A stretch of DNA of 61,955 nt, the filler included, from Collodictyon triciliatum (Eukaryota), in the NCBI GenBank assembly GCA_043381765.1. It is 4 parts of 4 records of this genome, joined end to end, with 100 filler letters (N's around TTAATTAATTAA, not from the genome) between each part and the next. Parts side by side here need not be neighbours in the genome. Positions count along the whole stretch, not along the records: positions 38,648 to 58,365 come from JBHJMP010000432.1; 3 more parts are not named here. One strand, written 5' to 3'. Numbering within the stretch: the stretch's first letter is position 1; every line of letters starts with the position of its first letter. The notes below the pieces were generated by a model. The model was not told where the DNA came from. It saw only the letters and a list, made by a program, of their open reading frames with translations, and made no database searches. A program made the position numbers and the translations under genes. Shown here piece by piece: positions 1 to 61,955 of the stretch.

Positions 1-137
1 GCTGGAATTGTTATATTTACGCATATGAATTGTACTTTATTTACTGAAGGTGTGTAGCTTGATATGCATCTGACATATATCATAGTTTTCGATTGCTTCT
101 GCTCAAACTTCGTTTTCATGCCCTGCCACGGGTTTGC
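1..137. repeat. Intronic ~140-bp repeat, copy 1 (partner at 4032-4168)
   Basis: Ungapped alignment at offset 4031; 39-99 is identical to 4070-4130, and only 3 substitutions occur over 100-137. Confidence 0.9.
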
Positions 138-219
138 TTCGTATTGTTTTGTTCGCTCTCTATTTTTTTTTTTTTTGTATTTTTTTATTCTTAATTTCCC
201 GCTATGTTTCATGACACAG

Positions 220-685
220 AGCACTGCCGACCGTGTTCGAAGTGTTGTTTGCAAAGTCCTTGACCATCTCACTTCTGTGATGCTTCCCTCTGAGTTCCTG
301 CAAATCTTGCCGAGCGACGGAAACATGGCTTTCTATCTGCCTTACATACACCGCATCATCCAGCACAACAAGGTTGCCTGCTTGCTATTTCACCATACAC
401 CACGCCTTTCTTTGAAGCTGCTCACTTGGCTTGGTGATTCCTCGCAGACTCATTCCCGAGGATTTTTGTGAAAAAAAAAAAGGATGCGTTGTGAATGCAT
501 TTGTTCTGGGTCTTATTCTAACAAGAGAACCTTCCTGCGCTTTATATTTTCCTCTATTCTTTGAGAGAGAAAAAAATTCTTTAAAAAAGACTAACGATTG
601 AAAAACACAACCAAAGGCTTTGGATATTCGACGTGCGATTGTGAGCGATGCAAAAAAGCAGGTGGCACAAGATGAGAGCGCGTAA
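220..685 (+). CDS. HPS3: 3' end (last two exons, 220-372 and 617-685) of an HPS3-like BLOC-2 subunit; 5' part lies outside the window
   Basis: Spliced translation ...VLDHLTSVMLPSEFLQILPSDGNMAFYLPYIHRIIQHNK|ALDIRRAIVSDAKKQVAQDESA*. The F-L-x-x-LP-x-DG-x-x-x-F-[FY]-LPY motif resembles the HPS3 C-terminus as recalled. GT-AG intron 373-616; AATAAA at ~697. Confidence 0.6.
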
Positions 686-1055
686 CAAAAACGAACAATA
701 AACAATTTGAGGAGATTCATCCGATGGAAGCAAGTTAACTTATTAAAAAAAAATATTAAAAGTAGGGTGTAAAGATGGATTATTTTAAACACATTATTTT
801 TTCCAAGGAAGTGAATGGCTACATAATTTCCTTTTCCCTTTTTTTTTTTTTTGTTATCCTTTTTTTCTTCTTTTTTGCTGCCATGATATTGCGCACTTAT
901 TATTTATTTTTTGAATGTACTTGTTGCAGAAATCTTCTACAAAAGTCCGAACGTGTAGAAAATAGTGTTTTTTTTTTCCGATTTTTGAGATTAAGCAAAG
1001 TTTTTTCTCTGCATCCTGCAACGTTGCGTACGAGAATCTGGTGCATTTTTTTTTT

Positions 1056-5551
<4,496 letters not shown>

Positions 5552-6076
5552 CGTCCTCGTGTCTTGTCCCTGTTTTGCGTCGTTTTGTCAGATGATTGGC
5601 CACCCCACAAACGCCACTGGTCGCACCATCACGCAGGATTGCGGCTTTGTGGTGTCTGCTTTCTTTGCTCGGTTTTATCAGTTACCAAAACAAACAGACA
5701 CGATCAGAAAAAACAAAAGCGGAATTTTGATCACAAAAGGCTGCGAAAAGATGGTGATGATCACAGATGAGAACGCGTGACTTGATCGTTCCGTTGCAGC
5801 CGAAGCGTGATTCGACTTTGACGCGGGTTGTTTGTGCAGGCGGGTTGATCGGCGCGCAAACAGAGCCGGGAAGGAGAAGAAGCATGTCTGGTCTGCCGCG
5901 TCCGGTCTTTGGTGGGGTCTCCTTTGCTGCGTATTTTGCAAGTGCCTGCACAAATCTATGGCGAGCCTCTCACCCCTTTTTGTCGTGTCTTTTCTTCTTT
6001 TCCTTATCTTGCTTCCTCTCCCTTTCTTTCCCTTCCCTTTCTGTCTCAAGGCAGCGGACGATCCGGCACCGACGCG
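5552..6076. promoter_or_regulatory. Putative bidirectional promoter/5' UTR region between argH (-) and the CCDC171-like gene (+)
   Basis: Head-to-head ATGs about 525 bp apart; region is GC/CpG-richer than the gene bodies. No specific element identified. Confidence 0.45.
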
Positions 6077-6304
6077 ATGTTCCGCAAGATTTACTATCCC
6101 TATAGCGAGGTTGTATTTTTTGGATAAAATTCATCCTTTTTTCTTACATATTAGATAAATTATTATTGTTAATATTACTATTATTATTATTATTACTATT
6201 GTTATTACTATTATTATTATTATTATTATTACTATTACTATTACTATTACTATTACTATTACTATTACTATTACTATTACTATTACTATTACTATTACTA
6301 TTAC

Positions 6305-6392
<88 letters not shown>

Positions 6393-9300
6393 TCTCCTTA
6401 TGCACGTTCCTGCTTTTACAGAGTTGGTATTCTGATTTCTATTTTCAAAAAAAGGATATTGCAATTCCCACAGATCAGCCGCCGCACACAGAGGAAGGCG
6501 ATCTCACAATGATTCAGCAACAGATCGCTCAGGTATACTCGGTATTTGTTGCGGTTTTACTCTCACGTATTTTTTTTCCCTTTTGGAAGAAACAAATCCA
6601 ATAACGGTGATCTGCTTAGGTCCAGTCCATTCGCCTGGAAAGTGAAAGAAAAGACTCTGTCATCAACGAATTGAAGCAACAGGTATCCAAATCACAACAT
6701 CGATGCTTCTCTTTTGCTGCTGACGTAAATTGACTCTCCAGTATGATTGTGATACATATGGCATTATTTGCATACAATTCCACAGTCAGATTTCTTATTT
6801 CTTATTTTTGTGCGTTTTTTTTAGCACATTTAGCAAATTATTTTTGTTTAGATTTGATTTCTCTATGATTTTTCTTTCTTCGATTTCTTGCTTTCTTGCT
6901 TGATTCAAACATACATTCGTTTCTTTATTTGTTTATTCCTTTCTTTATTATTTTGTTCACAGGTTGCTGAGCTCTTGAAGTACAAGGAACAGTCACTCAA
7001 TCTTCGAGCTCAACTGGCCCTCTTCGAGGAAAGGGCAAAACTGAGGGAAACGGAATCATCTTTTAAAATGAGTGAGTTCCTGAAAAAAAACAATCTATGA
7101 TATTAGCAGTGACTCAATAATTCTTTGATTCTGAAATGAGTTCTTAACTGCATCTCTATATATATTTTGTGAAGCGGAAATGCGAGAGAGGCTGAATCAG
7201 ATGGAATCGTCTGAGGTTCATTTGAAAGGTGAAAAGACTCGTCTGGAAGACCTTCTGGTAAGCTATCGTTATAACGTATTTATATAGTAAGGTAGCAACA
7301 GTTGACCAATTATCCACACTCTATTCTTGCTAGCTCATCCAATAATCAATCTTAAATAAAAGGGATGATAATTACACAAATTCTAATAGGCGCGATCGGA
7401 AGACAGCAAAAGTCAGTTGATTCAGCAGCTACGACGACAACAGTTTGAGGTGGAAGGTTCAGTTCGGGTGGAATCCGAACGATGGATATCCATGAAATCG
7501 AAGTTGGAGGCAGACTTAAAAATTGCTCTGGATACTGTTGATTCTCAGAGAGGTTATATCTTATTGCATATATCACAATTAGCTTTTATTTTCTTTTTTC
7601 AAAATGAGTTCAACGCATGACTTGCAAATGGTCGTATTAGTTTTCCGATATTGTCCCTTGCCATTATTTATTTCTCGATTATTATCATTATTATAGTTAT
7701 TATTACCTATTTGCGCTCTCGATGCCTAATTATTGGGCTTGCTTTATTTCAGAAACAATATCAAGGATGAATGTTCAGTTAAAAGCACTGAGAGAACAAC
7801 AGGAAGTGGCAGGAATGGCCCACGCTCAGCGTGATTTACTCGAACAGGAGAAAAGTCATATGCACAACACCATGCTTAGCCAACAGGCTCAAATTGCGTC
7901 CTTACAAGGTTTGTTTGTGCCACCATGTTTATTTTTTATCATTAGTTTCATCAATTCAAAAATGAAAAAAAGTTATGTTTATATTTTTTTAATATCATAT
8001 TTTGAAACAGCAATTTTGAGCGAAACTTTGATTTATTCTGTAGACAAAATTGAGCGTTTGACTCGCCAAGCTGAGGCTGTCGATGACTATAGAAGAGAAC
8101 TTGAAAATATTCCGTCATTGCAAACCGAGGCATGCTATTTTAGATATTAGACTATTCCCTCTTTAAGTTATTCCCCACCTTCTAAAGAATTTTAAATGCA
8201 ATTTATGATACCCGTCCTCTTACATTCTTAAACTATAGATACGAAGTCTCACAGTATCTCGCAATGAAATGGCAGAACAATTGGCTTCAGAGAAGTTAGC
8301 GGCCAAGAACATAGAAGAAGAAAAGCGTCGATGGAAGGATTTGTATCAAGAAACTGAAAAAAGAATGCGAGAAACCAACCAACAACTCGAATTGTAATTA
8401 TTTATTTCATGATAAATTGTATAGCTTACTTGGTCACTCAAAAAAAAAAAAAAACGAATCGTTTGGAAACACATTTTGAAGGGCTGAACTGACTGGCAAC
8501 CAATCAAAAGGCAACTTTTGGAATTGAGAGGTCAACTTGTCTCGTACTCATCACCAGTCAAGGAGCTGAATGACAGGAAGCAACAAGTTGAATTACTGAC
8601 TGAGGAGCTTTCCCGCCAAAGAGCAACTATCGGGAAACTATCGACCGAATTGATGGACGTACGATTTTATACCCACGCGTCTTGTTCGCCTTTTCAGATA
8701 TTGGGTTATCTTGCTATCCTTTTTTTCTTCTGTTTTGCATCGCATTTTTTTGTTTTTTTTGTTTTGTTTTGCTTTGTTTTGCTTTGCTTTGCTTTGTTTT
8801 TACACCAACTGGGGCCAATAAATTAGATGAGAGAACAATATTTGGATGCCTCCAGAATTCTGGAGGCCGTGACGGTAGAGATACCCATAGAGCTTGCTTC
8901 GGTCCAAAAGTTACTGGAGCATGCAAAGGTAGCGGGGCAATTGGACGCGAATGAAGGTTCAGGATTTTGCTCAATTCCGCTATAAAAATCAAGAGAAATG
9001 TATCTTTCCTTATATGAAGCCTGAATCACACATTTAACAAACCTGAACATCTCAGTGCCTGCGCAACCACTTTCTAGCCTCCTTGGCTCCCTCAAAACAG
9101 CCATATACGCCGTTCGCATGCGCGCAATTGAAATCTGCACTGAGGTGATAAAAATCCTTTCAAGTCATTTCAAATTATGTACCTATAACTCGCTCTTTAT
9201 TAATCTTGCTGGTTGACTTGATAAAACTATTTTCAGTTCGTGAATACGAAAGAAGCGAATCGTGTGCTTGTGATGAAGGTAGAAGGCCAAGAAAAACAGA

Positions 9301-12300
9301 CAAAATCAATTGGAGTGGAGATCGACGAAAAATCAAGGGTATTGAAATTTTGAATGTGTCTGTAGATTAGTTGCTTTCTTTTTAGTGAAATTTTTCCCAC
9401 TTTTTTTTATCTGAATGGAAAGTTAAACTTGGATCAGTCACATGGCATTGTCATATATTAATTCTTTTCCACATGCAGGCGTACTACGAACTGCAACAGG
9501 ACCATAACCGAATATCACAACACATGAAGAATCTCGAGAAGGATTATGAACAAAGTCAACAAAAGTAAGAATTTTTTGAAAGTATTCTTTCGGATGTGGT
9601 ACCAATACCACATTGGAACCTTTTATAGAAATTTATTAATTCGACTCAAATCTTTTCGATTCTTCACACAACGCTAACTAGATTATGAAAATACTATTAT
9701 ACTTAATTATTTTTAGACTAAGGCAATATGATTCCCTTAACCAACAACTAGAACAAGAATTAGAGGTACAATTTCGATTTTATACATCACAAAAAAAATA
9801 TGTAGTGCTCCCGCTTGTTATTTTTGTATGTATTCATGAATAATATCTTCACTATGTTAACCGCTTCTCTCTTTGCTTGTTTTCTCTTTTACTCATTTTT
9901 GTATTAAGATACGAGGGGACTTCATTTTAACATGCTCACACCAAATGGCAGACTTTATTTCTACTATCCCTGATTTTAGACCAATCTCCACGTATGTAAA
10001 ACCTAAATATGAACAAAGCAAGGATGAAAGTTAAAGAGCAATATTTTGATATACCTAATTAACACCCCTATTAGGAGGCAATCCAACCTGGCGAATTGGC
10101 CTGTCCTCACGCATGTATTTTCAGACCAGATTGTCCAAATTTTGGGACATGCGAGAAGCTGCTCGAACCAGGCAACCCACTGATATGAGAGCCATGAAAA
10201 TAAGTTGTTGGAGTGTATATCAATTTCATGAGACACAGTGTGGCCGATAACGCACATCCTTTTCCATGTAGATGTATGAACTCAAGCAGGAACTTTTGAA
10301 AAAGGATGAACTGCATACAATCTCAGTTCGTCAGCTTGATGAGCTTCGAGAAGATGTATGAGTAATCGATTCAGATTGTGTCAAACACATATCATTCATT
10401 TCTATTGCAAATCACATGGGGTCTTTCTTCTCCAGTCTTATCAATACACGAGCTTTTGTTTTCTCACCCAAATATATAGTCCCGAAAAAGGCACGATGCA
10501 TTGATTGCCAAGCATTCGGAAGAGATGGCGGCGATTGGAAAAGAATCGAGTTCTAATATTGATGTGCATAAGCTATAATCTGTTCATACTGATAATTTCT
10601 AGTCTATAGTTTTTTCTTTTTTTCTTTTATTTATTATGGTTTATTGAATCTGATGCTCATGCCACGCAACGGACATTCTCAATTAGTCTCTCAGAAGGCA
10701 GCTGAACAGTTTGTCAGAACAAGTTGCAACATTTGACGAACAAAGTCGAGGGACACATAGCGAGATACAATCTCTAAGAAGCGAGGTTAACGAGGGACAT
10801 CAATCTCAGAATGCATTAGTAAAAGTAAGAATTTCCTTCCTTCAAATACTTTGTGCTGAACCGGCACTAGCCACTTTTCAGATTGCCTTGAACGGATTCG
10901 ACGGGAAGCGTATTCATTTAAATTTTTACTGTTCAGGCCCTGAGCATTGCGCTTCGCAGTATGAAGGCGACAGATGCACGTATCCGTGAACTTATATCTC
11001 AGAAGCGCTTTTTGGGTGGGCGGGTATCTGTGTGCGAAAAAATCTGCAGAGACATCCAAGATTTGAGTTTTGCAGTTACAGGAGACTTTCAATCATCACG
11101 ACCAACAAACTACACAAGTAAAGAGAAGCGAAGTTTGCGAGGTTTTTTTTTTTTTACGTCTGATAAAAAGCTCCTTTGTTTCATGTGAAGTCACATTTAT
11201 GCCACCAAATGATTAGTTATGTCGATTTTTAACAAGAAATTAGTGTACAGAGAACTTCTCTCTCTCTCTTTTTTTTTTTTTTTTGAATATCCCGGCGTTG
11301 TTTTTCTCTTTATTGTGTGATGAAAACATTTTAATTTTTAGTGGTTGCGATCGCTGTTCTTCTTTGTCATCGATTGCGAAAGAATCTTCTTAATCCTGTG
11401 TATGGGAAGTCTGTTCCGGCCGGTGTTGACCGCATTCATATATGCCGCAACGACGACATGACCTTTCCATCAGGTAACAGAAAACTTATCTCTGCATTTG
11501 AAACACTATCCATTTTCGCTATAATTTCTTTCCCTTTCGTTATTCGCAACGGCCTTATGCTTCTTTTTTAAAAAAAAAAATTCATTCTCTTTTCATTCAC
11601 TTTCTACATTCGTATGTTTTTTTTTTTATTTCCCTGGCCTCCGTGTCTTCAATCATGCGCCCATCTTCATAGACTCCAGAATGTTTATCCAGTATGTGCG
11701 AGACACCATCTCAACTTCAGAATCGGAGGGTCGAATTTTGGCAAACATGCGCACCAAGTATGACCCAACTTTCCTCCAACACGACCGTCACTTATCGCGC
11801 TCTCTTTTGTTCTGGATTAATCGTCAGGTAAGGCAGCCCCATACACCCTAACCCTCTATCATGGATGAAAAATCCAAAGAATGCATTTGAGTAATTGCAG
11901 TATCGCTCGGTCGCAGGCAAGAGTTGGGCAGAAATCCAAGCAAAGTGGCGTGGAGAAAGCCATCTCTGTAATTCGACGGTCAACCTTGCAACTTACCAAA
12001 TTGCTCCGTGAGTCTGAAAAGGAAAAGGAACGGATGAAACAGATTCATCTAGAGTTTGGGGATGCCAGCAATATGTAAACAACAAAGAATTCTCATGTAG
12101 TATCGAGTCACCGATTCATATGTTTTCCTTTCTTCTCTCTCCCGTAAGATTTATTTTAATGTTCAATTTGATTAGCTGCCAGATATATTTTTATTTTGAT
12201 CTCCCTTTTTCTGCTTTATTTTCCTTTTTGCAACGAAAGACACCAAAGACAAATCCAGGAACTGGAAAATCGCCTCACCCAGGAACAAAATTGTGTTTTA

Positions 12301-15256
12301 CAGCTCGAAAATAACATCCACATCCTCCAGGTTTTTCTTTTGCCTCGAAATCATCGCACTCACAGTTATTTACGATGGAATCATGCCCTTGATTAATTAT
12401 TTAGCGTTCTGAAGTGTTTTGGTTCACTTGCAGAGTGAAATGGCCTATCACGTTTCTCCCGAAAAATACAACTCGATTCTCAAATCACACGAAGAATTGA
12501 TTCAGGCCTACAGGGAGCTAAAGGAAGACAAGGTTTCATATAAATTGGGCTATTTCTCAAGATTATGAAATCTTTCTACTTTAATTTCGCAGAGCAATTT
12601 GTTTTATATTCGAAACGTTAGACAACTAAGACAATAGGTTTCATTTTTTTTTTTATTTTAGGCTGCACTTCAAAATGAATATGATTCGCAGTTTGCTTTA
12701 AATGCGAGCCTGAGGCAGTCACTTTCCAGGGTTGAGGAAGACTTTAAAAAATCAAACGATGAATTAGCTCGCTACAGAAGGTTCTTTTCTTTTCTTTTCT
12801 TTTCTTTTCTTTTCTTTTCTTTTCTTTTCTTTTCTTTTCTTTTCTTTTCTTTTCTTTTCTTTTCTTTTCTTTCTTACTTTNNNNNNNNNNNNNNNNNNNN
12901 NNNNNNNNNNNNNNNNNNNNNNNNNNNNNNNNNNNNNNNNNNNNNNNNNNNNNNNNNNNNNNNNNNNNNNNNNNNNNNNNTCTCTTCTCTTCTCTTCTCT
13001 TCTCTTCTCTTCTCTTCTCTTCTCTTCTCTTCTCTTCTCTTCTCTTCTCTTCTCTTCTCTTCTCTTCTCTTCTCTTTTTATATAATCATTTCTTGTATTA
13101 ACCGTGAAGTGCATGGAAAATATGTCGTAATTTCGATTGTGCTTACAACATTTAAGTATCAAATGTGAATTTGAAGTTTTTCTTTCACATTGTGTGTCAT
13201 TCAAAAAAGGGAGATATATAGAGAGAGAAAATGAAAGTGGAGTCCAGCACTTAATTCAATTCATGAATGTTTGAATCGACAGAATAGCGACTGAGAAAGA
13301 TAGGGAAGTTTCAAACACAAATGACTATTTGAAACAAAAGGCTCATCAGGTATGCCCTACATCTATTGGGTGTCGTATTGAGCAATTCTCCGTTCTGGGA
13401 TTATACAAAAAAAATCCGCAAGAATGGCATGATTTTCATGGAATTTAGTCCGTTCAATAAATAGTTTCGTATAACGTCGTTGGTTTGTGATAGATGGTCG
13501 TCATTGAGGATGCAAGGAAGCAGCAGACAGTCGAAATAGCCTCTCTTCATGCCCAGATAGACAGAATCACCATCGACAAGCAATCACTCGAGGCTCAAAT
13601 ATCGATGTTCCAATCCGAATTGGATGAGAGGAAAAACACCATATCGCGACTCGAATCGACACTTCTGGAGGCAGAAAGACAGAGACAGGTATTTTATTTT
13701 ATTTTATTTTATTTTATTTTATTTTATTTTATTTTATTTTATTTTATTTTATTTTATTTTATTTTATTTTATTTTATTTTATTTTATTTTATNNNNNNNN
13801 NNNNNNNNNNNNNNNNNNNNNNNNNNNNNNNNNNNNNNNNNNNNNNNNNNNNNNNNNNNNNNNNNNNNNNNNNNNNNNNNNNNNNNNNNNNNTTTTATTT
13901 TATTTTATTTTATTTTATTTTATTTTATTTTATTTTATTTTATTTTATTTTATTTTATTTTATTTTATTTTATTTTATTTTATTTTATTTTATTTTATTT
14001 TATTTTATTTTATACGATACATGATATTTTAAAAACTTCACATGCATTGCCCTTTGCTGATGTCAATGAAATCACTCAGTTGGAATCAGACAAGACTCAG
14101 AAGCTGCAGAGTGAGATAAACCGAAGAGAACGCGACCTCGCCAATTGCCAGGAACTTGTGTCTGCCTTGACTGATGTATTCTGTTTATTCTGAAATAAAT
14201 GAAATTCAAGCAAATGTAGAACACATCGATGAACATATTTTTTTTCGTGATTCATGCTTCTACTTTTCTTTTTTCTTTTTTTTCTTATTTTTTACGACTT
14301 GGTGTTCCACGGTAATTGAATCTTTCTTTAAAAATAAATAAATTGATTAATTGATTAAATTAAAAGGCACACCAAAAGTCAACCGAGCGAGCCAAAGTGC
14401 TTCAATACGAAGTGGATTCCTACCGCAGACAAACAGACACCCGAAGCAGTCTCGACGACCGCCATTCCAGCTCGCGCCAGACAGATTCCAGAGAGACCGA
14501 TGATGTAATGGGGTGACCACCCTTGCCTATAATTTGCTTGCATATTCGGGCGCTTTGTTTCTGCTGCTGCTGCTGCTTTCTCTTCTGGCACAAATCTCGC
14601 TTGTTCGCTCATTCGTTTGTTCTCTTAGATTGCCCGAGCGCGTCTGGAGCTGTTCAATATAAAAGCGTCCGCAGAAGCAGAGCTGCAGTGAGTCTTGCTG
14701 ATTCCGTTCGGCATACACCAAACAAACAAACAAACAAACAAACAAACAAACAAACAAACAAACAAACAAACAAACAAACAAACAAACAAACAAACAAACA
14801 AACAAACAAACAAACAAACAAACAAACATACACTTGGCATTTACCTGTTTGCTGTCTTTGCCAACACACCACAAATCCCTTACACAAATCGCATCAAACC
14901 CACACAGAGCTCGGCAAAGAGCAGGCGCAAGCGGAGCCTATCACATCCACCGTGATGAGCGTGATTTGCGGCAATACGTCCAATCCTTGACCCACGCCAT
15001 CGACCGCACGCAAAGAGCCGAAACGCAGCCCCAAGCAAAGGGCGAATCACGCCCGAGTCCCACCACGTATGTGCCCATCGCCCAGACATCTGATGCAGAA
15101 TCCCCCTCCAATCAACCCATCAATCACGCAAGCAAACGAGCCTAACACGCTTTCCATCACGGCAGCGACAAACGGCAGCAGACGCCGACATCGTCCCAGG
15201 CTCGTCCGTCTCGTCTCGGGCAGCAGCTGACCCGCACATTCCAAACTGTACTCTAG
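6077..15256 (+). CDS. Large multi-exon coiled-coil protein, CCDC171-like
   Basis: More than 25 exons join in frame from ATG 6077 to TAG 15254-15256; E/Q/K/R heptad-rich. Segment ELISQKRFL...IQDLSFAV...RSLR|VVAIAVLLCHRLRK resembles the CCDC171 FRxAVIAVLAANRL region as recalled. Confidence 0.7.
6160..6392. repeat. (TAT)n/(TATTAC)n intronic microsatellite
   Basis: Direct reading; source of the poly-N/poly-L ORFs. Confidence 0.95.
12782..13075. repeat. (TTTTC)n and (TCTCT)n intronic microsatellites spanning an N gap
   Basis: Direct reading. Confidence 0.95.
13690..14012. repeat. (ATTTT)n intronic microsatellite spanning an N gap
   Basis: Direct reading; begins immediately after the GT donor. 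Confidence 0.95.
14719..14827. repeat. (CAAA)n intronic microsatellite
   Basis: Direct reading. Confidence 0.95.
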
Positions 15257-15511
15257 GAGAAAAAGAGAGAAGCGCACAACAACATAACAATAACAATAAC
15301 ATAACACACAAACCGTCCAGACTCCGAGTCTCGTTATAGCCGCGATCAATCCACCGATCTTTAGAGAGAAAACCCAAATAATAAACCAATAAAGAAAAAA
15401 AAGAAAAAAACTAAAATGATTGCGCTATGAAACAGCACTATACATAAGGCTCTTTGGAAAGTACAGGCATTGGAAAGAAAGGAAGAAGGGAAGGAAAAGA
15501 GCGTCGCTGCC

Positions 15512-16120
15512 ATGCACAACATCCCTCGGCCTATCAACCTGAACGCGGCCTGCTCAATGCCTCGCCCACTCGCCGACAAAATCTCCACCGCGTTCTTCGA
15601 CCCATCGATCGTCCCACAGAACGAACTCCAACAAAGAGAGTCAAGCACACAACCCGGCCTCCCACAACTCTCAAAGGCTGCTGCGCCGCATCTGCTCTGC
15701 TCGGACCTCAACACATCCTCGCTTTTCACGCCGTTTCGCGGTTTGTCCATGCGTCTGCGCCACTCTTTGATGTCTTCAAATGCTGGTTCCGAGGACGCCT
15801 CGGAGTGCGCACAAAGCGGCCCATTGATCGTAAACGAGGCTGGACTCTTTGCTGTGTGCGAGTCTCTACTGCTGAAGTTGCCCAGCAAAGACGCGCCCGT
15901 GGCCGGTGAACCAGGCGATGCAGATGGGACTCAGCATCAAACGGAACCCACAAACAGTGGCTTGTTCGTCCCAGTACCAGCTTTGAACTTTGGCACAGTT
16001 ATCCAGCAGCAGCAACAACAACAACAGCAACAGCTTAATGCCCAGAGACGTGCTGAACAAGTGAAAAGTCATGTGGAAGAGTTTTGGAGTGGCCCTGTAA
16101 TTCGGAAAACAATTAATCGT
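15512..16120 (+). CDS. First exon of an unidentified protein (poly-Q tract); gene truncated by scaffold end
   Basis: About 200 open codons from ATG 15512 with coding-like composition, followed by intron-like T-rich sequence. The exact donor is uncertain. Confidence 0.55.
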
Positions 16121-16336
16121 AGGAGGAATTTACTTTCTAGATTTTTTTTAATTAAAATATATTAATGATTTTCGTACCATATATTTTTGATATTGAGTGC
16201 TTCTTTTCTTCTTTTCTTCTTCTCTTCTTTTCTTCTCTTCTTTTCTTCTCTTCTTTTCTTCTTTTCTTCTTTTCTTCTTTTCTTCTTTTCTTCTTTTCTT
16301 CTTTTCTTCTTTTCTTCTTTTCTTCTTTTCTTCTTT

Positions 16337-16436
16337 NNNNNNNNNNNNNNNNNNNNNNNNNNNNNNNNNNNNNNNNNNNNTTAATTAATTAANNNNNNNN
16401 NNNNNNNNNNNNNNNNNNNNNNNNNNNNNNNNNNNN
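16337..16436. other. Artificial scaffold linker N44-TTAATTAATTAA-N44
   Basis: Six-frame stop linker; recurs identically at 38548-38647 and 58366-58465. Confidence 0.97.
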
Positions 16437-16544
<108 letters not shown>

Positions 16545-16773
16545 AGCCACACGCATGGGCGCACTCTTTCGCCGTCTGTCTGTCTGTCTGTCCCACACTT
16601 TCCCACCCTCTCACTTCCCGCTCCTTGCCAGCAAAAGCGGAGCCAGGGCTGAATAAACCTCCTGAACTCACACACCCATTCTCGCGCTGGTGTCGACCTG
16701 TGTGATCGCCGGCTGGGCGAGAAGCGGCAGCCAAATAAGGGATCAGCACGCACCCACTGATCCACACACGCAG

Positions 16774-17244
16774 ATGGGCAACCGGGCAGCAACGCCCGTG
16801 CAGCGGGGCGACAGCGCCATGGGAGCGGGAGTCGGAGCGGGAGTCGGAGCGGCCGGGGTTGTGTCGGAGAACGTGGAGCTGCGGCGTGCGCTGGAGGAGG
16901 TGCGGAAGGAGAAGGCGCAGGCGATCAACATGCTGAAGCAGTCGGAGATCTGGATCGAGAACCTGACGGGGCGCGTCGGGGCGCTGGAGGGCGCGTGCAA
17001 GCGTGCGCAGCAGGAGCGGGACCGTGCGCTGGGGGAGCGGGACCGGCTGCAGGAGCTGCTCTACGCCGACCGCAGGAAGTACCTGGACCACATCGAGGAC
17101 CTGGAGGCCGGCTACCGCGACCTGGAGGACGAGCTCGCCCGCCTCGCACACGACCTGCACGCCGCAGACCCCTCCTTCCAGCCCCCGCCCCACCACAGGC
17201 CCCACCCCCGCGCCCCCTCCCTCCCGCTCCCGGACCCCAGCTGA
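16774..17244 (+). CDS. GC-rich single-exon coiled-coil protein, unknown function
   Basis: 156 codons with strong GC3 bias and heptad pattern (ELRRALEEVRKEKAQA...DLEDELARL); AATAAA at ~17337. Confidence 0.7.
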   Translation: MGNRAATPVQRGDSAMGAGVGAGVGAAGVVSENVELRRALEEVRKEKAQAINMLKQSEIWIENLTGRVGALEGACKRAQQERDRALGERDRLQELLYADRRKYLDHIEDLEAGYRDLEDELARLAHDLHAADPSFQPPPHHRPHPRAPSLPLPDPS

Positions 17245-17602
17245 CCCCCCCTTCCCCGCCCCGCTGCCCTTCCTGTACATCTCCCGCCCCTGCTGCGCCC
17301 TTCTTGCAAATCTGGAATCTGCTCCCGCCCGCCCCAAATAAACCGTGCCTCTGCCCGCTCTGTCCTTGTGATCTCTGTCTCTGTCTCTTCCTCTCTCTTT
17401 CTTTTTCTCTTTCTTTTCTTTTTCTCTTTCTTTTCTTTTTCTCTTTCTCTTTCTCTCTTTTTTTTCTCTCTCCTCTTTCTATCGCCCTCCCACACAAGAG
17501 TCCCGTGTTTGTTGCGCCCCCCTGACTCCCTTGTTGCTGTATCGCGTCGGGTTTTAACTCAGCCAGCAGAGAAACGCATCGCGCGGCGCCGCACAACCTC
17601 AA

Positions 17603-24162
<6,560 letters not shown>

Positions 24163-24334
24163 GTCCGGGATTCTGCATCCGCCTCGCTCGCCCCTTCACT
24201 GCCGCCTCCGGGTTTGCCCAGACACGCGCGAATAAACGCATCCAATAAGACAACCAAAACCCAAAACAAATGCATATAAATGGCAAAAGAGCAGAGACTA
24301 AAAACAACAGACGCGTCATTGCTCAAGATCGGGA

Positions 24335-24423
<89 letters not shown>

Positions 24424-24583
24424 AGAAAGGAAAAAAAAAAGCATAGGAAAGTAAAGAAGAAAAGGAAAAGAGAGATTCGTCACATAAATCAGCCCGACCA
24501 CCTCATCAACCGCCCAAGAGGCCTGCTTGTCAGTCCATCCGCCAAAAGTCCTGCTAACGCCCGTCATGATGACAGGGGCAACC

Positions 24584-27500
24584 ATGAGACGCGTCTCTCT
24601 GTTCGCGGCCGTCTTTGCGACGTGCTTTCTTGCAGCGTTGCTTTGTGCAGGACATCCTCTGCCCACGCGCCCGTATTCGACCGCTTCTGCGCCGACTGTT
24701 CTTGTGCGGATTCCTTCTGTTCTGGATGAGTCCCGCTCGTCGCTCTTTGACTGGCTTCGCTCACAAGACGCCGTTGTCGACCGCGTTTTCAAGGACCACG
24801 TCCGCGTCTATCTGACTCAGTCCCAGATCGATCAGCTTTCTGCTGCACTCGGCCTTGTGGCTCAGCCTGTACCGCTCCAGGATTTGTGGCCTGGAATGTT
24901 GGAGCAGAAACAAACAAAAAGGTTTGCCTTTCGTACTTTATGTACATATATCTCTATTTATTTATTGCAACTGTTGAGTCTATTTTATGTGCTCTCTTTT
25001 CTTTAAATTATTTTACATTAACTTAACTATTTCCTGTTTCCTATATCTACCTTAAAATCATTGTGGCTGGAACTAACCTGCACGTATGTCCATCTGCAGG
25101 GAGAAGAGGGATGGCGATGACTTCCCTCCCGAGCACGAATACCACGACTACGAGGCACTTACTGAATTTCTCCATGAAGTGTCCAAAAAGTGCGTTGCAT
25201 CTAATCATTAAACCGGCGCATGCCTTTTGCTGATAGGATTTCTACTGGCATTCGATGTGCCGCCTCTCCTTCCCACCATCTTGCTCTTACTCTTTTATAG
25301 AAAATCCGTCCGGAGCAATACGCTGCAGTAAAATAATTTGTAGAATATATGATCTAATGTATATATTTCATTCAAAGGTATCCGGCTTTAACCAAGCTTT
25401 ACAGCGCCGGGCGTACCTTGGGCTCTCGTGAGCTATGGTACATCGAACTATCCAATCGCCCTGGTGTGATTGAAAACAAGCCATATTTCAAGTATATCGC
25501 AAATATGCATGGAGACGAGGTTAATGCATCCAAGCAAATTGCATATCACTATTGTTTACTTCGTTTCTACCTAATATTGAAGCAGCTTTCTTTATATGCA
25601 GTTCTCCTTTTGTTCTATCTTCTCTTCTCTTCTCTTCTCTTCTCTTCTCTTCTCTTCTCTTCTCTTCTCTTCTCTTCTCTTCTCTTCTCTTCTCTAATTA
25701 CATGGACTGAGATTTACTTATCTGTGCTCTTAGACGATTGGTCGTGAGGTCTTGGTTCAGCTCATTTACGAGCTATGCGAGGGATATACTCTAGGGAACA
25801 AACGTTACAGAGACATCCTGGATAATGCTCACATCTTTATCATGCCGTCTATGAACCCGGATGGATTCGAGGCTCGCTCTCGTTATAACATCCGAAATGT
25901 TGACCTGAATAGAAATTTCCCCGACCAATATCGTGGTGACCCGCCAGCATTCGAACTCGAAGTAAAGAAGGAAGATAACAAAAAGACTATACCACAATAT
26001 TCTTTTTTCTACTCAGATTAGTCTTGATATCCCAAGTGTCCCTTTGATGAACCGCTTTCATGAATAACTATGCACCTATCAATCATATACCATCCTCCAT
26101 TAGTAACTTGTAATCATTTATATGTTTGGCTACATATAATGTTCCACACGAGTATAGTTTATCTCATGTCTTTACAATTACATAAATTCACCAGACCCAA
26201 TTCGTCATGGAAATGAGTAAAAAGTACCCCTTCTCACTCTCTGCAAACATGCATGGCGGTGCCTTGGTCGTTAATTACCCATACGATAGCAATCAGGATG
26301 GCAATAATGTCTATTCGAAGAGCCCTGATGATGCCACATTTATGTATATTTACGAAGATCTATTATGCAATATAAATGTATCGCCTAAATATGCGAACAA
26401 AATTATGTTGATAAAAGTATACTTCTCAAGTTATATGACTATGCAGTTGGCTATCGAAGTCATACGCTGAAGCGCACACAACGATGTCACAAAGTGAGGA
26501 ATTCCCTGGAGGTATTGTCAACGGTGCTGATTGGTATGTTATCGTATCCTTTTCACCCCAATTCTACCGTCACTAGCACAACCTCAAAGTAAGGAAAATG
26601 CCTAAATGGTACTACCTTGTTATATATACAGAATTTATTCAGGCTTTATTATTATTATTATTGTTGTTGTTGTTGTTATTGTTGTTAGTGTTAATGTTAG
26701 TGTTAGTGCTGATATAATGTGTTTGTGGAGGTTATTTTTCTGTGGTCCATGTTGACATATTATAAAGTGCCTATCATAAGTCGGAGTGTTTTCCATAACG
26801 AAAACAAAGTATGGAGGAATGCAGGACTGGAATTACCTAAAAGCTGTGAGTTATATTTTGTTTAAAAAAAGATATGTTGCTCGTAAAGTGCACGAGTCAT
26901 ACTATCCATAGATTGGGGTATATCTTGCTTATTAATTTTGAAAATTAGTCGACTCTCGAAATCACCCTGGAACTCTCTGAGGTCAAGTTTCCACCTGAAG
27001 ACGAACTGGAAGGGTTTTGGGATGTGAGTTGACATACTTTTATACCATATTTGTGGAAACAAAATCATCAAATCTAGTCAAGCTCGTCAATATGCTCTGA
27101 CAATCTTTGTAGGAAAACAAAGAGGCTCTCATCTCATACATAGAGAAAGTGTTCTACGGAATACAAGGGACTGTCACTGATGTAAATTGACTGATTTATA
27201 GCTACTTATGAAATTTTAAACACACTCAATACCTTATTTTGAATGCATTCAAGCCCTTTCTTCATCTTGTTATTATTCTTATTCTTATTCTTACTTCGAC
27301 TCTTTTCTCTCTCAATTTATTATTGCGGTCAGAAAAATGGAAATGGTATTGGTGGTGCGTGTGTCATAATCGATGGGATTGAGAATGTGATGGAAACCCG
27401 TGATAGTGGGTTCTATCACCGCATCCTTCGCCCAGGAGACTATACAGCCACATTCTCTGCGTACAATTGCACAACACATGTATACACACCCACAGTCATT

Positions 27501-27982
27501 TATCGTGCTCTAGATACCCTTCTGTCTGTCTTAACCTTTGCTTGATATCATATTTGTTCTGCCAATACCACAGAGGATGCCTTTCTTTCAACATGTAATT
27601 AACCAGCTTCAACCCTTGCAGGCTGTGAACTTCACCATATCCGACGCCAGTCCAACATTCAACCATAATTTCCAACTTTCTTGCGGTCCGCTCTCCACAG
27701 GACAGAATGGAGAATGTGCCATCCACGGAGTCGACCCTGTTGAGCCCACAGCCACCCCAAAGGAGCCAATCTCCTCAGCTTTGGTTGTCATCTATGTGCT
27801 CCTGGTGGGCGCGGCTCTCATGGGCAGTACGTGTTGCTTTAGACCTCTGCAACTTACTCTGTATCCTTCTTATTCACTATATTACAACCCATGCATTAGT
27901 CGGATATGCCGCTGTGCGAGCATCAAAGGGTAAAGGTGAGGCACAACCACGCCAAGTGCCGATGCACACCCTGGGGAATTAG
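24584..27982 (+). CDS. M14B zinc carboxypeptidase (CPD/SOL1-like) with signal peptide, transthyretin-like domain and C-terminal TM helix
   Basis: Signal MRRVSLFAAVFATCFLAALLCAG; KYIANMHGDE, MPSMNPDGFE, DLNRNFPD, SANMHGGALVVNYPYD, NGADWYVIYGGMQDWNY, EITLELS, GFYHRILRPG; TM ALVVIYVLLVGAALMG. Start could instead be 24566. Confidence 0.95.
26544..26809 (+). other. U12-type GT-AG intron in the carboxypeptidase
   Basis: 5' GTATCCTTTT; TTTTCCATAAC about 10 nt before terminal AAG with no polypyrimidine tract; removal gives WYVI|YGGMQDWNY. Confidence 0.85.
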
Positions 27983-28934
27983 GCTTCGCTGCTGGGACCA
28001 TAAATCGCATTGGTTTTCGATTCTCAGCCATCCAGAAAATCCAGATAAAGAAAAGGAAAAAGGAAAGGATTTTTGAAGGATATTATCTCTACTGAAAGAG
28101 AAGAAAATGTTCAAGCACTAACCGAATTCATATTGATAAGATGACTAGCATGGGCAGAAAGGTAAATAATATGAACCAGTACAAGATTCAGTGAATCTAA
28201 CTTATACCAATAACAAGGCACATTGGTGTGATAGGCTCACAAGTCAATACAGCAATATGTTCTCCGAGCGAGAGCTTTTAGAGTACTAGGATAGAGCTTG
28301 TTTGATTATATGGAGACCCAGGCTCATACCCAATAGCTTTAATATGTACATGACCGTGCATTTAAAATTTTATATCATCTGTCACCACCCACCTCACGCA
28401 AAATGAAAATAAGAACGACAAATATTACCTTATCATGCGCACCAGAGCCTAGAAAGAAAAATATTGAGCAGGATAATTCGCATCATTATCTGCATTATGC
28501 AGGGCTTTATTGGTGCGGTTGATACTAGGAATCCCATATGGCAAGCCCTATCGTATTTTATGTGCGTTTGGTATTAAGTCCTTAAATCTTATATTCAGGT
28601 CTTTCATGGGCACAATGATACCAAGTGTAAAGCTCGGTAGCGTAGTTCTATTGAATCGACTTTTTTTTTTTTTTTTTTTAATAATTCTTTCAGTTTTTGC
28701 AAGATGACGGAAGAAATATTCATTTGCCATGACTGTAAAAAATAGAATAAAAAATCGGGGAATACCAGAAGAGAAGTGATGGCAAAATATGAGCTCAGAT
28801 ACAAGAGTTAAGCCAAAGAAAACATTACGCTGGTATGTCTTTTCTTCTCCTTTATTTTAGGAGAAGAAATGGTATGGTATCACTATAAATGTGCGATGAA
28901 AAAACAACTTAAATACAAAATAGGTAGCACACAC

Positions 28935-29942
28935 CGCGCTATGATTTTCTACAACCTGGAGAAAGCATACGACTATGTGAACCACGAAGCACTGGAAACC
29001 ATCCTACACAAAAGGGGCTTCTGCACCGGATTCACCGGTCTTATCAAGAAACTGCACGACAATGCAACAGCGAGGGTACTCACGGCACACGGACTCACGG
29101 ATGCAATCCAAAGACAGAGCAGGGTGTATCAAGGCTGCCCACTTGCACCACTGCTCTTCAACTTTGTTGCTGACTGTATTGCAAACCACTTCCGAAACGA
29201 AAACAAGGTGCGCAGCCAACTGCTACTTCAATATGCAGACGACACAGCATTCATCTTACGGTCTCCCGAAGGCGCCAAACTCGCCAACAAATGCATGCAA
29301 GAATACACACGAGCTATCGGTGGAAGATTCAACTACGACAAGACAGATGGAATTCATTTTGGGTTTCAGGATGGACTTACATTTCCAGGAAACATTGTGT
29401 GGAAGCCACCGTCACATCCACTCAAGTATCTTGGCATCATCTTCGGTCCACAATCGGATAGCAAATGGACAAGCCTAGTTGAGGACATCAAGCCGAAAAT
29501 ATCAGGGTGGAGCAACTTTCATCTCTCGGACGTGGGGAAGTAAGGTTGTGGAACCAAGTGATGCTGTCGACCCTTATCTACAACATAAAAGGCACTTTAT
29601 TAAACTTCAAGAGGCTGGAGGGACTGAAAGCCTCGAGGAATAAAGTCTCTTGAACAGCCTGTTGAAACACACCCACTTTCTTCGCTACTCTGACCCCAAA
29701 CGAAGAGAGATGTGGGAATGTGTCGTAAGATATCTCACACAGCATATCCAATCCGTGCTACCTACACAACCAATCAACCAGTTGGGTCGCCCACCTGACC
29801 AACTCACTATCACTGATTTCTTTCCGGTGGTAACTTCTTAGTAGCGTCATCTACTCGCGTTCGCTCTCAACCATACCCACCTACCCTGCCCATGGTATGG
29901 CTTAGCCCTGTTGCATTTTGAATTAAATAAAGAGAAAAAAAA
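28935..29942 (+). mobile_element. 5'-truncated, decayed non-LTR retrotransposon (L1/Tx1-like RT and 3' tail)
   Basis: NLEKAYDYVNH, QGCPLAPLLF, QYADD, LKYLGI, W..L...I...W...HLS..GK. A frameshift at ~29541 continues as RLWNQVMLSTLIY. Ends TTTTGAATTAAATAAAGAG-A8. Confidence 0.88.
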
Positions 29943-30070
29943 TTAATGGCCTCTTATTGTGATATATCCCTATGCTTACATCTGCCCCTACCATGCGCAC
30001 TCCACCCACCTCTTGCGGGGAGAAATTACCATATGATTAACCTTTGTAAAAAAATATAAAACCATTTCTT

Positions 30071-30108
30071 CACTTGAATCGAATGAAGGAAAAACAAAAA
30101 AAAAAAAA
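30071..30108 (+). mobile_element. Diverged copy of the same 3'-tail motif with a longer A tail; TSD not found
   Basis: CACTTGAATCGAATGAAGGAAAAAC-A13. Confidence 0.55.
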
Positions 30109-30244
30109 TCACACGATGGCAAAGTCTCATCTAAGGTTGTACTCTTCATATGCAGGGTTTTTTTTTAAAAAAATAAATATACAACGAGAGATAATTGTGC
30201 TACCAGTTTTTAATTGATAGAGAAATTACTCAATCCATACTTTA

Positions 30245-33200
30245 TTAAATCGTGTATTCTGATGAAGAATGGAAAGTGGAAACATTCTGCATTTCTTGAG
30301 TGTCCATTTGCTTTCTATTATTAACCATCCTTAGGATGGCCTGCGTAAGTATATTATCAGTAGCACAACTCCAAAAGAATGTTAAAATGAGGCTAAATTT
30401 TCTCAATATGATCTTAATCACAACAGGACCCGCTTTCGAAAGAAAGATGGTACATATTGCTGTATTCAAAAACACTACCAGGCCCATTAAAAGAAACTTC
30501 GTATTTTGATTGATATCTCCGTAGCAAAATAGTAGACTCAACATCAAAGTAAAATAGAGGACCATAAGCGATTGTATTTGCGATTTTTTTAAAACATTAG
30601 ACATGAAAGGCTTAAAATATATTGTCGAGGCTATCATAAAGAATAACAACCATAATCCAAAATATACTTGCAATGCAGTAGAGAAGAATATACTGAGTAC
30701 GACAATGATCAACTTTTGTAGCATCATGATAACTTCCCAGAAGTGACATTTTTCTGTATAGCCGTCAACAAGGAATCTCATAAGAGAATAGGCGTTAGAA
30801 CTATGATCCCTGAGAGAACTTGAATTTTCAACCATCTTGTAAAGTAATATGAGAGGACCTCCCAAACAATATATAGAAAAAAATGCAAGTGTAATATTTT
30901 TATAAATCAGATAATTTTCGTCATCGCACATTATTGACATGTCTGCCTTTAGGTAGCTCGTATTTCCGAGTGTTTGACACGGGAAAATTTCAGCGACACT
31001 GGACGTAATTGATGGATGTACAAAAAAAAGCATAACCATAGCGGAGTATCGAAATTCATACCAAAAAAATGTATACGTAAGTTCTTCTTTTGATAGCTCT
31101 TTTTTAAATATAAGCCAAGTTTTCTTAATAATGATCATTAAAACAATCAAGAGCATCAAAATAATTGGAATGAACATCGTAAGGAAAACCTTTTCATATA
31201 TTGTAAATTTGAATTGACATTCCAAAGGATAATTATCCATCGATATTGAAAAAGAAAAGATAGCTGGTATTTTCATAACAGAAATGATTTCAGAACTCCA
31301 GTTAACATCGAAATTTGCCAAATATGTAAGAACTTGAAAGTGTGTAGAAAGTGATTTCAGAATTTGTATATTTCCAGTCTTTGGCTGCTTTGATTGCTCA
31401 ATCATAAAAGAAACAAACGAAATAGGAAGTATAATACTAATTATGATAAGGAATAAGTTGACAGGTTGCGAAGCACATTGTAAACATAATAGCCCAATTT
31501 TTCCGTATCCGCTCTCACATACACTGCATAAAGCACCGTTATAACCTATAGCACATGTGTTATTACCTCCGATGCACGCTTCTGAATTCCTGCATTTATA
31601 AGCAATATAATTGTTGCTATTACTTGGAGCTCTCCAATATCCTGGAGCAACTTCTAACACACTGCTTCCATCGCATATGAAACCAATTGGACATGCCTTA
31701 CATTCATAACTATGGGTATCTATGTAAGTTGATGATAAACAGGTGCATAAATCAATGGAAATAGTTCCTGTTGAATTCGTGTAAGAATTAGGCGGGCAAT
31801 CTTTGCATAAAGTTTGTCCATATTTATCATTGTAAGTATTTGGAATGCATTTATAGCAATGTCCTTCATTCTCATACCACCCAGGTTTGCATTTGCATTC
31901 TCCATATTGAAAAGAAAATCCAGGCTTGCAAATGCAATCATCTGCATTTATCGAGCCATTATACATGGTTGTAAATTTATTAGGACAATTTGTGCATAAA
32001 TTAATGCCATTATTTGATTTGTAAGAACCTATCTTACAAGAGACACATCTATTTCCATCCTCGAATTTACCAGGAGGGCAAGTGCAAATGTCTCCATGAC
32101 TTATGTAAGTTTGGATACAAAGGCATTCAGATATATTTGTGGACCCGATTTTTAATGTTGTTGATCTTGTGGGACATAAATTGCATAATTCACTTCCACT
32201 TGAACTATAACTCCCATTAGGACACTCAAGACAAAAGGATAATCCATAAGATCCAATTTTGTTGTTGTATGTACCAGAAGGGCATGACAAACACGATGGG
32301 TTTCCTTTTTTATCGTTGTAAGTGCCTTTTGGACATTCAATACAAGAAGAATTACCATATGTACCTGAAATAGAGTTAAATGTTCCTATCGGACATGGAA
32401 GACATGAATTAGGGTCTTTGATAGCATCTTCCTTCTGATAATATCCAGGAGAGCATAGAATACACGAAGAGCTCCTTTCTGAACTATAGGCGCCATCAAT
32501 ACAAGACAAACAAGAGATAGATCCAAAAGAACCAAATTTATCACTGAAAGTACCAGAAGGGCACGATTCACACGTTGCTTTACCTTTTTTATCGTTGTAA
32601 GTGCCTTTTGGACATACAATACAAGAAGAGTTACCATATGTACCTGAAATAGAGTTAAATGTTCCTATCGGACATGGAAGACATGAATTAGGGTCTTTGA
32701 TAGCATCTTCCTCCTGATAATATCCAGGGGAGCATAGAATACACGAAGAGCTCTTTTCTGAACTAAAGGTACCATTATTGCATATCTTACATGATATTTT
32801 GCTGTAAGATCCAATAATGTTGTTAAAGGTACCGACCGGGCACGAAATACACGACTTATTTTCGTGATCTGTGTATGAACCCAGAGGACAATATATGCAA
32901 TCTTTTTTATTTTTTGCTCCATAGTTGGGATTATATGTGCCTTTATCACAATTAAAACAATTTTTTTGTCCTCTTTCTTCGGCGTATGTACCAGGAAAGC
33001 ACATAGAGCATATTACTGACCCATTTTTAGATGAAAAACTCCCTACATCACAAGGTAAACAGTCGTCAGCACTTCGTGAAGCAGAATTGATATTATATTT
33101 CCCTGGTGGACATTCATTGCAAAAACTCGATCCCGTATAATTTGAATATGTTCCTGGAGAGCAAGGATAACAGTAGGTTTTTCCTTTATCTGCGTTAAAA

Positions 33201-36200
33201 AATCCCTTTTCACACGAGATACATACAGATTGACCAGGTGAGGGATTATAAGTTCCAGTATCGCAAGCTTTACAGTTATCAACACTAGTTGATCCAATTA
33301 CGGGATTGTATGTTCCAGTTGGGCACAAATCGCAGGAATATTTTCCTTTGTAGGGATTGTACTCACCAAGGTTGCACAAAACACAATGATTCTGCCCAGT
33401 AGACGGATTGAATGTTCCGGGTGGACATTCTATACATGAAGAATTTCCTAAGTAGGGGTTATAGGATCCTTTCTCACATAATTTACAGTCATCAATACTT
33501 ATCGATCCGACATTAGGATTATATGTTCCCATTGAACAAGGATTGCAATACTTTTGTCCAGTATAAGGATTGTATGTTCCGACATTGCATGGCGTACAGT
33601 CTGTTAGATTTTTTGATCCTGTTCTCTGATTGTAAGTGCCCACAGGACATTTTTGGCACAAAGGTTGTCCAGCATTAGGATTATAGGTGCCTGGTTCACA
33701 AATGGTACAAGAATGGCCACCTGTTGAAGGATTATAAAATCCTAAATCGCATGGAATGCAAGACGATTGAGCAGTGTAGGGGTTATAAGTTCCAGGTTTG
33801 CATGGAATGCAATCGTTGGAACTCCTCGATCCATTTATTGGGTTATATGTTCCAATCGAACATGAAAGGCAATTTATTTGTCCTTGTGATGGGTTATACA
33901 TCCCTTGATTGCATGGTATGCACGAAGATTGACCAATATTTGGATTAATGGTCCCTTCTGGGCATGCATTACATGAAGATTGCCCGGGTGATGGATTATA
34001 TGTTCCAGGTAAACATGGGATGCATGAAATCGAGGAACTTGACCCAATTGATGGATTATATGTACCGCTCGCACATGGAGTACATGATGCTTGTCCAATC
34101 GATGGATTATATGTTCCTGATATACATGGGATACATGAAACAGAGGAAATTGACCCAATTGATGGATTATATGTGCCGCTCGCACATGGAGTACATGATG
34201 CTTGTCCAATAGATGGATTGTATGTTCCTGATATACATGGGATACATGAACTTGATGAATTTGAACCTATTGATGGATTATAAGTACCGCTAGCACAAGG
34301 ATAGCATGATGACTGACCTATTGAAGGATTATAATTCCCAGCGGTGCACGGAAAGCATGAACTTAAACTTATTGAGCCAGAGGAAGGATTATATGTACCT
34401 ATTGCACATGGAATGCATGAAGACTGACCTATTGAAGGATTATAATTCCCAGCGGTACATGGAAAGCATGAACTTAAACTCGTCGAACCATTGTAAGGAT
34501 TATAGGTACCAGCTGCACATAAACTGCAATAACTCTGACCTGCTAAAGGATTGTATGTACCAGATGGACATGAAAGGCATGATATGGGACTTATTGAACC
34601 AGTTGATGGATTATAAGTGCCAACAGAACATGATGTGCATGATGATTGTCCAATTAATGGATTGTAAGTCCCAGCGGTACATGGGATACACGAACTTAAA
34701 CTCGTTGAGCCTGTCGATGGATTAAATGTACCAGCATTACATAAAAGACATGATTTCTGACCATTAAAAGGGTTAAAAGATCCAGATGTGCAAGAAAGAC
34801 ACGAGCTTGCACTAACAGAAGCAAAAGAGGGATTAAAGGTTCCAGTAGTACAATTCGTGCAAATTGACTGCCCTATATTAGGATTATAGGTTCCAGGTGG
34901 ACATAAAAAACATGAAGTTACATTTGTTGATCCACTTGAAGGATTATATGTGCCAACAGAACATGGAACACAAGATGATTGCCCAATTAATGCATTGTAA
35001 GTACCAGCTGGACATGTCAAACATGATTTTGCACTAACTGACCCTATGTGCGGATTATATGTTCCAAAAGCGCAAGGTATACATGATGAACGCCCAGGAA
35101 AGTGATTATAAGATCCAGATTCACATGAAAAACATGAATTTATTGCGCTTGATCCCATTAATGGGTTGTAAGAACCAGCCGCACATAAAGTGCATGATGA
35201 TTGTCCCATAAAAGGATTATAGCTTCCAGTTGGACATAAAATGCATGAGCTAGAATTTGTTGCTCCTATAAACGCATTATACGTACCAGCAGAACATGGA
35301 ACACAAGATTGTTGTCCAGTAAGAGGGTTATAAGTTCCAACTGCACACAAAATGCAAGAACTTGAGCTTGTTGAACCATGTGAAGGGTTATATGTGCCGA
35401 CGTTACAGCCGGAACAACTTTTTTGACCAGTGAAAGGGTTGAAGGTGCCTGGGGGGCAAGAATCGCATGAAGATCGCCCCTGGGACGGATTAAACATTCC
35501 TGCTGGGCATAATAAACACATTATCTGCCCACTTAATGGATTATAAGTTCCTTCTGGACATGAGGAACAATAAAGACTACCATGGGAACTGTAACTTCCA
35601 CTAGGACATACGGAGCAAGACTTTGAATTTGAGTCATAAAAGTATCCTCCTGAACAAACTCCCCAAATTCTCACGGTATTATCGTCGCTGCCCGTGATTA
35701 ACTTTGAACCATCATGGGAAAATACAACACTATTTAGATCATCCAAGTGACCAATCAAAGTTTGAATTTGACCTCCACTAGGAAGATTCCAAATTTTTAC
35801 TGTGTTATCATCACTCCCGGATATCATTTTTGTGTTGTCTGGTGATATTGATAGACCTTTCACATCACTAGAATGGCCCACAAGGGTTGCGATTAAATTA
35901 GCGGTGAACGTGTCCCAAATTTTTATTGTTTTATCATTACTACCTGATGCAATAATCAATCCATTAGGTGATATTGCAATGACATTGACATCATCTGTAT
36001 GACTTGTTAAGGTATTAACCAAAGATTTAGTTGATATTCTCCAAATTTTTATAGTAAAGTCATCACCTCCTGATATAACTAGTGATCCATCAGGCGAAAA
36101 AATTACACTTTTGACATCATCATTATGTCCACTAAATGTGTAAATTAAGGATCCGGTTGAGAGACTAAATATTTTAACAGTATTATCGTCGCTTCCTGAT

Positions 36201-36631
36201 GCGATTAGTGAATCATCTGTACTAATGGCTACAGAATTTACAGCCCGATTATGAAACTCTAGGGATCTAACTAATGAACCAGTAGATATGTTCCATATTT
36301 TTATAGTCATATCTTCACTCCCAGAGACAATTTTGGTTCTATCCGAAGTGACAACAACACTTCTTACCCAGTTGGAATGGGCATTCCAGGATAGAATCAA
36401 TGTTCCTTCATAAAAATCCCACACCTTAATGGTTTTATCACTACTTCCAGAGACTATTTTTGAACCATCATTCAAAATTGCAACGCTCCAAACAGATCCT
36501 GTATGTCCATAGAGAGTATTCATCAAATTCTCTTGACCATCCACTCCAATAATTTCTTTGAGAAATATCAGCCCTGATGACAAACGGTGAGGAAGGGTTA
36601 AATTTATAAATTTAATTGAATTTTTTTTCAT
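30245..36631 (-). CDS. Intronless 2128-aa membrane protein: 7 WD40 repeats, long Cys-rich (GCC2/GCC3, ephrin-receptor-like) repeat array, multi-pass TM C-terminus
   Basis: Uninterrupted ORF. Seven xH...SGSxDxT[IV]K[IV]W repeats; dozens of CxxCxxGTYNP units; VAPGYWR...C...GALCSVC..GY juxtamembrane motif; roughly 8-10 hydrophobic segments by eye. Confidence 0.92.
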   Translation of the reverse strand: MKKNSIKFINLTLPHRLSSGLIFLKEIIGVDGQENLMNTLYGHTGSVWSVAILNDGSKIVSGSSDKTIKVWDFYEGTLILSWNAHSNWVRSVVVTSDRTKIVSGSEDMTIKIWNISTGSLVRSLEFHNRAVNSVAISTDDSLIASGSDDNTVKIFSLSTGSLIYTFSGHNDDVKSVIFSPDGSLVISGGDDFTIKIWRISTKSLVNTLTSHTDDVNVIAISPNGLIIASGSNDKTIKIWDTFTANLIATLVGHSSDVKGLSISPDNTKMISGSDDNTVKIWNLPSGGQIQTLIGHLDDLNSVVFSHDGSKLITGSDDNTVRIWGVCSGGYFYDSNSKSCSVCPSGSYSSHGSLYCSSCPEGTYNPLSGQIMCLLCPAGMFNPSQGRSSCDSCPPGTFNPFTGQKSCSGCNVGTYNPSHGSTSSSSCILCAVGTYNPLTGQQSCVPCSAGTYNAFIGATNSSSCILCPTGSYNPFMGQSSCTLCAAGSYNPLMGSSAINSCFSCESGSYNHFPGRSSCIPCAFGTYNPHIGSVSAKSCLTCPAGTYNALIGQSSCVPCSVGTYNPSSGSTNVTSCFLCPPGTYNPNIGQSICTNCTTGTFNPSFASVSASSCLSCTSGSFNPFNGQKSCLLCNAGTFNPSTGSTSLSSCIPCTAGTYNPLIGQSSCTSCSVGTYNPSTGSISPISCLSCPSGTYNPLAGQSYCSLCAAGTYNPYNGSTSLSSCFPCTAGNYNPSIGQSSCIPCAIGTYNPSSGSISLSSCFPCTAGNYNPSIGQSSCYPCASGTYNPSIGSNSSSSCIPCISGTYNPSIGQASCTPCASGTYNPSIGSISSVSCIPCISGTYNPSIGQASCTPCASGTYNPSIGSSSSISCIPCLPGTYNPSPGQSSCNACPEGTINPNIGQSSCIPCNQGMYNPSQGQINCLSCSIGTYNPINGSRSSNDCIPCKPGTYNPYTAQSSCIPCDLGFYNPSTGGHSCTICEPGTYNPNAGQPLCQKCPVGTYNQRTGSKNLTDCTPCNVGTYNPYTGQKYCNPCSMGTYNPNVGSISIDDCKLCEKGSYNPYLGNSSCIECPPGTFNPSTGQNHCVLCNLGEYNPYKGKYSCDLCPTGTYNPVIGSTSVDNCKACDTGTYNPSPGQSVCISCEKGFFNADKGKTYCYPCSPGTYSNYTGSSFCNECPPGKYNINSASRSADDCLPCDVGSFSSKNGSVICSMCFPGTYAEERGQKNCFNCDKGTYNPNYGAKNKKDCIYCPLGSYTDHENKSCISCPVGTFNNIIGSYSKISCKICNNGTFSSEKSSSCILCSPGYYQEEDAIKDPNSCLPCPIGTFNSISGTYGNSSCIVCPKGTYNDKKGKATCESCPSGTFSDKFGSFGSISCLSCIDGAYSSERSSSCILCSPGYYQKEDAIKDPNSCLPCPIGTFNSISGTYGNSSCIECPKGTYNDKKGNPSCLSCPSGTYNNKIGSYGLSFCLECPNGSYSSSGSELCNLCPTRSTTLKIGSTNISECLCIQTYISHGDICTCPPGKFEDGNRCVSCKIGSYKSNNGINLCTNCPNKFTTMYNGSINADDCICKPGFSFQYGECKCKPGWYENEGHCYKCIPNTYNDKYGQTLCKDCPPNSYTNSTGTISIDLCTCLSSTYIDTHSYECKACPIGFICDGSSVLEVAPGYWRAPSNSNNYIAYKCRNSEACIGGNNTCAIGYNGALCSVCESGYGKIGLLCLQCASQPVNLFLIIISIILPISFVSFMIEQSKQPKTGNIQILKSLSTHFQVLTYLANFDVNWSSEIISVMKIPAIFSFSISMDNYPLECQFKFTIYEKVFLTMFIPIILMLLIVLMIIIKKTWLIFKKELSKEELTYTFFWYEFRYSAMVMLFFVHPSITSSVAEIFPCQTLGNTSYLKADMSIMCDDENYLIYKNITLAFFSIYCLGGPLILLYKMVENSSSLRDHSSNAYSLMRFLVDGYTEKCHFWEVIMMLQKLIIVVLSIFFSTALQVYFGLWLLFFMIASTIYFKPFMSNVLKKSQIQSLMVLYFTLMLSLLFCYGDINQNTKFLLMGLVVFLNTAICTIFLSKAGPVVIKIILRKFSLILTFFWSCATDNILTQAILRMVNNRKQMDTQEMQNVSTFHSSSEYTI

Positions 36632-38547
36632 TCATTAGATTAAAATTATGCAAATAATATATAATTGTCATTATAAATCTGTAATATAACAAATTATACC
36701 AAAAAAGAGTCTAATAATACTCATCGATAGTTCATTCATGTTAGTTTTACACATGAGAGCAGTCAGTCACTAAATTAGCATTAATTAGTTATGTGTTATA
36801 TTTTTGATCGGTAAAAAATCTAACAGCGTCACTTAAATAAAAAACTTATAGAGCAGTTTGGCTTAGTTGAGGAAGGGATAAGTTCTATTTATATTTTAAA
36901 CCTTGATATCGACATTTTATATAAAATTGGATTCTGAAACATGATTTTTTTGGTTTCATTAGATAAAATATGGATATATGAATGTCAATTTATGTTTTTC
37001 TTTTAAAAAGTGAATGACTGTAAACTGGTAATTGAGGAAATTACAAAATATGATTATAAATAATTATTCGCAAATATTATGATTAAAATAGTTCCTTTTG
37101 CTGAAATTTAGCATGATATTATATTAATTAGATATATGAGTAGAAAGTTATTCTGTCGAGCAAAAATTTTAAACATAGAGCACATGAAAAATTGTAGCAC
37201 TATTTCATCATCTGAGAATATAAGATAAATATGTTACATATTTTTCCCTCTCTGAACCATTCAAAACCATAATTTAAGAGATTCAAAGAGTCTGTATATA
37301 TTTAATGAATCGTCATTATACAAAATATTTAAGAGTGCATTTATACCAATTTGAAAACTAGCGTTTAAAACTCAAATAATTATTATAAACCTTAAATTCA
37401 ACCCAATTGTGTAAAAAAAGATTATTATATCTAACTAGTGAAAAAATTAAGAAATCAGCCACCATATTAAAATTCTGTAGTAATATTTCGAAAAGAAAAG
37501 AATCTATTGCAATATATTTTGCACAGGAAACATCCTAAGAAGCAACAAAAAATCACCCAATTTTAAATTAGAATATTAGACATTGGCCGATTATTAAACC
37601 TTAAATTAGATTTTAAAAGTTTGGGTTACATAATAGCAATACCCGACTCGCTTCACTACTTTATAATGAAAGTAGACTTAAAAATTTGAAGTGTCGAAGA
37701 AGAGATAACCTATACTTGAATGAAATGAAGAGGAGAAATATAGGTAGACATAAGACTCACGCAATCAATAGGGTTCGAGGAGGGGGTTTCAAGTTCGGGT
37801 TATGTTTCGATTCATAAGGGTACTCGGAGGACCAGATACGTGTATTTACAATCCTATTGCTAGTCGGTGTTTTGCTAAAATTTAAATATTTTTATTGCAC
37901 TTATAGTATTTTGAATTTTTAGGGATTACAAACACATACGTAAAAGTATCGCGCTCGATTGCATAAGATTGCAAAATCAATTGGGAAAAAATAATGAATG
38001 GATTCTTGTCTTGCAAGAAATGCATTTTGTCAACCACGAAGAGTCGGACAGTCTTCCTAAGATGTGGTTTGTGATAATATGAGGAAACCAAATTTTACTA
38101 CACCCAGTAAAATAGCCGATAAGTTGGCATCTCCAACTTGCATATTTTTTTATTGATATCATTCTCTATTTATTAACTAAAAATTATTGAACAAAATCAG
38201 CATAGTCATTAATCACATGAATTCCCCGATAGCTATTACATTTTTAATTGAAATCTGTATTAATTTTCCTTATTCACGACAGACTTAGCTGTTGGCGCTC
38301 GTGCCAACAATCTTTTTTCCCACCACCAAGCAAGTATTCCGAGATAAAAAGAAAAAGTGATGGCGGATGTGCCATCAGGAGAGTATGGAGATGGGGAATA
38401 GAAAGAGAAAAGAGGATGAAAAGGAATAGGAAAGGAAGTAAAGACCCTGGGCTTGATAAGAGGCCCAGGGATTCCTTTCAGGATAGGACTTGTGGTGAAG
38501 TCCTTGGGAGAGGGAAAGTAGCGGGCTTGATTATGTTTAGAGGGGAG

Positions 38548-38647
38548 NNNNNNNNNNNNNNNNNNNNNNNNNNNNNNNNNNNNNNNNNNNNTTAATTAAT
38601 TAANNNNNNNNNNNNNNNNNNNNNNNNNNNNNNNNNNNNNNNNNNNN
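38548..38647. other. Artificial scaffold linker
   Basis: N44-TTAATTAATTAA-N44. Confidence 0.97.
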
Positions 38648-38860
38648 ACACTCTTTCACACTCTTTCACACTCTTTCACACTCTTTCACACTCTTTCACA
38701 CTCTTTCACACTCTTTCACACTCTTTCACACTCTTTCACACTCTTTACACTTTCTACACTTTTTCACACACTTTCTACACTCTTTCACACTCTTTACACT
38801 CTTTTTACACTTTTTTACACTCTTCACACCCTTTCACTCTTTCACCCTTTCACTCTTTCA
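38648..38860. repeat. (ACACTCTTTC)n intronic minisatellite
   Basis: Direct reading; decays toward the CAG acceptor at 38865. Confidence 0.93.
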
Positions 38861-38865
38861 CACAG

Positions 38866-39199
38866 GAGCATCAAGGGGCGATTGCAGGGGCGACATCGGG
38901 ATTCATGATTCTCTCCTTCTTTTTCTTCTTCCGACCAATGTTCAACACTCTGGAAGAGGAAAACAGGTTAGTTTCTATCTTTTTGTGGGGGTTCATGTCT
39001 TCCAGTATTTATCACAGGTTTCATATTATATTATGAAATTCGGAAAATGGGTAAAGAAGAAAAGAAAAGGTTGAATCGACCCTTTGAACATTTCTCTCTC
39101 CTCGCCAGACAAACGCGCGCGATGCTTTTGATGATGCCTGACGAAGTTGTTGCAAACACGCCCGAGATTGAAAAGTTTTTGATCAAGACAGATTTATAA
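38866..39199 (+). CDS. Last two exons of a membrane protein with a TmcB/TmcC (PAS-domain family)-like C-terminus
   Basis: GFMILSFFFFFRPMFNTLEEENR|QTRAMLLMMPDEVVANTPEIEKFL; TM followed by the E...TRxMLLMxP pattern recalled from that family. Confidence 0.6.
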
Positions 39200-39626
39200 T
39201 TCTTTGCCTAGTCGATTCTTCGCTCTCTTCCGCTCTTCTTTTTCCCAACGCCGCTTGAGCCCAAATAAAAGCAGAACGCCTAATAGATACCGACTTGCGT
39301 GACTTGTTCCCTCTGTCAACGAATATTGTCCAACTGGGGGATTAACGGTATGCAAATGCGGAAATTACATGATCCAATATTTACGGCCGCCTTGCTGCGC
39401 GAAAAGCAACACAGCCACACAACCCGATTGCAGCAGAGGAAGCGCATATCTTTGTTGGCGCGCACAGTCAACTCAGCGTCCCCGTTGTTTTTTTCAACTC
39501 TTGTGCGCGAGAGGGTGAATAATCGTCGCCATTACTTTAGTAGTTGGCGCAGGGTGACAGAATAGCAAAAGCGAGGAAGAGGAAGAGGAAGAGGAAGAGG
39601 AAGAGGAAGAAGAAGAGGAAGCGGAA

Positions 39627-41188
39627 ATGGAGCAGGATCGAACACTGGAGCTTCTTGGGCGGTTAGAGAGAGTGCAACAAGAGGAGGCGCATCACAGGCT
39701 GATCCAGCAGAAGAAGATCGACGGATGCCGCATGGGGATGAGCTACGAGGACTGGCGCAAGAGCATAATGGCCGCTCACCTCAAGCCTGTGCAGGTTGCT
39801 TTACACTCCCACAATCTTCATATCGTTGTTTTTTGGTTTTCAATTCCAAGAGAGAAGAAAAAAAAAACATTAATAAATAGAATATTGAGTTGCTTTGATT
39901 ATACCTTTATGCTCCTTCAATTTTTTTTGGAGCAATCGAACCTTATTTTCCAGCTGCTTCATCGCTTAATCCAGCATATATTTTCCTTTAATGATGATTG
40001 AGTCCTATTAATCACGGCCATAATGACTCCTAAGCAGTTTTTTCTTATTTTCCAAAGGGTATCAAATTCGCAAATGAATCATCGTCTGCCGGTTTCCCAA
40101 CGATGTCCACCACAAAGGCCACAAGGTATGATGGCCAGTGGCGGTGAACTCCTTGAAGTCATACGAAATAAAATATAATAAGGAGTATGAATTTTACAAA
40201 TCCAAAGTAATATCCCAATTAGGCTTTCAACCCTTTTAATGCAATAAATCCTCCATTTCAGCGGCATGCATGATGACTTCGAAGCGAGCAATGTCAGGCT
40301 GTTGGCTGCAACTTCTTCTGCAACCCCAGCTATGAAACAGGTAGATTTATCCAAACGCGCGCCCACAAATTCGATGGAATTCAACAAAACATGGAGAGCT
40401 TTGTCTTCAGAGGGGCAGAGAATAGCGTTAGTGTTCCTTTCAAAAAAATTGATAGTTTTCTGGCAAATGCAATGTAGTTTTCACTATATATATAAACTCA
40501 TTTATTATGCCAATAGTTATTTGAAGCTTATTCCGCCGTCATCTTTATCTGTAAGTCGTGTCAACAATCATTTAAGAGTGTACGTAAATCAAATACAGCT
40601 GCCTTAAAGCAATTTGCATTTCGATTGCATAGTCTATTTTCAAGGCCGAGATGGACGCAAACACAATATCATCAATTTCTCAGGCTTTTCATAGTTGGAT
40701 TACACAAGAAAATGAAAAGAAAATACATATTACAACTATTGGCCAAGGAGAAGAATCCACTTCTAGTGCAAATCATCAAGTATCACAGGAGAGTTCCGAC
40801 TTTTTTGCAGTCTTCTTTGTTCTTAACTTTCTGGAAGCTGTAACTCGCATCAATCGCTTTTCGTTGAATATAAATTTTCTAAATGCGAAACAAAAACAAG
40901 TTCTTACCAATTTGTTTGCAAGTCTGCAATCAGGTCTGTCATTTCAAACATATATGGTTTGTTCTCAAAATATTGAAGTTGTAATGAATGTATGAAATAC
41001 CCGCAATAAAAGGAGGGAAACGACACACACAAGATTGAACATAATTTAAACAACCCTCATAATCTCCTTTTGACTTTCACGAACTGACAAACTCAGTACT
41101 CATATCCACAGCCTTAGATAAACAGTCAGACCTTGGCGAAGATGTGTCGCAAAGTTTTGAGAACATCAGAAGTGCTTTCAAAGTCTAG
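39627..41188 (+). CDS. CCDC103: Dynein attachment factor CCDC103-like (N-terminal attachment domain plus RPAP3_C domain), 6 exons
   Basis: SYEDWRKSIMAAHLKP; PTNSMEFNKTWR...YLKLIPP...IFKAEMD...RFSLNINFL; TAG 41186-41188. Confidence 0.8.
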
Positions 41189-41696
41189 ATGATTTCACTT
41201 GAATAAACAAATGATATGTTTAATGTAGATATAGCTCTTTGTCGCTTTTCAAGATACAGTTTTATTTGAAAATCATGGAAATTGTATGAAATGGTCGGTA
41301 CTTGCGTACACACAGTTGAACAAGATTTTTTTCCTGGTGGGCTCTGGGACAGTTTCTTTTTATTATTATTTGTAAATTTTACACGCTCTCTCGATCAGAT
41401 AACGCCACTGACTTACGAGTATATGGATCTTTTTCCAGCACAATCACCCATAATAAAAATTAATCTTTTTTTTTATATGTTTGATGGATTACAAGATGGA
41501 GATAATACATGTTTCTTAAATAAGCCCCATCAAAAAGCCATCCAAGCAAAGTAAAATAAAAAAAAACGATAAGATAGCGTCTCAAGATTTATTTTATTGG
41601 GTTGAACTCTCCAGAGGGAAGTCGGTAAGATATAGGCGTGAATGCAAGATAAACTGTCATTGTAAAATGCGAAAGAGAATATCATCCCAGACAGAG

Positions 41697-41754
41697 AATA
41701 GCGCCTCGATATTTTTTTTCCTTTATTCGATTCAAAGTAATGGCGCCTCGATAT
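41697..41754 (-). mobile_element. Micro-element copy (insert 41713-41738) with 16-bp TSD, just downstream of the kinase stop codon
   Basis: Minus strand: ATATCGAGGCGCCATT [ACTTTGAATCGAATAAAGGAAAAAAA] ATATCGAGGCGCTATT (15/16 match). Confidence 0.85.
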
Positions 41755-41769
41755 GAAGACGATTTCCAC

Positions 41770-43865
41770 TCACGCATGACCAGCCTCTTCAATGATTTTC
41801 ATGGCAGCCCGAACCTGGAATGGTTTGAGGGTAGGAATCGACTCACGCAATTCTTTTTCTGAAATCTCAGCCAGCTCCGCCCCATTGAGTGAATTCTCTA
41901 GACAAAAACTAATCAGCAAGGGGTTAGCTGCTCTTTTCTCTAGGTAGCTTACAAGCTCGGCTGTGTTCATGTCCTTGACCCGCTTTGATACTGCATTCGG
42001 TTTCAAGACTGTAGGGTTCCCTGTTACGTTCAGCATTTGTTCTATATTGTCAGCCTTGATTCTCGCCTCCGTATCTCTTACCCAACATTTTCCAATCAAT
42101 TCACTTAGATTTTCCGGACATGACTCTGGAATGGGTAGGTTACCTTTTGATAGCTCAAAGCCTATTTCCCTCTCATTCTTGCCTTCAAATGGGTACTCTC
42201 CAGTAACCATCGACCACAGTATTAGACCGTAAGCATACACATCGCTGGGAAGCCCCAAACTTTTCCCATAATCATACGCTTCTGGGGCAGACCAGTTCCG
42301 TGAACCTTTGAAACCAGTGACGGAGTTGACAGATGCACCGCTCTTAGAAAGCCCGAAGTCGGAAAGCTTTGCTACACCACCAACCAAGAGAACATTTTCG
42401 GTCTTCAGATCACGGTGCTGAATGGGCGGTGTCCGCGTGTGCAAGTAGGAAAGACCTCGAATTATATGGATTGCGAAAGTAATAGTATCTGAGGCATTCA
42501 GGGGGCCATTTTTTTGTATCAACGATTTTAAGTCGCCTCCGTCTGCATACTCCATAATTAATATCAAGTCTCTCCCTCTATAACCGAAGTCATATAATGA
42601 GATGATATTTTCATGTACTAGCTTGAGCATCATTTCTCCTTCCACCTCCGGATCGATACATCCTGGACGCCCTTTATGGAGAGCAGCATCACCGATTTTC
42701 TTCACGGCAAAGACGCCAGCTCTAAGTGTAACTCTAAATACGAGTCCGAATCCCCCCTTTCCGATGACATTTGACGGTACTTCAAATTCTTCGGACAGTA
42801 TATCTGCATATCTACTGGTTTCTAGGTTGCGATAGGCTATAGTATATTTAATATCAAAAACATATTTGATGGATGAAAGTGCTTGCATAACGACATGAAA
42901 GGAGGGAACACAATTACGTTGCTGAAGCTTTGACGATGTGAGAGAAGGCATTGAAGTGGATGATTGTCCGGCTTTCCTATTCTCCTATAGATATATCATT
43001 TAAATATCAAATACCAGCGGCTAATTAGCCTCGGCAGTCTCCTAGGCTTGTTGAGATTTACTTACCACGTCATAGAGGGTAAGCTTCTTCAGGGATTCAG
43101 AGCGGGTGTTTCTCCATGCAACTCCAGCCGCAGGTTCAGGTTTGTGATGATTGTTCCAGCACGGCAAAGACTTGATTCCTACAGGTGCTCTTTTAATGCT
43201 GGTGCTTCCATCTGGGTCCTCAATGAGAAAGTCTGACAAGTTTCTCAACAAGGTAATTTCCGAAGGAAGCTCTTCAATCTAAAGAAACGGTGTGTGTAAG
43301 GAAAGAAAAAGGATTCGCATCGACCATACTATTGTTCACCTACACGATTGTTTCTGATACTCAGCGCTGTCAAAAGCGTCAATGCTGAGACCCAGGGCGG
43401 AATGACCGATATCTGGTTGTGTCTGATGTTCAGGGCGTTTAATCTGGTCAGAGACGAGATGCCCTCTGCGATCACAGAGATCCTGTTTTCATCCAGCCGA
43501 AGAAAGGTCAGGCTGGTCAGACAGGATATCGCATTCGGTATGAACGAAATCAGATTCCCGGACATGTTCAACTGGACCAGCAACGTGAGACAAGATATCT
43601 CCTCGGGGATGGCCTTGATTTTGTTTCCATCGATGCGGAGGAAAGTCAGGCTGGCCAGGCACGAAATCCACGGCGGGAGTTCGGCAATGCCATTCAAGGG
43701 CAGACTCAAGTGGCACAGTTTCACGAGAATCTTTGTGCCCGACGGCACACACGTCAGGAGCTTCTGGTTGGAAACCTCAAGCGCCGTGCAAGCTGATATG
43801 CCTCTTTCGGGTGGCCAATAAGTTGCTCTTAGGCGTTGGAAAACCTCCAGTTGGGCCCCGTCCAT
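41770..43865 (-). CDS. LRR - TKL-type protein kinase - SAM-like protein; one gene joining ORFs 43329-43865, 43042-43251 and 41770-42951
   Basis: In-frame GT-AG joins NNR|IEELP and LYDV|ENRK. LRRs LxxLxxLxxxxNxI; kinase GKGGFG, AVKK, HRDLKTEN, DFG, WSAPE, SDVYAYG; C-terminal ENSLNGAELAEISEKELRE SAM-like segment. Confidence 0.88.
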
Positions 43866-44449
43866 TTTGTGCTTAGTCCTGTTCAGTGATATGTCGTAAG
43901 ACTAGGCCGAACTGGTGATTGCAGGTGAAGTAGGAAGGCGGAGTCGCAGCTTGTATGTTGATTTCCCGTTGATTCAAACATTCGTTGCATGTAGTTGAAG
44001 TGTCATGAGCTGATGCACAGTCGCGCAGTCCATATGTACGCCATCTGACAGCCACGCTTTCAGACAGGGCTATTTTTTCCGATTTGGCAGTGGAGAAATT
44101 AATTTATATAGCTTTGTGGCTGTGCTCGTCCTGTTTGCACTTGTGGGTTGCTATCTATTTAATGTCGAGTTCGAGCATATATGGGCATAGTTCACTTTCT
44201 TTCCACAAACGCTTTTGGTATTAGATAATAAAAATGGGTTCAGCGCGATTGTTCGCCCATACTACCGAATTTGAATCTGGATAAAAGGTAAATGGAATCT
44301 CAAATTAATAATGTATATGCACAATATCAGATAATCACAGCCATCTGGTTTATGCATTATCACCTTATATTGCTATTCTAATTTTCATATATATTCCATA
44401 TTTGTACATTTTGTATTGCAGTCATCCTAAGCCCATAAAAGGCAACAAA

Positions 44450-44570
44450 AATACATAACACATAAAAAACACATAAAAAACACATAAAAAACACATAAAA
44501 AACACATAAAAAACACATAAAAAACACATAAAAAACACATAAAAAACACATAAAAACACATAAAAAAACA
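44450..44570. repeat. (AAAAAACACAT)n minisatellite in the divergent intergenic region
   Basis: Direct reading. Confidence 0.92.
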
Positions 44571-44612
44571 TACAGAAAGCACATCAAAACACTTTAATAC
44601 AGGAATCCGAAA

Positions 44613-47600
44613 ATGGGACAAGTTGGCTCGATTCTGAAAGAGCAGATCATCGATGACTCCACCGAAGACGGCCGCTGGGACGCCCTCGATCCTACCGCGT
44701 TGATGCTTCCCGGTTCCTGGTCGCTGTTTGACCCGATCTCCCTCTCACTGCAGATAGATGTCGCGTCAGCAAGCCAAGTACCCTCTTTCTGCTTATCCTT
44801 CCTTTTCTCTTTTATTTTTTGTTTTTGTTTTTGTTTTTGTTTTTGTTTTTGTTTTTGTTTTTGTTTTTGTTTTTGTTTTTGTTTTTGTTTTTGTTTTTGT
44901 TTTCCTTGCACAATTCTTACACAAACTCATCCAGGGGGATAGTAAATCACTGGGTGCTGGTGCAGATATGAAAACGCTGGAATCAATCATATGCGCCTTC
45001 GATCAGGATGAAAATGAGATTCAGTTCTTCAGCACGAGTGATAAGGCTTCCACAAAGTCCTCATTCACACTTGGTGGCCAGTTTCAAAGGTTGATTTGCA
45101 ACACATACTTTTAAAAAATGAAATAGGAATAAAAAAATAAATAATGACACACACAAAACTATTTTTCTTGACATATTCACAAATTAATTGAGTGCATGAT
45201 GGTGCAAATAGGGACTTCATGTTCAAAATTCTAAAAAAGATCAGAGATGATTTCCAAAAGTCTTCAACCAACAACGAGAATGGGGTTTACTCATTTTTGC
45301 AGCGAATGAGAATTCTGTATCGCTGGCATCTCTCAAAAGAGCGTAAGGCCTCCTCAGAACAGGTTATAGTCTATTCAAAAATATCATTTCAAAATAGCTC
45401 CCCCTTGTTTTATTTTATTTTAATACAATAAAACCTTTCATCTTTTATCATTACTATCAACAACCAATCACTTTTCTGGATTTAGTTATTTTTATTAGCA
45501 TTTTAATTAAAAAAACCAAAATATGTCCCAGACGAAAGAGGGAGACGGGTCCACCAAAAATACCAATCCTGAGACCAGCCAAAGTCCATCTGAGAAATCC
45601 ATCCAATCAAATCAATTACTGATGAACATGGTTGTCCTGCTTCTTGACCACTCTGTGGAGAATGACCCATCTCTTATTCCAATTGTGTTGCGCTCCACCG
45701 CTGAAATATTCCAGCAACCAAAGATATTGAGCATCGATGAAAACGGTTCATCTTTGGCTGCCCTCAGCAACTGGATAATGCAAACATCATCGTCGTTGTT
45801 AAATGCACCCAGCCAGGTGACTTGCATTTCATATCTTCTCAAGTTGATATATATATATATACATACAAAACGAAAACACACGCATTTGAAGACAAAATTT
45901 AGATTGAAATCAACGTCCGTTAACATGTCATATTCAAACGCAAACAGGAAAGTATGGAAGTAATTAACTTGGCCTTTACATCCATCTGTGGCCTCTTTAT
46001 TGCGACGGGGAATCTCTCCACAGGACTGTCATTCATTCGTTACTTTATTACTAACGAAAAAGCCATCACCGCCATCGACTCCAACATGAAACTAAGCTTT
46101 GCAGCTCTTTCGTCATACAAACATATTCCCTCAGTATTTAGGAATCGAAAATCAATTGGTATGCATAAAAAAGTTTCTCTCTGCCTCATGTCTCTATATT
46201 TATATGCAATTCGACTTGCCCTACTTAATTGTGGTGATATATTCTGCACTCTGTATCGTTTCAATATGGCTTCTACGATTCCTCAAAGAGGCGTAATTTG
46301 TATTTTGGTCCCTTTCTGAATCATTATTTCATTTAGGAACGATGCCTATACTTTTCAGCGCTTTAAATCCGCCGCAGAGCAAGCCTGGACGAAAGAGTAA
46401 AAGTCTTGGATGTGCATCCGATGGGACTTACATATATTATCTGGAAACTGACAGAATCCTTAAATTCGGGCTTGGGCATGGAGTATAGCATCTACCACAT
46501 ATATCATATTTTTTTTTTCATACCACATCGAAGATTTGAAATGTACACCACTTTAGTTTTGTAATTCCTTCCGTAATGTCACTCATTTTTTAAAATAATT
46601 TATTTATATGAACCGCTCATAATTCTTCTATAACGAATTCCAGGGAACTACGATAGGAGAAGTCGCCCACTGGGTTCCTTTCGCATCACCAGGGGATGAT
46701 GAAAACACGACAATTTCATTCGTATACCACAAACAGAGAGTTTACATGCACACCCGTGGCTCAGAGTTGATACGTGTTTTCGATGCAAGCAATCTGACAG
46801 TTAATACTGATTAATTTGGGCAGATTTCTCATTACACCAGACACACTATACGAAATTACTTTCCCTTAGCTTCGTGTTAAATTCTTGAAGTTATTTTTTA
46901 TAGCGTGCATATTCACTACCTCCATAACAGATGTTAAGATGTGCTTTCTTTTTTTAACTATCATCAAGGAATTGGAACCTATTTCGGGTATCTTTCCATC
47001 AGAAAGACGAACACGTTTATTTTCTGACGGTGAGGAGTTATATGCTGTCCATGAGGATGCGGAAGGAAATGCTATTATGCAAAGCCTGGATATAACCTCA
47101 TCCCTCAACATAAAAAAATCGTATTTTTTAATATAAATTAGTCACTCTTTACCCATAGCCACTCTTTTTTTTTTTTTTGGACAACAAATATTCAAGTGTA
47201 AGCCACACTCAGACTTTTTTGTTTGATGTGATTAAGAATCTCCCTCGGCCAAGCGCGATGCAAATTTGAAAAGAAAAACATGTCATGCCCGTTCTGTTCG
47301 GTAAGTTTTTTTTTTTAATTTGCTCTGTATTTTAAATCGACATAATCAGCTGATACAATGAATGATCATATATTCTTAAGTCGTAGTTTTTTTTTTTTAA
47401 TCAAATGGACACTAGGTACTTATCACAAAAGCCTGGTCATGTTCTTCCCCTTCACTATCCCTTTGCACCGACTGTTACCTTGAATACCGCGCAATCTCGG
47501 TGAGAATCTTCTAAAATAGTCTACATGAAACCATTTCAACATATGTGTGCTGTAAAGCTAGCCACTATATAGTGTTTTGATGAGCAAATACACTATGAAA

Positions 47601-49210
47601 AATATTTGCAGTCTCAAAAGCGGTCCAACTCTACATTCGAATATAAACCAGTCACAAGTGATATGTTTGGTAAGACCTTTTACTTTTTCAATCTTTCGGT
47701 TTGCCAAATTGTCATCGTAAGACATATCATTATATGGGCTTCCTTCATGTCTCCTCTTCATCCCATCCCTATTTTGAGTGAAATCTGAAAGATAATCTAG
47801 ACTGTCATGCATGACTATTGCTCGCTAATGCTCTTATCTTGTAGGAGATAGTGCTGAGGATAAATCATCTATCATTGACGGCACATTCTTTTCGAATGGA
47901 ACATATGTATTCTGCATCGCCCCCACACTCAAATCCTTGCCCAATTCTTCAATAGTTCGTATCTATGACTCTATGAATGGGGCTCTTCTTGCAGACTATT
48001 ACCTGAGCGATTTTGATGCTGGTAAACTCCTATCTCCTTGAATTCATCACGCTCTGACTCAGGCTCAACCAACTGATCCCGGATTTCTTGCTCCAAAATC
48101 TAATTTGTAGATGTATATCGGTTATTCTACTATCCTCTACCTAACCATGTCCATCCTCTATGGGTTTTGGATTTTATTCGAAATGTGCTGCCTACTAATT
48201 TGTTTCATGTAGGAGTTTTTGCGTGGTATGACGCTGGACTAGATGCATCATACTTCTTTCACCCAGCAACAAGGTTGATCTCTTTTGTTGAACATTCTAC
48301 TGTTCGCTGGTCAAGGAGACGTTCCAAAGGATCACCAGAAGAATGTGTAGTGCTTCAGTCATACCTAGAGGCTTCGCAGCACTTCAATTCTGAAATACTA
48401 AAGTCCCCCGATAGACTTCCTAATCTTACGATAGCTACTTTCCTTCTTTCTCAATTGGAGCGGCTCTCATTTCAAAGCATGGGTTTGATGGAACGAGTTA
48501 ACCCTATTCTCAAAAAGCAGCTTGAAGCAGCAAACATGTTTTTTCCTTTTGTCTTGGAGTTATGCCCAAAAACATTTGAGTGCATTTATGACATCCTATC
48601 GCAGCTTCACAAGGCATTGAACACTGAAAAACGAGCTAGGTTTGTCAGAGTTGAATTCAATATGGACAGACATTGCAGAACGAAAAATATATTACGAAAA
48701 ATATCACGAAAATAAATATATAAATAAATATGATGTTGAGTCATCCATTTTCTATAACCCAATTGAACGACAGACTAAAGAAAACAATCAACATTAACAG
48801 CTTTGAAGTTGTATACTGCATGAAATCAATACTGGGGGTCTTAACGATGCAACTATCGAAATTATCGCCTTTTGAGCATCTTCCCCTAGACATTGCGCCA
48901 TTCTTCCAATCTACCTCTTTTGAAACTACCTCAGCTGACGCATCAGGTACTTTTTTTCTTCTTGAATTTCACAATGTCTGAATCCTTTTCTGTTCCAACG
49001 TTCGTCATATCTTGTTATATGGTACCGCTCAACCGCAAACATTGAATAATCATGAGCAAAAAGTAACTTCTTTGAATCGAATAAAGGAAAAAAATGAGCA
49101 AAAAGTAACTTGATTGAAAACATTACTTTCTCTAGGTTCTGCATTCTTGACATGGACCCCAGACCAAGTTGCCACATGGATTGGAGATACTCTGGGCTTT
49201 CCTCAATACA
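44613..49210 (+). CDS. 5' part of a giant HECTD4/MYCBP2-like protein; truncated at a gap
   Basis: In-frame exons from MGQVGS; ASDGTYIYY...ILKFGLGHG|GTTIG propeller motif recalled from HECTD4/MYCBP2; CPFC...CTDC Cys cluster; SAM-like start WTPDQVATWIGDTLGFPQY. Confidence 0.6.
49052..49111 (+). mobile_element. Micro-element copy (insert 49070-49093) with perfect 18-bp TSD, intronic
   Basis: ATGAGCAAAAAGTAACTT [CTTTGAATCGAATAAAGGAAAAAA] ATGAGCAAAAAGTAACTT. Confidence 0.9.
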
Positions 49211-49248
49211 TGTTTTTTTTAGTGCCATCAAATTCTTATGACCTACCT

Positions 49249-49327
<79 letters not shown>

Positions 49328-49427
49328 NNNNNNNNNNNNNNNNNNNNNNNNNNNNNNNNNNNNNNNNNNNNNNNNNNNNNNNNNNNNNNNNNNNNNNNNN
49401 NNNNNNNNNNNNNNNNNNNNNNNNNNN

Positions 49428-49832
49428 GATGATGCGACCCATGAACCAAAAAGTGAGTCTGGACAATAAGGATGCATCGTCCCAGCCGAACGCGTCCGAT
49501 TCCTTGTTGGGAACGTCCGAGACGATCAACTGTGTGGAGTGTTTTCAGATTTAGGTGTCCAACGACAGACGATTAAGAATGGAAGAGGAGAACCAACAAG
49601 TCTGCATGATTAGGCTTTAGGAGAGAGGGTTGTATGTGTGCAGCATGAGGGGTTCAATATTTAATTTTTATCTTTATTATTATTCAGCATGCGAGATAAG
49701 CAACATATAATGAGTTAACAGAAGGAAGTACGAATAATGAACAAACACTGGAATGAAAAAAATATGAGAAGGGATGAGCTCATGAAGCTATGTGTGTGGC
49801 AAACAAACCGGGGTTCCCTCGTTGATAGACAT
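49428..49832 (-). CDS. 5' end of an ABCC/MRP-type ABC transporter; truncated at a gap
   Basis: MSINEGTP|LIVSDVPNKESDAFGWDDASLLSRLTFWFMGRII matches the ABCC L0/lasso motif (A-x-x-L-S-x-L-T-F-x-W/F). Confidence 0.65.
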
Positions 49833-50785
49833 GGACGCATCCGCGGTGTTTGTCGAGGAAAGCATTCTGACACCTATAAGTGCATGTTAAATATAGCGGC
49901 GTGTGAAAGTGGCAGTGTTAATTAGATGTGGTGGAGGCGCCAGAATAGTCCTTCGAACGCACAACTAATCATTAGAAATATGAGTTATATACTTTGGCAC
50001 CGAAGGAAGAGGTTTTTTTCAAAATATGCATAAACCATCCCTTTTGTTTTTTATTTGATCCTTTTTTTTTTTATCTTATTTGATATTTTGTGTTCTTTTT
50101 TATGTTCTTTTTTATGTTCTTTTTTATGTTCTTTTTTATGTTCTTTTTTATGTTCTTTTTTATGTTCTTTTTTATGTTCTTTTTTATGTTCTTTTTTATG
50201 TTCTGCAACCCAGCCCCAAACAAAGCAACACATCAGCGCATTCTTTCTGAGAACGGTGTGAATTAGGCTTCAGGGCGTTGGCGTTGCCATTTGGACGCAC
50301 GAGAATCCATACAGTTCACCTGCCCAAACAGGGGCAAAGGAGATGTAAGAAAGCATTTGGAGAACTCAGAGACATGGAGACGCGTGACAACGACTCAAAC
50401 GCACAGAACGTCAGGCTTCTGCACATGCGGAACTTCTCAGAGTGTCAGTCAAAAAACTGTTTTTATCGTGCTGTTGATTAAACGAAGAAAAAAAAACCGT
50501 GATGAAGCGAGATCGCCAGCAAAAACTATTCAATTTATGACCCCACGCAGATCTGAACTGCGATTGTCAGATTCAGAGTCTGAAGTGCTAACCGTTACAC
50601 CATGGAGCCGCTCTCCTCTGACAAGAAAAATAAATATATATAATATGTAGATTATCAAACGGATTCCTTTTTGGTCTTTCTCTTTGTTTACCATGGTCAA
50701 TGCAGCGGCAAGAAGAAGCACCGATTGAAAAAACGAGTTTGCACAGAGAGCAGAGACGAATCGACCCACAAAGCTGCAGGAGGCG

Positions 50786-53238
50786 ATGAGCAACGGACAC
50801 TTTATGTTCCGAGACGATCAGGATCGGCACACCCATTTTTCGCTGTGGTGGGAAAAGCGGGTCGATCGGCATCGCAAAGCGATTTTGCAAAAGACTAGAG
50901 CAGAGGTGGATGTGAGGCAGCCAGGAAACTTCCCGCTTGACGACACACACTCCAAGGCTCAGTACAACAGAAAAGGTATGCGTGAGTGTGCATATAGATA
51001 AAAGCTTCAGCAAGTGACTGACTCGTGGTGAAGACGGCGCCAGAGGAAGTTATTGTTTGCTTAGATGTCTGTTTTTTTTTGTTTTTTTTGTTTTTCCTTT
51101 TTCTTTTTCGCAACCGGTAGAGAAAGAAAAAGAGATCCGCAAAGAGAATACGAGGCTCCAGGAGAAAATCCAAGTGATTCAGACGAACCCGCACATAAGC
51201 ACCATGAACAAATCTTTCAAACCAAAGTCTATGAATCTGGTATTCAGGAAGCAAGAGCAGGAAAAGATTGACAGAGAAAATCAGGTTTTTTTACTGTTTT
51301 TTTTTTTACTGTCATCCTCTAGCAGGAGAATTAATGAATTGAAAGATAGAATATATAATGCCTAAATCTGTAAGTATTCTGATTGCAACCTTTAAAAAAT
51401 ACATTAAAAATCATGGTTATTACAAGGCTTTGATAAATCGGATTGTGCATCTCCCGCCAACGTACAATTTTGAAGAGTTCGAAGACAGGCCGTTCTTCCG
51501 GCAGAGTATTGGAAAGGACGCGTTTGCCTCCTTTAAGGTTGCTCTCCATAACTTCATTGCATTGTATTTTCTATGGCTGCTTTAGAATAGTTCTTTTTTC
51601 TTTTTTCAGTTTTCTTTCAAGAAAATAGAAGTATGCCCACTGAGATAGTTCGCTTTCATGACTTGTGATGAAGTAGAAAGTTCCTGAAAAAATAACGTAT
51701 GGGTTCGGACCCCCGTCTCTCAGTAAAATAATGCTTCCGCCTTTAGAAAAGATCAATCCGTTAGGTGCTCTTTCACAATCTTTGTTTTCATTATTGCCAC
51801 ATTTGTCAGATCAAGATAATAAAATAAATTAGAGAGAATCACCAAGGATAAAATCATCAAATATAACAAACCAGCTCGCAACGAACGAGGACTTGTAGAC
51901 AAGATGATGAGGTGTGCTGCTCTCGGTAAGACTCAGAAGGTCAAGTATCTCGTGGAAGTGAACGGAGTCGACCCAAACACATTTGGAAAACAGGGTGAAA
52001 CTGCGCTTCACCTCGCGTGCAAATATGGTTATACGGTTAGTCTTTTGTGGCACCATCCCATTCAATTCATTGATACATTTGTAGATACTTTATTCGATAC
52101 AATATCAGGGAAACAAATGCAAAAGTTGCATAGATTTTATTTTGTTAATGTATTCAATTTTTTCTTTTCGTCAAATCTGATCATAGGAATTGGTCGAGTT
52201 TTTGATTAAACACGGTGCGGGTGTAAAGCTTCGTTGCACTACCTCGCAAAATGAACTCGTCGGTAGTGATTCGGAACCTGTTCATTGGGCTATGCTCGCC
52301 TGTGAAGAAAGCAGACATTCTGTCCTCCAACTACTGCTTAACGCTGGGGCAAATGTATGCACCTCTATTCTGTGTTCCATGCCATCGCGACATGGCTTAA
52401 TCGATTCTTACGTTACCGTTGCACTTATTCCGATATGATGAAAAAGAGAAAAAGAAATTAGAGTTTATTCGATTATAAAAGAATGTCAATAAATAATCTA
52501 AAAAAAAATAATAGTCATCGCATTTCTTGAATTCCTTTTAGATGAACAGCCTGAATATCGCAAAAGCATCTCCATTATATATTGCATGCCGCATGAAGAT
52601 GATTCAAACTATCACTTTTTTGCTGGAGTGTGGTGTTGACCCAAATGTCCCTTCTGGTCCGAATCAAATATATCCAATTCATCTATCTGTTGCTGAACTC
52701 AGCTTGGACATCTTTCTATCTCTCACGAAACACGGCGCATATACAAACGTCAGTGACGGGTTCGGAAACACAATATTACATTATCTCGCCAGACAAACCT
52801 CCGAAGAATTCATCGATTTAGTTCTTGGCATGCAACCAGACGTAAGTCCGACTTTCTGTTATTCATTCCTGTCCTTTATTTAATATACTCCGAAATGATT
52901 CATATTTCTGATTAACATTCCTCGTCATTTGTATATTTGATAGTCAGCATCCAGTTGTTTCGACCAACAGGTGTAGTAATTCTTTTCATATTCCCTCTTC
53001 TGTTTTCATTTCTCCCCCCTCCTAGATTCAAGAAAGGAATGTTGAAGGCTCTACTCCGTTGCATTGTGCAGTGCAATCTGGAAATATTGCCTACGTCAAA
53101 AGGCTACTGGCTCGCGGGGCAAATCCGATGCTTGCTGATGATGCAGGCCTTTCCTGCGTTGAATGGGGTATGCCTTTCCTTGATGCTGTGTGAAAGGAAT
53201 AGAAAGTTATGCACAAACCTTTGAAAAAAAAATCATTT

Positions 53239-53334
<96 letters not shown>

Positions 53335-53526
53335 TTTTTTTGAGAAAATTATCCCTGTGAAAAGTATTGCAACTGCGTTTCCAAATGACTTCCACCCCAC
53401 ACAGCGAGTATATTCGGCCATCACGAGATACTGGGAGAGTTTCGCCACGACGCAGCGACTCCATCTCCAATTGCCTCCAGCCTCTGGGAGGACTTTGCTC
53501 TCTTCCAGACGCCGGACATGCTTTGA
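50786..53526 (+). CDS. CFAP97/KIAA1430(Hemingway)-like domain fused to ankyrin repeats
   Basis: EIRKENTRLQEKI...SMNLVFRKQEQEKIDRENQ|ALINRI...PTY joins in frame to GETALHLACKYG, SPLYIAC, GNTILHY, GSTPLHCAV; TGA 53524-53526. Confidence 0.75.
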
Positions 53527-53943
53527 CAGAGTCTCCCATCAACAGTCAATATATCTCAACACACTTTTCTTATTTCCTACCTTTTCAAGTTCCACCAGTT
53601 CTTTCCCGAGTTCCGTCGCAATAATTCACATTTCTTTGCTCTCTTGTCCTGGTTCGACTGGTCGCCAACATCGGCGCTAAACATGTATGAATAAAACACA
53701 CAATAAACCACCCGGCTGTTGTTGAAACTCGTGCACATTGAATCGCACTTTGCTCACCAACACGGCTGACGAGCCTTGGAGCATTCAGACAGAAACAAGA
53801 ATGAATCGATTGAAGAAAGAAATCACTATATGTGTTCGATTACTCCCTGTGCCAACTGAAATGCTTGCGAATTAACCCCGGCAGGCAAAACTTTATGCTT
53901 CCACCGCGGCCCCATGAAAACACCAAAGGAAGAGGAAGAGTGC

Positions 53944-55969
53944 TCATCGCCGAAGCCGAAGATAAAGCGCGTGTCCGCACTCGAGACTATCGTCCGGAAT
54001 GTATTTGTGGTAGTAGTTGAGGATGTACTCCTCCGGCTTGAAGCCAAACTTTTGGTAAAGCATCATGGCGGAGTTCTTTGCAGACACATGAAGCGTGATG
54101 TCGCGGTTTGGGCACTGGCGGATAAGGAGATACAGAACCGTGGATGCGATTCCCGCTCCGCGCCATTGCGGATGCACAAGCAGGAATGAGATGTAGCCAG
54201 ACGGCTGAATGAATCCGCAGCCAATCACCAGTTTTTTGTAGCACACAACCACAGAGTAATCGGGATATTCAAGTACTTCCGTCATGTCGATTCCAGGCCA
54301 AAAGTGCTGGCATAGCATCAAGTTCACCTGCGTTATTTAACATTGAAATCATGGCAACTCCATTTTTTTTNNNNNNNNNNNNNNNNNNNNNNNNNNNNNN
54401 NNNNNNNNNNNNNNNNNNNNNNNNNNNNNNNNNNNNNNNNNNNNNNNNNNNNNNNNNNNNNNNNNNNNNNNNNNNNNNNNNNNNNNNNNNNNNNNNNNNN
54501 NNNNNNNNNNNNNNNNNNNNNNNNNNNNNNNNNNNNNNNNNNNNNNNNNNNNNNNNNNNNNNNNNNNNNNNNNNNNNNNNNNNNNNNNNNNNNNNNNNNN
54601 NNNNNNNNNNNNNNNNNNNNNNNNNNNNNNNNNNNNNNNNNNNNNNNNNNNNNNNNNNNNNNNNNNNNNNNNNNNNNNNNNNNNNNNNNNNNNNNNNNNN
54701 NNNNNNNNNNNNNNNNNNNNNNNNNNNNNNNNNNNNNNNNNNNNNNNNNNNNNNNNNNNNNNNNNNNNNNNNNNNNNNNNNNNNNNNNNNNNNNNNNNNN
54801 NNNNNNNNNNNNNNNNNNNNNNNNNNNNNNNNNNNNNNNNNNNNNNNNNNNNNNNNNNNNNNNNNNNNNNNNNNNNNNNNNNNNNNNNNNNNNNNNNNNN
54901 NNNTGCGGTAGGAGACAGACTTTGGTGGGAGGAAAGCGATGTGGGCCGCAGCAACGCGTTGAGAATATGTTTTTGTCTCGTGTGGTTCGAGCTGTGCACC
55001 ATTCATAAAGTGGAGAGCGTAGCGCTGGTAGCGTTGCTGGTATCGGTCCAGGCCGGAGTGTCCCAAGGCTTCATTGTCTCGGTGAAGAGAGGATGAACCC
55101 CTTTGGTTTGTTAAATCAGCTGTAAGGTCTGTCGGAGTATCCGTGGAGACTGTTGGAGATAGGAATGAGGACTTTGGTGAGGAGAACCGCTCCGATGATG
55201 GTTCGGTGGCTGGCTTTGATGAAGATGAAGCTGAGATTGCGAGGTAGAAACACGACTGGTTAAATAAAAATCTCTATTGTGGTTGCTCTATCAATATAAT
55301 GATGTCGTCGTCAATTGAGGTGAGGTTAGAAAATGGCTGTGAGTTAAAGAGATGATTCAGACCTAGCTCGCTCTTGTGTTTGGGAGGGCGGCTATTTAGA
55401 TATGAAGTTCAATTATTAGGGAAAGAATGCAAAGAATCAGTACAGGGTGCTGATAAGAGAATAGTGGTTTCATTTTCTCTTTCTTTTTCCTGGAGTGGTC
55501 GTTTTCGAGTATTGTAATCGTGATTGTCACTTTCTTTTGGTTATACAATCATGTTATTATTTACTCTTCGAATCAGGTTTCCGTCTGGTAGATGAATGAA
55601 AAAGAAAGACTCTTTATACCCAACTTTGCGCTCCTTGTAAAGCTCTCTGAGTGAAAGGGGCTTCTTTTTTGTATGAGAAAGTGCAGCATAGACCTCTGCA
55701 TCCAAATCAAACACGGGTCTCCCGTTATCTCGATGAATCTATCCCGCCACATTATCAGCAGATACAAAACAAATCAGTGGATATGATACGCACGCAGGAA
55801 TTGTTCCTCGTTAATTAATGGCGATTTAAAAAAGATATAGATAGATGAAGACAAATCATATCGAAAGTGCTCTCCCTTGGCAAGGAATGTAGTGGAATTT
55901 GCATTCACCTTTCTTATCTGCAGTTTGCGTCTCATGCGAAGCAGCTTAGAATACATCTGCTGTTGAAGG
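53944..55969 (-). CDS. KAT14: KAT14/CSRP2BP (ATAC2)-like GNAT acetyltransferase; partial, with internal gap
   Basis: LLRMRRKLQIRK|IHRDNGRPVFDLD; GLDRYQ; FWPGIDMTEVLEYPDYSVVV.YKK...YISFLLVHPQWRGAGIA...DITLHVSAKNSAMMLYQKFGFK...LRLRR*. Confidence 0.9.
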
Positions 55970-56557
55970 NNNNNNNNNNNNNNNNNNNNNNNNNNNNNNN
56001 NNNNNNNNNNNNNNNNNNNNNNNNNNNNNNNNNNNNNNNNNNNNNNNNNNNNNNNNNNNNNNNNNNNNNNNNNNNNNNNNNNNNNNNNNNNNNNNNNNNN
56101 NNNNNNNNNNNNNNNNNNNNNNNNNNNNNNNNNNNNNNNNNNNNNNNNNNNNNNNNNNNNNNNNNNNNNNNNNNNNNNNNNNNNNNNNNNNNNNNNNNNN
56201 NNNNNNNNNNNNNNNNNNNNNNNNNNNNNNNNNNNNNNNNNNNNNNNNNNNNNNNNNNNNNNNNNNNNNNNNNNNNNNNNNNNNNNNNNNNNNNNNNNNN
56301 NNNNNNNNNNNNNNNNNNNNNNNNNNNNNNNNNNNNNNNNNNNNNNNNNNNNNNNNNNNNNNNNNNNNNNNNNNNNNNNNNNNNNNNNNNNNNNNNNNNN
56401 NNNNNNNNNNNNNNNNNNNNNNNNNNNNNNNNNNNNNNNNNNNNNNNNNNNNNNNNNNNNNNNNNNNNNNNNNNNNNNNNNNNNNNNNNNNNNNNNNNNN
56501 NNNNNNNNNNNNNNNNNNNNNNNNNNNNNNNNNNNNNNNNNNNNNNNNNNNNNNNNN

Positions 56558-58279
56558 AAGGGGTAAGTATAGTATCAGCCTCATGTCTTATTTCTGTTTC
56601 ATTTGTTATGTTGTTATATTATTTTCATTTTCATTTATTAGACAAAATTTACGACATGCGTTTTCTCGTTGATTATTCTCGACTGTAACCCTAATTAATT
56701 TGTATTTTTTTTTATTTCTATATCACTCCGATTGATATTTTAATCTATCTCGATTTTCAAATACTATTTCGTTTCTGAATGAATTTGTATCACAGTGCAA
56801 ACGCCTTCGTTATTGGGCCTGGTATCGGATATTCTAGAGGGACTTTTCTTGCAGTCTTCAGAGCTTCTTGCCTGTCTCCCAGGTGAAGCCGCCGGTGATT
56901 TGGCAGACTTAAGATGCCATTGTGCTGTCACATATGCACACATCGTGAAATTAACAAAGAGCAAGACGGAGAGATTGGCATGGCTTCTCGAATTTATTTC
57001 TGGTCCCAAGAAAACGGATAGTTTGAGCGATTCCATTATACCAGTTGTCTACCGAATCCTCGACTGCGGTTCAGAGCTCTCTAATAGCTTGTCCAATCCA
57101 GGGGCACTTTTGCATGCGAAAGGCAAAAGTTGGCTACTCGATCTTCTAGATGTCACCTATTCCCAATGCCAAGAAACAGAGGAGATGTCTAGCTTCTTGA
57201 ACCGCCAGCGTTCATCTGTGATAGTTTTGGACCAGATTCAAAGGTCGCTCTTTAATGTATTTTCTAGTAAGAAAATTTCAGAAATGCTGGAGTGGGTCGT
57301 TACCGAATCCATTCAAAGATTCAGAAAGAATATGCTCTATCAACCCTTGAAGCAAAGGCCGTATCTACTCCAGTGTACATTTTATTTAATGCGAGAAGTT
57401 TAATATACGTGAATACAGCTTCACAAGACACATGAATATACTTTCCCCTTCCCATCTTTCTTGATACTTTTACTTGAGCTTGTCATGCATCTCGGAGCAT
57501 CGTGCCATATTCTAAATGATGCAATTCTCATTCGCAAACATCCTTACTCACAGCCTACCAAGTATTCTCTCTTCTGCTTCACACACTCATGTTTTCTGTG
57601 GAAACCGATCTTTTCAACAAAATCTCATCTGAACTAGTCCTACTCCACAGTTTGTCTATAATTGTTGCAAAGAAAAATATACCAGATAATCAAGCACCTA
57701 TATACATGCATTATGATATATTCTCAAAGAAATAGAGACATGGTGACCAACAGATGATTCGTCTTCTGTTGCAAAATAACATTAAATACGCATCCAGGTG
57801 CCTTGGGTGATTGCATGAAGACCGAGACTAAGAATCCGCTTCTGGAGGCTGTGATGAAGCAAGATGTCCGAACTCAATCCGAACCTATTGTTTTCGAATC
57901 AAAGCACCCATATGACAATGACGAAGACTATGACAAGGTTTGATTCAGTTATGTGCTTTCTTCTTTTTTTCTTCTTCCTTTTGAATATTTAGTCTTTAAT
58001 TTACCCGTGAAGGACAGTTCATATTCAGATTAACAGTAAATTCATGACGGGTTTAAGCTTTTTTCTCTCTAGCAGCACCAATATCTTACACGTCCCATCT
58101 TTCATCCTCTTTCTTCTACTTTTCCTTTTTTTTTCTTAAAAAACGATTAGGTTGTCCACGTCCCCTTCGCTTCAAGGCTCATTGTCACCTTCGACCCATC
58201 CTGCCGCTCAGAGCAAAATTACGACTACTTACGATTCTACGCGAAGCCTGGTCGTTCTAATCCACTTAGTGACAAGTTG
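56558..58279 (+). CDS. Internal exons of a large protein with a CUB-like ESxHPY domain; probable continuation of the HECTD4-like gene
   Basis: Long helical exon, then FESKHPYDNDEDY...VHVPFASRLIVTFDPSCRSEQNYDYLRF. Confidence 0.65.
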
Positions 58280-58365
58280 GTTGAGATTAATTTTTTGCTT
58301 TTAAATATGAGATTCTCTCACCAAAAAACAAAAAAAAAAAACAAAAAACAAAAAACAAAAAACAA

Positions 58366-58465
58366 NNNNNNNNNNNNNNNNNNNNNNNNNNNNNNNNNNN
58401 NNNNNNNNNTTAATTAATTAANNNNNNNNNNNNNNNNNNNNNNNNNNNNNNNNNNNNNNNNNNNN
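58366..58465. other. Artificial scaffold linker
   Basis: N44-TTAATTAATTAA-N44. Confidence 0.97.
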
Positions 58466-58566
<101 letters not shown>

Positions 58567-58589
58567 CAGAGTATCAAAATCTACAAAAC

Positions 58590-60566
58590 CTGCAAGGCTT
58601 TCAAATAAAATGTCATCCTGAGGTGCCAACTCTCTCCCACGAAAAGAAACCTTCCTCTCCGTTTGATTGAATATCTAATTGGCGTTGAATAAAAAGAATA
58701 TGAGTACGAAAATGATGATAGCATATGCTTTTATGAAAACTGTTTTTTCTACCTCTGATATTTGGTTCATGATGACTTGTCTGGCTTCTGATGGGGAGTT
58801 CATCTGGGATTGCCTCTTGGTAGATGGACGAAACGTGAATGACTTGCTCTTATTTCTTTGCACAACTACAGGTGGGGATAATGGACTGTACTCCTGGGAT
58901 GTCCTTCTTCGGATTTGTTGTTTCGGAACTGGAGATTCTTGTATTTGAGTCGTTTGGTCTCCCACATATTGTAGAGATGAATTTGGACCTGATGGCGAGA
59001 TTGAAAGGATTGGAGGCGGTGGAGGTGGTGGAGGTGGCGGAGGCGGCGGAGGCGGCGCTGATGATAATTTCAAGGAAGTCATTGAAGGCATTTCTGAAGA
59101 AAACTTTCGTCTTGACGATTTTGGTGATATGGAAACTGGAACCAAAGAGCCGAGAGACGAGCTAACGCCACTGAGAGTTGGTGCGCTGATTTTCGAGGTT
59201 TTACTTTTTAAATGAGAAGACAATCGTTGAATGAACGTTGGTGCCGGTTGTGTTTCGCTTACAGTTGGTCTAATGTCAAATAGGGAAAGCTTCCTAGTTT
59301 GTCCTTGTCCTTGTGACTCTGGAGCCAGGCTAACAGGCGGATTTATGCTTGAGGCATGCGAAGATATCGACAGAAATCGTGCTGATGCTGGGGAATCATT
59401 AATGGAGATCGCTTTTGTCGGAACATTGGGTGATTGGTCTAATTTTTGAATCATGTCTGCGTTCGAGAAGTGTGCAAGGGGGATATTTTCTTGAAAGGAA
59501 CCTTCATCTGAAATCTTAAGTGGAGCCATAGTTTTGGACAGGGATACACCAGCATGTCTAAATGATTCTGAATCCACAATAGACCAAGGTTGAGATGAGT
59601 AATCGATGCTTACTTCCTTGAAAGAAGGGGAGGAAAACGCAGAACTAAAGCTTGATTGTGTGGTCGAAGGAGAATCGGCGTAATGGTTTCCTTGATATAA
59701 TGGAGCTGTGAAGCTTTGATGATTGTGCGGAGATGCATCAGAGGGCAGCAATCTTTGTATTTTAACCTCAAAATCATCATTGATATCATGCTCGGGTGTC
59801 TCTGTGAGCGAGTCTTGTCGTTTCCGAAAAGTGCTTCGAATGGAAACCAGTGCAGCCTCCCTTTCTGTGTCGGTCTCGGTTTCAGTCGCTTCGTCGTATT
59901 CACTGGATGCGATTGCGCCATCACTGAGTCTTCTGCCTCTTTTGGCATCGCTTCCTTGGACATTGCTGTCGCTGGGTGTATCTGTGTGCTCGGCATTAGA
60001 CTCTTGCTCACTCGCAGAATCTGCATCTTTGCTTTCCGTCATCGATTCATAATGACTGCTTTGTATTAAAGCAGCATGAATGTTGAGTGCTCCTTCGATT
60101 TGCTGGGAATAAGCGCATGTTTAGAGTTCTAGGATTGGCTTTAAAGTTTGGGCGCTATGGCCTGAGGTATATCGTGCGAAAAAGAAAAATATATAGATGG
60201 TATATGCTTATTGCTGGGCTAATGTGGCACTTCTTCATTGCTTTTTTTATTTGTAATATAAAGTGGACCATGCGTGTGAAGCCTACATGAATGACCAAGA
60301 TACAACAAGCATAAGATATATCGCTGGTAAAAAAAGGAGGGATGCGATAGAAAGAATGGGCGAAATTGAAAAACCTCTTTTAAGCCGGTTAAGTCGCTGG
60401 ACTGGCGCCGTGAATTGGAGGATGATCGCGGTTTGTCAAAAAAGGTGGCAGCGTCTGTGTTTTTGGTTGGTAGAAGGCTGTGATACTCAGGAGCGTTTTC
60501 GGAGACAGACGGAAGCATAAAACTCGGCTCCGATCGCTGCTTTCGTCCTTGTCTGCTTGACTCCAT
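58590..60566 (-). CDS. 5' part of an unidentified Ser/Pro-rich protein with a poly-Pro tract; 3' part lost at scaffold end
   Basis: MESSRQG...GLKE|QIEGALNIH... joins the 455-aa ORF, then EKT|IFNQTERKV in frame. Confidence 0.7.
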
Positions 60567-60582
60567 CGAGTAGCTGGCCCCT

Positions 60583-60955
60583 CTTTTTATGGTTTTTTAT
60601 GGTTTTTATGGTTTTTTATGGATTTTTATGGTTTTTATGGCTTTTTATGGTTTTTAATGGTTTTTTATGGTTTTTTATGGTTTTTTATGGTTTTTTATGG
60701 TTTTTTATGGTTTTTTATGGTTTTTTATGGTTTTTTATGGTTTTTTTATGGTTTTTNNNNNNNNNNNNNNNNNNNNNNNNNNNNNNNNNNNNNNNNNNNN
60801 NNNNNNNNNNNNNNNNNNNNNNNNNNNNNNNNNNNNNNNNNNNNNNNNNNNNNNNNAACAAACAAACAAACAAACAAACAAACAAACAAACAAACAAACA
60901 AACAAACAAACAAACAAACAAACAAACAAACAAACAAACAAACAAACAAACAAAC
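60583..60955. repeat. (TTTTTTATGG)n and (AAAC)n satellites spanning a gap
   Basis: Direct reading. Confidence 0.93.
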
Positions 60956-61184
60956 TCACCAAATTTATATGCTTGGATTTAGTCTTTGGAAGGGCAGTGG
61001 GAAAAGTTATAGGAGAAGAGAGTTGTCAGATGCACAAAACGCACGTCCAAGTGCCCACTATCTATCACTCCTCCTCTTCATCTTTTTTTTTTTCATGGTC
61101 ATGATTCCTCTTTACCTTGCCTTCTTCTTTGTATTTTCGGGAGGAGGAGAAAAGGAAGAAAGAACATCATAATGACGGGTCGCT

Positions 61185-61837
61185 CTACCACTCATCACTC
61201 TCATCGTCGCTGGCAGCAGACTGCGCATAGGGATTCCGGGGTGGCGGAGGCGGCGGAGGCGGCGGGGCGGCAGAGACCGGGGGTGCTCTTGCAGAGGAGC
61301 GGACGGAGAATGTCGGGGAGGCTGCGCGGGACTCACGGCGGGACGGCGGCTGCGATGGCCACTGCGATGGCGGTTGGGTGGGCGGCTGCGACGGCCACTG
61401 CGATGGCGGCTGCGTGGGCGGCTGTGTGGGCGGCTGTGTGGGCCAATGGGACTGCGGCTGTGTGGGCACCGCGGACTCGAGCGCAAAGTTTGCAGGCGGG
61501 GGCGGGGGCGGCGGTGGTGGGGCGGATGAAGCGGCAGGTGGTGGGGGCGGTGGGGGCGGCGGTGGGGCGGATGTGGCGGATGTGGGCGGCGGGGGCGGTG
61601 CACTTGCAGCTTTGCCTCCTGCGGGGCTCGGGGCGTCTGGGGTTCTGCGATGGTGGGGTGAGTGTGGTTTGCATAGGGGTTGGGTTGCGTTGGGTTGCGT
61701 TGGGGTGTCTTACAGAAGAAGGTCGGGATTCAGCCCCTCGGCTTCCATCAGGACGCGGACGCGCATTTCGGGTACTCCGACTTTGACCATTTTGAAGAAT
61801 TTCTGATACAGTGGGTCGTCCTTGACAAGAAGGACGT
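61185..61837 (-). CDS. WASHC3: Last two exons of WASH complex subunit 3 (CCDC53)-like protein with Pro-rich extension
   Basis: VKDDPLYQKFFKMVKVGVPEMRVRVLMEAEGLNPDLL matches the CCDC53 KDPxY..[YF].KMV.VGVP....M..EGLxPDLL motif; then TPDAPSP, poly-Pro, ...SDDESDEW*. Confidence 0.8.
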
Positions 61838-61854
61838 CTATGTTGATGTGGGTT

Positions 61855-61955
61855 GTGATGTGATGTGATGTGATGTGATGTGATGTGATGTGATGTGATG
61901 TGATGTGATGTGATGTGATGTGATGTGATGTGTTGTGATGTGTTGTGATGTGATG
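61855..61955. repeat. (GATGT)n intronic microsatellite
   Basis: Direct reading. Confidence 0.95.

Follow-up and report, generated by a model that had tools for sequence, protein, structure and literature searches.

A dead L1-like LINE copy and four 25-nt retro-insertions with a probably related tail in a stretch of Collodictyon triciliatum DNA

In this study, we found that the window (the whole stretch of draft eukaryotic DNA that was analysed; 61,955 nt, 1,785 N included) holds four insertions of a 25-nt unit and a single LINE copy with a similar 3′ terminus. The explanation that we prefer, with a probability of about 60%, is that the L1-like LINE group including this dead copy yields tail-only insertions by target-primed reverse transcription, which would start at the end of a templated run of seven A's and stop after 18 nt. 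Very short 5′-truncated copies of L1-type elements are already known, and what is unusual here is the sharply defined 25-nt tail-only product. The coordinates of all features are collected in Table 1.

Table 1. Positions of the LINE copy, the 25-nt insertions and further features in the window
Feature	Position	Strand	Remarks or basis
Whole LINE copy	28929-29942	+	5′-truncated inside RT; one frameshift; at least 620 nt of ORF2 missing
ORF2 fragment, RT motif ~3 to thumb start	28929-29629	+	RVT_1; tblastn; family contigs
Internal deletion junction, at least about 620 nt of ORF2 missing	29630-29659	+	Protein homology; family contigs
ORF2 C-terminal end	29660-29841	+	ORF 29644-29841; P0163 homology
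Short 3′UTR, 74 nt	29842-29915	+	Between stop and tail
LINE terminus TTTTGAATTAAATAAAGAG-A8	29916-29942	+	Probable diverged version of the 25-nt unit
Exact copy 20244-20268 with TSDs	20228-20284	+	16-bp TSDs 20228-20243 and 20269-20284; 14/16 identical
Copy 22592-22616 (2 mismatches) with TSDs	22578-22630	+	14-bp TSDs; 12/14 identical
Exact copy 41713-41737 with TSDs	41697-41754	-	16-bp TSDs; 15/16 identical; one extra A 5′ of the unit
Exact copy 49070-49094 with TSDs	49053-49111	+	17-bp TSDs; 17/17 identical
Degenerate tail-like copy ACTTGAATCGAATGAAGGAAAAAC-A13	30072-30108	+	130 bp behind the LINE
Uninterrupted 2,128-aa ORF	30245-36631	-	N-terminal WD40 propeller; 33 Ephrin_rec_like cysteine-rich repeats
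A-rich tandem repeats, units e.g. ACACATAAAAA, CCATAAAAAA, AGGGAAAA	4400-5100, 23210-23340, 44460-44560, 60650-60745

Four insertions of a 25-nt unit

The unit CTTTGAATCGAATAAAGG-A7 (in full, CTTTGAATCGAATAAAGGAAAAAAA) is present in the window as three exact copies and one copy with two mismatches, a density of about one per 12-15 kb, and 0.00 copies were expected from 100 shuffles. Target site duplications (TSDs) adjoin the unit in all four cases, with 12-14 of 14 positions matched. Among 200,000 random 25-nt segments examined as a control, 2.6% had 12/14 matched, most of them within tandem repeats. In addition, the core is 92-100% identical among the copies versus 18-40% for the 60-nt flanks. 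Thus, the unit comprises exactly 25 nt, or 26 nt if the extra A at 41738 is included. All four TSD-flanked copies start with the same base, C, although one of them may include one more base, A. The A-run is A7 in all three exact copies, and in two of these it is followed by an A that possibly belongs to the duplication. The 25-mer is a real retro-insertion present in four copies, which show the features of target-primed reverse transcription that begins and ends at fixed positions. The primer strands at the four nick sites, derived from the flanks, end in CTCA, ATAT, AGAT, and AGCA and are not T-rich.

Two ordinary sources of short insertions were considered and rejected. The unit stops where the flanks turn unrelated and leaves no room for the promoter or body of a SINE. 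Meanwhile, random 5′ truncation would give variable end points, and all four copies share one start. A TSD scan of the window for other A-tailed short insertions gave the 25-nt insertions alone, besides tandem repeats and weak long-range pairs; the A-rich tandem repeats swamp naive TSD scans of this DNA.

The copies at 20244, 41713, and 49070 probably sit in introns. Splice-site-like sequences were seen about 60 nt downstream of the 20244 copy (TTTTAG|A), on the upstream side of the 41713 copy, directly behind a 404-aa ORF (GCG|GTGAGT), and downstream of the 49070 copy (CTCTAG|G). For annotation, it matters that the 25-nt inserts carry AATAAA and that their flanks look intronic in three of the four cases.

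The 20244 copy lies within an older, inverted, element-like sequence. The TSD on its downstream side, TTCGATTCAAA, is exactly reverse-complementary to 11 nt of the unit, and the reconstructed empty site on the minus strand reads TTTGAATCGAAGAT-A8. This site, a single case, may reflect a preference for insertion into earlier copies. In addition, the 10-mer TTGAATCGAC, in which the 9-nt core of the unit is followed by C and not by A, was found outside the insertions at 13271-13280, 28651-28660, and 39071-39080. The 9-nt core occurs nine times in all versus 0.96 expected. The 10-mer at 28651 adjoins a run of 19 T, and this run resembles the A-tail of an insertion on the minus strand, immediately 5′ of the LINE.

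The LINE copy and its relatives

The plus-strand ORF 28812-29543 matches Pfam RVT_1 (E = 1.9e-17) and contains QGCPLAPLLF, YADD, and KYLGI, which bears out the reverse transcriptase (RT) pseudogene reported in the first-pass annotation. Homology to LINE ORF2 proteins begins at about 28935-28941 (query residue 42-46 of this ORF). Searching 1.84 billion representative proteins with the window RT gave 6,997 matches with E ≤ 0.001. The closest relatives are fragments, namely P0157 (94% identity), P0010 (92%), and P0005 (89%; all three by tblastn), and P0001 (68%). The first three align at 89-94% identity up to 29540 and then continue in another frame to 29629 (tblastn), where protein homology stops at residue 78 of the 285-aa P0157. 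The ORF2 fragment has a 1-nt deletion at about 29537.

The same anatomy can be read from sequencing data. Contigs of four independent runs (X1, X2, X3, and X5), none of which contains more than 0.17 of the sampled words, were aligned to 28700-30150 at a likeness of at least 80%. The LINE family is abundant elsewhere, and 31-139 contigs were aligned per run. Their alignments start at 28929-28941, and the family sequence goes on in the 5′ direction as loose ends; thus, the window copy is 5′-truncated. Most family contigs carry an extra A behind 29537, and the window copy is therefore frameshifted at that point. The contigs diverge from the window behind 29598 and realign from about 29659. Furthermore, contig depth climbs toward the 3′ end of ORF2, as expected for 5′-truncated copies, and peaks over 29660-29841 with up to about 2,500 in X2 and X3.

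Behind the internal deletion, the ORF 29644-29841 is 86% identical to P0163, and P0164 and P0165 share the same ending. These three proteins, found with the sense ORF2 end as query, stop before the UTR. The stop codons TAG TAG are located at 29839-29844, and behind 29829/29834 the family contigs have loose ends similar to 29840-29862. All parts of the copy, from the RT through the ORF2 C-terminus, the stop, and the 74-nt UTR to the tail, are colinear on one strand. The full LINE end reads TTTTGAATTAAATAAAGAGAAAAAAAA. The first-pass annotation had placed this terminus at 29917-29942; its end is correct, and its start is 29916, one base off. The copy carries its A8 terminus, but no TSD was found around it over all plausible 5′ ends (best 8/14). 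The proposed comparison of duplications between long and 25-nt copies thus gave 14-17 bp at all four insertions and none at the LINE.

The sequence QLTITDFF (29800-29823), five residues before the ORF2 stop, is a PCNA-interaction-box-like motif, and P0163-P0165 have QLAITDFF. Among the full-length relatives at a greater distance, P0006-9, P0012, P0013, P0159, and P0166-8 were examined, and no such motif was found at their C-terminal ends.

The nearest full-length relatives, P0006-P0009, are 1,226-1,275 aa long and 34-41% identical to the window RT. With P0151 as query, a search for longer proteins found none that was both full-length and of the same lineage (>60% identity). An APE endonuclease had been named as a feature to look for: Exo_endo_phos (APE) together with RVT_1 is present in all six full-length relatives scanned (P0006-9, P0012, and P0013; 31-41% identity to the window RT), and four of the six additionally have zf-RVT, while the window copy, being 5′-truncated, is without the N-terminus. 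The best solved-structure match of the window RT is human LINE-1 ORF2p (E ~1e-12; PDB 8sxt, 8uw3, 9k6g, and 8c8j), and R2 proteins in the PDB match more weakly (E 1e-10 to 1e-6). In addition, P0006 matches human L1 ORF2p with E = 1.2e-75 over residues 52-862, spanning APE, tower, and RT. Thus, the best structure match and the APE domain of the full-length relatives indicate an L1-like, APE-type LINE, in agreement with the L1-like affiliation first suggested. On sequence evidence, 28929-29942 is classed as a dead copy of an A-tailed, L1-like, and probably APE-type non-LTR retrotransposon, where L1-like covers both L1 and Tx1. Insertion of the Tx1 type into a single target was rejected because the four target sites of the 25-nt insertions are mutually unrelated (flank identity 18-40%).

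No other RT or LINE DNA was found in the window. The remnant itself is an ordinary dead copy and thus cannot be the autonomous partner of the insertions that the first-pass annotation had seen in it. What stands of that proposal is the LINE group as the likely source, the LINE terminus being the sequence in the window most closely related to the 25-mer.

Several searches in other collections added little. The 22-nt tail pattern had two matches in genome contigs, both in prokaryote records and probably due to chance, and none in viral contigs. A 22-nt stretch of the high-copy ORF2 end (29778-29799) had no match in metagenome contigs. For related loci, a protein alignment gave 124 pattern matches in metagenome contigs and 54 in viral contigs, where the window RT gave 11 more, and none of these was confirmed. 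A 50-aa antisense ORF used as protein query found nothing.

The LINE terminus and the 25-nt unit

To compare the two tails, the edit distance between the 18-nt core of the unit and the bases before each A-run (at least six A's) was determined for 260 A-runs on both strands of the window. The distance was 0 at three sites, which are the 25-nt insertions, 4 at one site, which is the LINE tail, 5 at one site, and 6 at six sites; the remaining sites had distances of 7-13, with a mode of 9-10. The LINE tail is therefore the closest non-identical match to the core, and it differs by three substitutions and one indel. From this distribution, the chance of so good a match at one given A-run is about 1 in 250 or less.

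How much of this match is specific has to be considered. The AATAAA and the A-run are generic and could occur at any polyadenylated 3′ end, and the specific part consists of TTTGAAT, the spacing, and AATAAAG. The resemblance could be due to chance, the LINE ending in an ordinary AT-rich polyadenylation region and the insertions having an unrelated origin, for instance in a cellular RNA or a different LINE family. Four edits in 18 nt and the generic elements would fit such an origin, as would the fact that the exact 15-mer core with at most three mismatches is expected 5.5 times per window. Furthermore, no exact 25-mer copy is accompanied by 3′UTR homology, and no copy of intermediate length joining the LINE 3′UTR to the exact 25-mer was found in the window. 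However, none of the 256 remaining background A-run sites lies within four edits, the match is located precisely where the window's only LINE ends, and neither the seven-base TTTGAAT nor its spacing to AATAAAG is generic. We consider chance resemblance improbable.

The number of differences can also be set against the decay of the copy. At the adjacent ORF2 end, the window copy diverges by 9-14% from the family contigs (12/128, 14/114, and 19/133), so that two to three changes would be expected in the 18-nt core by decay, and four were observed. The four edits are compatible with descent from an identical tail and equally with a sister sub-lineage bearing a variant tail. The contigs give little cover at 29876-29973 (depth at most 10), a range that includes the tail. 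One X5 contig matches 29915-29947 alone and has other flanks, which is uninformative. The first-pass annotation had called the change of the central CG to TA compatible with CpG decay. This argument is weak because two independent transitions are needed and the observed/expected ratio of CpG, 0.87 in the window and 0.71 in the LINE, indicates hardly any depletion.

A different view of 29916-29942 would take it as a separate decayed 25-nt insertion located at, or replacing, the end of a 3′-truncated LINE copy, in which case it would say nothing about the LINE's own terminus. Such units are frequent in the window, and the 20244 copy inside older element-like sequence demonstrates that nesting occurs. 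However, there is no TSD around 29916-29942 and no second A-run marking a LINE end upstream, and a UTR of plausible length runs from the ORF2 stop straight into the tail. Thus, a separate insertion is highly improbable.

A small point in favor of a shared tail is the preceding base: the LINE (at 29915), the 41713 copy, and the tail-like copy at 30072 all have A before the unit. Judging from these comparisons, the LINE tail and the tail of the 25-nt insertions are probably homologous.

For the tail-like copy at 30072-30108, whose A-run is long and interrupted, no TSD was found (best 7/14), and the 130 nt before it have no likeness to the LINE 3′UTR beyond the tail itself. In each of the four runs, contigs at low depth (1-6) reach into 30023-30120, so this copy may mark the terminus of a different repeat with nothing but the tail in common.

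Possible origin of the insertions and comparison with known systems

In our preferred explanation, the LINE 3′ terminus would be a decayed or sub-lineage version of the 18-nt-plus-A7 sequence carried by the 25-nt insertions. The ORF2 protein would nick the target, and cDNA synthesis would begin where the A7 run has its fixed end. The enzyme would then copy no more than the last 18 nt and stop at one fixed base, and a second nick 14-17 bp away would create the duplication. Both enzyme and template would come from the LINE group and not from the copy in the window, and the fixed stop may mean that the RNA is a short protected fragment or that the enzyme is blocked. Several points speak against this explanation: the common start in all four copies, which is unlike random 5′ truncation, the four differences between the tails, the partly generic match, the absence of a linking copy of intermediate length from the window, and the lack of a TSD at the LINE. 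A sister lineage of this LINE may instead be the actual source.

The fixed ends could also reflect a more stringent system. Here, the ORF2 protein would recognise the 18-nt motif, and a discrete 25-nt RNA would be a self-standing minimal substrate mobilised in trans, that is, a non-autonomous micro-retroposon and not a truncated LINE copy. The identical 5′ base and the constant A7 look templated and position-specific, whereas in relaxed L1-type copies both the poly(A) tails and the truncation points vary. In addition, the primer ends are not T-rich, and initiation thus seems independent of poly(A) pairing. According to the available part of PMC4176376, there are established cases of LINEs with strict recognition of their own 3′ tail.

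However, the same part of that source places L1 among the relaxed type, and the RT of the window is L1-like (PMC4176376). The known stringent tails are stem-loops, whereas the 3′UTR and tail of the LINE (29842-29942) fold at -13.2 kcal/mol versus -13.65 ± 2.69 for shuffles (z = 0.17), and 104 of 200 shuffles fold at least as well. No stem-loop was found in the LINE tail by this folding, which is a weak test on one decayed copy, and structure lends no support to a specific recognition of the tail. Furthermore, 25 nt are too short for a promoter, so that the RNA would still derive from a longer transcript, and there are only four copies in the window. We regard the stringent system as possible but rather unlikely. 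It is unlikely, and slightly more so, that a freshwater protist has a stringent, position-specific L1-like LINE whose ORF2 protein grips the 18-nt terminal motif, with the motif and seven templated A's forming the complete substrate, for example the nuclease-protected RNA footprint of the protein. If the stringent reading is true, 25 nt would be, to our knowledge, the smallest retroposon unit known.

Human LINE-1 was compared as well, its ORF2p being the best solved-structure match of both the window RT and P0006. Nevertheless, the sequence similarity is distant. The poly(A) tails of human L1 are long and variable, and its nick site is TTTT/AA, unlike the four nick sites in the window, which are not T-rich.

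Among L1-type LINEs, Ylli of Yarrowia lipolytica has an APE-type ORF2, poly(A) tracts, and, as an example of 5′-truncated, dead-on-arrival copies, 104 fragments of 30 bp to 1 kb, and its TSDs are given as not identified in the available text (PMC5014426). As far as that text describes it, Ylli resembles the present case in its APE-type L1-like enzyme, its A-rich 3′ end, its copies consisting of the 3′ end only, and its very short fragments. However, the short copies in the window form one sharp 25-nt class with the same start, the same A7, and TSDs of 14-17 bp.

The zebrafish elements ZfL2-1 and ZfL2-2 of the L2 clade are stringent LINEs that strictly recognise the 3′ tail, and their tails are stem-loops bound by the ORF2 region between EN and RT, according to the part of the source available (PMC4176376). 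On that description, they share with the window a short 3′ tail common to a long autonomous element and short derivatives, and a seemingly position-specific initiation. The differences are that the window RT is L1-like, that no fold is supported in its tail, and that recognition is putative here.

The Platy-1 element of marmoset, about 100 bp long, is called the shortest known primate SINE in the available part of PMC4864456. As described there, it is likewise a very short retroposed unit dependent on a LINE. However, Platy-1 is four times longer and forms a repeat family of its own, whereas the 25-mer is no longer than the LINE terminus. A full-text literature search found no ultra-short tail-only insertions comparable to the 25-nt unit.

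If the link between the LINE group and the insertions is true, this genome supplies a minimal template of natural origin for target-primed reverse transcription. In that case, 18 specific bases and seven A's would suffice for copying and integration with normal target duplications. This would help to establish the requirements of an L1-like enzyme for starting and stopping.

Besides these elements, the window contains a 2,128-aa ORF (Table 1), whose C-terminal part appears hydrophobic by eye and is possibly multi-pass membrane.

What the first reader, a model, noticed from the sequence alone, without database searches (positions are those of the whole stretch)
49052..49111. Candidate ultra-short (~25-nt) retroposon family with long AT-initiated target-site duplications
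Seen: CTTTGAATCGAATAAAGGAAAAAA (24 nt) sits between perfect 18-bp direct repeats. The same insert, each time with different flanking repeats, occurs at 20244, 22592 and 41713-41738 (minus strand), i.e. on two scaffolds. All four start at C(TTTGAA) within 1 nt, end in a short A tail, and have 15-18-bp duplications whose first bases are AT. Established: an A tail plus a variable-length TSD is the signature of target-primed reverse transcription by APE-type LINEs; LINE 5' truncation is normally variable and SINEs are normally much longer. Inference: a discrete ~25-nt template (small RNA, processed LINE 3' end, or fixed RT abort site) is being inserted repeatedly. Four copies in ~60 kb suggests a high copy number. 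I cannot confirm novelty without a literature or Repbase search.
Basis: partly seen in the sequence, partly recalled or inferred. Interest (0 to 1): 0.88.

Follow-up and report, generated by a model that had tools for sequence, protein, structure and literature searches.

The report
Tail-only mini copies of a LINE
The tiny repeated insert is the last 18-19 bases plus short A tail of a LINE retrotransposon of this microbial eukaryote, pasted in repeatedly with clean target duplications; what is unusual is that all the copies stop at the same base.

Summary
Four copies of CTTTGAATCGAATAAAGG plus a 6-7 A tail lie between 15-18 bp direct repeats that all start with AT. A fifth, decayed copy is at 30073-30108.

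The source element is in the window. A 5'-truncated LINE with a reverse transcriptase domain ends at 29916-29942 in a diverged copy of the same 18 bases plus A8. A homologous LINE 3' end on a metagenome contig (L001) ends in exactly these 18 bases plus A10. The nearest full-length relatives have L1-type architecture: APE endonuclease, RT and zf-RVT.

So this is not an independent retroposon or SINE. [quoted passage not shown] Of six LINE-derived insertions in the window, five start within about 2 nt of one position. None is 8-17 nt or 20-1000 nt long.

Why the 5' end is fixed is unresolved: either a processed ~25-nt 3' RNA fragment or a fixed early exit of the RT. No stalling structure is predicted. 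No genome, small-RNA data or empty sites were available.

Verdict: a new variant of a known kind, of moderate interest.

The parts
49052..49111 (+). Copy c4. Duplication 49052-49069, insert 49070-49093 (18 nt of LINE end plus A6), duplication 49094-49111. The duplications match 18/18.
20228..20284 (+). Copy c1. Duplication 20228-20243, insert 20244-20268 (18 nt plus A7; the preceding A is ambiguous between LINE and target), duplication 20269-20284 (14/16). It lies in a putative intron of a + strand gene, about 40 nt before an AG followed by an open frame.
22577..22630 (+). Copy c2. Duplication 22577-22591, insert 22592-22615 (one change in the 18 nt and one in the tail), duplication 22616-22630 (13/15). 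It lies in a putative intron of the same + strand gene.
41697..41754 (-). Copy c3. Duplication 41754-41739, insert 41738-41713 (19 nt of LINE end plus A7), duplication 41712-41697 (15/16 in the window, 16/16 in runs X1 and X2). It lies in the 3' UTR of the LRR-kinase gene, 31 nt after the stop codon at 41770-41772, in the sense orientation.
30073..30108 (+). Fifth short copy, decayed. It has 17 nt of the motif with changes, then A5-C-A13. No duplication is recognisable. The sequence upstream is unlike the LINE 3' UTR.
28860..29942 (+). Old 5'-truncated LINE copy, with approximate 5' limit. It holds an RT-domain ORF (28812-29543), frameshifted remains, and a 3' UTR homologous to L001 from 29625. 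No target duplication was found.
29916..29942 (+). 3' terminus of that LINE copy. It is a diverged version of the 18-nt motif followed by A8, and homology to L001 stops right after it.

Best explanation
The inserts are tail-only retrocopies of an L1-like LINE (APE endonuclease, RT, zf-RVT architecture) that lives in this eukaryote's genome.

Proposed mechanism:
1. The LINE's endonuclease nicks the bottom strand at 5'-AT|R.
2. The freed 3' end primes on the short A run of the LINE RNA.
3. Reverse transcription copies only the last 18-19 nt.
4. The cDNA end is joined to a top-strand break 15-18 bp away. This gives the duplication.

What is shown: the inserts are identical to the LINE 3' terminus, they have an A tail and duplications, and they share a fixed 5' end in the window.

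What is inferred: the enzyme, the nick site, and the reason for the fixed end.

For the fixed end I favour, at roughly 45%, that the RT runs off the 5' end of a processed 3'-terminal RNA fragment of about 25 nt. I give roughly 40% to a fixed early template exit on the full-length RNA.
For: Link to the LINE:
- The window's RT-bearing LINE fragment (RVT_1, E 1.9e-17) ends in a diverged copy of the motif plus A8.
- Metagenome contig L001 carries a homologous LINE end: 81.5% identity over 325 nt to the window copy by blastn, 86% mean column identity in the alignment. It has a zf-RVT ORF.
- L001 ends in exactly the 18 nt, preceded by A and followed by A10. After that the two sequences diverge.
- c1 and c3 match L001 over 27 nt at 100%, and c4 over 25 nt at 100%.
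- All 4 nearest full-length relatives (34-41% identity in the RT) carry PF03372 and RVT_1. 3 of 4 carry zf-RVT.

Discreteness:
- blastn of 1.16 kb of LINE end against the window finds 1 long copy and 5 copies of 25-29 nt. The remaining hits are A-rich noise with E >= 0.06.
- Of 16 sites holding the last 5 nt plus A4, 3 hold the full 18 nt. The other 13 match the motif for at most 7 nt and have flank repeats of at most 6 nt.

For an RNA-end template:
- The duplications are discrete (15-18 bp), there is no target loss, and there is no microhomology at the 5' junction (by reading).
- In human L1 experiments this pattern marks insertions in which the RT reached the template's 5' end. 5'-truncated insertions show broader duplications and microhomology (passages of PMC11702581).
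- No stable fold is predicted in or just upstream of the 18 nt. The z-scores are -0.82 and -0.34, and the 24-mer has a minimum free energy of 0.
Against: - Only 4-5 short copies from one 62-kb window support the fixed end.
- No full-length source element was seen, so its endonuclease type rests on relatives at 34-41% identity.
- No RNA of about 25 nt has been observed. It is also unclear how a LINE protein would load such a fragment, given cis preference.
- The human-L1 junction rule may not transfer to this element, and n = 4.
- No empty-site allele was seen. The insertion events are therefore inferred from structure only.
- Copies shorter than about 8 nt plus tail cannot be detected, so the short side of the length distribution is only partly sampled.
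Confidence: 0.8

Rival explanations
1. Same LINE and same target-primed reverse transcription, but the template is the full-length LINE RNA. The RT leaves it at a fixed point 18-19 nt in. Possible causes are a failed switch from initiation to elongation, or a protein bound just upstream acting as a template boundary. The short cDNA is then joined to the other target end.
For: - Every piece of evidence linking the inserts to the LINE applies equally.
- LINE proteins prefer the RNA that encoded them (established knowledge, recalled). This favours full-length RNA as the bound template.
- The retained A tails are uniform at 6-7 nt, which fits a measured, enzyme-defined product.
Against: - No predicted RNA structure at or upstream of the boundary that could stall the RT.
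- The junctions look like template-end junctions and not like truncation junctions, by the human L1 criteria. That is a transfer across families with n = 4.
Confidence: 0.35
2. These are ordinary, randomly 5'-truncated LINE copies. The shared 5' end in this window is a sampling accident or a detection bias.
For: - Severe 5' truncation is the rule for LINEs, and truncated tails have been mistaken for SINEs before (passages of PMC2887409).
- Only one window was examined.
- Copies shorter than about 8 nt cannot be recognised.
Against: - Four independent insertions, each with different duplications, start at the same base within 1 nt. A fifth is within about 2 nt.
- No copy in the window is 8-17 nt or 20-1000 nt long, although blastn would have found the longer ones.
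Confidence: 0.08
3. This is an independent micro-SINE or small-RNA gene product that merely shares its sequence with the LINE tail and is transcribed on its own.
For: - SINEs commonly borrow LINE tails (established knowledge, recalled).
- All 4 copies sit in the sense orientation inside transcribed regions.
Against: - The unit has nothing besides the LINE's own last 18-19 nt. It has no head and no room for a pol III promoter.
- No Rfam or tRNA hit lies on any copy.
- No shared upstream sequence that could act as a promoter.
Confidence: 0.04
4. This is a DNA-level event: filler DNA copied from a LINE copy during double-strand-break repair, or a DNA transposon/MITE footprint.
For: Templated filler insertions of this size exist in other systems (recalled).
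Against: - Filler insertion does not make 15-18 bp duplications, nor a constant orientation with the A run abutting the downstream repeat.
- There are no terminal inverted repeats.
- The duplication length varies (15, 16, 16, 18), unlike the fixed length left by transposases.
Confidence: 0.03

Closest known systems
5'-truncated LINE tails, e.g. RTE-clade 3' ends that were first filed as SINEs or as microsatellite-flanking families (PMC2887409, passages read)
   Same: Only the 3' end of an RT-encoding element is left between target duplications. Many dead tails come from a few source elements, and they are easily mistaken for a separate short retroposon.
   Different: Those tails keep part of the RT coding region and vary in length. 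Here the copies are 24-26 nt and share one 5' end.
Human L1-mediated insertions of a bare poly(T)/poly(A) stretch, or of severely truncated elements (PMC3219598, one passage read)
   Same: An extreme outcome of target-primed reverse transcription, in which almost nothing but the tail is inserted.
   Different: Those are single sporadic events of undefined origin. They do not form a recurrent class with a fixed non-A segment.
Full-length processed-pseudogene and L1 insertions in induced human cells (PMC11702581, passages read)
   Same: Discrete 12-18 bp duplications and 5' junctions without microhomology, interpreted there as the RT reaching the template's 5' end.
   Different: Those templates are capped mRNAs of kilobases, and the junctions often carry an extra G. 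No extra base is seen here, and the presumed template is about 25 nt.
Very short SINEs with LINE-dependent mobilisation, e.g. Platy-1 of about 100 bp (PMC4864456, abstract start seen in the listing)
   Same: A short non-coding unit with an A tail, mobilised by LINE proteins.
   Different: SINEs have their own promoter-bearing head and are about four times longer or more. This unit is nothing but the LINE tail.

Membership tests
Insertion made by an APE-type (L1-like) non-LTR retrotransposon through target-primed reverse transcription | A-rich 3' tail directly abutting the downstream target duplication | tested here: met
   A6-A7 in c1, c3 and c4, and A-T-A4 in c2
Insertion made by an APE-type (L1-like) non-LTR retrotransposon through target-primed reverse transcription | Target-site duplications whose length varies between events (about 7-20 bp) | tested here: met
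   15, 16, 16 and 18 bp, with 13/15 to 18/18 identity. c3 is 16/16 in runs X1 and X2
Insertion made by an APE-type (L1-like) non-LTR retrotransposon through target-primed reverse transcription | Insert colinear with the 3' end of an element that encodes a reverse transcriptase | tested here: met
   RVT_1 in the window copy and zf-RVT in L001. Both end in the motif plus an A run
Insertion made by an APE-type (L1-like) non-LTR retrotransposon through target-primed reverse transcription | Source element encodes an apurinic/apyrimidinic-type endonuclease | tested here: inconclusive
   Both copies in hand lack the 5' part. All 4 nearest full-length relatives (34-41% identity in the RT) have PF03372. 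A search for long relatives of the L001 ORF found none
Insertion made by an APE-type (L1-like) non-LTR retrotransposon through target-primed reverse transcription | Presence/absence polymorphism or an empty site in a relative | tested here: inconclusive
   No 'left out' row at either site. c3 is present in X1 and X2, and cover at c4 is thin
SINE | Head derived from tRNA, 7SL or 5S RNA with an internal pol III promoter | tested here: not met
   The unit is 18-19 nt plus tail. The only Rfam/ARAGORN hit in the window is a tRNA-Gln at 50538-50609, which lies on no copy
SINE | 3' tail shared with a partner LINE | tested here: met
   Identical to the L001 LINE end
Ordinary 5'-truncated LINE copies | Broad, continuous distribution of 5' ends | tested here: not met
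   Within the window, 5 of 6 LINE-derived insertions start within about 2 nt of one position. None is 8-17 nt or 20-1000 nt long. The genome-wide test was not possible
Ordinary 5'-truncated LINE copies | Microhomology at 5' junctions and broad duplication or deletion sizes (human L1 criterion) | tested here: not met
   0-1 nt of possible overlap at the 4 junctions, and duplications of 15-18 bp (by reading). n = 4, and the criterion comes from another family
MITE / DNA transposon / introner-like element | Terminal inverted repeats and a fixed duplication length | tested here: not met
   The insert's ends are not inverted copies of each other, and the duplication length varies from 15 to 18 bp

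The most novel reading that the evidence does not exclude
A processed, small-RNA-sized (24-26 nt) 3'-terminal fragment of LINE RNA is itself a working template for target-primed reverse transcription. That would make this by far the shortest retroposed unit known, possibly present in thousands of copies that repeat finders miss. It would also define the minimal RNA that this LINE's reverse transcriptase can recognise and copy.
Probability: 0.3. Interest if true: 0.75.

Novelty: new variant of a known kind. Interest (0 to 1): 0.45.

Why it matters
If the fixed 5' end holds genome-wide, this LINE offers a natural read-out of where target-primed reverse transcription ends when it ends early, or of a minimal RNA that the enzyme accepts. 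Either is directly testable with one protein and one short RNA.

There are practical consequences too:
- Inserts of 24-26 nt escape standard repeat annotation, yet each adds an AATAAA and an A run. All four lie in the sense orientation, one in a 3' UTR and three in what appear to be introns.
- They also give clean presence/absence markers.

If the fixed end does not hold genome-wide, these are ordinary dead LINE tails.

Tried and rejected
- **Whole genome.** None is held, so no census was possible.
- **Earlier notes of this scan.** There were none for this genome or for the LINE sequence.
- **Metagenome scan for the 22-mer.** It gave 1 contig, L001, which proved useful.
- **Viral contigs.** 0 hits.
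- **Prokaryote genome contigs.** 5 hits, all inside one conserved Flavobacteriia coding region and unrelated to the flanks here. This is a coincidence of a coding 21-mer.
- **Reads.**
I then laid 38648-49320.
  - No contig lacked the insert at c3.
  - Around c4 the cover was too thin to say anything.
  - A joint in run X7 from 47278 to 49084, with 4 extra letters, falls on a motif-like A-rich stretch. I regard it as a repeat artefact.
  - Contigs of X1 and X2 stop at about 41712, the A run of c3. Contig ends cannot show RNA ends, so I make no claim of polyadenylation there.
- **Hairpin idea for the 18 nt.** Rejected, since no stable fold is predicted. No stalling structure lies upstream either.
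- **Known ribozyme or RNA family in the LINE end.** Only two sub-threshold lncRNA chance hits.
- **RNA-target pairing as the rule for site choice.** Only the downstream repeat of c1 is complementary to the tail (P about 0.00075 among 20,000 background words). The 6 other repeat versions give P >= 0.4.
- **Target duplication for the 1.1-kb LINE copy and for the fifth short copy.** None found.
- **Weak motif-like site at 36621-36645 (minus strand).** 84% identity over 25 nt, E 0.21, so probably chance.
- **Taxonomy from the kinase via the protein atlas.** Uninformative.
- **Long relatives of the L001 ORF.** None found.
- **Literature.**
  - The 17-mer is in no held paper.
  - Word searches turned up no description of a recurrent LINE tail class of about 25 nt.
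  - Subscription journals and Repbase were not searchable, and supplements were closed.

Full report
**Observation.** The finding is accurate.

- At 49052-49111 an 18-bp word is repeated perfectly on both sides of a 24-nt insert: CTTTGAATCGAATAAAGG followed by A6.
- The same insert, with different flanking repeats, lies at 20244-20268 (repeats 14/16), 22592-22615 (repeats 13/15, two changes in the insert) and 41738-41713 on the minus strand (repeats 15/16).
- The 17-mer with up to 2 mismatches occurs 5 times, against 0.03 expected. None of 100 shuffles reached 5.
- The fifth hit, at 30073-30108, is a decayed copy with a longer A-rich tail and no recognisable duplication.
- A scan for 15-nt direct repeats (up to 2 mismatches) spaced 22-29 nt gave 31 clusters. 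As I read the printed sequences, 26 are simple repeats, 4 are these copies and 1 is another unique site. The block-shuffle control in that call (3-8 clusters) is driven by low-complexity blocks and is not a clean null.
- All four duplications start with AT and are preceded by a pyrimidine. This implies a bottom-strand nick at 5'-AT|R.

**What it is.**

- The window is eukaryotic draft sequence. It has 12 N runs and GT..AG introns that RNA contigs skip.
- It holds a 5'-truncated non-LTR retrotransposon. An ORF at 28812-29543 matches RVT_1 (E 1.9e-17). About 400 nt downstream, at 29916-29942, the element ends in a diverged version of the same 18 nt followed by A8.
- A scan of metagenome contigs for the motif returned one contig, L001. 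Its minus strand carries a LINE end homologous to window 29625-29942: 81.5% identity over 325 nt by blastn, 86% mean column identity in the alignment.
- L001 has an ORF with a zf-RVT domain. It ends in the exact 18 nt, preceded by A and followed by A10, after which the two sequences diverge.
- The inserts are therefore the last 18-19 nt plus tail of this LINE family. c1 and c3 match L001 over 27 nt at 100%, and c4 over 25 nt at 100%.
- A full search of protein representatives gave same-family fragments (up to 92% identity) and full-length relatives at 34-41% identity. All 4 of the latter that I examined have an APE-type endonuclease domain and RVT_1, and 3 of 4 have zf-RVT. That is the L1-type layout.
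- The endonuclease of the actual source element was not seen. Both copies in hand lack the 5' part, and a search for long relatives of the L001 ORF found none.

**The unusual part.**

- blastn of 1.16 kb of LINE end against the whole window finds one long copy and five copies of 25-29 nt. The remaining hits are A-rich noise.
- Of 16 sites with the last 5 nt plus A4, 3 carry all 18 nt. The other 13 match the motif for at most 7 nt and have no flank repeat longer than 6 nt. That pattern misses c2 and the fifth copy because of their base changes.
- So within this window nothing is 8-17 nt or 20-1000 nt long.
- The 5' end is C of CTTTG in c2 and c4. It is the preceding A, which the LINE also has, in c3. 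It is ambiguous between the two in c1.
- This is not the smooth truncation spectrum expected of LINEs. However, it rests on 4-5 events in 62 kb, and no genome was available for a census.

**Mechanism.** The marks of target-primed reverse transcription are all there: an A tail against the downstream repeat, duplications of variable length, and a consistent nick site. Why copying ends at -18/-19 is open.

- I tested the obvious idea of a hairpin. The 24-mer does not fold (minimum free energy 0), and the last 140-150 nt of both LINE ends fold no better than shuffles (z -0.82 and -0.34).
- No Rfam family, ribozymes included, matches.
- The 5' junctions show no microhomology, and the duplications are tight at 15-18 bp.
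- In induced human L1 systems this combination marks insertions where the RT reached the 5' end of its template. 5'-truncated insertions show broad duplication sizes, deletions and microhomology (passages of PMC11702581).
- By that analogy I slightly favour a processed 3'-terminal RNA fragment of about 25 nt as the template (about 45%). I give about 40% to a fixed early exit of the RT from full-length RNA.
- The analogy crosses LINE families and n is 4, so this is an inference and not a result.

**Context of the copies.**

- c3 lies in the 3' UTR of an LRR-kinase gene (stop codon at 41770-41772), in the sense orientation.
- RNA-type contigs of two coded runs cover c3. They read A at 41742, which makes its duplication 16/16 there.
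- c1 and c2 lie in what appear to be introns of a + strand gene, and c4 lies before an AG followed by an open frame. All are in the sense orientation (inference from ORFs).
- Four of four in the sense orientation is not significant.
- No empty-site allele was seen. Cover at c4 was too thin to judge.

**An oddity.** The downstream repeat of c1 contains an 11-nt perfect reverse complement of the insert's first bases. The upstream repeat has 9 of these 11 and follows a T8 run.

- Only this one of 7 repeat versions stands out against 20,000 background words (P about 0.00075). RNA-target pairing is therefore not the general rule.
- The target may have been an older antisense copy. I could not settle this.

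**Comparison with what is known.**

- Truncated LINE tails between duplications, mistaken for SINEs, are classical (passages of PMC2887409).
- Bare poly(T) insertions, interpreted as severely truncated Alu or L1, are on record (one passage of PMC3219598).
- The shortest primate SINE cited in my searches is about 100 bp (abstract start of PMC4864456).
- I found no description of a recurrent LINE tail class of about 25 nt with one fixed 5' end. Repbase, subscription journals and supplements were out of reach, so this absence is weak.

**Verdict.** The feature is real and LINE-derived. It is not a new retroposon family. It is a new variant of a known kind because of its discrete, extremely short form. 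Interest is moderate.

Noticed in passing
window 20220-20284: The downstream target repeat of c1 holds an 11-nt perfect reverse complement of the start of the insert. The upstream repeat has 9/11 and is preceded by T8. The target may have been an older antisense tail copy, nicked at its motif/A-run junction.
   Followed up: partly
window 41575-41772: RNA-type contigs of runs X1 and X2 stop at about 41712, the A run of c3, in the kinase gene's 3' UTR. Another X1 contig carries a 23-T loose end at 41575, which suggests the regular poly(A) site. Whether c3's AATAAA/A run is used as a poly(A) site, or only catches oligo-dT priming, is open.
   Followed up: no
window 30245-36631 (-): A 2128-aa uninterrupted ORF with N-terminal WD40 repeats, dozens of Ephrin_rec_like cysteine repeats and a hydrophobic C-terminal region.
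   Followed up: partly
window 41770-43901 (-): A gene with leucine-rich repeats followed by a protein kinase domain. Introns are confirmed by RNA contigs at 42983-43065 and 43278-43344.
   Followed up: partly
window 50538-50609 (-): tRNA-Gln (CTG). It is the only Rfam or ARAGORN hit in the window.
   Followed up: no
window, many sites (e.g. 4450-5364, 12780-13025, 13688-13961, 24333-24389, 49206-49327): Very many microsatellites and long homopolymer runs, several of which end in N gaps. These repeats probably broke the assembly.
   Followed up: no
window 15000-17700 and 61000-61955: GC-rich islands (0.44 in the 15-20 kb bin against about 0.36 elsewhere), with long overlapping ORFs rich in Pro, Gly and Arg on both strands.
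   Followed up: no
L002-L006: The 21-mer of the motif also occurs inside one conserved coding region of five Flavobacteriia genomes. The flanks are unrelated, so this is a coincidence.
   Followed up: yes
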